From positions 1 through 51,533 of the forward strand of contig JBBRDV010000004.1 of assembly GCA_038203565.1 (NCBI GenBank): a DNA stretch of 51,533 bases, in the 5' to 3' direction. Every line of letters begins with the position of its first letter. The first letter of the stretch is position 1. Below the pieces are notes generated by a model. That model did no database searches and was not told the DNA's origin. It saw only the letters and a program-made list of their open reading frames with translations. The DNA is from Atribacterota bacterium. Lineage in GTDB: Bacteria; Atribacterota; Phoenicimicrobiia; Phoenicimicrobiales; Phoenicimicrobiaceae. This document shows positions 1-51,533 of this stretch, piece after piece. The position numbers were made by a program, and so were the translations under genes.

Positions 1-1
1 T

Positions 2-178
2 ATACAAATGGTTCCCTTTGTGCTTCTTCATATTGGAAAGCCGGAAATAGAGATACTAATGTGTATTCCGATGGGATTGTGGTTCGGATATATTGCCTAT
101 CGAGGAAAATCATTCTGGCCTGCTTTCATTACCCATACTTTCATCAACTTCACCCTTAAATACTTCGTGAATTTTTAA
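2..178 (+). CDS. CPBP (CAAX protease/Abi) family intramembrane metalloprotease, 3' end (runs off window)
   Basis: Manual translation of frame 2: IQMVPFVLLHIGKP...FGYIAYRGKSFWPAFITHTFINFTLKYFVNF*. Contains the FxxxH and HxxxN CPBP motifs; stop TAA at 176-178. Confidence 0.8.
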   Translation: MQMVPFVLLHIGKPEIEILMCIPMGLWFGYIAYRGKSFWPAFITHTFINFTLKYFVNF

Positions 179-208
179 TGGTAAATGAGAGAAAAGACGA
201 TAACCAGT

Positions 209-244
209 CCTTTAGCATTTTACTGAAGGGTTTTTTTATTTTTT
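209..244 (+). terminator. Putative intrinsic terminator
   Basis: CCTTTAG...CTGAAGG stem followed by a T-run, downstream of the CPBP gene. Confidence 0.5.
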
Positions 245-367
245 AAATTTTTTCATAAAAAAAGAAGGACTTTGTAATTTTATATAGTAGTTTAATTAAA
301 GTAATGTTTTTTAGAAAAGGTTTTATAGACTGATAAGAGTTGGAAAGAATTAATTGGGAGGTAATGT

Positions 368-668
368 ATGTCGAATGTAGAAATAGTAAAGGAGTATATC
401 CCTGGTTCAATCGGTCGAGTTACTGATTCGGTGGTTCATTATATCCGATATCTTGCGTGGAAGAGGTATTGGCAACCAACTCATTAACAAAGCTCTCGAC
501 TTTTGTAGGAACAAAGGATACAGGCGGGTATACCTCTGGACTTTTGAGGGTCTTAGTGCTGCGAAACACCTCTACGAGAAGAGTGGTTTTAAACTTGTTG
601 AAGAGTACAGGGAAAAACAGTGGGGAACAGAAGTTAACGAACAGCGATTCGAATTAGAGCTGAGTTAA
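368..668 (+). pseudogene. GNAT family N-acetyltransferase, internally deleted and frameshifted
   Basis: RBS GGAGG and ATG at 368 give MSNVEIVKEYIPGSIGRVT. The C-terminal half (IRWFIISDILRGRGIGNQL...LYEKSGF) is in a different frame from about 426. The combined length (~100 codons) is too short for a full GNAT. Confidence 0.75.
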
Positions 669-874
669 CCTCATCTAACTAGCGGGCGCAGTCTAAGGGG
701 AGACGTTTGCAAATTTTAGCTTTTCGATTTGAGTGCTGAAGGGCTTTTTAAAGATTTATTGAATTATAATTATAAATAGTTTTTTAAAAGAAAAGCAAGC
801 TTTTGATTTTTAGATAAACTGACTTTTATTTATTAAGAGTAATAAGGGATAAAAATTTAGAGGTGAATTGAAGA

Positions 875-1405
875 ATGGAAAAAACACTGGTGTTAATAAA
901 GCCCGATGCATTTAAAAGAGGCCTGGTTGGGGAAATTATTTCGAGATTTGAAAGAGTGGGACTAAGTCTGGAAGAAATGAAAATAGTAAATGCTTCTACT
1001 GAAATTGTTAGACAACACTATCCTGATGATAAAAATTGGATTAGATCTGTTGGTAAAAAGACCGTAGATACTTATCAAAAATATAATTTAAATATCGCAG
1101 AGGATTTAGGGACCGATGATGCCCTGGAAGTTGGTAAACTGGTTAGAAAATGGTTGATTCAGCAAATAATTTCAGGACCAATAATTGCAATTATCTTAAG
1201 CGGAAACCATGCTATTGAAGTTGTAAGAAAATTAGTGGGGAATACGGTTCCTCTTTTTGCGGAATTGGGTACCATAAGGGGTGATTTTTCGATTGATTCA
1301 CCCGACCTTTCTACTAAGGAAAAGCGAGCTTTACAGAATTTGGTTCATGCCTCGTCAACCATTGAGGAAGCGAGACGAGAAATTTCTCTTTGGTTTGCAA
1401 TTTGA
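875..1405 (+). CDS. ndk: Nucleoside-diphosphate kinase (with internal insert)
   Basis: TLVLIKPDA, GTIRGDF and NLVHAS (catalytic His) motifs. Confidence 0.93.
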   Translation: MEKTLVLIKPDAFKRGLVGEIISRFERVGLSLEEMKIVNASTEIVRQHYPDDKNWIRSVGKKTVDTYQKYNLNIAEDLGTDDALEVGKLVRKWLIQQIISGPIIAIILSGNHAIEVVRKLVGNTVPLFAELGTIRGDFSIDSPDLSTKEKRALQNLVHASSTIEEARREISLWFAI

Positions 1406-1517
1406 GGGTTTATACTAACAAAGAAAAGGATTATCCCTTTTTAATTGATGTCTTGATTTAATAAGCCTAAGATACGATATAACAATTAATCTATAAAATA
1501 TTTTGGGATGGTAATTA

Positions 1518-4500
1518 ATGAATAAAACTATGGTCAGAGAATTATATAACAAAATATCTAAAAAGATTTTACACACACAAATATTAGATGATATCTCTTT
1601 AGATAAAGAGTTTATTAGAAAATATATTGAAGATCCTCTATTTTTAAAACAATTGTCATCTATGGTAAAAAAGAAAGATTATAGCTGTCAGGCAGTATAT
1701 TTTTTATGTCAGTATATCCTTGTCGATATAGACAAAAAACATAATTCTACTCATTGGCTTTATCAGGTATTTCAGTTTGCCCTCTCTAAATCTTTCCCTG
1801 AAGCAGTAGATCTATCTGTTAAAGATACTTCCGATAATTGCCGAAAAGCTTTCTTACTTTATTTAGAATTTTTAAGAGTAATTTCGAAGTTCCAAAAGTC
1901 GTCCGGTGATCCAACTTTTCACGGCAAATATCCCCTTAATTTTTTAACTTCTGAAGAAAGCAACAAACTGGAAAATCCTGTTGAATATAAAAGATTTTTA
2001 AAAGCATTTAATGACGAGTATATCTATGAGATGATGAGATTAAACCAAGAAATTTCAAAATATAATACTTTAGACCATATATGCGGTGTGAACTGGATTG
2101 CCTTATTTGTAGGCAGGCAGTTACATGATCTGGGTCTTCCTGTTGATTTGGGGAGGATTTCCGGAGCAGCAGCAGGACATGATATCGGAAAATATGGATG
2201 CAAGGATATCGAGGTAGAAAGGACTCCCTATTTACATTATTACTATACTGATAGGTGGTTTGAAAAACATAATATCCCTTATGTCGGACATATTGCTGTT
2301 AATCATTCTGTTTGGGATTTAGAATTAGAAAATTTACCCTTAGAATCACTTATATTAATTTATGCTGATTTTCGGGTTAAAAATGCGAATAACGGTCTCA
2401 AAGAGGAGATGAGGATCTTTAGTTTAAAAGATTCTTTTCAAGTAATTTTAGGGAAACTGGATAATATTGATAAGAATAAAAGAAAAAGATATTGCCGGGT
2501 TTATGAGAAATTAAAAGACTTTGAAGATTATATGATAAATTTAGGGGTAAATGTAGATATAGAGAATAAAGAGATAAGTTCTTGTAAAAAAGATAGAAAA
2601 CCATATTATCCTCTCATGCATGGTCAAGAAGTTATCCAAAATATAAAGTTTCTTTCTATAGAACATAATATAGATTTAATGCACGAACTTCGAGATGAAT
2701 CTTCTCTTAATTCACTTTTAGAATTAGGCCGAAGCGAAAAAGATTGGAACAATCTACGGGAATATCTACAAATATTTAATGAATATTCCACCTATTTGAC
2801 TCAAAAACAGAAGATGATTACCTTGAGATATTTATACGAACAATTAACTCATCCGGAAGATGAAATAAGAAGGAGAAGTGCAAAAATTATCGGTTTATTG
2901 ATTGTCAGCTTTGACGAAGATTACCGCAAAGAGATTCCTCAAAATGTTACCCTAAAACCTCCCGCGATTACCAGTGTTAATTTATTGGAAAGATATTTAA
3001 AATATTTTTTACAACCAGATCATAAAAAGATTGCTCTTCATCAATCTCGAATTATTAATAGCACTGAGGATATGATTTCTTCTCTCTTTTCTAACTGTCG
3101 CAATAATCATCAGGTAAGCAATTATAGAAAAAGTATTTTAAATCACTATATAAAAGACCTGTATAGCGATGAAGAAATTCAACTGTGTTTAATAAAAACC
3201 GCCGAATATATATCAATCTGTTCAGAGGAAAAATCTGTAAAGGTATTATTTGATTATATTATAAAGATGTTACAGAAAGATAATCACAATCTTAGACTTA
3301 CTGCTTTAGAGGTAGTCTATGATTTAATACCACAAATTGATAAAAAATTTGTATTTATAAATAACTTAAGAAAATTATTTGCTTGTAATATTTCTGCTTC
3401 GGTGCTCCCTGCTGAAAATTATTTAAATATGAAGATAGTTGAATTATTAGGTTTGGATAAAAGCATTGTAAAAAGGTACATCGAATTTTATCGAAGAGAT
3501 ATAGAAAAGATACAGTATATATTTCTAAGCAACCTTAAAACTTCGACCAGTGGAATAATCAAAAAAATTCAGATAGAACTTTTATTAGAACATACCTTAA
3601 AGAGCAAGCAGGAAGAAATCTATACCGCTTTGCATTTTTGCAATATTTTAAAAGTTAGCGGCATAGAAGATATTAGAAATTTGGCTGGTAAAGCCTTGGT
3701 AAATTTAATGCCTTCCTTATCTTTTCAACAGAGGAACGATATAGCCATTGAATTGCTACGGGCTTTAGAAATGGAAGATTATCAATTTACTAAATATATT
3801 CCTTACTATTTGGGTCAATTGATACTCTATCTTACACCTAATGAGTTAGAGGAACTTGTTGATGATTTAATAGAAAAAATCAAACAGTCAGACCCCAAAT
3901 TAAGCTCATTACTGCTTAGGACCGTGGGTATCGCCATCGCTAATTACCCTAAATACCGAGAAAGATTTTCAGAAAAAGAGAGATCATTCGAAAACAGACT
4001 TAGCAAGATGATAGGTATTCTTTTGAATGGTTTTGTGCACTATAATTTAAAGGTTAAACAGGCTGCATTTAGAGTGATCGGTAAGGAAATATTTGGCTCA
4101 AGACATCTTAACTTGGAAGAGAAAAACCACATATTTCAACTTATTGTTAAAAAAATTCTTACTCTGTTAACTCCTGTAACTAAAGAAGGTCTGATGTTTT
4201 TAATAAATTGTATCGGGCTTAATTATATGTATAAATTTATCTCTGATTATAATTTTTTCAAAGGGAGCATCAATCTTGAAACCCCAGGCAAAATAGCTTT
4301 CTTCCCAGGAGCTTTTGACCCATTTTCTTTAAGCCACAAAGAAATTGTAAAAGCAATAGAATCACTCGGATTTGAAATATATTTAGCAGTTGATGAATTT
4401 TCCTGGTCTAAAAGGACTCAGCCACACCTCTTCAGAAAGAATATAATAAATATTTCTATTGCCGATGAACTTAATGTATATTTATATCCTGAAGATTTGC

Positions 4501-6443
4501 CGGTTAATATTGCCAATCCAGATGATTTAAAGGCTTTGAGGGAAAATTTTCCCTTTTCCGAGGTTTACATTGTCGTAGGTAATGATGTTATATTAAATGC
4601 TTCTGCTTACCAAAAAAATAAGAGAAAAAATTCCATAGATACTTTTTCTCATATTATTTTTGATAGAAAGATCCCGCATATTACAGATGAGAAAGAAGAA
4701 GAGATTCAAGAAGCTATTAAAGAAATAAAGGGAAAGACGATAAGACTTAACCTTACACCTTGTTATGAAGAAATAAGTTCAACTCAGATAAGAAATAATA
4801 TAGATGAAAATAGAGGCATTTCCAGACTTATCGACCCTTTAGCCCAGAAATATATTTACGAAAACAGTTTATACCAAAGAGAACCACAATACAAGAGTGT
4901 AATACAGACTATCTCTATCGATGTGCAGGTAATTGAAGATATTGCCCCGGATTTAATAAAAGAACTTTGCCAGAAAGTACTTTCTAAATATACTCGAAAC
5001 AAAGCATCTAAAAAATTGCTTGAGTTTACTCGTAAATTAAACCCGAGAATTCTACTATTACGTGATATTCGCCATAATGGAATGATATTGGGTTTTTCAG
5101 CCTTTCATTGGGTTCGTTCAAATATTCTTTTCCAGGAGTTTAAGGATAACTTGATATCTGAGTATATCCGGGATAATGCAGTTGGCCGCACAATAGCTAT
5201 TGATGGTATTTTTACCATAAGTGATATGGAAAATAGATCAGGACTTGAAAACCTTGAGCAGGTTATTCTTACCGAAACTCTTTCTTTTTGCATAGAGAAA
5301 GATTACAGTTACACGATATTTAGGAATATATTAAATGATTATACTTTACCTTCTTTAAACGAGAACTTAGAACTTATGGGGTTTTATCGCTTGCCTTTCA
5401 GCGATAAAGATAATCCGGTATTTGTAGTGGATATGAGTAAACCCTGTATAGTCAATCTGGATACCGAGACAATTATAAAAGAACCATTCTGCCAAAATTT
5501 ATACATTAAAAAATCAGTTATAATATCTCGTAAACGATTATTAAAATCGTTTACTACTTTTTATCCCGGGAATGTTGTTTTACCATTTAATATAGATTTA
5601 ATCAATCAAACTATTGTGAAGAAAATTTGCAGTATAAATGATGTTTCGACAACGCCGTTAATCCCTCGAGCTTTAGGAGGGTCAATGTGTGTGCCCTTCG
5701 GAAAGATACTACATAAGATGGTAGTCCCCAACACGGTAACTAAATCTCTCCATACGGAAAAAATATTTGTTTCTGATATGAAAGGTTTTGAAATTGATGC
5801 CTTCCCTCATTATATGAGTTTGGAAAATCAGGTTAAAATAATTCATTCATTTGATATGCCCGTAATTCTTATTGATGACTATTTGCATAAAGGTTATAGA
5901 ATAAAGACCCTTGAGCCCCTGTTTAAAAAATATGATATTAAAATTAAAAAAATAATTGTGGGAGCACTATCTGGTAGTGGAAAAGAGATAGCAACTGTAT
6001 TAAATAGAGATGTTGATTGCGCCCATTTTATTCCCAATCTTAGATTATGGTTTAATGAGAGTGAATTGTATCCCTTTATTGGCGGAGACGCATTAAGGAG
6101 AAAAATAAGGACTCAGGGAAACTTAGTTAGATCTATTAATCAGATACTACCCTATACTTTCCCTTCATTTATTAAAAATATTTCTGCAAAAACTATCTAT
6201 AATTTTTCCGAAATTTGTATTGAAAATGCCTTAACTATATTAGAAGCTCTGGAAAATGAATACCAGGTAATTCAACAAAGAAAATTAACTCTTGACCATT
6301 TAGGAGAAGTAATTATTTATCCCCGATATCCTGACCAAGGAGAAGATATGGAGTATAAATTAAATCTTAGTCCTTCTCATTATTTAGGAAATAGCCTTGA
6401 ACTTTTACGGCGTACCAAAGGGATTGCAGACAGGGGAAAGTAA
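1518..6443 (+). CDS. Uncharacterised 1641-aa multidomain protein: HD phosphohydrolase, helical HEAT-like region, cytidylyltransferase/NadD-like domain, GNAT-like region, PRTase-like domain
   Basis: HD motifs H187, HD221-222, YAD284. FFPGAFDPFSLSH at ~aa 928 and ISSTQIR at ~aa 1086 (NadD-like). VILIDDYLHKG at ~aa 1450 (PRPP-loop-like). Confidence 0.75.
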   Translation: MNKTMVRELYNKISKKILHTQILDDISLDKEFIRKYIEDPLFLKQLSSMVKKKDYSCQAVYFLCQYILVDIDKKHNSTHWLYQVFQFALSKSFPEAVDLSVKDTSDNCRKAFLLYLEFLRVISKFQKSSGDPTFHGKYPLNFLTSEESNKLENPVEYKRFLKAFNDEYIYEMMRLNQEISKYNTLDHICGVNWIALFVGRQLHDLGLPVDLGRISGAAAGHDIGKYGCKDIEVERTPYLHYYYTDRWFEKHNIPYVGHIAVNHSVWDLELENLPLESLILIYADFRVKNANNGLKEEMRIFSLKDSFQVILGKLDNIDKNKRKRYCRVYEKLKDFEDYMINLGVNVDIENKEISSCKKDRKPYYPLMHGQEVIQNIKFLSIEHNIDLMHELRDESSLNSLLELGRSEKDWNNLREYLQIFNEYSTYLTQKQKMITLRYLYEQLTHPEDEIRRRSAKIIGLLIVSFDEDYRKEIPQNVTLKPPAITSVNLLERYLKYFLQPDHKKIALHQSRIINSTEDMISSLFSNCRNNHQVSNYRKSILNHYIKDLYSDEEIQLCLIKTAEYISICSEEKSVKVLFDYIIKMLQKDNHNLRLTALEVVYDLIPQIDKKFVFINNLRKLFACNISASVLPAENYLNMKIVELLGLDKSIVKRYIEFYRRDIEKIQYIFLSNLKTSTSGIIKKIQIELLLEHTLKSKQEEIYTALHFCNILKVSGIEDIRNLAGKALVNLMPSLSFQQRNDIAIELLRALEMEDYQFTKYIPYYLGQLILYLTPNELEELVDDLIEKIKQSDPKLSSLLLRTVGIAIANYPKYRERFSEKERSFENRLSKMIGILLNGFVHYNLKVKQAAFRVIGKEIFGSRHLNLEEKNHIFQLIVKKILTLLTPVTKEGLMFLINCIGLNYMYKFISDYNFFKGSINLETPGKIAFFPGAFDPFSLSHKEIVKAIESLGFEIYLAVDEFSWSKRTQPHLFRKNIINISIADELNVYLYPEDLPVNIANPDDLKALRENFPFSEVYIVVGNDVILNASAYQKNKRKNSIDTFSHIIFDRKIPHITDEKEEEIQEAIKEIKGKTIRLNLTPCYEEISSTQIRNNIDENRGISRLIDPLAQKYIYENSLYQREPQYKSVIQTISIDVQVIEDIAPDLIKELCQKVLSKYTRNKASKKLLEFTRKLNPRILLLRDIRHNGMILGFSAFHWVRSNILFQEFKDNLISEYIRDNAVGRTIAIDGIFTISDMENRSGLENLEQVILTETLSFCIEKDYSYTIFRNILNDYTLPSLNENLELMGFYRLPFSDKDNPVFVVDMSKPCIVNLDTETIIKEPFCQNLYIKKSVIISRKRLLKSFTTFYPGNVVLPFNIDLINQTIVKKICSINDVSTTPLIPRALGGSMCVPFGKILHKMVVPNTVTKSLHTEKIFVSDMKGFEIDAFPHYMSLENQVKIIHSFDMPVILIDDYLHKGYRIKTLEPLFKKYDIKIKKIIVGALSGSGKEIATVLNRDVDCAHFIPNLRLWFNESELYPFIGGDALRRKIRTQGNLVRSINQILPYTFPSFIKNISAKTIYNFSEICIENALTILEALENEYQVIQQRKLTLDHLGEVIIYPRYPDQGEDMEYKLNLSPSHYLGNSLELLRRTKGIADRGK

Positions 6444-6468
6444 ATTTTAAATTTAAGAAGGATCTTTA

Positions 6469-7713
6469 ATGTTTTTCTATAAAATAAAAGATAAAATACT
6501 AATTTCCCAATCGGAATACAGTGAATTAAATAAAATATCCGAAAGCGAAGCTAAAGAGAGCAAAGAAATAATTTATGTACTTAACCGGATAAACCCCTTA
6601 AAATCCAGAAGATATTTTAGTATTACTGATCCATCCCTAATCTTTTTAAAAGAAGAGGGTATCCACCTACTTCAAAAATCTAAAAAGATTGATTATGATT
6701 TACCTCTATGGCTTAATGAAAGAATAAAAGAAAAAAAAGTGAGTTCACTTAATACCGAATATCCTAACTGGCAAGATGTGTTAACTTATAAATTTCCTTC
6801 CCGGTGGAAAGTTAATATTGTAGGCTTGGGTGATGTAGGAGGGGTTCTCCTTAGCGGTTTGAGATTATTGGCAGGGAACTGTGTTGAATCTATCGGAATA
6901 TATGATAAAAATATAAACGCGATAAAAAGATGGGAATTAGAGGCAAATCAGATATTTTGTCCTTTTACTGCTCAGAAATTTCCTGAGGTTTACCGGTTAA
7001 GAGAAGAGAATATTTTTGATTGTGACCTGTTTGTATTTTGTGCAACTATAGGAGTTCCTTCTTTGGAAGAAAAACAAGAAGATGTGAGAATGAAGCAGTT
7101 CAAAGGAAATTCTAAGATAATTTCTGATTATGCCCGAAAAGCCCGGGAAAAATCGTTTAAGGGGATATTTGCAATTATCTCAGACCCGGTAGACTTATTG
7201 TGCAAAGTTGTTTTTCTGGACGGTAATAAAAATACCAGCGGAGAGTTTGATTTTAAAGGAATAGCAGCAGACCAGATAAGAGGTTATGGATTAGGGGTGA
7301 TGCATGCCCGGGCAGTCTATTATTCAAAACAAAATACTGAAACTGTTAAATATAATCGAGAAGGCAGAGCCTTTGGCCCTCATGGTCAGGGTTTGGTAAT
7401 TGTCAACAGCTTTAAAAAATATGACGAAAGTCTTTCAAAGGTGCTCACCGATCAAACTGTAAAAGCAAACTTAGAAGTAAGGAAGACCGATTTTAAACCT
7501 TATGTAGCCCCTGCCTTATCTTCCGGGAGCTATCCCCTTATTGCCACCATGAGCGGGAAATGGCATTACAGTGCAACCTTTATGGGAGGGGTATTTATGG
7601 GAGCGAAAAATAGATTGCTTAAATCAGGAACTGAAATTGAAAGATTAGACCTTCCGATTAACTTAATAGAGAAAATTAAAGAAAGTTATAAGGATTTGGG
7701 CAATAGCTTATAA
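6469..7713 (+). CDS. Lactate/malate dehydrogenase-fold NAD-binding protein with N-terminal extension
   Basis: VNIVGLGDVGG Rossmann motif at ~aa 115, ISDPVD (NPVD-like) and GPHG (GEHG-like). Confidence 0.75.
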   Translation: MFFYKIKDKILISQSEYSELNKISESEAKESKEIIYVLNRINPLKSRRYFSITDPSLIFLKEEGIHLLQKSKKIDYDLPLWLNERIKEKKVSSLNTEYPNWQDVLTYKFPSRWKVNIVGLGDVGGVLLSGLRLLAGNCVESIGIYDKNINAIKRWELEANQIFCPFTAQKFPEVYRLREENIFDCDLFVFCATIGVPSLEEKQEDVRMKQFKGNSKIISDYARKAREKSFKGIFAIISDPVDLLCKVVFLDGNKNTSGEFDFKGIAADQIRGYGLGVMHARAVYYSKQNTETVKYNREGRAFGPHGQGLVIVNSFKKYDESLSKVLTDQTVKANLEVRKTDFKPYVAPALSSGSYPLIATMSGKWHYSATFMGGVFMGAKNRLLKSGTEIERLDLPINLIEKIKESYKDLGNSL

Positions 7714-7741
7714 ACAATATCTCGATAGAGGGAATTATTTT

Positions 7742-8794
7742 ATGGAAAATATTTTTTTGATTATGACGGGGAAAATATCGGATAGTTTTGCTGAGATGGT
7801 CAAAATAGCCACAGAAAATTGTCAATTAACCATTATAAAGAACATTAAGGATTTTCCTATTGATTTAAGAAATAAAAAGATTATATTTGCTATTGAATTA
7901 GATGAATGCGGATTTAATATTCCTCTATTTGAAATGCTTTTAAAATTAAAGGAAAGAGGAGATGATTCCCTTTTAGATTCAAGAGCCGTAATTATTATTC
8001 AAAGCTCGAGTGAGTTATTTACCAAGAGCACTGCTCAAAAGATAGTTTTTTTAACCAATCAGATGGGATGTAGATTTCCCGGTCATCCAGCTGTAGAAGC
8101 CACTCATAATCTTGATAATTTTCTTACCTGGCAAAAAACATATAACCTGCCTCTTGTAGAGATTTACCAAGAACAGGCTAAAGAATTAGTAGAAAAATTA
8201 AGGGAGGAGAACTTAAAATTAATTAATAGACCGAAGATACTTGTACTGCATTCGAGTTTGTTTAATACATCCAATACTCTTATGCTTTGGAAAATGGTAA
8301 AAGAAAGCCTTGGCGAAGAAGATATAAGAGAATTCCACGTAGAAAATGGAACCGTGGTAGACTGCAGGGGGTGTTCTTATAAAACCTGCATTCATAATAG
8401 TGAAGAAAAAAGCTGTTTTTATGGGGGGATTATGGTAAAAGAAATTCTTCCCGCAATAGAAGGGGCTGATTGCATAATCTGGCTATGCCCCAATTATAAT
8501 GATGCAATATCCGCAAAACTTATGGCAGTTATTAACAGAATGACTGTGCTTTATAAGAGGGTGGAATTTGGGGATAAAACTCTATTTTCCATTGTTGTTT
8601 CAGGAAATTCAGGGAGTGATTGTGTGGCTAAACAGTTAATAGGGGCTTTAAATATTAACAAAGGATTCAGACTGCCTCCTTACTTTACTTTAACAGCTAC
8701 TGCCAATGACCCAGGGTCAATAATGAATGTCTTGGGGATAGATCAAAAAGCAAAAAAATTTGCTGAAAACATAAAAAGAGAAATCAAAAAATAA
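7742..8794 (+). CDS. Tandem flavodoxin-fold / iron-sulfur flavoprotein-like protein
   Basis: Two flavodoxin-like halves. The C-terminal half has ILVLHSS...SNT, the Cys cluster CRGCSYKTC...C and ADCIIWLCPNY. Confidence 0.7.
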   Translation: MENIFLIMTGKISDSFAEMVKIATENCQLTIIKNIKDFPIDLRNKKIIFAIELDECGFNIPLFEMLLKLKERGDDSLLDSRAVIIIQSSSELFTKSTAQKIVFLTNQMGCRFPGHPAVEATHNLDNFLTWQKTYNLPLVEIYQEQAKELVEKLREENLKLINRPKILVLHSSLFNTSNTLMLWKMVKESLGEEDIREFHVENGTVVDCRGCSYKTCIHNSEEKSCFYGGIMVKEILPAIEGADCIIWLCPNYNDAISAKLMAVINRMTVLYKRVEFGDKTLFSIVVSGNSGSDCVAKQLIGALNINKGFRLPPYFTLTATANDPGSIMNVLGIDQKAKKFAENIKREIKK

Positions 8795-8817
8795 AATAAA
8801 GAGATTTAATTTATATT

Positions 8818-9846
8818 ATGCAAAAAAGAGATATTAAAAATTTTACCTTAAATGAACTTCAAGAAGAGGTTAAAAATTTAGGGGCTGAAAAATATAGAGC
8901 AACTCAATTATTTGATTTTCTTTACAAAAAAGGCATGGAAGACTTCAAGGATATGCTTAGTCTTCCAACATCATTTAGAGATTTACTTCAAAAATATTTT
9001 TACATAAGTAAGATAGGGTTGGAAAATTTAGCTAAATCAAAAGATCAAACCGAAAAATATTTATTTAAGTTAGAAGATGGAAATTTAATAGAAAGTGTTC
9101 TTATATTTTCTAGTAAAAGAGTGACTGAATGTATATCTTCCCAAATTGGTTGTAAGCATAACTGTTTGTTTTGTGAAAGCGGCAAGAAAGGTTTTACCCG
9201 AGACCTTACAGTTAGCGAGATTTTAAATCAAGTTTTATTTGTAAAGAAAAAAATTGAATCTAATCTCAATAATATTGTATTTATGGGGATTGGCGAGCCT
9301 TTAGATAATTATGGTAATGTGGCAAAAGCCATTTGTATATTGAATTCTAAAGATGCTCTCAATATTGGAGCAAGAAGGATTACCATTTCTACCTGTGGAG
9401 TGATACCGGCTATAAAAAGGTTACAAGAACGTAATTGGCAAATAGAGTTATCAGTTTCTCTGCATGCTCCGGAAAATAAATTAAGGTCTTATCTAATGCC
9501 GGTAAATAATATGTACCCCTTACCCGATCTGATAGAAGCATGCAAGAATTATGCGGAAAAAACTAAAAGGCAAATTACTTTTGAATATATTTTAATTAAA
9601 GGAGTGAATGATTCACTAAATTATGCAGATAAATTAGCAAAACTGATTGGTGGATTTAATTCTAAAGTAAATTTAATTACCTTTAATCCTGCGCCCGATT
9701 CCTTACTGCAGGCACCCGGTATTTCTCAAGTCAAATCCTTTAAAAATAAGCTGGCAGCCAGTGGAATTCCAACCACTATAAGAATATCAAAAGGTGATGA
9801 TATCTCTGCTGCCTGTGGACAGCTAAAGAGCCTGCATCTTAAATAA
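8818..9846 (+). CDS. rlmN: Dual-specificity RNA methyltransferase RlmN (radical SAM)
   Basis: CISSQIGCKHNCLFC, MGIGEP and AACGQL motifs. Confidence 0.93.
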   Translation: MQKRDIKNFTLNELQEEVKNLGAEKYRATQLFDFLYKKGMEDFKDMLSLPTSFRDLLQKYFYISKIGLENLAKSKDQTEKYLFKLEDGNLIESVLIFSSKRVTECISSQIGCKHNCLFCESGKKGFTRDLTVSEILNQVLFVKKKIESNLNNIVFMGIGEPLDNYGNVAKAICILNSKDALNIGARRITISTCGVIPAIKRLQERNWQIELSVSLHAPENKLRSYLMPVNNMYPLPDLIEACKNYAEKTKRQITFEYILIKGVNDSLNYADKLAKLIGGFNSKVNLITFNPAPDSLLQAPGISQVKSFKNKLAASGIPTTIRISKGDDISAACGQLKSLHLK

Positions 9847-9852
9847 GCTAAA

Positions 9853-9875
9853 AGGGCGTATGCAATACGCCCTAC
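9853..9875 (-). repeat. GTAG-type REP palindrome; may double as a terminator on the + strand
   Basis: AGGGCGTAT-GCA-ATACGCCCT-AC, which reads GTAGGGCGTATTGCATACGCCCT on the - strand. Followed by a T-rich tract. Confidence 0.6.
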
Positions 9876-9896
9876 TTCTTTCTTTTTTATTTTCTT

Positions 9897-10007
9897 AACC
9901 AGCTAACCAGCTAACCAGGTAACTAAATGTATACTCGATACTATCTTATCTTCTGTTTCCTAAATTCTATTTTTCACGATATACGATATACGGCATACTA
10001 TATACGA
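9897..10007. repeat. Degenerate 8-mer and 7-mer tandem repeats
   Basis: AACCAGCT x2, AACCAGGT, AACTAAAT at 9897-9928. ACGATAT x2, ACGGCAT, ACTATAT at 9976-10007. Confidence 0.8.
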
Positions 10008-10015
10008 ATAATTTC

Positions 10016-10043
10016 TTGACTTTATAAACATATCTGATATACT
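10016..10043 (+). promoter_or_regulatory. Sigma70-type promoter of the tRNA
   Basis: TTGACT-N16-TATACT about 25 nt upstream of the tRNA. Confidence 0.65.
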
Positions 10044-10068
10044 TTTAACCAAGATAATGTTGGCTAAC

Positions 10069-10144
10069 GGGCCCATAGCTCAGCTGGCAGAGCAACCGGC
10101 TCATAACCGGTCGGTCCCTGGTTCGAATCCAGGTGGGCCCACCA
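10069..10144 (+). tRNA. tRNA-Ile2 (CAU, lysidine type)
   Basis: 76-nt cloverleaf with GGGCCCA/TGGGCCC acceptor stem, anticodon loop CTCATAA, GGTTCGAATCC T-arm and encoded CCA. G1-C72 is paired and C4-G69/C5-G68 are present, which fits Ile2 rather than fMet. Confidence 0.9.
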
Positions 10145-10234
10145 AAAAATTGATAATTATTAATTTTAATAATAATGTGGACAGTGTAGGATTTATGAAA
10201 AAGCATAAAAATATGAAAATACCAGAATTTTATC

Positions 10235-10274
10235 AAAACCTTACTTCTTTATATATAAGAAGTAAGGTTTTTTT
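10235..10274 (+). terminator. Intrinsic terminator after the tRNA
   Basis: 15-bp perfect inverted repeat AAAACCTTACTTCTT / AAGAAGTAAGGTTTT plus T-run. Confidence 0.75.
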
Positions 10275-10318
10275 GTTTTAATGAGCTTTGCAACTTTGAA
10301 GAGAGGAGAAATAAGTCA

Positions 10319-11035
10319 TTGATAGAAGAAGAATATGCCATTCTTTTAGAATTACAGAAATTCGATATTGATATTGATGAGGAAGAAAAAAAGAAGAGAA
10401 AGTTACCTTTAATGATAGAAGGGATTGCTAAAGAAATTCAGGGGCTGAAAGATAGTTTAAAAAATAAAAATGAAAATTATAAGAATTTACAGATTAAATT
10501 AAAAAGAAAAGAATTGGATTTAGCTGAAAAATCTAATAAAATTAATAAATATCAGGAAGATTTATACGGAGGAAAAATATCTGATATCAAGGAGCTTAAA
10601 CAGATACAAAAGGTAATAGCCAATTATAACGAAGAAAAAGATAGTATTGAAGAAGATGTTTTAGATTTAATGGAAGAGATGGAAGACCTTGATAAATCGA
10701 TTGGTCATATCGACGAAGATTTGAAAGTGAAAGAGAAAGAGTTTAAAAAGCGCAAAGAAGAAATAGATTTAGCAGGGTCAGTAATTAAAAAGAATATGAA
10801 TTCTTTAAATATTAAAAGGGAAGAGATATTCAGTAAAATTACCGATGACCGTCTTTTGAAAGAATATGAACTTTTAAGAAAAGAGAAGGGCGGAAAAGCC
10901 ATTATGGAAGTTGATGATTCTATATGTCCAGGCTGTTATCTTGACCTTCCCAGTGATGTTATTTATCAATTAGAAAAGAATCGAAAGATAATAATTTGTC
11001 CTAATTGCAGCCGAATTCTAATTTGGAAAGATTAA
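10319..11035 (+). CDS. Coiled-coil protein with C-terminal C4 zinc ribbon (DUF164 / HP0958-like)
   Basis: Long heptad coiled coil, then CPGC...CPNCSRIL. TTG start with GAGGAG RBS. Confidence 0.85.
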   Translation: MIEEEYAILLELQKFDIDIDEEEKKKRKLPLMIEGIAKEIQGLKDSLKNKNENYKNLQIKLKRKELDLAEKSNKINKYQEDLYGGKISDIKELKQIQKVIANYNEEKDSIEEDVLDLMEEMEDLDKSIGHIDEDLKVKEKEFKKRKEEIDLAGSVIKKNMNSLNIKREEIFSKITDDRLLKEYELLRKEKGGKAIMEVDDSICPGCYLDLPSDVIYQLEKNRKIIICPNCSRILIWKD

Positions 11036-11045
11036 CTTAAACTAA

Positions 11046-11074
11046 TTGACTTTATGGTATTAAAATGGTATTTT
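11046..11074 (+). promoter_or_regulatory. Sigma70-type promoter of rnpB
   Basis: TTGACT-N17-TATTTT with a TG extended -10. Confidence 0.6.
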
Positions 11075-11092
11075 AAAATTGAAAAAAGAATA

Positions 11093-11566
11093 TTTGATAA
11101 GTAGATCAGGTAATCGCGGAAGAAATGCTATTTCTTTCGAGGAAAGTCCGAGCTCCACAGGGCAGAGTGCTGGGTAACCCCCAGTGAGGGTAACCTTAAG
11201 GAAAGTGCTACAGAAAATACACAGCTGGGCACTCAATTTTGAGTACTCGGTAAAGGTGAAAAGGCAGGGTAAGAGCCTACCAGTTGTTAGGTGACTAATA
11301 AGCTTAGTAAACCCCACTCGGAGCAAGACCAAATAGGAAGAGCTGTGGTGGCCCGCTGAATCTTCGGGTAGGTCGCTAGAGGTGTAAGGTAACTTACATC
11401 CCAGATAGATGATTACCACCCTTATAATTAACTCGTTAGTTAGTTAGTTAGTTACTTAGTTAATTGGTTTAGCATTAAACCAGCTAACTAATTTGCATTT
11501 TGTATTTTTCACTAACGACTATTTTATAAGGGGACAGAACTCGGCTTATACGATCTGCTTATCAAA
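11093..11566 (+). ncRNA. rnpB: RNase P RNA, bacterial type A, with enlarged P19
   Basis: GAGGAAAGTCCGAGCTC, GGAAAGTGCTACAGAAA, AAACCCC...GAGCAAGACCAAATAG and ACAGAACTCGGCTTA. P1 is TTTGATAAGTAGATC paired with GATCTGCTTATCAAA. Confidence 0.96.
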
Positions 11567-11576
11567 ATAAATAGAT

Positions 11577-11619
11577 AAAAAGACATACAATAAAATGTTT
11601 TATTGTATGTCTTTTTTTT
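11577..11619 (+). terminator. rnpB terminator
   Basis: AAAAAGACATACAATAAAA-TG-TTTTATTGTATGTCTTTTT perfect inverted repeat plus T-run. Confidence 0.85.
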
Positions 11620-11832
11620 ATTCTATTTTCCGAAAAGATATTCATTGTGAAAATTAACTTAATCATCGAAGAGTATCCTTCCTTCTATTTTCCCCAAAAA
11701 TACGCTCTAAAAATAGTGTATCTATTATAGAAAAGACGCTAAATATGTGGTATTTCTAATTTTATTAAAATAAATTAAATTATTTTCAAAAAAAAAGAGG
11801 ATTTTTCGAAAGTATGTAGTATAGTATATGCA

Positions 11833-11860
11833 GTGGAACAAAGTGGGGTAAAGTGGAGGA
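11833..11860 (+). promoter_or_regulatory. MraZ operator (three GTGG boxes at 10-bp period)
   Basis: GTGG at 11833, 11843 and 11853, directly upstream of mraZ. Confidence 0.85.
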
Positions 11861-11879
11861 TAAATATAAAGGAGATTTT

Positions 11880-12311
11880 ATGTTTTTAGGACAGTATGAG
11901 CACACTATCGATGAAAAGGGAAGATTGATTGTGCCGGCAAAATACCGTGAATCCTTAGGTGATAATTTTATTATTACTTTTGGTCTTGATACTTGTCTTT
12001 TTGTATATCCTCTGGAAGAATGGAAAAATTTATCTGAAAAAATGAAGCTGCTCCCCTTGGGACAGAGAGATGCCCGAGCATTTAAGAGGATAATATTTTC
12101 CCGAGCTACCGATTGCACCATAGATAATCAAGGTAGAGTCATTATTATGAAATATTTGAGAGATTATGCCCAAATTCATAAAGAAATTATGGTTATCGGG
12201 GTTTTAGATAGGATAGAGATCTGGAGTAAAGATATATGGCAAAAATACTTTAAAGAAGTTGAAAGTTCATATGAAGATATTGCCGAAAGAATATACGAAC
12301 AAGAAGGATAA
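11880..12311 (+). CDS. mraZ: Division/cell-wall cluster transcriptional repressor MraZ
   Basis: MFLGQYEHTIDEKGRL...DNQGRV. The ATG at 11880 follows AAGGAG; the ORF-track GTG start lies inside the operator. Confidence 0.96.
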   Translation: MFLGQYEHTIDEKGRLIVPAKYRESLGDNFIITFGLDTCLFVYPLEEWKNLSEKMKLLPLGQRDARAFKRIIFSRATDCTIDNQGRVIIMKYLRDYAQIHKEIMVIGVLDRIEIWSKDIWQKYFKEVESSYEDIAERIYEQEG

Positions 12312-12314
12312 TCT

Positions 12315-13247
12315 ATGGCAAATTCCTTTCACATTCCTGTGTTAACAAAAGAGATCTTAAATTATTTAAACTTAAAGAAAGGAGGTGTTTATATCGATTG
12401 CACCTTAGGGGGTGGAGGGCACTCCAAAGCTATTTTGGAAAAAATTTATCCCCATGGTTTATTGATCGGCATCGACCAGGATATAGAGGCAATTGAAACA
12501 GCAAAGGAAGAATTAAAAAGTTATATCGATAAAGTAAAATTAGTTAAAGGTAATTTCAAAAATTTAGAAGAGATTCTATCGGACTTAAAGACTGAAACAG
12601 TTTCGGGGATAATCTTTGATTTAGGAGTGTCCTTTCACCAATTAAAAGAGAAAGAACGAGGATTTAGTTTTAAAGAAGACAGCCATTTAGATATGCGTAT
12701 GGATTTAAATCAAGAATTTAACGCTGATATTTTGATCAATAGTTATTCGGAAAAAGATTTAGCTGAAATATTTGAAAAATATGGAGAAGAACGGTTTTCC
12801 AAGAGAATTGCCCGCTTAATTGTAATAGAACGAAAAAAGAAAACCATTACTACAACCAAGCAGTTAGCTGATTTAGTAATAAGGTCTCTTCCCAGGACTA
12901 AAAAGAGACACACCTGGAGAATACATCCCGCAACCAGGGTATTTCAGGCTATCAGGATTGAAGTAAACCAGGAACTTAAGGCTTTAGAAAAAGGGTTGAA
13001 TCAGGCCATTAGAGTGTTGGAGGATAAAGGAAGGATATGTGTTATTTCCTACCATTCACTAGAGGATAGGATAGTTAAACACCTATTTAAGGAAGCAGAA
13101 AGAGAAGGAAAAGAGCAAAAGAATTACGGATTGAAAATTGTAACTAAAAAACCAATTAAACCTTCTTTGGAGGAAGTAAGAGATAATCCTAAAGCAAGAA
13201 GCGCTAAATTAAGAGCGGCAGAGAAAATAATGTTGACAACAATATAA
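12315..13247 (+). CDS. rsmH: 16S rRNA m4C1402 methyltransferase RsmH (MraW)
   Basis: HIPVL, DCTLGGGGHS, HPATRVFQAIRIEVN and SYHSLEDR motifs. Confidence 0.97.
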   Translation: MANSFHIPVLTKEILNYLNLKKGGVYIDCTLGGGGHSKAILEKIYPHGLLIGIDQDIEAIETAKEELKSYIDKVKLVKGNFKNLEEILSDLKTETVSGIIFDLGVSFHQLKEKERGFSFKEDSHLDMRMDLNQEFNADILINSYSEKDLAEIFEKYGEERFSKRIARLIVIERKKKTITTTKQLADLVIRSLPRTKKRHTWRIHPATRVFQAIRIEVNQELKALEKGLNQAIRVLEDKGRICVISYHSLEDRIVKHLFKEAEREGKEQKNYGLKIVTKKPIKPSLEEVRDNPKARSAKLRAAEKIMLTTI

Positions 13248-13254
13248 TAAAGGG

Positions 13255-13704
13255 GTGAAAAATATGAGAGGGAGTATTGCTATAGCTACCGGTAATTATG
13301 AAAGTAAGAATGCCTTAATTGTTTTTGGGTTATTTTTAATTATAGTAATTCTTGTCACTTCTGTAGTAATTTTTTATATTTCTAATAACATTGTATTAAC
13401 TGAGTTGGGATATAAATTAATAAAATTAGAAAATGAAAAAATAGCCTTAGAGCAAGAAAATAAAAAACTTGAACTTACCGTAGAGACTCTTTCTGCCTTA
13501 GATAGAATTGAAAAAATTGCCTATAATCAATTGGGAATGATAAGACCAAAAGAAGTAAAATTTATTGCTTTAAACCCAGTTGCTATGATTAATTCCGTAA
13601 ATGATATCAGGACAATCAGTAACAATTATGAAGAGGAAAAGAATTTTTGGGCTAGTTTTGACCTAAATAAGATAAATGACTTGATTTCAGGGATATTAAA
13701 ATAA
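13255..13704 (+). CDS. ftsL: Cell division protein FtsL
   Basis: Single TM segment plus coiled coil, RIEKIA...LGM motif, and position between rsmH and the PBP. Confidence 0.8.
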   Translation: MKNMRGSIAIATGNYESKNALIVFGLFLIIVILVTSVVIFYISNNIVLTELGYKLIKLENEKIALEQENKKLELTVETLSALDRIEKIAYNQLGMIRPKEVKFIALNPVAMINSVNDIRTISNNYEEEKNFWASFDLNKINDLISGILK

Positions 13705-13743
13705 TATACTTGTAGCAGCAAAGGTTAAAGAGGGCGGAGATAG

Positions 13744-15426
13744 TTGTTGCTTTCCAAAGAGAAAAAAGAACGTATTATTTTTTTACTTATAATATTCATT
13801 ATTCTTTATTTTTCATTAATTTATAGATTATATAACATTCAGGTTATTCAGACTAATAAATTTAAAGAAATTGCCCAACAAGAACATCTCACTTCTTTTT
13901 CCATTGAGGGCGAACGAGGTAATATCTATGATAGAAATTATAAAAAATTAGCCGTGAATATTAAGGTTCAATCTTTATTTGCTATTCCTCCTAAAGTTGA
14001 AAATCCTCAAGAAACTGCCCGAAAAATATCTTCAATTTTGAATTTGAAAACAAAAGATGTACTGGAAAAATTAAACCAGAAAAAATCTTTTGTGTGGATA
14101 AAAAGGAAGTTAAAAGAAACAGAAGTTGCAGAGATTATAAAACTAAATTTAGAAGGATTAGATTTCTTAAATGAGAACAAAAGATATTACCCTAAGAATT
14201 ATTTAGCTTCTAATTTAATGGGATTTGTGGGAATAGACAATCAAGGCCTGGAAGGTTTGGAATCATTTTTTGATAAAGAACTAAAAGGTTTGCCTGGTTT
14301 AGCAATTTTAGAGAGAGATGCTATAGGCGGCAAGGTGCCTCTAAGCATTAAAGAACTGAATGCTCATAAAGATGGATATTCAATTGTATTGACTATTGAT
14401 GAAGTTATCCAATATATCACTGAAGAAGCTTTGGACAAAGCTTTTCAAGAATCTAAAGCCAAAGCAGGGATTGCTATTGTAGTAGAACCTAAAACCGGAG
14501 AAATTTTAGCAATGGCAGTAAAACCTTCTTATGACCCCAATTATTTCAATGAATACCCTCGTGATCTCTGGAGAAACCGGGCAATAACTGATTCCTATGA
14601 ACCAGGATCAACCTTTAAAATTGTTACTATAGCCACAGCTCTGGAAGAAAGAGTAGTTAAATTAAATGATCAATTTAATTGTATAGGGTGGACAAAATAC
14701 AATGGAACTGTTTTTCACGATATACATATACATGGCTTTCAAAATCTTACCGATATTGTAAAGAACTCTTGTAATATAGGGGTAATACAAACTGGAACGA
14801 GGTTGGATGAAAAAGTTTTTGAAAAGTCGATTAGAAGATTCGGGTTTGGGACATTAACTGAAATAAGTTTACCCGGTGAAATAAATGGCTTGGTAAGAAG
14901 CACAAAGGATTGGTCAAAAATTTCCCTGGCTTCCTTATCTATAGGTCAAGAAATTTCTGTAACTCCCATTCAGTTGATAATGGCTATATCGGCTATAGCT
15001 AACCGAGGGACTTTGATGAAACCGATGATAGTGAAGGAAATAATAGATTCTGCGCAAAAGAAGATTAAAATATTTAAACCAAAACCGATAAGGCAGGTGG
15101 TGTCGGTTGATACCGCTTTAACTATGACCAAAATATTAGAACAAGTAGTGAATGATGGAACCGGTACAAGGGCTAAGCTTGCAGGATACCAGGCAGCAGG
15201 GAAAACCGGGACTGCTCAAAAATTTGATTTTTCTACCGGTAAATATTCTGAAGATAAATTCAGCTCCTGGTTTGTGGGTTATGTTCCTACAGATAATCCT
15301 AAGATATCTATCTTAGTTTTATTAGATGAACCCAAGGGGAGTTATTACGGTGGAACAGTAGCCGCTCCGGTTTTCCAGGAGATTGCTTCCAAGGCTCTTC
15401 CTTACTTGTCGGTACCAACGAAATGA
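13744..15426 (+). CDS. ftsI: Class B penicillin-binding protein (FtsI/SpoVD-like, no PASTA domains)
   Basis: RGNIYDRN, EPGSTFK (SxxK), SCN (SxN) and GKTGT motifs. Confidence 0.9.
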   Translation: MLLSKEKKERIIFLLIIFIILYFSLIYRLYNIQVIQTNKFKEIAQQEHLTSFSIEGERGNIYDRNYKKLAVNIKVQSLFAIPPKVENPQETARKISSILNLKTKDVLEKLNQKKSFVWIKRKLKETEVAEIIKLNLEGLDFLNENKRYYPKNYLASNLMGFVGIDNQGLEGLESFFDKELKGLPGLAILERDAIGGKVPLSIKELNAHKDGYSIVLTIDEVIQYITEEALDKAFQESKAKAGIAIVVEPKTGEILAMAVKPSYDPNYFNEYPRDLWRNRAITDSYEPGSTFKIVTIATALEERVVKLNDQFNCIGWTKYNGTVFHDIHIHGFQNLTDIVKNSCNIGVIQTGTRLDEKVFEKSIRRFGFGTLTEISLPGEINGLVRSTKDWSKISLASLSIGQEISVTPIQLIMAISAIANRGTLMKPMIVKEIIDSAQKKIKIFKPKPIRQVVSVDTALTMTKILEQVVNDGTGTRAKLAGYQAAGKTGTAQKFDFSTGKYSEDKFSSWFVGYVPTDNPKISILVLLDEPKGSYYGGTVAAPVFQEIASKALPYLSVPTK

Positions 15427-15458
15427 ATAGCGTGGAGCGTACAGCGTATAGCGTATAG
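15427..15458. repeat. 7-mer tandem repeat
   Basis: ATAGCGT GGAGCGT ACAGCGT ATAGCGT ATAG, starting immediately after the ftsI stop. Confidence 0.8.
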
Positions 15459-15502
15459 TGAAGAAAAAAGATAAAGAAGAAAGATAAGATCGTAAGGTAC
15501 AA

Positions 15503-15527
15503 GTAGGGGCAAATCTTGTATCTGCCC
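15503..15527 (+). repeat. GTAG-type REP
   Basis: GTAGGGGCAAATCTTGTATCTGCCC; near-identical copy at 31843. Confidence 0.75.
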
Positions 15528-15567
15528 GTTATATAATACGAATCAGGGAAATTAGAGGGTATTTTTT

Positions 15568-17040
15568 ATGAAGTTGAGTGAACTGACAACTAACCTGGAA
15601 GTTAAGGAAATTACTGGTGATTTAAATTTAAATATCAAAGGAATTTATCACGACTCTCGGGAAATAAAGAGAGATTTTTTATTTATATGCATAAAAGGTT
15701 TCACCTTTGATGGACATAATTTTATCGATGAAGCCATTAATAGAGGAGCTGTTGCACTGGTAGTAGAAAAAGAAGTTCCTCTCCGGCCGGGTATTACTAT
15801 AATAAGGGTAGATAATAGCCGTAAAGCCCTGTCCATTTTAGCTAATCAATTTTACGATTTCCCTTCGCGAAAATTAAAATTAATTGGAGTTACAGGAACA
15901 AACGGTAAAACTACCATTACTTATATGTTAAGAGCCATTTTTCAGGAAGCAGGTTTTAAAACCGGACTTTTGGGTACTGCTCAAAATATAATTGGCGATA
16001 ATATCAACTCCTCTAAGATGACTACCATGGAATCAGTAGATTTACAGAAGGCGCTTAAAGAAATGGTTGAACAAAAGAATACTTATACAGTGATGGAAGT
16101 ATCTTCCCATGCCTTGCAATTATCCCGGGTAGAAGGATGTGATTTTGATGCAGCTATCTTTACTAATATCAGTAAGGAGCATTTCGAAATTCATAAAAAC
16201 TTTTCTAATTATTTAAAAGCCAAGAAAAAATTATTTTTAAGTTTAAATAGAAGCAAGAAAGAGGCATCTAAAAAATTTGCAATAATTAATATTGATGTAG
16301 AGCACAGTAAAGATTTTATAGATTGTAATAAGGTTAATTTGATTACTTACGGAATAGAAAAAGAAGCTAAGGTTAGAGCCAAGAAAATAAAAATGAAGCT
16401 TAAAAGTTTGTCATTTATAGTGGAAACACCTATTGGGGATACTGAGATATTATTAAATTTTGGCGGAAAATACAATGTATATAATGCTTTGGCAGCTATA
16501 GCAACAGCGATTACTCAAGGCATCCCCCTTAACATAATTTCCAGAGCTTTTAATAAATTTTATGGAGCTCCGGGGAGATATAAGTTACTTGAATATGGTC
16601 AGAATTATACTATTGTTATAGATTTTGCTCACAATTATCATGGATTAGGAAGTATATTGCAGAATTTACGTAATTTTGCTCCCCATAAACTAATTACTGT
16701 ATTTGGACATGGTGGAGAGAAATATAATAAGGTAAGAGCTACCATGGGAGAAGTTATAGGAACATATAGTGATTACCTGGTAATAACTGCTGATAATCCT
16801 AAAAGTGAAGACCCTGTGAAAATTGCACGAGAGATTGAGGCAGGGGTTAAAAAAACAGGTAAAGATTATATTATAATTACGGATCGGGTAGAGGCTATTA
16901 AACATGCTTTAGAAAAAGCCGAAGAAGGGGATATAGTATTAATAGCCGGAAAAGGACCCGAGAATGAGCAGATTTATCATAACAGAGTTATCCATCATAA
17001 TGATGAAGAAGTAGTGAAAAATATTTTTACAGGGAGATAA
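15568..17040 (+). CDS. murE: UDP-MurNAc-tripeptide synthetase MurE (divergent)
   Basis: GVTGTNGKTT, MEVSSHAL, DFAHN, DNPK and LIAGKG motifs. Confidence 0.93.
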   Translation: MKLSELTTNLEVKEITGDLNLNIKGIYHDSREIKRDFLFICIKGFTFDGHNFIDEAINRGAVALVVEKEVPLRPGITIIRVDNSRKALSILANQFYDFPSRKLKLIGVTGTNGKTTITYMLRAIFQEAGFKTGLLGTAQNIIGDNINSSKMTTMESVDLQKALKEMVEQKNTYTVMEVSSHALQLSRVEGCDFDAAIFTNISKEHFEIHKNFSNYLKAKKKLFLSLNRSKKEASKKFAIINIDVEHSKDFIDCNKVNLITYGIEKEAKVRAKKIKMKLKSLSFIVETPIGDTEILLNFGGKYNVYNALAAIATAITQGIPLNIISRAFNKFYGAPGRYKLLEYGQNYTIVIDFAHNYHGLGSILQNLRNFAPHKLITVFGHGGEKYNKVRATMGEVIGTYSDYLVITADNPKSEDPVKIAREIEAGVKKTGKDYIIITDRVEAIKHALEKAEEGDIVLIAGKGPENEQIYHNRVIHHNDEEVVKNIFTGR

Positions 17041-17044
17041 AAGA

Positions 17045-18478
17045 TTGGAAAATTGTAAAATTGGAGAGTTGATAAAGGTTGTCTCGGGAAAGATAATTCA
17101 GGGAGACCAGGATTGCTTAATAAATAGTATTTCCATAGATAGCCGAACTTTAACTCCCGGTGATTTATTTTTTGCCATAATTGGAGCCAATTTCGATGGA
17201 CATAATTTTATTATTGAAGCTTTCAATAAGGGAGCGGTTGGGGTAGTAATTTGTAAAGCTGCGAGTCCTTTATTACAGAATGAGCAAATTGATAAAAATA
17301 AGATAATCATAGAAGTAAAAGATACTCTTTCTGCCTTACAGGATTGGTCCAAGCATTATAAGGACAAATTTAATACTTTTAATATCTGTGTAACCGGCAG
17401 TAACGGAAAGACCACGACCAAAGAAATTATTGCTCATATCTTATCTCAGAAATTTCCTCTTTTAAAAACCTCGGGAAATTATAATAATGAAATCGGAATT
17501 CCTCTCACTCTGCTGCAGCTTACTAAATTACATAAGCTATTAGTGGCAGAGATGGGAATGAGGGGTTTGGGTGAAATAAGCACTCTTACCCATTTAATTC
17601 CTCCTGATTTAGCAGTGATTACTAATATCGGAGAGGCTCACATCGGTCTATTAGGCTCAAAAGATAATATTTTTAAGGCTAAATCGGAATTATTACAATC
17701 ATTGGATAAAGACGGTATAGCCATTCTAAACAGAGACGACCCTTATTTTTTTAAGATGTCGAAAATTGTTAAAAGTAAGAAGGTATATACCTTTGGCATT
17801 GAGAGTAAGAGTGATATAATGGCTCGTAATATCAGAATAGTCAGTGATAAAGGAATGAGATTTGCCCTTGAAGTGCAAAATGGCAAAAGCAGAGAAATAT
17901 ATTTCCCCTTATTGGGAAGGCATAATATTTATAATGCCCTTGCAGCTTCTGCGGTTGCTTTTGCCCTGGGAGTTGAATTGGATTTAATTGAAAGAAGATT
18001 ATCTTCTTTTAAACCGTTAGACCTGCATATGCATTTGAGCAATTTTAACAAGGGTATTAAAATATTGAATGATTCTTATAATGCGAATCCCTTAGCAGTA
18101 AAAAGTGCTTTGGAAACTTTAGCAGAAGTCGCGCAAAACAATAGAAAGATAGCTATTTTAGGAGACATGCTGGAGTTAGGTGAAAAGTCCGATTTTTACC
18201 ACCGGGAAATAGGAAAAGAAGTAGCAAAATTGTCTATTGATGCCCTAATAACTGTGGGTCAAGGGGGAAAGATAATTGCTCAGTCTTCCAAAGAAGAGGG
18301 GATGGCAAAAGAAAGAGTTTTTTCTTTTGAGAAAAATGAGAAGATAAATTTAGTCAAAAAGTTATTAAGCCTGACCAAACCCGGAGATTTTATCCTATTA
18401 AAAGGTTCTCGAGAAATGAAAATGGAAGATATTTTAGAATTTTGGCAAAAAGAGTATCAAAAAAATAATCCTGCCTAA
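17045..18478 (+). CDS. murF: UDP-MurNAc-tripeptide--D-Ala-D-Ala ligase MurF
   Basis: VTGSNGKTTTKE, NNEIGIP, DSYNANP, GDMLELG and KGSR motifs. Confidence 0.96.
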   Translation: MENCKIGELIKVVSGKIIQGDQDCLINSISIDSRTLTPGDLFFAIIGANFDGHNFIIEAFNKGAVGVVICKAASPLLQNEQIDKNKIIIEVKDTLSALQDWSKHYKDKFNTFNICVTGSNGKTTTKEIIAHILSQKFPLLKTSGNYNNEIGIPLTLLQLTKLHKLLVAEMGMRGLGEISTLTHLIPPDLAVITNIGEAHIGLLGSKDNIFKAKSELLQSLDKDGIAILNRDDPYFFKMSKIVKSKKVYTFGIESKSDIMARNIRIVSDKGMRFALEVQNGKSREIYFPLLGRHNIYNALAASAVAFALGVELDLIERRLSSFKPLDLHMHLSNFNKGIKILNDSYNANPLAVKSALETLAEVAQNNRKIAILGDMLELGEKSDFYHREIGKEVAKLSIDALITVGQGGKIIAQSSKEEGMAKERVFSFEKNEKINLVKKLLSLTKPGDFILLKGSREMKMEDILEFWQKEYQKNNPA

Positions 18479-18488
18479 GGAGGAGATA

Positions 18489-19439
18489 ATGACCTATTGG
18501 CTCTTAACTTTATTAGTTTCGTTGATAATTCCGGTTATTGCTCTGCCGTTATTTATAAAATATTTAAAAAAATATCATGTGGGACAGAAAATTCGTCAGG
18601 AAGGGCCAGATCTTCATCAACATAAAATGGGAACGCCCACCATGGGAGGAGTAATAGTTATTCTTACTTTAATAATAATAGTTTGGCTCCTTGTTCCTTA
18701 CAATAAATATGTTTTATGGTCGTTAGTTGCCACTGTCGGTTTTGGTCTTATCGGTCTAATTGATGATTTAATAAAATATCTTAAGAAACGATCATTGGGT
18801 CTTCTTACGATGCAGAAGTTGTTCCTTCAAATTTTCTTTGCTTTAATAGTTGCCTATTGTGTCCAACAAAACACTGATTTAGGTACAGAAATTTGGCTTC
18901 CTTTTTTCAAAAACAGTATAAATTTGGGCAGAATGTTTATTCCTTTTTTAGTTTTAGTATTGGTTAGTTCGGTTAATGCGGTAAATTTAACCGACGGCTT
19001 AGATGGGCTGGCAGCCGGATTAATAATTATTGCTATGCTAAGTTTTGCTTTCATTGCCTATGTCCAAAATATATTGCCCATGAGCCTGTTTTCCCTGATA
19101 GTTGCCTTTACCTCTTTTGGTTTTTTAATCTATAATTTTTATCCAGCCAGGATATTTTTAGGAGATGTAGGTTCTTTGGCTTTAGGCGGAGCGCTTGCTT
19201 CGGTAGCAATTTTTACCAGAACAGAATTATTTTTACTGATAATAGGTGGGGTATTTGCGATTGAAACCTTATCAGTGATACTTCAGGTTGTTTCGGTAAA
19301 ATTAAGGGGTAAAATAATTTTTAAGATGAGTCCTATTCACCACCATTTTGAGCTTTGTGGTTGGAAAGAACCTAAAATTATTATTAGATTTTGGATAGCA
19401 GGAATAATACTGGCTATTATTGGGATAGCCAGTATTTAG
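18489..19439 (+). CDS. mraY: Phospho-MurNAc-pentapeptide transferase MraY
   Basis: GTPTMGG, NAVNLTDGLDGLA and PIHHHFE motifs. Confidence 0.97.
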   Translation: MTYWLLTLLVSLIIPVIALPLFIKYLKKYHVGQKIRQEGPDLHQHKMGTPTMGGVIVILTLIIIVWLLVPYNKYVLWSLVATVGFGLIGLIDDLIKYLKKRSLGLLTMQKLFLQIFFALIVAYCVQQNTDLGTEIWLPFFKNSINLGRMFIPFLVLVLVSSVNAVNLTDGLDGLAAGLIIIAMLSFAFIAYVQNILPMSLFSLIVAFTSFGFLIYNFYPARIFLGDVGSLALGGALASVAIFTRTELFLLIIGGVFAIETLSVILQVVSVKLRGKIIFKMSPIHHHFELCGWKEPKIIIRFWIAGIILAIIGIASI

Positions 19440-19498
19440 TATTTAGTATATAGTATATACTCGATACTAAATTACTATACGCTATACGCTATACGCTA
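19431..19498. repeat. 7-mer tandem repeats forming a hairpin
   Basis: AGTATTT x2, AGTATAT x2, ACTCGAT, ACTAAAT, then (A/G)CTATAC x3. ATTTAGTAT pairs with ATACTAAAT. Confidence 0.8.
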
Positions 19499-19525
19499 AT
19501 AATTAAGCATGAGGTTATATTTAAG

Positions 19526-20632
19526 ATGTTAATAGAAAAAAAATCTCCTGATTTATGGCTTTTTATAGTAGTAATTTTACTTATGGCTGTTGGCCTATGT
19601 ATGGTTTTTAGTTCAAGTTACATTATGGCCTATAAATGGTATGGAGATAGTTATTATTTTTTTAAAAGACAATTAGTTTACACTATAATAGCTTTAATAG
19701 CATTTTTTTTTGCTATATATACCGATTATCATTATTATAAAAAATTTACTCTGCCTATCTTAATTTTATCCATTACATTCCTATCGATGGTATATGTTCC
19801 CAGTATCGGGAGGGCTGCCGGTGGGGCAACTAGATGGATTAAGATAGGATTTTTTTCTTTTCAGCCTTCCGAAATTGCTAAATTTGCTTTAATCCTATAT
19901 ATGGCAGAATCTTTAACCAGAAAACAAGTAGAAGATATAAAAACCTTTAGTAGAGGGATACTACCCACTTTAATTATTGTGCTAGTCATGTTTTTATTAA
20001 TCTTGAACGAACCAGATTTTAGTACTTCCCTAATTATTTTGGGCATTTCTTTTATTATGTTATTTATTGGGGGCACCAGGGTAATTCAGCTTTATGCCTT
20101 AATAGTTGCAGCAATCCCCTTGGGAATTTTAATATTATCAAGAGAAGAATATAGAAGAGTGAGATTGCTCTCCTTTTTAGATCCATGGAAAGACCCTCTG
20201 GATAGCGGGTTTCATATCATTCAATCTCTATTAGCCTTAGGGAGCGGGGGAATTTTTGGAATCGGATTGGCAGAGAGCAAACAAAAATATTTTTATCTTC
20301 CCGACCAACACACTGACTTTATCTTCTCTATAATCGGTGAGGAATTAGGGTTTATAGGTACTGTAGTAATAATTATTCTCTTTACAATATTGTTGTGGCG
20401 TGGATTCAGGATAGCCTTAAATACTTCTGACCAATTTGGAACTTTACTGGCTGCAGGTATTACCGCTATGATAGTTTTTCAAAGCATTATAAATATTGGC
20501 GTGGTAACCAAAATGATTCCCACTACTGGCATTACTTTACCCTTTATCAGCTATGGGGGTTCATCTCTAATTGTAAATATGTTTTGCGCGGGAATTTTAT
20601 TAAATATTTCCCGGTATAAAGCAATAGAATAG
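19526..20632 (+). CDS. ftsW: SEDS peptidoglycan glycosyltransferase FtsW
   Basis: FQPSEIAK, HTDFIFSIIGEELG and LPFISYGGSS motifs. Confidence 0.95.
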   Translation: MLIEKKSPDLWLFIVVILLMAVGLCMVFSSSYIMAYKWYGDSYYFFKRQLVYTIIALIAFFFAIYTDYHYYKKFTLPILILSITFLSMVYVPSIGRAAGGATRWIKIGFFSFQPSEIAKFALILYMAESLTRKQVEDIKTFSRGILPTLIIVLVMFLLILNEPDFSTSLIILGISFIMLFIGGTRVIQLYALIVAAIPLGILILSREEYRRVRLLSFLDPWKDPLDSGFHIIQSLLALGSGGIFGIGLAESKQKYFYLPDQHTDFIFSIIGEELGFIGTVVIIILFTILLWRGFRIALNTSDQFGTLLAAGITAMIVFQSIINIGVVTKMIPTTGITLPFISYGGSSLIVNMFCAGILLNISRYKAIE

Positions 20633-20644
20633 GGAGCGTAATTG

Positions 20645-21754
20645 ATGGCATTAAAGGTGATAATTTCGGGTGGTGGAACAGGGGGGCATATATATCCAGG
20701 AATCAGTTTAGCTTACGAGATAAAAGACAGAGACATAAAAAACGATATTTTATTTGTAGGAACTGAAAGGGGTATGGAATCAAAACTTGTTCCTCGGGAA
20801 GGTTTTAAAATTAAAAAAATTAAAGCCCGGGGCTTCCAACGAAAAATATGTTTTGAAAATTTAGCGGCTATGGTCATTTTTTTAGTTTCTTTATTTCAGT
20901 CATATAAAATTATAAAAAAATATAAACCGGATATAGTTATTGGAACAGGGGGCTATGTAAGCGGCTCGGTTGTTTTGATGTCCGCGATATTAGGTATTCC
21001 AACTTTTGTTCATGAGCAGAATGTATTACCCGGGATTACCAATAAATTTCTATCTCATATTACCAGAGCAACATTTTTAAGCTTTAATCAGTCAAAAAAA
21101 TATTTTAGTAATAAAGCAAAATTGATTTTTACGGGCAATCCCATACGTTTTAAAAACATTAAACAAGGCACAGACAGAGAATATAAAAAAGTTAACCTTG
21201 ATTCTTCAAAAAAAACCATATTGGTATTGGGAGGCAGCAAAGGAGCAGCCTCAATTAATAGAGCTGTTCTGGGAGGCATTGATTTAATAAAAGAGGTTAT
21301 AAAAAACGACTGGCAAATTTTGTTGATTAGCGGGCAAGATGATTATGATAACATGATGGAAATATTAGGAGAAGACCATAAAATATTTTCGGTAGAACCT
21401 TATCTGCATGATATCGAAAAAGCCTATTCTCTGGCTGATTTAGTAATCTGCCGGGCGGGAGCTACAACTTTAGCTGAGATTGGGACTTATGGGTTACCGG
21501 CAATTTTAATACCTTACCCTTATGCTACTCATGATCACCAGGGAATTAACGCTAAAATTTTTGAAAGAGAAGGGGCTGCAATATTAATTTTAGAAAAAGA
21601 TTTATCCGGAGAAAAATTAGCCCAGGTTTTACTCGATTTATTAAAAAATAAAAATAAATTAGAGATGATGGCTAAGAATAGCAGAGAATTAAGTAATGTG
21701 AATTCAGCTAAAAAAATAGTGGACTATATTTCTGATTACATTAAAAAAATATAA
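20645..21754 (+). CDS. murG: MurG GlcNAc transferase
   Basis: GGGTGGHIYP, HEQN, GGSKGA and RAGATT motifs. Confidence 0.97.
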   Translation: MALKVIISGGGTGGHIYPGISLAYEIKDRDIKNDILFVGTERGMESKLVPREGFKIKKIKARGFQRKICFENLAAMVIFLVSLFQSYKIIKKYKPDIVIGTGGYVSGSVVLMSAILGIPTFVHEQNVLPGITNKFLSHITRATFLSFNQSKKYFSNKAKLIFTGNPIRFKNIKQGTDREYKKVNLDSSKKTILVLGGSKGAASINRAVLGGIDLIKEVIKNDWQILLISGQDDYDNMMEILGEDHKIFSVEPYLHDIEKAYSLADLVICRAGATTLAEIGTYGLPAILIPYPYATHDHQGINAKIFEREGAAILILEKDLSGEKLAQVLLDLLKNKNKLEMMAKNSRELSNVNSAKKIVDYISDYIKKI

Positions 21755-21768
21755 AAAATATATAAAAA

Positions 21769-21852
21769 GTATATCGTATATCATATTTCGTATATCGAAA
21801 AAATAAAAGTGAAAAGTGGTTTTAAAAACGATATACTATATACGATATACGA
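21769..21852. repeat. Inverted pair of 7-mer tandem arrays
   Basis: GTATATC x2, ATATTTC, GTATATC at 21769-21796, facing CGATATA CTATATA CGATATA at 21829-21849. Confidence 0.8.
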
Positions 21853-21880
21853 AATAGGAATAGAGGTAGAATTATATCTG

Positions 21881-23269
21881 ATGAATGAAAAAAAATTACA
21901 TATACATTTTATTGGAATTGGCGGGGCAGGAATGAGCGGCTTAGCCTCAATTTTTCTTGATTTAGGTCATAAGATCAGTGGTTCCGATATTGTAACTTCA
22001 GAGATAACTAAAAGATTGGCTGATAAAGGTGCAACTGTTTTTATAGGTCATAATGAAGATAATGTAGAAGGGGCAGATTTAATAGTAGTTTCATCGGCAA
22101 TCTCCGAATCTAATCTAGAAATAAGAAGTGCCAAGACTAAGAAAATTAACATAATCAAAAGGGCTGAGATGCTGGCAAGACTTATGGACAATAAATATGG
22201 AATAGCCATTGCCGGTACACACGGTAAGAGTACCACTGCTTCCATGATAGGTCTATTATTAGAAAAAAACGGTTTCGATCCTACCATAGTAGTGGGAGGA
22301 GAGCTAAACAACTCTAAAAATAATGCTAAATTAGGGAAAGGAAATTATGTAGTTGTTGAAGCCGATGAAAGTGATGGTTCGTTTTTGGAATTGAATCCAC
22401 GTATAGCTATAGTTACCAACATAGAAGATGATCATTTAGATCATTATGAAAATATGGAAAATATTCTAAAAGATTTTGGAAAATTTATTAATAAAGTACC
22501 TGATAATGGACGAATCATCTGGTGCAAGGATTGCGATAATGTGAAAGAACTGGTAAAACAATATAGGAGAAGCCATATTTCTTATGGAATATTTACTGAA
22601 GCGGATTTGATGGCTAAAGATATAGAATTAGATAAGTTAAATTCTAAATCAAAAATATACTGGCGGAGTGAAAAAATCGGTGAACTTTATTTAAAGGTTG
22701 CTGGATATCACAATATTTTAAATGCTTTAGCAGCAATTGCTGTTGCCCTGGAACTGGGAATAAGTTTTAGGGAAATTGCTAAGACATTGGAAACCTTTCT
22801 GGGAGTACATAGAAGAATGGAAATTGTTGCCAGTACTGATAACAACATATTAATTATTGATGATTATGCTCATCATCCTACCGAGATTAAAGCAACTTTG
22901 AGTTCCTTAAGAAGCAGTTGGCAAGATAGAAGAATAATTGCCGTATTTCAGCCCCACCGCTACAGCAGAACCAAACTTTTAGCAGAAAAGTTTGGTAAGG
23001 CATTTTTTGACGCCGATTGTGTAATTATTGGTGATATTTATTCAGCCAATGAATCGCCGATTTCTGGAATTAGCGGAGAGACCATATTTAGGGAAATTAA
23101 AAAAGTCAACCACAGACAGATAAAATATTTGCCTTCCAAAGACAATATTTTAAGTTATTTATATGAAATTATTCAACCCGGAGATATAATAATAACTATA
23201 GGGGCGGGAGATATTTGGACAGTTAGTCAGGAATTGGCTAAAGAATTGAAGAAAACAAAGGGATTTTAA
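21881..23269 (+). CDS. murC: UDP-MurNAc--L-alanine ligase MurC
   Basis: HFIGIGGAGMSG, GTHGKSTT, EADESD, DDYAHHP and FQPHRYSR. Start moved to ATG 21881 because the upstream extension is repeat DNA. Confidence 0.96.
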   Translation: MNEKKLHIHFIGIGGAGMSGLASIFLDLGHKISGSDIVTSEITKRLADKGATVFIGHNEDNVEGADLIVVSSAISESNLEIRSAKTKKINIIKRAEMLARLMDNKYGIAIAGTHGKSTTASMIGLLLEKNGFDPTIVVGGELNNSKNNAKLGKGNYVVVEADESDGSFLELNPRIAIVTNIEDDHLDHYENMENILKDFGKFINKVPDNGRIIWCKDCDNVKELVKQYRRSHISYGIFTEADLMAKDIELDKLNSKSKIYWRSEKIGELYLKVAGYHNILNALAAIAVALELGISFREIAKTLETFLGVHRRMEIVASTDNNILIIDDYAHHPTEIKATLSSLRSSWQDRRIIAVFQPHRYSRTKLLAEKFGKAFFDADCVIIGDIYSANESPISGISGETIFREIKKVNHRQIKYLPSKDNILSYLYEIIQPGDIIITIGAGDIWTVSQELAKELKKTKGF

Positions 23270-23275
23270 TTTGAT

Positions 23276-24202
23276 TTGAAAATGAACATAAATATAGATA
23301 TTATAAAAAATGAGTGTAAAAAACAAGGAATTGACCGTATAATTAAATACTATGAGCCATTGAAAAATCATACCTCATTAGGAATTGGCGGACCTGCTGA
23401 TGTTTTTTGCAGCCCTGGCAATATCGAAGATTTAAAAAAAGTCATTTCCATTTTCAAAGAATATAATAAGCCTTTCTTGGTTCTTGGAAATGGAACAAAC
23501 TTATTGATCTTGGATAACGGGATAAGAGGTTTGGTAATCAACCTAAATAAAGATTTTAAAAAAATAGAATTTTCTGATAAAATTGTAAAAGTAGGTGCAG
23601 GAGTTTCATTAGTACACTTAAGTAAGATGGTTTTGAATAGAGAATTGAGCGGATTAGAATTTACCTGTGCTATTCCCGGGACCTTGGGCGGAGCGATAAT
23701 TAATAATGCCAGTTTTAAGGGAAATTGCATGGCAGATGTAGTACAAAATGTAACTTTTTTAAACCGAGAAAATAAAATAGAAAGAACATCCAAATCTAAT
23801 TTAAATTTTCATTATCGTGAGTGTAATTTAAAAGGTCAGCCGGTGATAATTTTAGAAGCCACTCTACTGTTGAAAAAGGGGAATAAAGAGGAAATTGAAT
23901 CTAAGATAAAACAAAATATTGAAATCAGAAAAACCAGGCAGCCTTTGGATAAATTCAGCGCGGGCAGTATATTTAAAAATCCACCGGGTTATTATGCCGG
24001 AGAATTAATAGAAAAGGTTGGAGCGAAAGGATTGTCTCAGGGCAAAGCAGAGGTCTCTGCCAGGCACGCTAATTTTATAGTAAATAATGAGGGTGCATCA
24101 GCTAGAGATATTCTATATTTAATTGAAGAGATTGAGAAAAGAGTAAAGAAAAATTTTGGAATAAAATTAGAACGAGAAATAGAAATTTTGGGAGAACCCT
24201 GA
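23276..24202 (+). CDS. murB: UDP-N-acetylmuramate dehydrogenase MurB
   Basis: IGGPAD, GNGTNLL, IPGTLGGA, SAGSIFKNP and HANFIVN motifs. Confidence 0.96.
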   Translation: MKMNINIDIIKNECKKQGIDRIIKYYEPLKNHTSLGIGGPADVFCSPGNIEDLKKVISIFKEYNKPFLVLGNGTNLLILDNGIRGLVINLNKDFKKIEFSDKIVKVGAGVSLVHLSKMVLNRELSGLEFTCAIPGTLGGAIINNASFKGNCMADVVQNVTFLNRENKIERTSKSNLNFHYRECNLKGQPVIILEATLLLKKGNKEEIESKIKQNIEIRKTRQPLDKFSAGSIFKNPPGYYAGELIEKVGAKGLSQGKAEVSARHANFIVNNEGASARDILYLIEEIEKRVKKNFGIKLEREIEILGEP

Positions 24203-24206
24203 AATT

Positions 24207-24296
24207 AGTATCGCGTATCGAGTATTGAGTATCGCGTAAAAAAAAATAGTATCGAGTATTTAGTATATAGCATATAGTTTTTAGCGTAGAGCGTAG
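24207..24296. repeat. Two degenerate 7-mer tandem arrays
   Basis: AGTATCG CGTATCG AGTATTG AGTATCG, then seven in-phase units from AGTATCG to AGCGTAG (24248-24296). Confidence 0.8.
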
Positions 24297-24373
24297 AGAG
24301 AGAAAAAAAAGAAGAAGAAAGAAGCCAGAAGAAATTCCTATATTGTATATGGCATAACATGGAGATCGGGTAG

Positions 24374-25189
24374 ATGAAAATAACTGACGAGAATGAAGAA
24401 TGGATGGAAGAAGAAGAGGAATTAGAGGAGGAGGAAGAAGAAGGAGAAAAACATCAACCTTTATCAGCAAGAGTAATCAAGATATTAGTTTTTTATTTGG
24501 CCATAGGTTTTTTAGGCTGGAATTTTTTTAATTTTATATTTAGTTCAAATTTTTGTAATATCAAAGAGGTTATTATACAAGGGAATGATTATCTAAGTGA
24601 GGATGAAATATTTTTTAATTCCGGGATAAAATTCGGCGAGAATATCTTTAAGCTAAATCTAAAAAAATCTATAAATTCTTTAAAACAAGAACCCCGGATA
24701 AAAGGGGTAGAAATAAAACGGGTAATACCCAATAAAATCGTTATTTCCTTAACAGAAAGAGAAGCAGCAGCAATTGTCCATATCGGAGAAGAATATTTTT
24801 TCTCTACTAAAGAGGGAATGGTTTTATCTAAGATTGATAGACCGGAAGAAGGATTTGCCCTGCCCCTAATATCAGGATTAGAGATTAATGAAATAAAAAT
24901 TGGAGAAATTATAGATAAACCTGAGTTTAGGACGGCATTAGAAAGTATTAATTCGGCAGAAGTGATACTGCCCAAGAAGTTTTGCCGGGTAGAAATATTA
25001 TCCCCGGATGATTTTATGATTTGCAATAAAGATGATACCTTAAAAGTGAGAGTAAATAGGTCAGAGGTGATTATTAATAAGGAGAATTTGTTAAGAGAAG
25101 CCTTGGAAAAAATTGAAAGGGAAAAATTATTAGTAGAGTATATAGATATTCGCTTTAAAGACAGTTTAGTCATAAAATTAATAAAATAA
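24374..25189 (+). CDS. ftsQ: Cell division protein FtsQ/DivIB
   Basis: TM segment plus POTRA domain (IKEVIIQGN...P..IVISLTER), YIDIRF, and synteny. Confidence 0.9.
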   Translation: MKITDENEEWMEEEEELEEEEEEGEKHQPLSARVIKILVFYLAIGFLGWNFFNFIFSSNFCNIKEVIIQGNDYLSEDEIFFNSGIKFGENIFKLNLKKSINSLKQEPRIKGVEIKRVIPNKIVISLTEREAAAIVHIGEEYFFSTKEGMVLSKIDRPEEGFALPLISGLEINEIKIGEIIDKPEFRTALESINSAEVILPKKFCRVEILSPDDFMICNKDDTLKVRVNRSEVIINKENLLREALEKIEREKLLVEYIDIRFKDSLVIKLIK

Positions 25190-25273
25190 TGTTGTAAAAT
25201 AAAAGACATCAGTCTGTTTACTTTAATTTCACAGTAGTGTATGATATTTCAAAGCATACAGGAGGTTATGAAT

Positions 25274-26512
25274 ATGGGAATGGATCAAATTGTAGTTGGC
25301 TTGGAGATAGGTTCCGGAAAAGTATGTACAGTTGTAGGTGAATTAGGTGAGGATGATCAGATAGAAATTATTGGTATAGGTACATCCCCCTCCCTAGGAA
25401 TAAGAAAAGGAATAATCATAGATTTGGAACAAGCCATCCAATCAGCAAAGGAATCTATTGAAAGCGCTGAACGTATGGCAGGGACTCGTATTAATTCTGC
25501 TTTTGTATCTATCTCAGGAAACCATATAACCTCTGTAAATAGCAAAGGAGTTATCGCTATTTCCGGAGAATCTCCAGAAATTACAGAAAACGACATTGAA
25601 AAGGTTATAGAAGCCGCCAAAGCAGGAATAGTGTCTTCTGAGAAAGAAGTAATTCATATATTAAGCCGCGAATTTATAGTTGATGGCCAAAGTGGAATAT
25701 CAGACCCTCTGGGAATGTCGGGAGCAAGATTAGAATGTAAAGTCCACATTGTAACCGGCTCAATTACCGCTGTGCAAAATTTAATTAAATGTGTAGAAGG
25801 AGCGGGATTGGATATTGAGGAGATAATTTTTGGAACCTTGGCTTCTAGTAATGCAGTTTTAAGTAATGCTGAGAAAGATTTAGGAGTTTTATTAATTGAT
25901 ATTGGTGCGGGGACTACTGAAATAGCAATTTTTACTGAAGGTGAATTGGCACATTCTGCAGTTCTACCAGTAGGAGGTATTCAGATAACTAATGATTTAG
26001 CCGTTGGTTTAAGAACTTCTATAGAAGAAGCTGAAAAGATAAAAATTAACTATGGAAGCGCAATTATAAGTAGTGTTTCTCCTGAAAAATTAGTAGAGAT
26101 TCCCAGTATAAACGGAAAGAATAACTCTAATGTATCCCAAAAGTATCTGGTAGAAATAATTGAACCCCGGGTAAGTGAGATATTTAGTTTGGTAGGAATG
26201 GAAGTTAGAAAATCTGGGTGCTACAATATGATTCCCGGAGGAATAGTTATAACCGGAGGAAGTTCTCTTCTACCCGGTATCTCAGAGGTTGCAGAACAGG
26301 TCTTAAATTTACCCTCTCGATTAGGGAGACCCCATTACGAAGGGGAGTTAGCAGACATGATAAACGATCCATCCTATTCTGAAGCAATTGGATTGTTAAG
26401 TTTTGCTACCGAAAAATATGCTATCAGAAGATCATTTCAATCGACCAAAAGAAAAACAAAAGTAAAAAATATTTTTACTAAAATCATCAGATGGTTGAAA
26501 GATTTTTTTTAA
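25274..26512 (+). CDS. ftsA: Cell division protein FtsA
   Basis: VGLEIGSGKV, IDIGAGTT, GGIQITNDLA and VITGGSS. Start chosen from the GGAGG at 25261. Confidence 0.96.
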   Translation: MGMDQIVVGLEIGSGKVCTVVGELGEDDQIEIIGIGTSPSLGIRKGIIIDLEQAIQSAKESIESAERMAGTRINSAFVSISGNHITSVNSKGVIAISGESPEITENDIEKVIEAAKAGIVSSEKEVIHILSREFIVDGQSGISDPLGMSGARLECKVHIVTGSITAVQNLIKCVEGAGLDIEEIIFGTLASSNAVLSNAEKDLGVLLIDIGAGTTEIAIFTEGELAHSAVLPVGGIQITNDLAVGLRTSIEEAEKIKINYGSAIISSVSPEKLVEIPSINGKNNSNVSQKYLVEIIEPRVSEIFSLVGMEVRKSGCYNMIPGGIVITGGSSLLPGISEVAEQVLNLPSRLGRPHYEGELADMINDPSYSEAIGLLSFATEKYAIRRSFQSTKRKTKVKNIFTKIIRWLKDFF

Positions 26513-26569
26513 TTTTTATTATCGCCTTTAAATAGGCAAATATTCCATTATTTGTGAGGAGGCTATAAA

Positions 26570-27628
26570 TTGTTTAACCTTAACAATAAAGTAGGAGAAT
26601 TTATCAATATAAAAGTAATCGGTATAGGCGGCGGCGGCGGAAATGCTGTTAATAGAATGATTGATGCAAAATTACAAGGGGTTAATTATATTTCCGCTAA
26701 TACCGATGCTCAAGTGCTAGCCTTTTCTAATGCAGAACAAAAAATACAAATCGGCAGTAGAATAACCAAAGGTTTAGGAAGTGGATCAGATCCTGAAATT
26801 GGTCGTAAAGCTGCGGAAGAAGACAAAGACAGGATTGCTAAAGCTTTAAAAGGAGCAGATATGGTATTCATCACCGCTGGAATGGGAGGTGGAACAGGAA
26901 CCGGTGGTGCCTCTATTGTTGCTCGGATATCTAAAGACTTAGGTGCTTTAACAGTGGGAGTAGTAACTAAGCCTTTTTCTTTTGAAGGCCATAAAAGGAT
27001 GAAGCAGGCTGAGGAAGGAATAAAATTATTAAAAGAATGTGTAGATACTTTAATTGTAATACCCAACGATAGATTACTTCAGATTGTTGAGGAAAATACT
27101 TCTGTATTAGATGCTTTCAAAATTGCTGATGAGGTTCTGCTGCATGGTATTCAGGGAATTACCGAAATTGTAGTCGAGCCGGGTTTAATAAATGTAGATT
27201 TTGCGGACGTAAAAATGATTATAGCAAATGCCGGTACAGCCATAATGGGAGTAGGAAGAGCCAGTGGTGAAAACCGAGCTGTAGAAGCAGCTCAAAGAGC
27301 TATAAACAGTCCAATTTTAGATACAAAAATCGATGGAGCTAAGGGGTTATTGTTTAATATCAGCGGGGGTTCAAATTTAACTCTGCATGAAGTTAATAGA
27401 GCTGCTGAAATAATTTCTAAGGCAGCTAATCCAGAAGCAAATATTATCTTTGGAGCGGTAATTAACCAAGGGTTAAATGATGAAGTAAAGGTAACGGTGA
27501 TAGCTACCGGATTTGAAACCTTAGAGAAAATCACCGAAGAACCCAAGCTTGAGGAGATTGATTTCGATAAAGACAAGATAAGTTATAATGATTTAGATAT
27601 ACCCACTTTTCTAAGGGAGAAAAAGTAA
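26570..27628 (+). CDS. ftsZ: Cell division protein FtsZ
   Basis: [27 protein letters not shown] and C-terminal LDIPTFLR. Confidence 0.98.
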
Positions 27629-27701
27629 GGAATAGCGTATAGCAATTTCGGGGGGCGAATTACAGCCATTAACGTATAATAAATAGATTTCATTGTATGG
27701 G

Positions 27702-27730
27702 GGGGCGGATTTGTCCGCCCCTTTTTATTT
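27702..27730 (+). terminator. Intrinsic terminator of the dcw operon
   Basis: GGGGCGGA-TTTG-TCCGCCCC followed by TTTTTATTT. Confidence 0.85.
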
Positions 27731-27759
27731 ATATTTATAAAATATATAACGATTTCTTC

Positions 27760-27811
27760 TTGACATCCCATATTTAGTGTATTATTATAAATATAATTCT
27801 ACATGTAGGGG
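27760..27811 (+). promoter_or_regulatory. Sigma70 promoter overlapped by tandem NrdR boxes
   Basis: TTGACA-N17-TATTAT. NrdR-box matches ATCCCATATTTAGTGT (27765) and ATTCTACATGTAGGGG (27796) are 31 bp apart. Confidence 0.85.
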
Positions 27812-27817
27812 TGAAAG

Positions 27818-28267
27818 ATGAAGTGTCCTTATTGTGGTTATTACGATACCGGGGTAATTGAATCCAGGCACATAGAAAATGAATTAGTAGTTAGAAGAAG
27901 AAGAATTTGTAAAAAATGTAATAAAAGATTTACTACTTACGAAAGAATTGATTTAATTCCCCTGATGGTAATAAAAAAAGATGATCGGAGGGAACCTTTT
28001 TCTCGGGAAAAGATTACCAACGGAATTATCAAAGCCTGCGAAAAAAGACCAATTAGCATAGAGACTATAAATAGTTTAGTAAACAACATAGAAGATACCG
28101 TAAAAAGTGAAGAAGTGAATGAAGTTAAGAGCACTCTAATTGGAGAATTAGTTATCTCCAAATTACGAGATTTAGATGAAGTAGCTTACGTAAGATTCGC
28201 CTCGGTATACAGACAATTTAAAGATCTAAGCAGCTTCGTAAAAGAAATAAGGAAGATTAGCAAATAG
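27818..28267 (+). CDS. nrdR: Transcriptional repressor NrdR
   Basis: MKCPYC, RRRRIC..C..RFTTYE, ATP cone and VAYVRFASVYR. Confidence 0.98.
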   Translation: MKCPYCGYYDTGVIESRHIENELVVRRRRICKKCNKRFTTYERIDLIPLMVIKKDDRREPFSREKITNGIIKACEKRPISIETINSLVNNIEDTVKSEEVNEVKSTLIGELVISKLRDLDEVAYVRFASVYRQFKDLSSFVKEIRKISK

Positions 28268-28437
28268 AATAAATAGTTTATTTGTATAAGAATTCCCATT
28301 TCCCATAAACCCTAATTAGCATTTGGCAATTGGTCAATTAATATAACTGATAACTAAAACTGAAAATTATATTTAAAACTAACGACTATTCATCTAAAGA
28401 ATAATTTAACAACTATATTTTATAATGAGGTTTTAAA

Positions 28438-30852
28438 ATGATACAAACCATCAAAAAGAGAGAAGGCCAATTATTAGAATTTGATAAAAAGAAGATAACC
28501 GAAGCTATTTTTGCCGCCATGTTAACAGCAGGGGAAGATAATAAAACTGTATCAGAAAAAGTAACCGATCAGGTAATTATAAAATTAGAGAAAAGATTTA
28601 AGGATAAGATTCCTCAAGTGGAAGAAGTTCAGGATATAGTAGAAGAAACACTGATCCGAGAAGGAATGGTAAAAGTTGCTAAGGCATACATTTTATATCG
28701 AGATAAAAGAAGAAGAATTAGAGAAAGTGTAAAAGTTAGAAAAAAAATAAAAAATCACAAAAGTACAACCGATCTTTCCCTGTTGGTTTCCACTCCAGCT
28801 TCTGAGAATATTTTTCCTTGGGACAGAAAAAAAATTATTCAGGCCTTAGTTAAAGAGGCGGAGCTGCCTTTAAATGTTTCTATAAAGATAGCCAAAGCTG
28901 TAGAAAAAAATGTATTAGATGGAGGCTTAAGCGAGATCTCCACCTCCTTGATTAGAGAATTGGTTGACAATGAACTATTTATCAGAGGATATGAACATAA
29001 GTGGAGAAAACAAAAGATTATCGGAATGCCTACTTATGATTTAAAACAACTGTTTTTGTCCAAAAGTAAAGAAAATAGTAATATTGGAACCAATAACCCG
29101 GAAGCTATAAACTTGACTATTGCTGAAAATACCATCAAACAATATATGCTGCAGGAAGTTTTTTCCAAAGAAATAGCTGATGCTCATTTAAAAGGTTGGA
29201 TTCATATTCACGATTTGGGTTATCCACGAATTTATTGTTCCGGTCATTCTCTTGAATATTTAAAAAAATATGGACTAGAATTAGAAAATTTAGATACTTC
29301 TTCCGCCCCAGCTAAGTATACCAGAACTTTAACCGGACATTTAAACACTTTTCTGGCTTCCATGCAGGCCTATTATGCGGGCGCTTTAGGTATTGGTTAT
29401 TTAAATATCATGTATGCCCCTTTTTTGGTAAATTCATCCTTTAAAGAAATAAAACAAGAAGCCCAATATTTAATATTTAGCGGTTCGCAAAACGCCTTTT
29501 CAAGGGGAGGACAAAGTCTTTTCCTGGATTTCAATGTTCACCTCGGTATTCCCCACTATCTTAGAAATATACCGGCAATCGGACCGGGAGGGGAATATAC
29601 CGGAAAAACTTATGGAGAATACGAGAAAGAATCCCAACTATTTTTAAGGGCTTTGATGGAGGTTTGGAGAGAAGGGGATTATCACGGAAAAGTTTTTGCT
29701 TTTCCTAAAATGGACCTGCACATTGATAGCAAATCTTTCGAGGACCCAGAACAGAAAAAATTATTAAAATATGCCTGTGAAGTAGCTTCTGAGAACGGTT
29801 CACCTTATTTTATTTTTGATAGGGAAGATATGTGTTTGGCTGCTTGCTGCCGATTAAAAACAGAAATAACCGATCAAGAAATGATACAGTATCCGGAAAA
29901 GCTAAGATTTGCCGGAATACAAAATGTTACTATCAACCTTCCCCAATGCGCTTATAAAACTTTCCCTAACAACAATATTTCCGAATCTTCTTTTAATTTG
30001 AATGATGAAGATAATTTAAAATTATTTTTAGAGAAAATTGATCAGGCTTTATGTTTGGCGGTTGGAGCTCATTTACAGAAGAAAAAGTTTTTAGAGATGA
30101 TGATGGAAAGTCCCAGCGGACCTTTATGGCAGATAGGCAAGATAGCCCAGGATGGTAGACCTTACGTAAATTTAGATGAAGGAACTTACTTAATAGGATT
30201 AATCGGATTGAACGAAGCAGTCCAGCATATTACCGGTAAACAACTGCATGAAAGCGAAGACATTTTAAAGTTAGGGTTAAAAATTGTATCCTTTATGAGT
30301 TTAAAATGCAGAGAGTATAGTGAGAAGTTTAATTTAAAATTATCCTTAGAGGAATCTCCCGCCGAAAGCGCAGCAGGAAGGTTAGCTAAAATCGATTTAC
30401 AGGAATTTCCAGAGAGTAAAAAAGTTATAAAAGGAAATTCCAATGGAGACGAAAGTTATTATACTAATAGTATCCATTTTGCTGCTTCAGCACCGGTAGA
30501 TTTGATTACTCGAATTATTAAACAGAGTAAGTTCCATCCTTTAATAAAGAGCGGAGCGATTATTCATGCCTTTGTAGGAGAAAGTCGTCCTTCACCGGAG
30601 AGTATCTATAATTTAATTAAGAAAGTTTGGGAACATACTCAATGTTCCCAACTTACTATTTCGCCTGAGTTTACCATATGTAATACCTGTAGTGAAGTGA
30701 GCAGAGGATTACAGGAGAATTGTAATGGATGTGGGAGTGAAGATGTATATGGAGTAACCAGGATAGTGGGATATTATAGCAAAATAACTAACTGGAATAA
30801 AAATAAGATCGGTGAACTAAAAGACCGGCATTCCGGAAATTATAAAGTTTAA
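28438..30852 (+). CDS. nrdD: Anaerobic (class III) ribonucleoside-triphosphate reductase with two ATP cones
   Basis: HIHDL, YCSGH, ACCRL, ESPAES, YYTNS, CxxC...CxxC and the glycyl-radical RIVGY motif. Confidence 0.95.
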   Translation: MIQTIKKREGQLLEFDKKKITEAIFAAMLTAGEDNKTVSEKVTDQVIIKLEKRFKDKIPQVEEVQDIVEETLIREGMVKVAKAYILYRDKRRRIRESVKVRKKIKNHKSTTDLSLLVSTPASENIFPWDRKKIIQALVKEAELPLNVSIKIAKAVEKNVLDGGLSEISTSLIRELVDNELFIRGYEHKWRKQKIIGMPTYDLKQLFLSKSKENSNIGTNNPEAINLTIAENTIKQYMLQEVFSKEIADAHLKGWIHIHDLGYPRIYCSGHSLEYLKKYGLELENLDTSSAPAKYTRTLTGHLNTFLASMQAYYAGALGIGYLNIMYAPFLVNSSFKEIKQEAQYLIFSGSQNAFSRGGQSLFLDFNVHLGIPHYLRNIPAIGPGGEYTGKTYGEYEKESQLFLRALMEVWREGDYHGKVFAFPKMDLHIDSKSFEDPEQKKLLKYACEVASENGSPYFIFDREDMCLAACCRLKTEITDQEMIQYPEKLRFAGIQNVTINLPQCAYKTFPNNNISESSFNLNDEDNLKLFLEKIDQALCLAVGAHLQKKKFLEMMMESPSGPLWQIGKIAQDGRPYVNLDEGTYLIGLIGLNEAVQHITGKQLHESEDILKLGLKIVSFMSLKCREYSEKFNLKLSLEESPAESAAGRLAKIDLQEFPESKKVIKGNSNGDESYYTNSIHFAASAPVDLITRIIKQSKFHPLIKSGAIIHAFVGESRPSPESIYNLIKKVWEHTQCSQLTISPEFTICNTCSEVSRGLQENCNGCGSEDVYGVTRIVGYYSKITNWNKNKIGELKDRHSGNYKV

Positions 30853-30881
30853 AGAAAAATTTAGAAGAGAGTGAAAATACC

Positions 30882-31136
30882 ATGAAAATAAAAATATTCT
30901 GGCAAAAAAACTGTCCTCATTGTCCGGAAGCTAAAAAGCTGGGAAAACAATTGGAAAAAGAGACGGAGGTTCAATATTTTGATATAGATACGGCTGATGG
31001 TCTGGCGGAAGCAAGTTATTATGATATTGCATCCACTCCTTCAATAGTAATCGTAGATAATGAGGATAATGAGATCAAAATATGGAGAGGAAAGATCCCT
31101 CACTTGGAGGAGATTAGAGAGGAAGCAGCAATTTGA
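30882..31136 (+). CDS. Thioredoxin/NrdH-like redoxin
   Basis: CPHC motif and cis-Pro STP; lies between nrdD and nrdG. Confidence 0.85.
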   Translation: MKIKIFWQKNCPHCPEAKKLGKQLEKETEVQYFDIDTADGLAEASYYDIASTPSIVIVDNEDNEIKIWRGKIPHLEEIREEAAI

Positions 31137-31843
31137 ATATTACCATAAAGCAAATGATTGAAACCACTCTGATTGATTGGGAAGGGAAAATTGTTTCTAC
31201 TTTGTATCTCCCTTTATGTAATTTTAGATGTCCTTACTGCTATAATAGTGAATTAATATTGCGTCCGGATAATTTTAAAAACATTCCTCAAAAAGAAATA
31301 GACAGTTATCTCTTAGAGAGAAAAGATTTTATCGATGGTATATGTATGAGCGGAGGAGAACCCACCCTATACCCCGATTTACCTGTATATTTTAAAGGAA
31401 TAAAGGATAAAGGTTTTTTAATAAAGCTGGATACTAATGGTACTAATCCGAAATTACTAAAAAATCTCCTAGATTTTGATTTGGTGGATTATATTGCCCT
31501 GGATATTAAGTCATCATTAGATTTTGACAATTATTCTAAAGCCGCGGGTATTAAAGATAAGATGATGATGGAGAAGGTAAAAGACAGTATTGAATTAATA
31601 ATGAACTCAGAAATTGATTATGAATTTCGCACTACTGTCGTACCTTTATTACATTCCGAAGAGATTATTATGGAAATTGCCAGGTATATTACCGGGGCGA
31701 AAAAATATGTCTTACAAAATTTCTCTCCTTTAGAGAAGACCCTCGATCCTTCATATCAAAAGATAAAGCCCTATCCTAACGAAAAGATTCAAGAGCTATC
31801 GGAAAAAACTAAAAAATATGTTCCCAATTGTTGCTGGAGGTAG
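31133..31843 (+). CDS. nrdG: Anaerobic RNR activating enzyme (radical SAM)
   Basis: CNFRCPYC, SGGEPT, KLDTNG and YEFRTT motifs. Confidence 0.92.
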   Translation: MNITIKQMIETTLIDWEGKIVSTLYLPLCNFRCPYCYNSELILRPDNFKNIPQKEIDSYLLERKDFIDGICMSGGEPTLYPDLPVYFKGIKDKGFLIKLDTNGTNPKLLKNLLDFDLVDYIALDIKSSLDFDNYSKAAGIKDKMMMEKVKDSIELIMNSEIDYEFRTTVVPLLHSEEIIMEIARYITGAKKYVLQNFSPLEKTLDPSYQKIKPYPNEKIQELSEKTKKYVPNCCWR

Positions 31844-31867
31844 TAGGGGCAGACCTTGTGTCTGCCC
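31843..31867 (+). repeat. GTAG-type REP
   Basis: GTAGGGGCAGACCTTGTGTCTGCCC; GGGCAGAC/GTCTGCCC stem. Confidence 0.8.
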
Positions 31868-31919
31868 GTAGGATTATATATATAAGCATTAAAAAATATT
31901 ATTAAAGAGTAGAGATAAT

Positions 31920-32747
31920 TTGAACCAGGATTTTGAATTAAAAGAACTTGGACAAATAAAATATTTCAACTGTAGTGGATTGGACAACACCAACTTAGTA
32001 ATAAATGCTTTTACTGCTCGAACGGGTGGGGTAAGCAGAACCCCCTTTGACAACCTTAATTTATCCTATAATGTAGGCGATGAAGAAAACTGCGTAGCAG
32101 AAAACAGAAAAATAATTTTAGATGCTTTAAGCATTGATTATCGAACCGCGGTTACTGCCCAGCAAGTCCACAAAGATAAAATAAGCTTAGTAAGAAAAGA
32201 AGATAAGGGAAAGGGAGCCTTTAAATATTCCAAGGGAATTGCACAAACCGATGCCTTTATTACAGATACCCCCGGTATACCTCTTATAATGTGTTATGCT
32301 GATTGTGTACCTATTTTTATTTTAGACCCTGTTAAAAAAGCTATTGCCTTGATTCATAGTGGAAGAAAGGGAACAGAATTGGAATTAACCTTAAAAACTT
32401 TGTTTAAGATGGAAAAAATTTTTAAGACCAATCCCCACTCCTGCTTAGCTGCCATTTTTCCCTCCATTGGTCCCTGCTGTTATAACTTTAAAGAGCAAGA
32501 TAAAATTAATGATTATTGGCTAAATGAAGCTAAGTACAATGGTGAACCAATTTCCCTGCAAAATAAGAACGGCAGGAACCTTGATTTAAGAAAAGCAAAC
32601 TATGGGCAATTGATTAAAGGAGGAGTAGAGGAAAAGAATATTTTTGTTAACGAAATTTGTACGGCAGATCATCCTGAACTTTTCTTTTCCTACCGAAGAG
32701 ATAAAGGAAATACCGGCCGTATGGCTGCCATCTTTATGTTAAAGTAA
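31920..32747 (+). CDS. pgeF: Peptidoglycan editing factor PgeF / YfiH family
   Basis: QQVH, YADCVP, HSG, SIGPCCY and FFSYRR...GRM motifs. Confidence 0.92.
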   Translation: MNQDFELKELGQIKYFNCSGLDNTNLVINAFTARTGGVSRTPFDNLNLSYNVGDEENCVAENRKIILDALSIDYRTAVTAQQVHKDKISLVRKEDKGKGAFKYSKGIAQTDAFITDTPGIPLIMCYADCVPIFILDPVKKAIALIHSGRKGTELELTLKTLFKMEKIFKTNPHSCLAAIFPSIGPCCYNFKEQDKINDYWLNEAKYNGEPISLQNKNGRNLDLRKANYGQLIKGGVEEKNIFVNEICTADHPELFFSYRRDKGNTGRMAAIFMLK

Positions 32748-32791
32748 AATTTTAGATTATTACAATCATATTAAAATAACGGGAGGAAGGT

Positions 32792-33097
32792 ATGCGGATA
32801 AATGAGCATCCCATTTTGGAATTTAATCAAAAGGAAAAAATAAAATTCACTTTAGACGGGAAAGAATTAGAAGGCTATAAGGGTGAGCCTATTGCTTCTG
32901 CCCTGGTGGCTGCTGGAATAAAGGTATTAAGCAGAAGCATTAAATATAAACGCCCCAGAGGATTTTTTTGTGCCATAGGAAAATGTTCAGCTTGCCTGAT
33001 GAAAGTAAACGGCGTCCCCAATATCAGAACCTGTGTAACTAAATTGGAAGAGGGAATGAGAGTAGAGACTCAAAAAGGAAAAGGTGATTTCAATTGA
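32792..33097 (+). CDS. 2Fe-2S subunit (sarcosine oxidase alpha N-terminal / HcnA-like)
   Basis: RPRGFFCAIGKCSAC...RTC. Confidence 0.85.
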   Translation: MRINEHPILEFNQKEKIKFTLDGKELEGYKGEPIASALVAAGIKVLSRSIKYKRPRGFFCAIGKCSACLMKVNGVPNIRTCVTKLEEGMRVETQKGKGDFN

Positions 33098-34194
33098 AAA
33101 TAACTGATATAGCCATTATTGGCGGGGGTCCGGCAGGATTATCGGCAGCAATCTATGCTGCTTCCCTGGGGGCAAAAGTAACTCTTGTTGACGATGGTTT
33201 AGAATTAGGCGGACAGTTAATTAAACAAACCCATAAATTTTTTGGTTCCGAAAAACAGTTTGCCGGGATCAGAGGCATAGAAATTGCCGAAAAGATGATA
33301 CAGGATATTAAAGAATATGATGATATTGAGGTAATCGCTAATGCTACAGTCACCGGCTATTATGAAGATGAGGTCATTACCATTGTCCAGGGAGTGAATG
33401 GTGATATATTGAAAAAACTAAAGGCCAAAAGAATTATTATAGCTACCGGGGCCTCAGAGAATATGCTGCCTTTTGTAAACAACGACTTGCCCGGAGTTTA
33501 TGGTGCCGGGGCGGTGCAGACCTTAATGAATCTTTACGGCGTAGTCCCGGGTAATAATATTTTAATGGTCGGGGCAGGCAATATCGGCCTGATTGTGAGC
33601 TATCAGCTCCTGCAAGCCGGGATCAAGGTAGAGGCAATAGTGGAAGCTCTTCCCAAGATAGGCGGATATCTGGTGCATGCCTCCAAGATTAGACGTTTGG
33701 GAATACCTATCTATACTTCTCATACTCTAAAAGAAGTGTACGGTACGGATTGTGTAGAAAGAGCAGTAATTTCTGAAATCAATCGAAATTTTGAATTTAT
33801 TCCAGGGACAGAAAAAGAACTTGAGGTGGATACTATCTGCCTGGCGGTAGGTTTATCTCCACTCTCTGACCTGCTCTGGCAGGCTGGCTGTCAGATGAAA
33901 TATGTTCCTGAGCTTTGCGGCTATGTGGCCTTAAGAGATGATAATATGAAAACTACTAAAGATAAAATCTATATTGCCGGAGATGTAGCCGGTATCGAAG
34001 AGGCCAGCAGTGCCATGTTGGAAGGTCAAATTGCCGGTTTGAATACCGCGGTAAGCTTAGGATATAAATGTGATAATTATCAAGAGCAAGATAAAAAATT
34101 AAAAGTAGAATTAAAAGAATTGAGAGACAACCCTTTAAGTGAAGAGATAAAGAGAGGCATAGAAAAAGCCTTAATAAAGGAGGGGAGGGATTAA
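33094..34194 (+). CDS. FAD/NAD(P)-dependent oxidoreductase (proline dehydrogenase / sarcosine oxidase alpha-like)
   Basis: GGGPAG, GGQL, IATGA, GAGNIG and IAGD motifs. Confidence 0.85.
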   Translation: MKITDIAIIGGGPAGLSAAIYAASLGAKVTLVDDGLELGGQLIKQTHKFFGSEKQFAGIRGIEIAEKMIQDIKEYDDIEVIANATVTGYYEDEVITIVQGVNGDILKKLKAKRIIIATGASENMLPFVNNDLPGVYGAGAVQTLMNLYGVVPGNNILMVGAGNIGLIVSYQLLQAGIKVEAIVEALPKIGGYLVHASKIRRLGIPIYTSHTLKEVYGTDCVERAVISEINRNFEFIPGTEKELEVDTICLAVGLSPLSDLLWQAGCQMKYVPELCGYVALRDDNMKTTKDKIYIAGDVAGIEEASSAMLEGQIAGLNTAVSLGYKCDNYQEQDKKLKVELKELRDNPLSEEIKRGIEKALIKEGRD

Positions 34195-34196
34195 CT

Positions 34197-34694
34197 ATGT
34201 TAGAAAGAACCGGCATACCGACCGATGATGATTTGGAAAAAGTAATTCCGGATAAAAAAAGATTAGCTAAAGGCCCGGTAGTCATCATAGAATGCTTTCA
34301 GAAAATACCCTGCGACCCTTGTGCCGCATCCTGTAAGTTTGGAGCGATAAAACCTTTTAAAGATATAAACGACTTACCTCAGGTCGATTTTGATAAGTGT
34401 ACCGGCTGCGGGATCTGTATCAGTTCCTGCCCCGGTCTGGCCATATTTGTAATAGATATGAATTATTCAGAGGAAAAATCCTTAATCAAGTTACCCCATG
34501 AAATGCTGCCTCTACCGGAAAAAGGAGAAGATGTTTATGCTTTAGACAGAGCAGGTGGTATACTGGGTAAAGCGAAAGTAGTAAGGGTCTTAAAGATTAA
34601 AAACAAAACTAACATAATTTCCCTGGAGGTCCCTAAAAGTATGGCTATGAAAGTAAGAAGCATAAAAGTGGAGGACAAAACCAATGAAAGATGA
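34197..34694 (+). CDS. 4Fe-4S ferredoxin-type subunit
   Basis: C...IPCDPCAASC and CTGCGICISSCP. Confidence 0.85.
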   Translation: MLERTGIPTDDDLEKVIPDKKRLAKGPVVIIECFQKIPCDPCAASCKFGAIKPFKDINDLPQVDFDKCTGCGICISSCPGLAIFVIDMNYSEEKSLIKLPHEMLPLPEKGEDVYALDRAGGILGKAKVVRVLKIKNKTNIISLEVPKSMAMKVRSIKVEDKTNER

Positions 34695-34956
34695 GATCAT
34701 AATTTGCCGATGTGAAGATATCACCTGGGGAGAAATCAGGCAGGTGTTAGAAAAAGGCTATACCACCCTTGATGAGATTAAAAGGATTACCCGGGCGGGA
34801 ATGGGAAGATGCCAGGGTAGCACTTGCCACAGGATTATACTAAGGGAGATCGCTAAGTTTTGTCATAAGAAGATAGAAGAAGTAGCCGTACCAACCTTTA
34901 GACCGCCCGCCAAGCCGGTAAAATTGGGCACTCTGGCAGGGGATGATGATGATTAA
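34684..34956 (+). CDS. BFD-like 2Fe-2S subunit
   Basis: ICRCEDI...GMGRCQGSTC...RPP. Confidence 0.85.
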   Translation: MKDEIIICRCEDITWGEIRQVLEKGYTTLDEIKRITRAGMGRCQGSTCHRIILREIAKFCHKKIEEVAVPTFRPPAKPVKLGTLAGDDDD

Positions 34957-36091
34957 GAAAGCAGATATTGTTATTATTGGTGGAGGGGTAGTTGGCTGCA
35001 GTATCGCTTATAATTTAGCTAAATTGGGAGCTAAAAATATAATATTATTGGAAAAAAATACTCTAGCCAGTGGTGCTACCGGTAGGTGTGCAGCAGGAAT
35101 CAGACAGCAGTTTGGGACTGAGATGAACTGTATCCTGGCTCGGGAGAGTATAAAAATATTCGAGAATTTAAGTCAAGAACTGGATTATGATATCGAACTG
35201 AATCAAGGCGGATATCTTATGCTGGCTTATACCGAAAAAGAAGTTAATCAGTTTAAGAAAAATGTAGCTTTAGAACAATCATTGGGTATTGATGCCAGAT
35301 TCATCACCGTGGAAGAGGCCAAAGAGATTGTACCTCCTTTAAATACGGAAGGGGTATTGGCCGCAACCTTCTGTCCTAGCGATGGTCATGCCAATCCCTT
35401 TAATACAAATTTTGCTTATGCGGAGGCTGCTCAAAGGTTAGGAGTAAAGATACACAATTTTACTGAAGTAAAAGAAATTAAAACCGAAAATAATAGGATA
35501 GTTTCAGTCAGTACAGACCGGGGAGAAATGCTCACTCCTATTGTAATCAATGCCGCCGGTGGTTATTCGGGAGAAATAGGGAAAATGGCAGGAGTGGAAA
35601 TACCGGTATATTCCCAAAGGCATCAAATTTTAATCACTGAACCGGTTGACCCTCTATTTAAGCCGATGCTGCTGTCCTTCTCTGGTAATTTTTACTGTCA
35701 GCAGACCCCTCACGGGAGTATCATTATGGGCTTTGGTGGCCCCGATGAACCCAAAGGTCACGATATAGGTTCAAGCTGGCAGTTTGCCCGGGAGATGGCT
35801 CAAAAGATGACCGCGGTTGTTCCTTTATTAAAAGAAGTGAGTATGGTAAGACAATGGTCAGGCCTATATAACATGAGCCCTGATTCTCAACCAATCCTAG
35901 GTGAACATCCCCAGGTAAACGGCTTTTATCTGGCAGTAGGTTACAGCGGTCATGGATTTATGCTGGCTCCTGTAGTCAGCCGGCTTATGGCAGAGTTAAT
36001 ACTTAAGGGGCAGACTTCTATTCCCATCGATAAATTAGATATAGGCAGATTTGAACGGGGTGAACTGATTATCGAACCCTCGGTGGTTTAA
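34943..36091 (+). CDS. DAO-family FAD oxidoreductase (sarcosine oxidase beta / dye-linked L-proline dehydrogenase beta-like)
   Basis: IIGGGVVG, SGATGRCAAGIR, SPDSQPILG and GYSGHGFM motifs. Confidence 0.88.
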   Translation: MMMIKKADIVIIGGGVVGCSIAYNLAKLGAKNIILLEKNTLASGATGRCAAGIRQQFGTEMNCILARESIKIFENLSQELDYDIELNQGGYLMLAYTEKEVNQFKKNVALEQSLGIDARFITVEEAKEIVPPLNTEGVLAATFCPSDGHANPFNTNFAYAEAAQRLGVKIHNFTEVKEIKTENNRIVSVSTDRGEMLTPIVINAAGGYSGEIGKMAGVEIPVYSQRHQILITEPVDPLFKPMLLSFSGNFYCQQTPHGSIIMGFGGPDEPKGHDIGSSWQFAREMAQKMTAVVPLLKEVSMVRQWSGLYNMSPDSQPILGEHPQVNGFYLAVGYSGHGFMLAPVVSRLMAELILKGQTSIPIDKLDIGRFERGELIIEPSVV

Positions 36092-36110
36092 AGAAATAAA
36101 GAATAGATAA

Positions 36111-36193
36111 AGGGGTCAGGTCTCAACATTTGACATAACTTGTCCCTAAAAAAATGCTTAGGATGTTATGTCAAATGTTGAGACCTGACCCCT
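36111..36193. mobile_element. 83-bp miniature inverted-repeat element with GGGGTCA ends
   Basis: Perfect 29-bp inverted repeat AGGGGTCAGGTCTCAACATTTGACATAAC with a 25-nt spacer; no coding capacity. Confidence 0.7.
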
Positions 36194-36335
36194 GCTACCG
36201 ATTACAGAAAAAAAGGAGGTGAAGGGATTTATTAAGTAATTGTAGAATAGAAGTTAATTCTAAATGTTATGGCTAGATGATTTACTAAAATAACTGTTTT
36301 TGATTTATTTAAAAAAAATTAAAGGAGAATTAGAA

Positions 36336-37502
36336 ATGAAAAGAATTAAATTATTGTTAGGTTGTAGCGTATTAGTATTAGTACTATGTATATCTTTATT
36401 TGGAGTGATGGCTGCCGATAAGCCGCCGGTGGTCATTGGTCTTCAAGCTCCAATTACTGGTGCAGCAGCAATTGAAGGTGAAATGGCTAAACAATCTGTG
36501 GAGATTGCTGCCCAAATGATCAATGAAAAGGGTGGAATTTTAGGCGGTAGAATGATTGAAATTAGAATTGCAGATGATGCTTGCCAGCCAAAGGCGGGAG
36601 CTTTAGCAGCAATGAAATTAATAACTCAAAAGGATGTAGTTGCTGCCATTCAAACCTACGGTTCCTCTGTCACCCAACCAGGTTCTGATATATATGAAAA
36701 ATTTAAAAAAGTAAATATTGCTTATGGTGCAACGGTTACCGGTCTTACCGAAAGAGGATTAAAGTATTTCTTCCGTACTTGTGGAAGAACCGATACTCAA
36801 GGTGCATTTTTTGCAGATGAAGTCGTACCTCTTTTTAAGGCCAAAAAAATAGCCATTATGCATGATAACCAGACCTTCTCTTTAGGGCTTGCTGAAGATA
36901 CTAAAAAAGCTTTGCAACCTAAGATAGATGCCGGAGAAGTAAAATTAGTCTACTTTGATGCAATTACTCCCGGAGAATCTGATTATACTGTTCCTCTGAC
37001 TAAATTAAGAGAAACCAATCCGGATATATTCTATTTTACCGGCTATTTCCCGGAAGCAGGATTAATAATCAGACAAGCTCGTGATATCGGAATTACGGCA
37101 GTATTTGTAGGCGGAGATGCGGCCATCAATGAAGATTTCATTAATATTGCCGGTTTAGAGTATGCTGCAGGTTGTTATCAAACCCAGGAAGCTTTAATCG
37201 AATATTTTACCAATCCTGAAGCAATGGCATTTAAAGAAGCTTATAAGGCAAAATATAATACTCTTCCATCCAGCCCCTGGTCAGTCTATGCTGCCGATGC
37301 TCTCTGGGTACTTGCAGAAGCTATCGATAAATCTGGTTCTACCGATTCAGATGTCATTGCTGATTATCTGAGAAATAAAATGGAGAACTTCCCCAGTATT
37401 ACCGGCCCAATAGGTTTTGATGAAATTGGTGACCGTGTAGGAACCGGAATTAATCTTTATGTAGTAAATGCAGATGGAAGTTTCGGAATTTACGGAAAAT
37501 AA
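36336..37502 (+). CDS. livK: Branched-chain amino acid-type ABC transporter substrate-binding protein
   Basis: Signal peptide, PITG..A..G, INEKGGILG and DDACQP. ATG at 36336 follows AAGGAG. Confidence 0.88.
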   Translation: MKRIKLLLGCSVLVLVLCISLFGVMAADKPPVVIGLQAPITGAAAIEGEMAKQSVEIAAQMINEKGGILGGRMIEIRIADDACQPKAGALAAMKLITQKDVVAAIQTYGSSVTQPGSDIYEKFKKVNIAYGATVTGLTERGLKYFFRTCGRTDTQGAFFADEVVPLFKAKKIAIMHDNQTFSLGLAEDTKKALQPKIDAGEVKLVYFDAITPGESDYTVPLTKLRETNPDIFYFTGYFPEAGLIIRQARDIGITAVFVGGDAAINEDFINIAGLEYAAGCYQTQEALIEYFTNPEAMAFKEAYKAKYNTLPSSPWSVYAADALWVLAEAIDKSGSTDSDVIADYLRNKMENFPSITGPIGFDEIGDRVGTGINLYVVNADGSFGIYGK

Positions 37503-37526
37503 AATAAAACGAGGTAAAATACGAAG

Positions 37527-38438
37527 ATGAAAATTATTTTAGAGCAGTTACTTAACGGATTGACCATAGGCTCATTTTATGCTCTTATTGCTCTCGGTTA
37601 TTCCATGGTATACGGGGTAATGAAGTTGATTAACTTTGCACATGGAGATTTATTTGCCCTGGGTTCTTATCTTGGATATACCCTTCTCGTATTTGGCTCT
37701 ACCTATGTTACCGTTACCTTTGGTATATGGGGCGGCATGATTGCGGCTATGTTAATAGCCGCAATCGGCATAGGAATTGCCGGTACTCTAATAGAGCGAA
37801 TTGCCTATCGTCCAATATATTCAGTAGGCCGGCTTCCCGCAGTGGTTTCTGCATTAGGTGCTTCAATTGTTATACAAAATGGGATAATGGTTGTTTGGGG
37901 TCCGCGTCCGCAAGCTTATCCCTCACAGGTTGTCCCTTCGGTTATGTTAAATATTGGAGGAATTAAAATTACTTTACTCCAGGTTATAATTTTAGCGATT
38001 TCTTTTGTACTTATGGGACTTTTATATTACATTGTTCAAAAGACCACCTTTGGCGCAGCTATCCGTGCTTGTGCTTTGGATAGAGATACTGCCGCTTTAA
38101 TGGGGATAAATATTGAAACAATTATATTTTTTATTTTTGCCTTAGGTCCGGCTTTAGGAGGAATGGCAGGGGTAATGGTTGGAATGTATTACCGAAAAAT
38201 TAGTTTTACTATGGGATGGAATTATGGATTAAAAGCCTTTACTGCTACTATCCTGGGGGGTATCGGTAATATCCCTGGTGCAATGCTGGGCGGGCTTCTC
38301 CTGGGAGTATTGGAAATGTTAGGTTCCACCTACATTTCTACTGCCTATAAGGATGTGTTTGTATTTTTAGTGTTAATATTAGTATTAATTTTTCGCCCCA
38401 GAGGTCTTTTGGGTGAAAAAGTTGCAGAAAAAGTGTAA
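37527..38438 (+). CDS. livH: LIV-type ABC permease
   Basis: NGLTIGSFYALIALGYSMVYG...INFAHG and RPRGLLG. Confidence 0.92.
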   Translation: MKIILEQLLNGLTIGSFYALIALGYSMVYGVMKLINFAHGDLFALGSYLGYTLLVFGSTYVTVTFGIWGGMIAAMLIAAIGIGIAGTLIERIAYRPIYSVGRLPAVVSALGASIVIQNGIMVVWGPRPQAYPSQVVPSVMLNIGGIKITLLQVIILAISFVLMGLLYYIVQKTTFGAAIRACALDRDTAALMGINIETIIFFIFALGPALGGMAGVMVGMYYRKISFTMGWNYGLKAFTATILGGIGNIPGAMLGGLLLGVLEMLGSTYISTAYKDVFVFLVLILVLIFRPRGLLGEKVAEKV

Positions 38439-38450
38439 AGGGGCGAAAAT

Positions 38451-39449
38451 ATGAAATTAAACAAAAATATAAACCAAAAAAATAGTATATTTAAAAGTTG
38501 GCTGGTTATTTTAATAGCAATTTTATTTATAGTGTTACCTTTTATAATAAATGCTTATTGGGTAGATGTCTTATTTTTCTTTGGCATCTATGCTCTTTTG
38601 GGGCTTAGTTTAAATATTGTTTTAGGAGAAGTGGGGCTTTTTGATTTAGGGCATATGGGATTTATGGCTATTGGTGCATACACCACGGCAATTCTTAATA
38701 CATATTTTGGTATTCCTATAATGATATTATTACCAATAAGTGCGATTGCAGCAGGCGCTTTTGCCTGGTTAGTCTGTGCTCCGATCATCCATTTAAGAGG
38801 AGATTACCTATGTATTGTAACCATCGGAATGGGTGAAATCATCCGGCTTACTTTAAATAACAATCCATTCGGAATAACTGGTGGTCCAAATGGAGTCTTC
38901 GGAATTGATTTTCCTTCGTTGGGTAGTATCTTTGTAGTTGATAATTCTACTAAATTTTATTATTACATCTGGTTAATAGTCGGCCTGACCATCATCGGGT
39001 TAGTTAATTTGCAGCGTTCACGTATAGGTAGAGCCTGGAACTGTATCCGAGAAGATGAAATTGCTGCGGAGGCTACCGGGATTGATGTTAGGTATTATAA
39101 GTTATTGGCTTTTGTTTTAGGAGCGGGTTTAGCCGGGGTAGCCGGTAATGTTTATGCTACTAAATTAATGATGGTATCTCCGGAGAGTTTTAACTTTATG
39201 GAGTCCTGTTTGCTCTTCTCTATCGTATTAATCGGAGGAATGGGTTCCATCCCCGGAGTGTTAATTGGCTCTGCTGCCATCAGCCTTTTCCCAGAATTCT
39301 TCCGAACTTTTGCCCAATACCGAATGCTAATTTTTGGAGCAGCAATGGTGGCTATGATGATATTTAGACCTGGTGGTATTTGGCCCAGAAAGAGGGGGGC
39401 TGCCGAATTCAAATCACTTTTGATGAAAGCAGGAGAAGAAAATGGCTAA
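38451..39449 (+). CDS. livM: LIV-type ABC permease
   Basis: LRGDYL..VT.G.GEI and GRAW..IREDE motifs. Confidence 0.92.
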   Translation: MKLNKNINQKNSIFKSWLVILIAILFIVLPFIINAYWVDVLFFFGIYALLGLSLNIVLGEVGLFDLGHMGFMAIGAYTTAILNTYFGIPIMILLPISAIAAGAFAWLVCAPIIHLRGDYLCIVTIGMGEIIRLTLNNNPFGITGGPNGVFGIDFPSLGSIFVVDNSTKFYYYIWLIVGLTIIGLVNLQRSRIGRAWNCIREDEIAAEATGIDVRYYKLLAFVLGAGLAGVAGNVYATKLMMVSPESFNFMESCLLFSIVLIGGMGSIPGVLIGSAAISLFPEFFRTFAQYRMLIFGAAMVAMMIFRPGGIWPRKRGAAEFKSLLMKAGEENG

Positions 39450-40290
39450 AAACAATAATAGTATAGAAACAATGATAAGAACCAAGCAAGAAAATGAAGA
39501 AATAAATAAAATTAATAAAGTTGTTTTTCAAACCGATAAACTTACCAAAAAATTCGGCGGATTAATTGCAGTAAACAATTTTGACCTTAAAGTGAGTCAA
39601 GGGCAAATAAGCAGTCTGATAGGCCCTAATGGAGCAGGAAAAACTACCGTGTTTAATGTAGTTACCGGCATATACAAAGCTGATGGTGGAAAAGTTGTTT
39701 TTAAAGGAGAAGACCTTGCCGGTAAAAAACCTCATCAGATTATAAAAAAGGGGATTGCACGGACTTTTCAAAATATCCGACTTTTTTCTAATATGACCTG
39801 TCTGGAAAATGTTATGGCCGGCCAGCACTGCCGCAGCAGGGAAGGAACCTGGTCTTCTGTTTTACAAACTCCCGGGCAAAGAAAAGAAGAATTGGAAATT
39901 AAGAAAAATGCTGAAGATCGTCTTAAACAGGTCGGATTATGGAAATATCAAGATGAATTAGCAAAAAATATTGCCTATGGTAATCAGAGAATGTTAGAAA
40001 TAGGCCGAGCTTTAGCCTCTAATCCTGATTTATTAATTTTAGACGAACCAAGCAGCGGCCTAAATGATAAAGAATCTGAAGACCTGATAATATTTTTAAA
40101 ATCCTTATTAAAGGAAGATTTAACTATTTTGCTTATCGAACACGATATGAATGTAGTAATGGGAATTTCTCATTGGGTTACAGTAATGGATGAAGGTAAA
40201 AAAATTGCTGAGGGTTTGCCCGAAGATGTATATAATAATCCTCAAGTAATTGAAGCTTACTTAGGCAAAGACGAAGAGGAGGAGGAATAG
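39442..40290 (+). CDS. livG: LIV-type ABC ATP-binding protein
   Basis: GPNGAGKTT, ARTFQNIRLF, LDEP, IEHDM and EAYLG motifs. Confidence 0.93.
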   Translation: MAKNNNSIETMIRTKQENEEINKINKVVFQTDKLTKKFGGLIAVNNFDLKVSQGQISSLIGPNGAGKTTVFNVVTGIYKADGGKVVFKGEDLAGKKPHQIIKKGIARTFQNIRLFSNMTCLENVMAGQHCRSREGTWSSVLQTPGQRKEELEIKKNAEDRLKQVGLWKYQDELAKNIAYGNQRMLEIGRALASNPDLLILDEPSSGLNDKESEDLIIFLKSLLKEDLTILLIEHDMNVVMGISHWVTVMDEGKKIAEGLPEDVYNNPQVIEAYLGKDEEEEE

Positions 40291-40294
40291 TAAT

Positions 40295-41032
40295 ATGACT
40301 ATATTGTTGAAAGTAGAAGATTTAAAAATATTTTATGGTTTTATTGAAGCTCTTAAAGGAATTTCACTTACAGTTGACGAAGGTGAAATAGTTACCGTAT
40401 TGGGGGCAAATGGAGCAGGAAAAAGCACTCTTTTAAGGGCTATCTCCGGGTTATTGCCCATCCGCAGCGGAAAAATTAAGTTAAATGATCAAGAACTTAA
40501 CCATGTTAAGGCGTTTAAAATAGTTATGGGGGGTATTTCGCACGTACCCGAGGGTCGAAAAGTATTTACTACTCTTACAGTCGATGAAAATCTTAACTTG
40601 GGTGCATATACTCGAAGAAAAGACAAAAAGAATATTAAAGAGTCCAAAGAAAGGGTTTATGATTTATTTCCTATTCTTAAAGCGCGACGTAATCAATTAT
40701 CCGGAACATTATCAGGTGGAGAACAGCAAATGTTAGCAATGGGAAGAGGTTTAATGAGCACCCCCCGTATTTTACTTCTGGATGAACCTTCTCTGGGATT
40801 GGCTCCCTTATTAGTAAAACAAATTTTCCAAATTATCCGTGAAATTAATAATCAGGGTATATCCATATTATTAGTAGAACAAAATGCTCGCAAAGCATTA
40901 AGTATCGCTGACAGGGGATATGTGCTGGAAACCGGGAATATTACTATTGGCGGGCTGGCTTCTGATTTAAAGAGTAATAAAAAAGTCCAGGAGGCCTACC
41001 TGGGAGGCGCTGCTCTTAAGAAGAGAAAGTAA
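40295..41032 (+). CDS. livF: LIV-type ABC ATP-binding protein
   Basis: GANGAGKST, VPEGR, LSGGEQQM and LDEPSLGLAP motifs. Confidence 0.94.
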   Translation: MTILLKVEDLKIFYGFIEALKGISLTVDEGEIVTVLGANGAGKSTLLRAISGLLPIRSGKIKLNDQELNHVKAFKIVMGGISHVPEGRKVFTTLTVDENLNLGAYTRRKDKKNIKESKERVYDLFPILKARRNQLSGTLSGGEQQMLAMGRGLMSTPRILLLDEPSLGLAPLLVKQIFQIIREINNQGISILLVEQNARKALSIADRGYVLETGNITIGGLASDLKSNKKVQEAYLGGAALKKRK

Positions 41033-41158
41033 TTTAGTCGTTAGTGAATAGCCTGTCTGCCCCTCAGCTATTTACTAATAACCTTTTTCTACTTGGTAAT
41101 ATTTTGTGTCTCCCGTTTTCTATTTCTCCACTCAATATACCATAGGAATATAAAATTA

Positions 41159-41187
41159 TTGAAAAATGTTGCTATTTTTGATATATT
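41159..41187 (+). promoter_or_regulatory. Putative sigma70 promoter of phoU and downstream genes
   Basis: TTGAAA-N17-TATATT with a TG extension. Confidence 0.5.
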
Positions 41188-41198
41188 AAGCATAAGCT

Positions 41199-41290
41199 AA
41201 ATTAGTATCGCGTGAATGATGAATCGTATCTCGTTTGGATAAATGGAATTTTTCTCTTACGAGATACGAGATACGAGATACTAGATACGA
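41199..41290. repeat. 7-mer tandem repeats with inverted partner
   Basis: TCGTATCTCGT (41224) faces ACGAGAT x3 and ACTAGAT (41259-41286). AAATTAGTATCGCGT is identical to 24202-24216. Confidence 0.8.
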
Positions 41291-41314
41291 ATATAATATA
41301 GGGGACAAAAAATT

Positions 41315-42001
41315 ATGATTAAAAAAGAGAGAAAATTATATTTTGCTAACGAACTTACCGCTTTAAGGGAAAGTCTGACAAAGATGGCATATTTAGTCGA
41401 AGAAGCAATTGATATGTCTATAAAGTCTTTAGTTGAACAGGATTTGGATTTAGCGGCAAAGGTAATTGAAAATGATGATATAATTGATAAAATGGAATTA
41501 GATATCGAAGAACAGTGTTTGCAATTGATTGCTTTACGTCATCCCATTGCCAAAAATTTAAGGATAATCGGCTGTGGCTATAAGACCGTATCTGATTTAG
41601 AAAGGGTAGCAGATCATGCCGTAAGCATAGCTAAGGCTAGTCAATATCTATCAACCAAATCAATGGTAAAACCCCTAATAGATATTCCCCGAATGGCTGA
41701 AATTGCCCAAAATATGTTGAAAGATAGCTTAAATGCCTATTTCAACGGAGATGTAGAGTCAGCCAAGGAAGTATGGGCAAGAGATAAGACGGTTGACGAT
41801 TTGGATAATCAAATATTGCGTGAACTCTTAACTTTCATGATGGAAGACCCACATACTATCAGCAGGGCGATTCATTTGATTTTTGTTTCTAATAATATTG
41901 AACGGATTGCTGACCATGCTACAAATTTAGCTGAGCGAGTAGTGTATATAGTTGATGGAGAAAGAATGAAAAATTATTTTAAAAACGATAAAGAAACATA
42001 G
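41315..42001 (+). CDS. phoU: Phosphate signalling protein PhoU
   Basis: P.AKNLR, DLERVADHA and IERIADHATNLAE motifs. Confidence 0.95.
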   Translation: MIKKERKLYFANELTALRESLTKMAYLVEEAIDMSIKSLVEQDLDLAAKVIENDDIIDKMELDIEEQCLQLIALRHPIAKNLRIIGCGYKTVSDLERVADHAVSIAKASQYLSTKSMVKPLIDIPRMAEIAQNMLKDSLNAYFNGDVESAKEVWARDKTVDDLDNQILRELLTFMMEDPHTISRAIHLIFVSNNIERIADHATNLAERVVYIVDGERMKNYFKNDKET

Positions 42002-42089
42002 AGTATAAGACTTTAAGATTAATTGAATGAGTGTTTATATTTTTTAGTTGAATAATCAATAAACAATAAATAAAAAAAGGTTATAGCTT

Positions 42090-42776
42090 GTGGAAACAAT
42101 CAAAAATAATTTAGAGATAATAAACGAAAAAATAAAAAAAGCAGCCTTAAAGGCGAATAGAAACCCCGAAGAAATAAAATTGGTGGCGGTAACTAAAACT
42201 GCTACCATAGAGCAAATAAAAGAAGCTATAAATGCTGGGGTAAAAATAATCGGCGAAAATAAAGTTCAGGAAGCTAAAGAAAAATATCAAATTTTGACTG
42301 CCGATACAGAGTGGCATTTAGTAGGACACCTGCAGACTAATAAGGTAAAATACGCTATAGAAATATTTGATTGTATTCAAACTGTAGATAGTATAAAATT
42401 AGCCAAAGAAATAGATAAACGTTCTTTGCAATTTGGGAAGACAACGAATGTTCTAGTTGAGGTGAATGTTTCCGGGGAAGAAAGCAAATACGGAATTAAA
42501 CCGGAAGAAGTAGAACCTTTTCTAAAAGAAATATCTGAATTTTCCAGAATAAGAGTTAGAGGTTTAATGACTATTGCGCCAATAGAAGAAGATAAAGAAA
42601 AAGTTCGTCCATATTTTAGGAAACTCAGGGAATTATCTAAAGAAATAAAGAGTAAAAATATAAAGAACCTTAAAATGGACTATCTTTCCATGGGGATGAC
42701 TGATGATTTTGAGGTAGCTATAGAAGAAGGCGCTAATATGGTTAGAATCGGCAGAGGAATATTCGGGTTTCATTAA
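42090..42776 (+). CDS. yggS: PLP homeostasis protein YggS
   Basis: LVAVTK, GENKVQE, GHLQTNK, LSMGMTDD and VRIG motifs. Confidence 0.96.
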   Translation: METIKNNLEIINEKIKKAALKANRNPEEIKLVAVTKTATIEQIKEAINAGVKIIGENKVQEAKEKYQILTADTEWHLVGHLQTNKVKYAIEIFDCIQTVDSIKLAKEIDKRSLQFGKTTNVLVEVNVSGEESKYGIKPEEVEPFLKEISEFSRIRVRGLMTIAPIEEDKEKVRPYFRKLRELSKEIKSKNIKNLKMDYLSMGMTDDFEVAIEEGANMVRIGRGIFGFH

Positions 42777-42831
42777 CCACTAATTTAAATTGCCTGTATA
42801 AAATGATAAAAGAGGAAGTAAAATATTATCT

Positions 42832-43101
42832 ATGCTTTTACTGTTGCAAATAATTAATATAGTTTTCAGACTTTACGGTTATTTAATTTTAGCAAGAATA
42901 TTTTTAACCTGGATGCCTATAGATTCCTACAACCCGGTGGTTCGGTTTATCTATAGAGTTACCGAACCGGTTTTGGCGCCCTTTAGGATTATATTGCCTT
43001 TAGGGGGTATGGGGTTAGATCTTTCACCGATAATTGTCTTTTTTTTACTAAACGTGCTGCAAAGAGCACTAATTAATATACTTGTTAGTATAGCTTTTTA
43101 A
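42832..43101 (+). CDS. yggT: YggT/YlmG family membrane protein
   Basis: TEPVLAPFR...LDLSPI. Confidence 0.92.
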   Translation: MLLLLQIINIVFRLYGYLILARIFLTWMPIDSYNPVVRFIYRVTEPVLAPFRIILPLGGMGLDLSPIIVFFLLNVLQRALINILVSIAF

Positions 43102-43149
43102 TGTATATAAAAAAATTAACTGAAATATTAAATGAGGGGGGATAATTGA

Positions 43150-43749
43150 ATGAGAATTACACCAATGGATATCGAACAGCAAGAATTTTCTAGGTCATTC
43201 AGAGGTTATAACGAAGAAGAGGTAGATGATTTTTTAGATAAGATAGTAAAAGACTACGAAGAATTAATCAATGAAAACGTAAGACTTAATGAAGAAATAG
43301 AAAAAACACAAGAAAAATTAAAAGAATTTGGAGAGATTGAAGAAACTTTGAGGAGCGCCTTAGTAAATACCCAAAAATCTGCCGAAGAGATTAAGAGCAG
43401 GGTAGAAAAGGAAGCAAAGGTAATCATAGAAAAAGCAGAGATGGAAGCTATGGCATTAAAACAGCAGGTCTTTCAAAAAGAAGATTTGTTAAAAAACGAA
43501 GTTGATAACTTGCGAAGATATAAATTTACATTTAAAGAAAAATTTAAATCAATGTTGAATTTATACCTAAAAATGATTGAAAATGAGGATTTTGGGGAAG
43601 AAGGAAATTACGAGTTTAAAGAGAATGAAATGTCTAAAGAAAAAACAAAGAATAAAGTTTCCGGAGAGAAAACGGGTAAATTAGAAGGATTAGGCATAGA
43701 AGAAAATTTTAAAATCAAAGAAACAGAAGATGAGCAACGATATCAATGA
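43150..43749 (+). CDS. divIVA: DivIVA family protein
   Basis: ITPMDI...FRGYNEEEVDDFLD followed by a coiled coil. Confidence 0.92.
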   Translation: MRITPMDIEQQEFSRSFRGYNEEEVDDFLDKIVKDYEELINENVRLNEEIEKTQEKLKEFGEIEETLRSALVNTQKSAEEIKSRVEKEAKVIIEKAEMEAMALKQQVFQKEDLLKNEVDNLRRYKFTFKEKFKSMLNLYLKMIENEDFGEEGNYEFKENEMSKEKTKNKVSGEKTGKLEGLGIEENFKIKETEDEQRYQ

Positions 43750-44038
43750 TTATTTTAAAATTACGGGGAATGATATCGTAATCAAGGTAAAAATTGTCCC
43801 CGGTTCATCCAAGAATAAAATTGTTGGAGTACATAATAACGCTATAAAGATTACCATTACCGCCCCGCCGGTCGAAGGTAAAGCCAATAAAAAATGTATT
43901 GCCTATTTATCTAAATATTTCGATGTAGCGAAATCAAAAATTGAAATAATTTCGGGGAAAAGCAGTAAAAATAAGCTTATTAAGATTTACGATATCAATC
44001 AAAGTAAATTTTTAGATAAAATAGAAAAAATTAGTTAA
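43730..44038 (+). CDS. yggU: DUF167 / YggU family protein
   Basis: APPVEGKAN...IISG.SSKNK. Confidence 0.9.
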   Translation: MSNDINDYFKITGNDIVIKVKIVPGSSKNKIVGVHNNAIKITITAPPVEGKANKKCIAYLSKYFDVAKSKIEIISGKSSKNKLIKIYDINQSKFLDKIEKIS

Positions 44039-44043
44039 GAATT

Positions 44044-44082
44044 CCCCCTCACCCTAACCTTCTCCCTCCGAGGGGAGAGGGA
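44044..44082 (+). repeat. BoxC-like pyrimidine/purine palindromic repeat
   Basis: CCCCCTCACCCTAACCTTCTCCC-TCCGAG-GGGAGAGGGA. Confidence 0.65.
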
Positions 44083-44235
44083 ATAGGAAATCTAAATCTT
44101 CTCTTACCAAGCAAGAGATTTGTCTTGATAACCAACTAACTAATTCTTAACGAGATACGATTTACCTTGTCCTTTTATCAGGCAAGAGGTTTTTTGTTAT
44201 ATTATATAAATTATAAAGCACGAGGAGAGATTCAA

Positions 44236-47046
44236 ATGGAATACAAAGACACTTTAAATTTACCGAAAACAAAATTTAAAATGAAAGCAAACTTAGCTCA
44301 GGAAGAGCCTAAATTGTTAGAATTTTGGAAAGAACAGGAGACATACAAGAAAGTATTGGAAAAAAAGAAAAACCTGAAAAAATACATTTTGCACGATGGA
44401 CCTCCCTATGCTAATGGTAATATCCACATCGGCACTGCTTATAATAAGATATTAAAAGATATAATCCCCAAGTACAAATCGATGAAAGGTTATAATTCCC
44501 GCTATGTTCCCGGATGGGATACCCATGGCTTGCCTATAGAGTTTCAGGTTACCAAAGATATGAAAGTTGGCTTAAGCGAGGTAGACCCGGTTGAGCTAAG
44601 GAAGAAGTGTACAGAGTATGCCAAATATTATATCAAGGTGCAAAGAGAAGAATTTAAACGATTAGGGGTAATGGGAGAATGGGAAAACCCTTATCTAACC
44701 CTTAACCCGGATTATGAAGCAGAACAGATAGAAATATTTAAAAAGATGTTTTCCAAAGGATATATCTACAAAGGATTGAAACCGGTATATTGGTGTGCTC
44801 ATTGTGAAACAGCTTTAGCAGCAGCTGAGATAGAATATCACGACAAAGAATCTTCCTCCATATATGTTAAATTTATAGTAAAAGATAGTTTAGCGGAAAT
44901 ATTCCCGGATAGTAAATCAGGGGAAAATTACGCGGTTATCTGGACTACTACCCCCTGGACTATTCCCGGCAACATGGCGGTTGCTCTTAATCCGGATATT
45001 GAATATAGTTTAGTTAAAACAGAAAAGGGGAATCTCTTATTAGCCTCCGCTCTGGTAGAAAAAGTAATGAAGGAAATTAAAATGGTTGATTATAAGATTA
45101 TCGGAAAAGCAAAAGGTAAATTATTTGAGGGTTTAAAGTGTAAACATCCTATTTTTGATAGAGATTCACTAATGATATTAGGAGACCACGTTTTATTGGA
45201 TGAAGGGAGCGGTTGTGTACACACTGCACCGGGACACGGACAGGAGGATTATGAGATAGGAGTAAAATATAAAATTCCTATATTTACTACCCTTGATAAC
45301 CAGGGAAAATTTAACCAGGAAGGTGGAAAGTTTAAAGGATTAACTTATCAAGAAGGAAATATTGCAATAATAGAAGAGTTAAATAAAAATGGTGCTTTAT
45401 TGAAGGTCGGCAAAATAATGCATTCTTATCCCCACTGCTGGCGCTGCAAAAAACCGGTAGTATTTCGGGCGACCGAGCAATGGTTTGTTCACATCGAAGC
45501 CTTTCGTGATTTAGCCCTAAAAGAAATAGAAAGGGTTCAATTTATTCCTGCCTGGGGTAAGGAAAAAATATATGGTATGGTAGAGAGCAGAACCGACTGG
45601 TGCATTTCCCGTCAAAGGGTATGGGGAGTACCCCTCCCGGTTTTCTACTGTAAAGGATGCGGGGAAATTATAGTAAATGAAGAAACCATAAATTCGGTTA
45701 AAAAACTCTTCCTGGAAAAAGGGTCAGATTCCTGGTTTGCCCTGTCTGCCCAAGAGATTCTACCCAAGGATTTTAAGTGCCCTCACTGCCAGGGTAAAGA
45801 TTTTGAGAAAGAGAAGGATATAATGGATGTATGGTTTGACTCCGGATGCAGTCATGCGGCAGTGCTTAAGAAGAGAGAGGAACTCCACTGGCCGGCAGAA
45901 ATGTATTTAGAGGGAACAGACCAGCATAGAGGCTGGTTCCAAACCTCACTACTGACTTCGGTAGCTGCTTTTGGAAAGGCACCTTATAAAACTGTTCTAA
46001 CTCATGGTTTCATTGTCGATGCAGAAGGCAGGAAAATGTCCAAATCTATAGGCAATGTTATTGCCCCTCAGGAGATTATTGAAAAATATGGAGCAGATAT
46101 ATTGAGATTATGGGTGGCCTCTTCTGACTACCGGACAGATATCAGGATATCTTCCAAGATATTAGATCAATTAGTGGAAATATATCGAAGGATTAGAAAT
46201 ACCGCCAGGTTTATCCTGGGAAATTTATCAGACTTTAATCCTGATACAGATGTGGTTTCTTATGATAAACTTAACGAATTAGACAGGTTGGTCTTGAGTA
46301 ATTTTCAAAGTTTGGTAAAAAGAGTAAATGAAAGCTATGATAAGTTTGAATTTCATTCCCTTTATCATGAAATTCATAACTTCTGTGCTATCGATTTGAG
46401 TTCATTTTATCTGGATATAATTAAGGATAGGCTTTACACCGCATTTACCGATTCCGAAGAGCGCCGGGCAGCTCAAACAGTATTGTATCAGATAATAAAT
46501 GATTTAGTTAAACTGATTGCACCGGTATTAAGTTTTACCGCGGAGGAAATATGGCAACACTTAAGAGAGATTGAAAAAGGCGAAGAAAGCGTTTTTCTCA
46601 CTTCCTGGCCGGAAGTAAATGAAAATTATAGAGATAGAAATTTAGAAAAAAAATGGGATAACCTCTTAAAAATCAGAAAAGATGTTTTAAAAGCACTGGA
46701 AGTAAAAAGAGGGGAAGGCTTTATCGGTAATTCCTTAGAGGCGCAGATAAATATTTATACCGAAGATAAAGAAGTTTATAATTATTTAATCTCCTTTAAG
46801 GATCAGCTGGAAACCATATTTATCGTTTCTAAAACCGATATAGTTCAAGGAGAAGGAGAAAAAGGACTTTCTTCTGGTGCCTATGCGGGTGTTGAATTTC
46901 CAGATATTAAAGTACTGGTAACCAGGGCGCCAGGCAAGAAGTGTGAAAGATGCTGGTGTTACAGTGAGACAGTAGGAGAAGACCAGAAATACCCGACTAT
47001 TTGTGAAAAATGTGCTAAAGTAATGCATGAACATTTCGAGGAGTAA
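44236..47046 (+). CDS. ileS: Isoleucine--tRNA ligase (type 1)
   Basis: HDGPPYANG, GWDTHGLP, WTTTPWT, KMSKS and a C-terminal Zn finger. ATG at 44236 follows GAGGAG. Confidence 0.97.
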   Translation: MEYKDTLNLPKTKFKMKANLAQEEPKLLEFWKEQETYKKVLEKKKNLKKYILHDGPPYANGNIHIGTAYNKILKDIIPKYKSMKGYNSRYVPGWDTHGLPIEFQVTKDMKVGLSEVDPVELRKKCTEYAKYYIKVQREEFKRLGVMGEWENPYLTLNPDYEAEQIEIFKKMFSKGYIYKGLKPVYWCAHCETALAAAEIEYHDKESSSIYVKFIVKDSLAEIFPDSKSGENYAVIWTTTPWTIPGNMAVALNPDIEYSLVKTEKGNLLLASALVEKVMKEIKMVDYKIIGKAKGKLFEGLKCKHPIFDRDSLMILGDHVLLDEGSGCVHTAPGHGQEDYEIGVKYKIPIFTTLDNQGKFNQEGGKFKGLTYQEGNIAIIEELNKNGALLKVGKIMHSYPHCWRCKKPVVFRATEQWFVHIEAFRDLALKEIERVQFIPAWGKEKIYGMVESRTDWCISRQRVWGVPLPVFYCKGCGEIIVNEETINSVKKLFLEKGSDSWFALSAQEILPKDFKCPHCQGKDFEKEKDIMDVWFDSGCSHAAVLKKREELHWPAEMYLEGTDQHRGWFQTSLLTSVAAFGKAPYKTVLTHGFIVDAEGRKMSKSIGNVIAPQEIIEKYGADILRLWVASSDYRTDIRISSKILDQLVEIYRRIRNTARFILGNLSDFNPDTDVVSYDKLNELDRLVLSNFQSLVKRVNESYDKFEFHSLYHEIHNFCAIDLSSFYLDIIKDRLYTAFTDSEERRAAQTVLYQIINDLVKLIAPVLSFTAEEIWQHLREIEKGEESVFLTSWPEVNENYRDRNLEKKWDNLLKIRKDVLKALEVKRGEGFIGNSLEAQINIYTEDKEVYNYLISFKDQLETIFIVSKTDIVQGEGEKGLSSGAYAGVEFPDIKVLVTRAPGKKCERCWCYSETVGEDQKYPTICEKCAKVMHEHFEE

Positions 47047-47575
47047 AAGAAATAGCATGGGATATATTAGTTTTGCCATATTTGTGATATTATTTGATCA
47101 GGCGAGCAAGCTTTTCATTCAATATAAAATGAAGATCGGGGAATCTATACCGGTGATTAAGGGGATATTTCATATAACTTATATAGAGAATCCCCGAACC
47201 TCCTTTGGTTTTTTTGAATATAATACCTCGTTCTTTATAATAGCGACGTTGATTTCAGTAATTTTAGTGATTTTAATCTACAAAAAAATAATTTTCAAAA
47301 AAGACCCTTTTATGTACATTCCTTTAACACTTGTCCTGGGCGGTACAGTAGGCAATCTGATTGATCGGGCGAGAATTGATGGAAAAGTAATAGATTTTAT
47401 AGATTTTAGAATCTGGCCGGTTTTTAATTTTGCCGACTCAGCGCTTGTATGTGGAATGTTAGTATTATTGATTCATGTTTTGTTCCGTGCTCCGGAAAAA
47501 GAAAACGAAGGAGAAGGGGAAAAAAGGGAAAAATGGGAAGAAGAGGAAAAATATAAAGAACAAGATAAGGAGTAA
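47027..47575 (+). CDS. lspA: Lipoprotein signal peptidase II
   Basis: DQASK, GNLIDR, VIDFI and FNFADS motifs (alternative start at 47057). Confidence 0.93.
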   Translation: MNISRSKRNSMGYISFAIFVILFDQASKLFIQYKMKIGESIPVIKGIFHITYIENPRTSFGFFEYNTSFFIIATLISVILVILIYKKIIFKKDPFMYIPLTLVLGGTVGNLIDRARIDGKVIDFIDFRIWPVFNFADSALVCGMLVLLIHVLFRAPEKENEGEGEKREKWEEEEKYKEQDKE

Positions 47576-47581
47576 ATTTTA

Positions 47582-48394
47582 ATGTATAGAATATTATTTA
47601 CCATTAGTTCATTTTCCATTTATTCTTACGGAGTGATGATCGCTTTAGCTTTTATTGCAGCCATTCTTTTTGCTATGAAAGAAGCAAAAAAAAGTCAAGA
47701 AGACCCGGAAAGAATTTTGGATATAAGCCTGTATGTGATTTTAGGTGCCTTGATTGGGGGCAGATTGGGATATGTTTTAACCAACCTTGATTATTATATG
47801 AGAAACCCTATGCAAATATTATATTTTAGGCAGGGTGGATTAAGCTTTTTAGGGGGATTTTTTGTAGCTTACTTTCTATGCTGGTTGTATGTCAAAAGAA
47901 CTAAGATTTCATTCTGGAAATATGCTGATATTGCTGCTCCCTCCATTGCTCTCGGAATAGGGATCGGGAGGATAGGTTGTTTTTTAAACGGCTGCTGCTT
48001 TGGTGTAGTATCGGAAAATTACGGTATTAAATTTCCTTCTTTACATATGCCCCCGGTATATTTACAGCAATTAAAAGATGGATTGATTGCCTCCGGAAGT
48101 TCCTATACTCTCCCGGTAATTCCTACCCAAATCTATAGTTCTTTATTTGACGGATTTTTATTATTTTTTATCCTCCTCTGGATGAAAAAATATAAGAAAT
48201 ATGATGGGTTTATTATGTTGAGCTTTTTTATATTATTTTCAATTTCCCGCTTTATCATAGAATTTTTCAGATTTTACGAAAATAATTACAAAGTTTTTAA
48301 TTTATTCACCATTACTCAGGCTATTTTGATAGGAGTTGTATTGGTTTCCCTGGTGTTTATGAATATTTTAAAGAAGAAAAGTAAGAAAGCATAA
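47582..48394 (+). CDS. lgt: Prolipoprotein diacylglyceryl transferase
   Basis: YG..IA, GGRL.Y, GGLSF.GG, GRIGCFLNG, PTQIY and RFIIEFFR motifs. Confidence 0.92.
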   Translation: MYRILFTISSFSIYSYGVMIALAFIAAILFAMKEAKKSQEDPERILDISLYVILGALIGGRLGYVLTNLDYYMRNPMQILYFRQGGLSFLGGFFVAYFLCWLYVKRTKISFWKYADIAAPSIALGIGIGRIGCFLNGCCFGVVSENYGIKFPSLHMPPVYLQQLKDGLIASGSSYTLPVIPTQIYSSLFDGFLLFFILLWMKKYKKYDGFIMLSFFILFSISRFIIEFFRFYENNYKVFNLFTITQAILIGVVLVSLVFMNILKKKSKKA

Positions 48395-48497
48395 ATAGAG
48401 AATAAAGATTTGACCCCAGTAATTTTATTGAAAATAATTTTAGCTTTTTGGGAAATAATTGCGATATAATTTAAATAAAAATTTAGGTGAAGCAATT

Positions 48498-49706
48498 TTG
48501 GAAACCGAAAAATCAGATCATAAAAAAAATAAAGCTAAAGATACAGTTTTAGAATTAGAATATGACCAACAGAATTATATTAAATACCTATTAGATTACT
48601 CCTCAGATTTTCAAATAACCCTGGATAGCCAAGGAAAGATTAGGAGAGTGAATCAGGTTTTTGAAGAAATGATCGGAAAAAAGAAGGAGGAATTAATTGG
48701 TAGTTTTATTTTTGAATTCATACCGGAAGAAATAATAAAAAAATTAAGAGATAAAATAATAATAGAAAAAAGGGTAAAGAATATAGAAATAAAGTTAAAG
48801 AGGCCAGGAAGGGAACTTTTAATTGGTGATTTCTCAGGTGTGGTATCCACTAGTAAAGAAGGAGAGACTATTATTTATCTAAGTGGTAGGGATATTGCTG
48901 CTGAAAGAAGAAAATTACAACAAAATCTTATGAAGTTAAATGAAAACTTAGAGAAAAAAGTAATGAAAAAAACCAAAGAATTAAGAAAAGCTCAAGACCA
49001 GCTTATTCAATCGGAAAAATTATCTGTAATCGGAGAATTGGTGACCGGTGTAGCCCATGAGGTTAGGAATCCTTTAGCTACCATAAGCCTAATTGTTCAA
49101 CATTTAGAGAGCAAATATTCTGATAATTACCCCATAGAAAAATTACAAGCAATTCAAAGAAATATAGATCGTATAGATAAGATTGTCTGTGGCTTGTTAA
49201 ATTTTTCTCATCCCCTTCGCTCTAATTTTGACTATCGCAATGTCAATGAAATAATAGAAAGATTAGAGCCGATTTTAAAGCATTCTCTTCCAGAGAATAT
49301 AAAGATCATTAAAAAATATGATCCAAAATTGCCCCAGAGCTGGTTTGATTCAGATTGCCTGGAACAGGTTTTTTTAAACTTAATTTCTAATGCCATACGG
49401 GCGATGAAATATGGTGGAGAACTTTATATTACTACCAGTTTTAATTCTACCCAGGAAGGAATAATAATAAGATTTGAAGATACGGGGGTAGGCATCCCGG
49501 AAGGAAATCTCAAAAAGATATTTAAACCCTTTTTTACTACTTATAAGGAAGGCACTGGTTTAGGCCTTTCTATTTGCCAGAATATCATCAAGGAACATAA
49601 GGGTAATATTTCGGTAGAGAGTAAGTTAGGAAAGGGGACAATTTTTACTATTTTCTTACCCCTGGAAAAAAGAAAAGAGAAAAAGCAGGTGGTGGATGCG
49701 ACATAA
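48498..49706 (+). CDS. Cytoplasmic PAS-domain sensor histidine kinase (NtrB/AtoS-like)
   Basis: PAS region, SEKLS..GE...GVAHEVRNPL, NLISNA, DTGVG and FFTT..GTGLGL. No TM segment. TTG at 48498 follows AGGTG (ORF-track start 48459). Confidence 0.92.
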   Translation: METEKSDHKKNKAKDTVLELEYDQQNYIKYLLDYSSDFQITLDSQGKIRRVNQVFEEMIGKKKEELIGSFIFEFIPEEIIKKLRDKIIIEKRVKNIEIKLKRPGRELLIGDFSGVVSTSKEGETIIYLSGRDIAAERRKLQQNLMKLNENLEKKVMKKTKELRKAQDQLIQSEKLSVIGELVTGVAHEVRNPLATISLIVQHLESKYSDNYPIEKLQAIQRNIDRIDKIVCGLLNFSHPLRSNFDYRNVNEIIERLEPILKHSLPENIKIIKKYDPKLPQSWFDSDCLEQVFLNLISNAIRAMKYGGELYITTSFNSTQEGIIIRFEDTGVGIPEGNLKKIFKPFFTTYKEGTGLGLSICQNIIKEHKGNISVESKLGKGTIFTIFLPLEKRKEKKQVVDAT

Positions 49707-51118
49707 TGACTAAGGCTAATATTTTAATCATTGATGATGAAGTAGATTTATGCCAGAGTCTGCTTGAATTATTAGAGGAGGAAGAATACAAAGTTTTTAT
49801 CGCCCATAGTGGTAAGGAAGGTTTGATAAAGGTCAAAGAAAATTTACCTGATTTAGTCCTTTTAGATATAAAGATGACCGGAATAGATGGGATTGAGACT
49901 TTAGAGAGAATAACAGCCATTGATAAGGATATTCAAGTGATTATGTTAACTGCTTATCAGACTGTAGAAACTGCAGTAAAGGCGATGAAACTGGGAGCTT
50001 ACGATTATATTAGTAAGCCTTTTAACTATGAAGAATTAAAGATAATCATTAAAAGAGCTCTTCAGGCTCATGATTTATCTCAAGAAGTAATTTCCTTAAG
50101 AGATCAACTGAGAGACAAATTTAGTTTTAAGAATATTATTGGAAAGAGCGATAAAATAAAAGAAGTGCTGTATAAGATTGAAAAGGTTGCTCCCACCAAT
50201 GCCACTGTGTTGATTAGAGGAGATAGCGGTTCCGGGAAAGAATTAATTGCGAAGACTATTCATCAATATAGTCCCAGAAGAGATAGACCATTTATAGCCG
50301 TTGATTGCGCCAGCTTGCCAGAGACTTTAATAGAGAGTGAATTATTTGGGCATACTAAGGGGGCCTTTACCGGGGCAATAGCGAAAAAAATAGGTAAATT
50401 TGAATTAGCGCAAAGCGGGACACTTTTTTTAGATGAGATTGGTAATTTAACAGTTAATATTCAAGCTAAGCTATTAAGAGCACTTCAGGAAGGGGAGATA
50501 AACCGTATCGGAGAAAAGTATCCGATTAAAATTGACGTGCGATTGATCATTGCCAGTAATACTAATTTAGAAGAGGATATAAAAAGAGGGACTTTTAGAG
50601 AAGACTTATATTATCGTATAAATGTTTTTTCTATCTTCCTTCCTGCTTTAAAGGAAAGAAAAGAAGATATACCTTTATTAGCCTTGCATTTTCTAAATCA
50701 ATATAACTCGATTTTGGGAAAAAATATCAAGAATATCTCGGAAGAAAGTATAAAATTGCTGATAAATTATTCCTGGCCAGGTAATGTTCGAGAACTTCAA
50801 AATGTTATCCAGCAGGCCATTATTATGGCTGAAGATATTATTATTCTACCAGAGCATTTACCTTTTTATATAAGAGAGAACAAAGTAGGGGCAGACTTTA
50901 TACCTACTCTCCTATCGGAAAAAGACCAGGATAATTTCCCCCACGACTTCTCCCTTAAAAAAAATATTAGCCAACTTTCTCGAGATACGGAAAGAAGAAT
51001 TATTTTAGAAGTGTTAAAAAGAGCTAATTGGAATAAGGCTGAAGCAGCTAGATTATTAAAGATAAATTATAAAACCCTCTATCTAAAGATTAAAGAATAT
51101 GACCTTCACCCTACTTAA
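49706..51118 (+). CDS. Sigma54-dependent response regulator (NtrC family bacterial enhancer-binding protein)
   Basis: REC domain (DD, D, K), GDSGSGKE, ELFGH.KGAFTGA, WPGNVREL and a Fis-type HTH. Its start overlaps the kinase stop codon. Confidence 0.95.
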   Translation: MTKANILIIDDEVDLCQSLLELLEEEEYKVFIAHSGKEGLIKVKENLPDLVLLDIKMTGIDGIETLERITAIDKDIQVIMLTAYQTVETAVKAMKLGAYDYISKPFNYEELKIIIKRALQAHDLSQEVISLRDQLRDKFSFKNIIGKSDKIKEVLYKIEKVAPTNATVLIRGDSGSGKELIAKTIHQYSPRRDRPFIAVDCASLPETLIESELFGHTKGAFTGAIAKKIGKFELAQSGTLFLDEIGNLTVNIQAKLLRALQEGEINRIGEKYPIKIDVRLIIASNTNLEEDIKRGTFREDLYYRINVFSIFLPALKERKEDIPLLALHFLNQYNSILGKNIKNISEESIKLLINYSWPGNVRELQNVIQQAIIMAEDIIILPEHLPFYIRENKVGADFIPTLLSEKDQDNFPHDFSLKKNISQLSRDTERRIILEVLKRANWNKAEAARLLKINYKTLYLKIKEYDLHPT

Positions 51119-51142
51119 TTCTTAGAGATGAAATTTATGGTA

Positions 51143-51188
51143 ACCCTATTTATGGTCAATAGACCATAAATAGGGTAGGGAAACCATA
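51143..51188. promoter_or_regulatory. Candidate upstream activator (enhancer) sites
   Basis: Perfect 15-bp inverted repeat ACCCTATTTATGGTC / GACCATAAATAGGGT. It resolves into two TA(T/G)GGT-N6-ACCATA sites at 51151 and 51171. Confidence 0.55.
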
Positions 51189-51317
51189 GAAAAAGGAATA
51201 AAATAAAATAAAATAATTAAAAAAAAGAATCAAAAATAAATAATATTAAATTAAAATTCCTTATTATCAATGCATTTGGAAAAATCCGAATGCATTTTTT
51301 ATTTTTATCGGTTAAGT

Positions 51318-51333
51318 TGGCACACTAATTGCT
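51318..51333 (+). promoter_or_regulatory. Sigma54 (-24/-12) promoter of gvpA
   Basis: TGGCAC-ACTAA-TTGCT matches the TGGCAC-N5-TTGCW consensus exactly. Confidence 0.88.
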
Positions 51334-51424
51334 TACTATAAGTATATAGAAATAAAAATTTACCAAAAGAAGTACTTAATCTCTTTGGGTAGAAAATCTA
51401 AAAAATGAAAGGAGGTGAAAAATA

Positions 51425-51533
51425 ATGGCAGTAGAAAAATCAATGGCATCTTCAAGTTTAGTAGAAGTTGTAGACAGAATATTGGACAAAGGTATAGTAA
51501 TCGATGCTTGGGTCAGAGTGTCCTTAGTAGGTA
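51425..51533 (+). CDS. gvpA: Gas vesicle structural protein GvpA, 5' part (runs off window)
   Basis: Not in the ORF track. AAGGAGGTG RBS, then [36 protein letters not shown], matching the canonical GvpA N-terminus. Confidence 0.93.

Follow-up and report, generated by a model that had tools for sequence, protein, structure and literature searches.

We found that three adjacent genes in the 51,533-nucleotide stretch of Atribacterota DNA that we analysed (the window) form one conserved, self-contained unit, which is inherited and passed between lineages as a whole in anaerobes of several phyla and is probably an unstudied part of nucleotide or cofactor metabolism, because no described pathway matches the conserved trio. 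The unit occupies window positions 1518-8794 and consists of three open reading frames, all on the + strand, that encode proteins of 1641, 414 and 350 aa (Table 1). The first is a giant protein of five enzyme-like modules: an HD domain, then a solenoid of the HEAT/ARM type, a domain resembling NadD, a GNAT fold and, at the C-terminus, a domain with weak likeness to PRTases. It is followed by two redox partners, one related to lactate and malate dehydrogenases (LDH-like) and one with an FMN_red domain (Isf-like). A preliminary description of this DNA had placed the redox genes 25-28 bp apart, and the gaps measure 25 nt between the giant and LDH-like genes and 28 nt between the LDH-like and FMN_red genes, with a purine-rich run ahead of each ATG. 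The surroundings are chromosomal and ordinary, with ndk on the upstream side, rlmN, a tRNA and RNase P RNA on the downstream side, and even GC.

Table 1. Genes of the trio and modules of the giant protein, in window coordinates.
Feature	Position	Strand	Basis
Giant, gene for 1,641-aa multi-module protein	1518..6443	+	ORF list
N-terminal helical region, aa 1-149	1518..1964	+	AF2 model all-helical
HD phosphohydrolase domain, aa ~150-345	1965..2552	+	PF01966 in homologues and invariant residues
HEAT/ARM-like alpha-solenoid, aa ~370-915	2625..4262	+	AF2, Foldseek, weak Pfam HEAT
NadD/PPAT-type nucleotidyltransferase domain, aa 921-1123	4278..4886	+	Fold match, profiles
GNAT-fold domain, aa 1131-1308	4908..5441	+	Fold match
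C-terminal domain, weakly type-I-PRTase-like, aa 1325-1641	5490..6440	+	PF00156 in homologues
LDH/MDH-family protein, 414 aa, N-terminal extension ~110 aa	6469..7713	+	Ldh_1_N profile
Two-part flavoprotein, 350 aa: N-terminal ~160 aa and FMN_red domain	7742..8794	+	PF03358 profile

Full-length relatives of the giant are present in 34 of the 41 related genomes of the order; 1142 proteins at E<=0.001 were counted among the 8000 candidates scored, and among the 599 pattern-matching stretches listed, on contigs of one genome per species, at least 547 encode a relative. Chance is ruled out, since hundreds of genomes conserve the protein over its full length at 41-96% identity, and between phyla the full-length identity is still about 50% (41-57%) among the matches listed. 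Gene-neighbourhood analysis and phylogenetic profiling, the check proposed in the preliminary description, showed the trio to be conserved across anaerobes: the LDH-like gene lies directly downstream of the giant in 66 of 69 loci, the order of all three genes is intact in 59 of the 64 loci with enough flank, and the three occur in exactly the same 22 genomes of 300 sampled evenly from the Clostridia (7%), always on one contig and with both partner genes single-copy in all 22 carriers. The other 278 have no match to the giant. Within the order, none of the three genes was found in 5 of the 41 relatives, including two genomes with completeness of 98% and 90%. Two carrier genomes (G346, G347) and three relatives that have the giant and the LDH-like gene yielded no Isf-like gene, which is therefore not always needed, an observation that counts against the reading preferred below. 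The named carriers are anaerobes by their record titles and include the cultured strains Geosporobacter subterraneus DSM 17957, Lutispora thermophila DSM 19022, Sedimentibacter saalensis DSM 13558 and Anaerovorax odorimutans DSM 5092. No recurrent fourth gene was seen among the 132 nearest-neighbour ORFs, which carry 129 Pfam families; the most frequent of these is present in 8 ORFs.

There are signs of transfer of the trio between phyla. In all three FastTree trees the row nearest to the Calditrichales copy is that of a Clostridia locus (L019), and the rows from Atribacterota group as a single starred set, of 7 rows for the giant and of 9 rows for the Isf-like protein. Such transfer, together with a patchy occurrence (7% of the sampled Clostridia) and a large multi-domain protein with nucleotide-enzyme domains, would suit a system of anti-phage defence or conflict acting through the manipulation of NAD or nucleotides, but we regard this as the least probable of the readings considered here. 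None of the three proteins matched a PADLOC-DB 2.0 model at E<=0.01, the 25 commonest neighbour families include no integrase or transposase, and the genes stand in core-gene surroundings of even GC. Moreover, the giant is present in 34 of 41 genomes of the order, the partner genes are single-copy in all 22 sampled carriers, and the 41-57% full-length identity between phyla is unlike that of fast-evolving defence genes.

Neither the full giant nor the trio is covered by any family, structure or model in Pfam, NCBIfam, PADLOC or the PDB sequences, and no paper on either was found in the literature searched, which bears out the earlier statement that no characterised pathway has this composition. 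Of the outcomes that the same description had named as fatal to its proposal (a known pathway, lack of co-occurrence elsewhere, failed domain calls), none was observed; every one of its domain calls survived profile or fold tests, the PRTase call weakly so. The novelty of the trio rests on its absence from these libraries and from the literature searched, as the building blocks themselves are known folds.

The nucleotidyltransferase domain had been called NadD/cytidylyltransferase-like, and this assignment is confirmed by a match to TIGR00482 (E 1.4e-10) and a fold match to M. tuberculosis NadD (Z 17.3, rmsd 2.7, 187 aligned, protein residues 924-1120), with further matches to the fold of PfNaMNAT (Z 16.5), to the Pfam family CTP_transf_like (E 6.1e-5) and, in profile searches, to PDB 3h05, 5llt and 4nah. 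The nucleotide-binding motifs of NadD go by the names (H/T)xGH and ISSTxxR. The preliminary description was right that HxGH is replaced, by FDPFSLSH (residues 933-940), and that ISSTQIR (residues 1086-1092) is kept, but the altered HxGH is probably no sign of decay: across the family the first motif is S/T-L-S/G-H with H940 invariant, F933, D934, P935, S1088 and R1092 are likewise invariant in the family alignment, and like variants occur in chains aligned with the domain under the titles P. falciparum NaMN adenylyltransferase (TYAH), PPAT (TYGH) and VPA0413 (SLGH). The adenylyltransferase of the giant is plausibly active. VPA0413 (PDB 3h05; PRK08887) is the best sequence match of the domain (E 1.6e-9) and shares with it the S-L-G-H form of the first motif and W-x-K at the region that reads 'PPHK' in NadD and FSWSK in the giant. 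It differs in being a single domain of 177 aa with the PDB molecule name 'uncharacterized protein', on which no paper was found in the literature searched, and the giant scores 29.4 bits against the PRK08887 cut-off of 164, well below family level.

Relatives of the giant are named 'cytidyltransferase' or 'nicotinate-nicotinamide nucleotide adenylyltransferase' in databases, and such labels, with NadD as the best fold match, could be taken to mean that the giant is a NadD with extra domains that serves ordinary NAD synthesis. We consider this very improbable. The giant stays far below every NadD equivalog cut-off, with 41.6 bits (46.7 in the own-genome search) against 112.45 for TIGR00482 and lower scores for the other models, it has FSWSK in place of 'PPHK', and 278 of the 300 sampled Clostridia lack it. 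Elsewhere in the same genome there is a canonical nadD (185.7 bits with TIGR00482) with an adjoining yqeK (151.6 bits), as well as nadC (231 bits) and nadE (268.6 bits). Because the genome has its own nadC, nadD-yqeK and nadE, the trio is not housekeeping NAD synthesis; the module adds to the canonical NAD pathway and replaces no step in it. No pathway hole in the genome calls for the module, which weighs against the reading preferred below.

The metal site that had been noted in the HD domain (H187, H221-D222, D284) is present in full and invariant in 73 homologues, as are two further candidate metal ligands, H240 and H263. The PF01966 (HD) profile matches 62 of these 73 family members at E<=5, with a best E of 2.8e-7, and the window's own copy reaches E 0.1 and 13.4 bits over residues 185-284, below the gathering cut-off of 22. 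We tried YqeK as an identity for this domain and rejected it: the giant has no TIGR00488 match at E<=10 in its own genome, where the true yqeK scores 151.6 bits, and hhalign of the family N-terminal profile against the same-genome YqeK gave a probability of 1%. HD excepted, no Pfam family is common to more than 3 of the 73 members, and the helical region of aa 1-149 has no family assigned. The roughly 500 aa of helical repeats described earlier are borne out by an AF2 model with helices throughout residues 370-914 (pLDDT 90.1, pTM 0.86), for which the best Foldseek matches are the ARM/HEAT proteins armadillo, TOG, CAND1 and importin (E 6.7e-6 to 1.9e-4, query TM 0.15-0.24). Pfam HEAT matches in this solenoid are weak, and its conservation over ~545 aa is very strong.

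The GNAT-like segment, too, proved to have the fold ascribed to it, matching arylalkylamine N-acetyltransferase (4fd4; Z 14.1, rmsd 3.2, 160 aligned, protein residues 1133-1306) and PH1933 (1wwz; Z 13.9, rmsd 2.7, 147 aligned). The usual acyl-CoA pyrophosphate-binding loop of GNAT acetyltransferases, R/Q-x-x-G-x-G/A, is absent from the family consensus as read by eye from the fourth strand to the following helix (...IDGIFxxxxxxxENLEQIILTE...). In the C-terminal domain the PRPP-loop-like VILIDDYLHKG that had been pointed out is present at residues 1449-1459, with D1453, D1454, G1459 and R1461 invariant, but homology to PRTases is weak: of the 73 members, 42 have a PF00156 match at E<=5 (best 4.7e-4), the window's own copy has none, and a search of the whole genome with PF00156 at E<=0.01 also missed the giant; comparison by hhalign with six PRTases of the same genome gave a probability of 21.8% (E 9.8e-4); and HPRT 4rqa aligns at the PRPP-loop-like segment with E 0.59. 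The PRPP loop of PRTases combines a hydrophobic strand, two acidic residues and a small-residue (TG.T) phosphate loop, and after VILIDD the giant reads YLHKGYR where the PRTases of the same genome read ..TGGT. When a 762-residue model was searched whole for folds, NadD and GNAT matches took up the top-50 lists. The C-terminal domain has 428 matches at E<=0.001 among 1.84 billion representatives; among the 150 matches listed 79 are at least 1450 aa long, and in the rows of ~1,600 aa the match is the C-terminal end. The missing CoA loop, and a PRTase-like loop with the DD pair but HKGYR in place of TG.T, both weigh against the reading preferred below.

The call of an LDH fold for the second protein was upheld by Ldh_1_N (E 2.7e-7, 31.2 bits against a cut-off of 27) and by profile matches to L-LDH (E 5.7e-10). 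Like members of the LDH/MDH family it has an NAD-binding domain with a GxGxxG site, in which G121 and G124 are invariant and D146 nearly so, and R207, R281 and H305 fall on the conserved Arg, Arg and His of the LDH alignment. In LDH the Arg residues bind substrate and the His is catalytic, with an Asp partner. The window's protein differs from this family in its 110-aa N-terminal extension, in an invariant M278 at the position of the Asp with which the catalytic His of LDH is paired, and in D239 in place of the Asn of S-N-P-V-D. It is far below the L-LDH cut-off (32 bits against 303.55 for TIGR01771), and PF02866 (Ldh_1_C) has no match anywhere in the genome at E<=0.01, the C-terminal half of this protein included. 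The Met in place of this Asp and the lack of an Ldh_1_C match likewise count against the preferred reading. The third protein, described as an Fe-S flavoprotein, matches PF03358 (FMN_red) well above the cut-off (E 3.5e-19, 69.3 bits against 24, residues 164-317), and C208, C211, C216 and C225, invariant in 64 sequences, are candidate 4Fe-4S ligands. With Isf it shares the FMN_red domain, near the start of which four Cys lie close together as they do at the 4Fe-4S site of Isf, and it differs by its N-terminal ~160 aa, which have no assigned family. No NCBIfam model matches the protein, and a single-sequence search found no PDB chain at E<=1.

A major question is then what such an assembly of modules does. 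The preliminary description had likened the nucleotidyltransferase and HD hydrolase to GlnD, and the giant does share with GlnD the logic of a writer and an HD eraser with appended ligand-binding domains. The fold does not agree, as the transferase of GlnD is of the polymerase-beta type and that of the giant has the NadD/PPAT (HIGH-type) fold; in addition GlnD carries ACT domains, and the three Pfam families that the giant matches at E<=1 do not include ACT. A closer precedent is the NadD-YqeK fusion, which also joins a NadD-fold adenylyltransferase and an HD phosphohydrolase in one protein, and the published account (PMC9426524) reports that its HD domain hydrolyses NaAD and analogues, i.e. 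NadD products, and that YqeK so fused proofreads them. The giant differs from this fusion in having its HD domain first, with ~600 aa between the two domains, an HD outside the YqeK family, a transferase below the NadD equivalog cut-off, three further modules, two redox partner genes and a separate true nadD-yqeK pair in the same genome.

Our preferred reading, which we hold tentatively, is that the trio is a specialised small-molecule nucleotide module in which an adenylyltransferase and an HD diphosphatase act on a NAD-like or otherwise adenylylated metabolite and are coupled to redox partners. We infer the whole mechanism from folds and motifs. The giant would be a nucleotide enzyme for small molecules, built on a scaffold and with two functions or more. 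Its NadD/PPAT-type domain, with the ATP-site motifs (S/T-x-S/G-H, ISSTxxR) apparently kept, would adenylylate a phosphorylated acceptor, presumably one other than NaMN because the 'PPHK'-type region reads FSWSK, to give either a NAD-like dinucleotide or an adenylylated metabolite of another kind. The HD domain, with six invariant candidate metal ligands, could cleave such a pyrophosphate link as YqeK does in NadD products; the non-canonical GNAT and PRTase-like modules may bind or deliver the acceptor, its precursor or effectors; and the HEAT-like solenoid would hold the parts together, and perhaps partner proteins too. The LDH-like protein, with the Arg, Arg and His suited to 2-oxo or 2-hydroxy acids and its NAD site, and the four-Cys FMN protein would carry out NAD(H)-linked redox steps on the same metabolite as the giant or on its precursor.

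A long HEAT-like scaffold with degenerate, sensor-like domains would fit a regulator equally, and the main rival is a GlnD-style regulatory hub, in which the giant would reversibly nucleotidylate a protein target on its scaffold and the HD domain would remove the mark. The degenerate GNAT and PRTase-like domains would then sense metabolites, the NadD-like domain perhaps NAD(H), and modification of the target, possibly the LDH-like protein or the Fe-S flavoprotein, would tune amino-acid or nitrogen metabolism together with redox metabolism. The GlnD logic of transferase plus HD, the very strong conservation of the ~545-aa solenoid and the non-canonical GNAT and PRTase-like motifs all favour such a hub, as do nitrogen and amino-acid genes nearby in some lineages (glutamate dehydrogenase in 6 and serine dehydratase in 4 of the 132 nearest-neighbour ORFs, and an ammonium transporter and split glutamate synthase inserted between the giant and LDH-like gene at locus L015). 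However, these neighbours are rare and lineage-specific, neither ACT nor another classical sensor domain is among the giant's three Pfam families at E<=1, and the NadD/PPAT-fold enzymes known to us act on small molecules rather than proteins, so that we think the hub rather unlikely.

We judge it unlikely, too, that the module recognises NAD(P)(H)-type dinucleotides that arise in aberrant or damaged form when conditions are strongly reducing, with the LDH-like protein and the Fe-S flavoprotein re-oxidising or reducing them, the HD domain cleaving them and the PRTase-like and NadD-like domains rebuilding them. The anaerobic carriers, the Rossmann NAD site of the LDH-like protein, the coexistence of the module with a complete canonical NAD pathway and the reported proofreading by NadD-fused YqeK are consistent with such damage control, but the HD domain is not YqeK, the searches run revealed no similarity to known NAD(P)HX repair enzymes, and 22 carriers among 300 sampled Clostridia are few for a general repair need. 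About as unlikely, in our estimation, is that the trio makes up a whole compact pathway by which anaerobes produce an undescribed NAD-like dinucleotide cofactor. A head group would there be formed or aromatised by the LDH-like dehydrogenase with the Fe-S flavoprotein, the PRTase-like domain would join it to ribose phosphate, the NadD-like domain would adenylylate the product, the GNAT-like domain would decorate or gate it and the HD domain recycle or proofread it, all on one HEAT-scaffolded protein; the scheme echoes the dehydrogenase-plus-flavoprotein logic of dipicolinate synthase.

Whichever reading applies, anaerobes keep a 1,600-residue, five-module protein and two redox partners under strong constraint, and the compact three-gene unit, present in cultured strains, makes the question of its function directly testable. 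If the trio makes or edits a NAD-like molecule, it would represent a new branch of pyridine-nucleotide biochemistry; if it is a regulator, Clostridia and Atribacterota would prove to possess a new type of nucleotide-based control.

The giant protein and its two redox partners are encoded by a conserved three-gene unit. Eighty loci were fetched from the species collection, and we required a flank of at least 1.4 kb for scoring the LDH-like gene and of at least 2.7 kb for scoring the trio; the LDH-like gene lay directly 3′ of the giant gene in 66 of the 69 loci with the shorter flank, and the complete, ordered trio was present in 59 of the 64 with the longer one. As for the exceptions, locus L015 has a 5.4-kb insert after the giant gene with both partners beyond it, the partner pair of L025 and L034 is located elsewhere in the genome, and in the genomes of L045 and L067 an Isf-like gene was not found at E ≤ 1e-20. 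An even sample of Clostridia around a Clostridium carrier (300 genomes scored, one more unscored) contained all three genes in the identical 22 genomes, each time on one contig, and in two of these carriers (G070 and G238) the gap between the giant and LDH-like genes was 5.4–5.7 kb, similar in size to the L015 insert. Searches of 41 genomes related to the window genome recovered the giant gene in 34, the LDH-like gene in 35 and the Isf-like gene in 30; none of the three genes was found in five of the 41 (76, 98, 90, 86 and 84% complete), and six were discordant for the trio, most of these being fragmented assemblies. Recurrence of the trio beyond the window, which the preliminary description had put forward as a check, is borne out by the 59 ordered loci and the 22 Clostridia, with the reservation that the surveyed genomes are kin and such counts are not independent trials.

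The trio is located in ordinary chromosome rather than in an island. The assembly is 1.97 Mb and 99% complete, the window being its contig C4; GC is even (0.31–0.34) over the first 30 kb, genes for stable RNAs follow the trio (see table), and the nearest protein relatives of the giant carry the source names Atribacteria or Atribacterota. Further along, GC rises to 0.38–0.42 within window positions 32001–40000, relative to 0.31–0.36 in the rest of the window.

Features of the trio locus in the window
Feature	Position	Strand	Location	Basis
ndk	875-1405	+		NDK, E 4e-35
giant, 1,641-aa ORF	1518-6443	+		ORF listing
LDH-like, 414-aa ORF	6469-7713	+		ORF listing
Isf-like, 350-aa ORF	7742-8794	+		ORF listing
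rlmN	8818-9846	+		TIGR00048, E 4e-117
tRNA	10069-10141		downstream of trio	70.9 bits
bacterial RNase P class A RNA, full-length	11098-11565		downstream of trio	285.2 bits

The intergenic gaps from ndk to rlmN are 112, 25, 28 and 23 nt, and the tight spacing originally noted for the redox genes, 25 nt before the LDH-like and 28 nt before the Isf-like gene, is therefore correct. Linkage of the same-strand rlmN gene, 23 nt 3′ of the trio, was seen only in Atribacterota loci (six loci). A hairpin is present 3′ of rlmN at 9853–9873, terminator-like sites being no commoner than in shuffles, and a combined promoter and terminator scan gave counts equal to the shuffled expectation. RNA-library contigs from three studies (X2, X3 and X6) cover parts of all three genes at 90–99% identity, and one of 1,164 nt spans the LDH-like/Isf-like junction; because such libraries can contain DNA and the contigs derive from relatives, they are no proof of transcription.

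The giant was aligned with its family of 73 homologues and folded as two halves, both with high model scores (N-terminal half, 920 aa: pLDDT 90.1, pTM 0.86; C-terminal half, 762 aa: pLDDT 89.1, pTM 0.88). The preliminary description had divided the chain into HD, helical-repeat, NadD-like, GNAT and PRTase modules, and profile or fold matches uphold all of these except the last, which was matched weakly only. Residues ~370–915 form an alpha-solenoid, for which Foldseek ranks ARM/HEAT proteins highest; with the N-terminal model, solely repeat proteins, and no HD chain, were among the matches listed. A PDB profile search with the N-terminal 350 aa returned no match at E ≤ 10. The HD domain (aa ~150–345) is matched by Pfam HD in 62 of the 73 homologues at E ≤ 5 (best E 2.8e-7; E 0.1 for the window copy alone), and H187, H221-D222, H240, H263 and D284 are invariant in the family. 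The metal site H187, H221-D222 and D284, which had looked intact in the single sequence, is thus conserved throughout, and in all there are six invariant candidate ligands. A six-ligand HD pattern is a mark of two-metal HD phosphodiesterases. Identity of the domain with YqeK was rejected by both a family-model search and a profile comparison.

The fold of residues 921–1123 is that of NadD (Z 17.3, rmsd 2.7, 187 aligned). The replacement of HxGH by FDPFSLSH described for this domain is real, with the refinement that the family form is S/T-L-S/G-H and that H940 is invariant; ISSTQIR is likewise retained in the family alignment. At the first-motif position, profile-to-PDB alignments place TYAH in a chain titled P. 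falciparum NaMN adenylyltransferase and TYGH in PPAT, and the best PDB profile match of the domain, VPA0413 (E 1.6e-9), has SLGH. Given these variants, the motif of the giant is compatible with an active nucleotidyltransferase. The stretch that reads PPHK in NadD corresponds to FSWSK in the giant, and NaMN is for this reason probably not the acceptor. A housekeeping NadD was rejected on two counts: the domain falls short of the NadD cut-off (46.7 versus 112.45 bits), and a canonical nadD (185.7 bits), with yqeK (151.6 bits) after it, lies elsewhere in the genome, where nadC and nadE are also present. The trio occurs in addition to this canonical NAD pathway.

The GNAT fold occupies aa 1131–1308 (Z 14.1); inspection of the family alignment by eye found none of the usual CoA-pyrophosphate loop motif there. 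The C-terminal domain (aa 1325–1641) is weakly PRTase-like: PF00156 matches 42 of the 73 homologues at E ≤ 5 (best 4.7e-4), the window copy not being among them, hhalign comparison with six PRTases encoded by the window genome gave a probability of 21.8%, and the VILIDD loop can be aligned with an HPRT at E 0.59. In that PRPP-like loop DD is kept and is followed by HKGYR, versus ..TGGT in the PRTases of the genome itself. A PDB profile search with the domain gave two chance-level matches only, and Foldseek and PDB structure searches with the 762-residue model, in which the C-terminal part was barely sampled, listed NadD/NMNAT/PPAT and GNAT chains only, without a PRTase. The C-terminal profile matches 428 of 1.84 billion representatives at E ≤ 0.001, with no family beyond that of the giant among the matches listed; 79 of the 150 listed are at least 1450 aa, the match sits C-terminally in those of ~1,600 aa, and the shorter ones may be fragments. 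Judged by its profile, then, the C-terminal domain is private to the giant family.

The LDH-like protein has a ~110-aa extension followed by an LDH/MDH NAD domain (Ldh_1_N, 31.2 bits versus 27), its C-terminal half being unmatched by Ldh_1_C. In profile alignments with LDH chains, D-V-R207 corresponds to E-T-R, S-D239-P-V-D to S-N-P-V-D, V-M278-x-A-R281 to L-D-T-A-R and G-P-H305-G to G-E-H-G. Relative to the L-LDH family, both Arg and the His are therefore kept, whereas an invariant Met replaces the Asp that pairs with the His. Since the 99% complete window genome has no Ldh_1_C match at E ≤ 0.01, the LDH-like protein may be its only LDH/MDH-family member. The genome also lacks a NAPRTase match at E ≤ 0.001. 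In six Anaerovoracaceae-type loci or genomes (L081, L087, L088, L089, G193 and G244) the LDH-like match starts only at residue ~95–114 and the frames are 318–337 aa, and the extension seems to be missing there. The Isf-like protein combines a ~160-aa N-terminal part of no assigned family with an FMN_red domain (69.3 bits) in which C208, C211, C216 and C225 are invariant; its family gave a single PDB profile match (E 0.38). A generic Isf has been proposed as a dipicolinate synthase in a bioRxiv preprint, which leaves the Isf-like family of the trio aside (10.1101/803486). A complex prediction for the two partners, run without controls, scored 0.00 and is uninformative on binding.

No consistent fourth gene accompanies the trio: when 953 flank ORFs were clustered, every additional cluster was confined to eight loci or fewer, and among the 132 nearest-neighbour ORFs 129 different Pfam families are represented. 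In the Bacillota locus L015, the insert between the giant and LDH-like genes (L015:12969-18166, ~5.4 kb) carries an opposite-strand gene for an ammonium transporter, and a glutamate synthase split over three genes (GATase_2, Glu_synthase with Fer4, and GXGXG). This insertion, together with glutamate dehydrogenase in 6 and serine dehydratase in 4 of the 132 neighbour ORFs, means that certain lineages have nitrogen or amino-acid genes in the vicinity of the trio, in favor of the main rival, a GlnD-style regulator in which the giant would nucleotidylate a protein held on its solenoid; we consider it unlikely, and still more so a third reading, a role in damage control for pyridine nucleotides. 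A gene for a glutamate/leucine-type dehydrogenase (ELFV_dehydrog) adjoins the trio in seven loci (L019, L021, L073, L081, L087, L088 and L089), where it either follows the trio or precedes it on the opposite strand; this may point to a connection with amino-acid metabolism or simply reflect synteny within a lineage.

In FastTree trees with midpoint root, the Atribacterota giants form one clade (100) among Bacillota, a second Atribacterota family stands apart from the first in the LDH-like tree, and the nearest row to the Calditrichales copy (L021) is the Clostridia locus L019 in all three trees. This pattern fits transfer of the trio as a unit, although the trees show neither a root nor a donor. 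The L021 contig, titled Calditrichales and with the whole trio, may reflect inter-phylum transfer or a binning error. Second giants also occur: a divergent one in G171 (G171:C9:45666-49838; 31% identity over aa 326–1378), one without adjoining partners (L034) in the genome that also holds L029, and a pair both named Crassaminicella thermophila (P0055 and P0100), whose records agree in the length of the longest contig.

What kind of system is this? All three proteins stay below the cut-off of every NCBIfam model, giant relatives have generic source names, the ESM Atlas retrieves solely the trio's own generic clusters, and literature searches found nothing on the giant or the trio. A PADLOC defence system was rejected, as no model matches. 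The components are known folds and the whole corresponds to no described system: a domain of NadD fold in which the nucleotide-site residues are conserved and an HD domain with conserved ligands, accompanied by an LDH-type NAD protein and a four-cysteine FMN protein. Our preferred reading, held tentatively and at somewhat less than even odds, is a small-molecule adenylylation, HD-cleavage and redox module. The NadD-like domain would adenylylate a phosphorylated small molecule and the HD domain would cleave the product, a step modelled on the YqeK domain that is fused to NadD and is reported to cleave NaAD analogues (PMC9426524). The acceptor, or effectors, would be bound or supplied by the GNAT-like and PRTase-like modules, and the LDH-like and Isf-like proteins would oxidise or reduce this compound, or a precursor of it, in NAD(H)-linked reactions.

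Follow-up and report, generated by a model that had tools for sequence, protein, structure and literature searches.

Likely sigma-54 control of a gas-vesicle operon by an adjacent two-component pair in an Atribacterota bacterium

The window analysed here, a stretch of 51,533 nt that makes up an entire contig (C4) of an Atribacterota genome, probably ends in the first gene of a gas-vesicle operon together with its control DNA. The two-component pair whose genes lie immediately before it would activate this operon via sigma-54. We propose that a soluble PAS kinase would sense a cytoplasmic signal and phosphorylate Asp54 of an NtrC-type activator, which would then assemble on two tandem TATGGT-N6-ACCATA sites some 165-185 bp upstream of the start, reach the sigma-54 holoenzyme at TGGCAC-N5-TTGC across an A-rich spacer, and open the promoter with ATP and its GAFTGA loop. 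The transcript would begin at about 51344, cover gvpA, which is probably present as two tandem copies, and extend across some 20 genes on the same strand of a second contig, C28. A terminator just before the -24 element would halt read-through from the constitutively transcribed kinase and activator genes, and gvpA would therefore be off without the activator. This reading keeps the core of the original prediction, which had already joined a two-component pair, sigma-54 and gas vesicles and whose own refuting tests do not refute it; its choice of nearest precedent and its description of the pair as "dedicated" required revision.

An unannotated gvpA start had been proposed at 51425, and an ATG is present there on the plus strand, preceded by a ribosome-binding site (AGGAGGTG, 51410-51417) and opening a frame whose first 36 codons (51425-51533, to the contig end) match Pfam Gas_vesicle (E 4e-11). 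The last 119 bases of the window are the reverse-complemented end of C28 and occur in no other contig; gvpA finishes on C28 as a protein of 68 aa (NCBIfam GvpA, E 6e-39). Beyond it, C28 carries gvpN (GvpN match 346 bits, above cut-off), three gvpF/L genes, gvpG, gvpO, gvpJ, gvpK and a gvpM-like gene, and also encodes Hsp20 and Cdc48, some 20 genes following gvpA on the same strand. Since C28 bears both the remainder of the gene and the accessory genes, gvpA is neither orphan nor truncated, and by predicted gene content (gvpA, gvpN, gvpF/L, gvpG, gvpJ/M, gvpK) the locus qualifies as a gas-vesicle gene cluster. There are probably two tandem copies of gvpA: depth in run X1 was 23.9 over the gene and 12.6 upstream, and a 96-base contig links a gvpA 3' end to 51377-51418. 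No GvpC family match was found among the cluster proteins scanned, and two genes downstream of gvpA a 295-aa protein of helical repeats gave only a weak Apolipoprotein-like match. The distal end of the cluster encodes another kinase and receiver, which belong to the same subfamily as the pair upstream of gvpA (41% and 38% identity) and could feed into or bypass the gvpA switch.

A cluster of this kind would presumably yield vesicles, but it might instead be silent or serve a role other than buoyancy, as discussed for Streptomyces; gvp clusters without vesicles are on record, according to PMC4982088. We regard this as improbable here. All gvp frames examined are open and score above the curated family cut-off where one exists, and GvpA, GvpN and GvpF orthologues from different genera share 75-100% identity with the query, a level of conservation that points to selection. 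Gas-vesicle genes are nonetheless patchy across the phylum, with GvpN in 11 of 86 species genomes; in more distant families with gvpN (G059, G064, G080, G024 and G001) the contigs stop before the gvpA promoter.

Expression of the cluster is probably driven by a sigma-54 promoter. The original prediction had placed a perfect -24/-12 element about 90 bp before gvpA, and we find it at 51318-51332 on the plus strand (TGGCACACTAATTGC, a perfect match to TGGCAC-N5-TTGC), intergenic, with the activator stop 200 bp behind it and the gvpA ATG 93 bp ahead; its GG and GC dinucleotides are spaced by exactly ten bases. It is the sole match in the window when one mismatch is permitted, a count without significance of its own, since one or more matches turn up in 65 of 100 shuffles. 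Genome-wide, perfect -24/-12 sites number seven against about 1.2 expected from base composition, and TTGGCA and TGC of the promoter are invariant in all ten aligned cassettes (the cassette is described below). The usual spacing from the -12 element predicts a transcription start near 51344. A consensus scan of the plus strand from 51333 to 51424 found no sigma-70-like site, and no further sigma-54-like site was found in C28, where hits with two mismatches number 2 against an expectation of 6.95. The sigma factor itself is encoded in the genome: rpoN is a full-length 509-aa ORF on contig C9 with Sigma54_AID, Sigma54_CBD and Sigma54_DBD all present. RNA-library contigs from X15, X16 and X17 span the gvpA start at 85-97% likeness; these are assembled contigs from relatives that show no start, strand or level, and none covers 51190-51367.

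The two genes upstream of this promoter form the predicted regulatory pair. The kinase gene (48498-49706, plus strand) encodes Pfam PAS, HisKA and HATPase_c domains and lacks a hydrophobic stretch (top 19-residue Kyte-Doolittle mean, 0.95), which supports a cytoplasmic location for the predicted sensor, though not the choice of a redox, gas or metabolite signal made in the original prediction. Its TTG start at 48498 is the first in-frame start in two orthologues, and a second open TTG lies upstream at 48459; orthologues at six named loci share 74-85% identity, and one more shares 54%. The kinase stop and activator start overlap in TAATG, so that the soluble PAS kinase coupled to an activator described in the original prediction is borne out. 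Upstream, a candidate sigma-70-type promoter for the two genes (48410-48438, plus strand; TTGACC-17-AATAAT, 10 of 12 consensus matches) is a faint one, such sites being no commoner in this region than in shuffles.

The activator gene (49706-51118, plus strand) combines a receiver, an AAA+ domain and a Fis-type HTH (Pfam Response_reg, E 3e-30; Sigma54_activat, E 1e-70; AAA_lid; HTH_8, E 7e-13). GAFTGA, which had been claimed for this neighbour, is present at residues 219-224 (nt 50360-50377), together with Walker A GSGKE from residue 175 (nt 50228-50242), LFLDE (Walker B) and the receiver phospho-acceptor Asp54. By domains and motifs, then, the predicted protein belongs with receiver-type NtrC-family bacterial enhancer-binding proteins. 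Its closest solved chains (4l4u, 3dzd and 1ny5; E 5e-97 to 2e-93) are labelled only "Transcriptional regulator (NtrC family)"; we take them to be NtrC4 and NtrC1 of Aquifex aeolicus. The best NCBIfam matches for kinase and activator were AtoS and AtoC, both under cut-off.

Five sigma-54 activator genes are present in the genome, and the promoter could in principle be real but served by one of the four others, the neighbouring pair regulating something else. We consider this very unlikely. Four of the five, including the gvpA-adjacent gene, have a perfect -24/-12 site 200-350 bp past their stop, on the same strand and intergenic, so that three of the other activators each have a promoter of their own just downstream; the fifth has its site about 4 kb upstream of its gene. 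The DNA upstream of these other promoters is unlike that of gvpA. Moreover, the activator adjoins the gvpA-type control region in 28 of 38 metagenome contigs and in all three readable genome contigs, which argues that it is the neighbouring activator that acts on gvpA.

That control region is a cassette of about 200 bp comprising two TATGGT-N6-ACCATA sites, an A-rich spacer, a covarying terminator hairpin and the -24/-12 element, and it is single-copy in the source genome (nhmmer E 2e-40; next match E 0.08). The two tandem palindromes, TATGGTCAATAGACCATA and TAGGGTAGGGAAACCATA (51151-51188), have centres 20 bp apart, near -184 and -164 relative to the predicted start, and their position and conservation lead us to propose them as activator binding sites (UAS). 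All 10 aligned cassettes keep the ACCATA half-sites unchanged, the exact palindrome motif occurs once in the genome, and at least two ACCATA are found in 31 of the 37 metagenome cassettes that extend 140 bp or more upstream, including some that do not adjoin an activator gene. UAS centres at about -165 and -185 are somewhat farther out than in many textbook cases, a distance that counts against the main reading. Between these sites and the promoter lies an A/T-rich spacer rich in A-tracts (51189-51268), partly conserved in alignment A1, which may have a role in DNA bending.

A predicted intrinsic terminator follows at 51269-51306 on the plus strand, detected by terminator scan, folding and covariation. 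The 12-pair stem, with four G-C pairs, is followed by the T-run TTTTATTTTT; the fold (-14.8 kcal/mol, z -4.99) is equalled by none of 200 shuffles, and in the covariation analysis 99.2% of cells are paired, with three pairs changed on both sides. The hairpin would end the kinase and activator transcripts 12-22 bp before the -24 element. The 28-bp palindrome within it (51269-51296) could alternatively be a binding site for a protein, be it the activator, a repressor or a bending protein: its inverted repeat is nearly perfect, centred some 60 bp before the start and conserved in 10 of 10 cassettes, and symmetric changes would suit a dimeric protein too. However, the differences between its arms produce U-G and G-U pairs (in 6 and 4 of the 10 rows) that are valid only in plus-strand RNA, the stem is followed by an invariant T-run and in several copies preceded by an A-run, and the terminator scan and the comparison with shuffles both recognise the hairpin. 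A protein site is thus less likely, to the point of being rather improbable, and we retain the terminator as the preferred reading. Elsewhere, a putative 5' UTR hairpin before the gvpA ribosome-binding site (51359-51393, plus strand) folds no better than shuffles (z -0.52), and relatives carry at the same position a 12-bp stem with one compensatory change, judged by eye. A possible attenuator after gvpA likewise folds no better than shuffles (z -0.24), and we keep both structures as minor observations only.

The arrangement is conserved in relatives, as regards both the promoter, retained in all four relatives' genomes whose gvpA contig extends far enough, and the regulators, with kinase (76-85% identity) and activator (88-95%) present in three of these four and the fourth contig ending earlier. 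The order kinase, activator, promoter, gvpA, whose conservation the original prediction had singled out for checking, is kept wherever contigs are readable: in three genome contigs, with a fourth cut short, and in 24 metagenome contigs. Among the 38 metagenome contigs with the hairpin-plus-promoter pattern, many of which may represent the same populations, the activator is directly upstream in 28 and gvpA downstream in 24. One element sets the source genome apart: a small receiver gene lies between promoter and gvpA in 28 of 28 other gvpA-bearing loci and is absent only here.

Cassette copies in relatives also precede signalling and secreted-protein genes, and the activator may accordingly be a regulon-level regulator of cell-surface and signalling genes, with gas vesicles as one captured target and the pair no gas-vesicle switch as such. 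We give this a little less than an even chance. Activator orthologues in two loci (L020 and L021; 80% and 77% identity) each precede two cassette copies, which stand before genes for a CheB-CheR-PAS fusion and a hybrid kinase, and no gvp genes are seen at these loci; at another locus (L017) the cassette is accompanied by the small receiver and a REC-PAS-GAF gene but not by gvpA. Downstream of eight of the 38 metagenome cassettes there is no small receiver and no gvpA: seven of them precede genes for ParA-like ATPase, VWA, PEGA, PRC-barrel/cupredoxin or CarboxypepD_reg proteins, and the eighth contig ends 128 bp past the cassette. In the source genome, by contrast, the cassette occurs once, before gvpA, and there a regulon-level role and direct control of gas vesicles by the pair coincide, so that the former alters the evolutionary story and not the local mechanism. 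The label "dedicated" given to the two-component system thus fits the source genome, where the cassette is single-copy, but not the relatives, in which the same activator lineage and cassette stand before other genes; because the cassette drives other genes there, the activator is not gas-vesicle-specific by nature.

These observations lead us to a tentative model, to which we give slightly less than an even chance. A portable cassette of about 200 bp (two activator sites, bent spacer, insulating terminator and sigma-54 promoter) would have been copied before unrelated Atribacterota operons, building a lineage-specific signalling and cell-surface regulon into which the gas-vesicle cluster was plugged. 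The source genome would be a natural deletion variant in which the small receiver gene was lost between short ATATAGAA repeats. If so, this loss predicts feedback-free, and hence altered, gas-vesicle expression.

The original prediction had pointed to haloarchaeal GvpD/GvpE as the reference for gas-vesicle control. Those proteins are likewise encoded next to gas-vesicle genes but work by a different mechanism, as an archaeal activator/repressor pair, and no GvpD or GvpE family match was found in the 22 cluster proteins scanned. A much nearer precedent is Serratia sp. ATCC 39006, where, according to the portions of PMC4982088 and PMC11778176 that bear on it, gvpA1 has a consensus sigma-54 site and needs the NtrC-like GvrA, and an rpoN mutant is without vesicles. 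The mechanism is therefore already known: on those accounts, sigma-54 and an NtrC-like activator at gvpA are established in Serratia, and the Atribacterota locus is a further case. As far as those excerpts go, both systems open the structural operon with gvpA, which follows a consensus -24/-12 site; both encode an NtrC-family activator next to the cluster (the need for the activator and for rpoN being Serratia results) and carry further regulatory genes at the cluster's far end. The Atribacterota activator resembles GvrA in type and in being encoded with the cluster; 72 more distant activator loci (at most 51% identity) have no gvp gene within about 6 kb.

The layouts also differ. In Serratia the activator heads a second operon with gvpF2, gvpF3, gvrB and gvrC (PMC4982088), an arrangement that the Atribacterota locus does not share; there the activator gene immediately precedes gvpA on the same strand and is paired with a PAS kinase gene of its own. 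The Atribacterota promoter is insulated by a predicted terminator, the small receiver gene is the first transcribed gene in relatives, and the host phylum is another. GvrB and GvrC of Serratia are reportedly a kinase and a receiver. The words "kinase" and "response regulator" are absent from PMC4982088, the passage on GvrB and GvrC in PMC5601083 gives no domains, and PMC9501494 only lists gvrA, gvrB and gvrC. Compared with NtrB/NtrC-class systems such as AtoS/AtoC and ZraS/ZraR, the domain order is identical in both proteins, but the Atribacterota kinase is soluble with a single PAS domain, and the proposed target is an organelle operon where the targets of that class are nitrogen, acetoacetate or zinc genes. 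PMC2405808 and PMC4046663 each mention sigma-54 and gas vesicles separately, without linking them.

Anoxic sediments and waters are rich in Atribacterota, which are almost uncultured. We found no paper tying them to gas vesicles in the literature searched, PMC8382752 naming Atribacteria in one reference only. Knowledge of sigma-54 control of gas vesicles as such is unchanged by this locus, having been worked out in Serratia. The cassette, in turn, offers a compact and fully specified sigma-54 control unit with defined, if proposed, activator sites and a built-in insulator, and the source genome is a natural variant without the promoter-proximal receiver gene that can be used for comparison. 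More generally, the presence in part of the phylum of genes for a flotation organelle that are complete, conserved and apparently under tight regulation suggests that certain members may position themselves in anoxic water columns.

The window is the whole of contig C4 in an assembly of 1.97 Mb and 218 contigs (rated 99% complete). Its 3' end holds the elements behind the original prediction of a dedicated sigma-54 switch for gas vesicles, a PAS kinase, a GAFTGA activator, a promoter and gvpA, and sequence reading, ORF listing and Pfam place every one of them where it had been reported. The kinase gene (48498-49706, + strand) has a TTG start; a second open TTG lies upstream at 48459 (sequence reading and ORF listing), and the TTG equivalent to 48498 is the start of the orthologous kinase ORFs. 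The ATG of the activator gene (49706-51118, +) overlaps the kinase stop as TAATG, and a 306-bp intergenic region (51119-51424) separates the activator from gvpA (51425-51533, +), of which 36 codons are present before the contig ends. The kinase carries PAS, HisKA and HATPase_c domains, with no membrane-like stretch found; the activator carries Response_reg, Sigma54_activat, AAA_lid_14 and HTH_8 domains, with Asp54, Walker A, Walker B and GAFTGA motifs present; and the 36-residue gvpA fragment matches Gas_vesicle (all Pfam). Among solved structures, the activator matches best to chains 4l4u, 3dzd and 1ny5, all of which carry the label 'Transcriptional regulator (NtrC family)'; we take these to be Aquifex aeolicus NtrC4 and NtrC1.

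The -24/-12 element (TGGCACACTAATTGC; 51318-51332, +) is a perfect TGGCAC-N5-TTGC. A single such match within the 51-kb window is insignificant by itself, whereas the genome-wide counts are significant, with 7 perfect sites observed against ~1.2 expected from composition. The sigma factor on which the prediction depends is encoded on contig C9 as a full-length, 509-aa RpoN with AID, CBD and DBD. Among the five true sigma-54 activator genes of the genome, four (on C4, C34, C68 and C163) have a -24/-12 element 200-350 bp 3' of the stop codon, on the same strand, intergenic and 5' of the next gene; for the fifth (C6), the promoter is found ~4 kb 5' of the gene. The promoters of the other activators (C34:12203; C68:3134; C163:133 and C6:41725, both minus strand) have upstream repeats of their own. 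The activator-to-promoter map of this small genome is thus near-complete and one-to-one. A consensus scan found no sigma-70-like site between the -12 element and gvpA, and no additional sigma-54-like site was found on C28, the contig that continues the gene cluster.

Alignment of 10 cassettes from seven loci resolved the control region into four conserved blocks: tandem TATGGT-N6-ACCATA palindromes (51151-51168 and 51171-51188), an A-rich spacer, a 12-bp hairpin (51269-51296) followed by an invariant T-run, and the -24/-12 element. In this alignment the ACCATA half-sites show no variation and have a spacing of 20 bp, and the palindrome centres lie ~184 and ~164 bp upstream of the predicted start. 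Cassettes that do not adjoin an activator gene still pair the palindromes with the promoter, as in the second cassette copies of two relatives' loci (L020, L021) and in eight non-gvp metagenome cassettes, and at least two ACCATA sites occur in 31 of 37 metagenome cassettes. This constancy marks them as functional cis-elements, and as the likely activator sites. The exact palindrome motifs occur once in this genome, a cassette profile search returned C4:51144-51341 as its sole match, and the other sigma-54 promoters of the genome have unrelated upstream DNA. For the hairpin, we judged a protein site less likely than a terminator: it was found by a terminator scan, its folding energy is -14.8 kcal/mol (z -4.99), 99.2% of alignment cells are paired with three pairs changed on both sides, and its U-G and G-U pairs are valid in plus-strand RNA only. 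We therefore read it as a predicted terminator of the upstream transcript that would insulate the sigma-54 promoter. In relative G002, a ~1 kb insert flanked by repeated GC-rich palindromes of the GTAGGGGC...GCCCC type lies between the activator stop and the palindromic sites (L009, contig C105); shorter copies of such palindromes occur 3' of the activator stop in several relatives and not in this genome. At another relative's locus, the kinase gene is preceded by a fragment of an IS200-like Y1 transposase (L017:4046-4618; Pfam Y1_Tnp, E 3e-6).

gvpA is not an orphan. In reverse complement, the final 119 bases of C4 are identical to one end of C28 (locus L008), this 119-mer occurs in no other contig, and the 17.3-kb C28 carries accessory gvp genes, with the cluster genes all on one strand and separated by short gaps. 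In order, they encode GvpA (68 aa), proteins of 260, 295 and 132 aa, GvpN, a 130-aa unknown, GvpF, Hsp20, a 191-aa unknown, a Cdc48-type double AAA ATPase, GvpF, GvpG, GvpO, GvpJ, GvpK, GvpL, a 254-aa GvpM-like protein, a sensor-less kinase (241 aa), a receiver protein (207 aa), a 429-aa protein with an Hsp20-like end and a PAS-GAF-HD-GYP protein. The 260-, 295- and 132-aa proteins matched no known gas-vesicle family; the second, a helical protein, gave weak Apolipoprotein-like and SpoIIID-like matches. The ATPase and Hsp20 (L008:9452-11605 and 12202-12729, minus strand) are built into the cluster, and in the GvpM-like protein (L008:5523-6284, minus strand) the Gas_vesicle domain covers residues 10-48 of 254 only, with no Pfam match in the ~200-residue tail. 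The far-end kinase and receiver (L008:3973-5428, minus strand) form a second pair, with 41% and 38% identity to its counterparts in the first; they may parallel gvrB and gvrC. This receiver has an N-terminal extension of ~85 aa and is also found at the far end of the cluster in G002. The PAS-GAF-HD-GYP protein that follows hints at a c-di-GMP link.

Sequencing run X1, possibly the source of this DNA and hence not independent of the assembly, contains one contig that extends from the activator gene across the promoter to 51418 with zero differences. Its depth doubles over gvpA (23.9 vs 12.6), and a 96-base contig links a gvpA 3' end with 51377-51418. gvpA is thus probably present in two tandem copies (window 51377-51533, L008:17109-17325), which accounts for the assembly break inside the gene. 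Two identical tandem copies also occur in relative G016 and in three metagenome contigs (L118, L132, L136).

The closest activator loci among named genomes (77-95% identity) are labelled Atribacteria or Atribacterota, including Candidatus Sediminicultor; one is labelled Desulfosalsimonadaceae. This last locus, L021, has two cassette copies and an activator that shares 77% identity with its Atribacterota counterpart, and may be a mis-binned Atribacterota contig. Gas-vesicle genes are patchy within the group: 10 of 61 relatives, this genome included, have a Pfam Gas_vesicle match, and GvpN occurs in 11 of the phylum's 86 species genomes (7/29, 2/11 and 1/17 in three families, 0 in the other 28). 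Among species genomes, the TTGGCACG-N4-TTGCTTA promoter is kept in all four relatives whose gvpA contig extends upstream. The synteny holds in three of these, where kinase (76-85% identical) and activator (88-95%) lie directly upstream; the fourth contig ends before reaching them. Three of the named activator loci match these contigs in length and were counted once. A metagenome scan for the hairpin-plus-promoter pattern yielded 38 contigs, with the activator gene upstream in 28 and a small receiver gene downstream in 30 (followed by gvpA in 24 and soon by the contig end in six); the remaining eight have neither receiver nor gvpA, seven having other genes downstream and one ending after 128 bp. 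Several of these contigs look like one population resampled, so the counts overstate independence. No gvp gene lies within ~6 kb of any of the 72 activator loci of lower similarity (<=51% identity; Nitrospirota, Desulfobacterales and others).

The idea of a gas-vesicle-dedicated activator fits this genome, where the cassette is single-copy, but not its relatives, where cassettes drive other genes. At L017, the genes driven by the cassette are the small receiver and a REC-PAS-GAF gene. L020 and L021 have two copies apiece, which drive a CheB-CheR-PAS fusion and lie 3' of a hybrid kinase. Metagenome copies precede genes for ParA-like ATPase, VWA, PEGA, PRC-barrel/cupredoxin and CarboxypepD_reg proteins (L105, L106, L107, L122, L123, L128, L135), some with no activator gene within 2 kb. 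Judged by these arrangements, the activator has no inherent restriction to gas vesicles. In each of the other 28 loci with gvpA behind the cassette (four genome, 24 metagenome), the small receiver-only gene (~120 aa) separates gvpA from the promoter, whereas here gvpA lies directly 3' of the promoter (51333-51424, compared with L012:6112-6700, L009, L010 and L011). No orthologue was found in this genome, the best tblastn matches being other receiver domains (~35% identity). By eye, the junction falls at ATATAGAA, a repeat present on either side of the receiver gene of relative G025, which fits loss by deletion between short repeats.

Gas-vesicle control of this kind has a precedent in Serratia sp. 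ATCC 39006. PMC4982088 describes a consensus sigma-54 site upstream of the mapped start and, in Proteobacteria, a second operon whose first gene is usually gvrA and which also contains gvrB and gvrC; PMC11778176 reports that an rpoN mutant is devoid of vesicles and no longer transcribes the gvpA1 operon. The mechanism is therefore already established there. The present system differs in host phylum, in its tandem layout with a cognate PAS kinase, in its insulating predicted terminator, in the promoter-proximal receiver of relatives and in its copied cassette. In full-text searches for gas vesicles with Atribacter, PMC8382752 names Atribacteria only in a reference; among the matches listed by a broader search, 'Atribacter' occurred only in that paper, and 'Sediminicultor' was absent from the gas-vesicle matches. 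Very probably, the adjoining pair switches on gvpA through sigma-54, as originally proposed. The type of control is itself already known, and the interest lies in the host phylum, in a well-defined cassette and its copying, and in the natural loss of a receiver gene.
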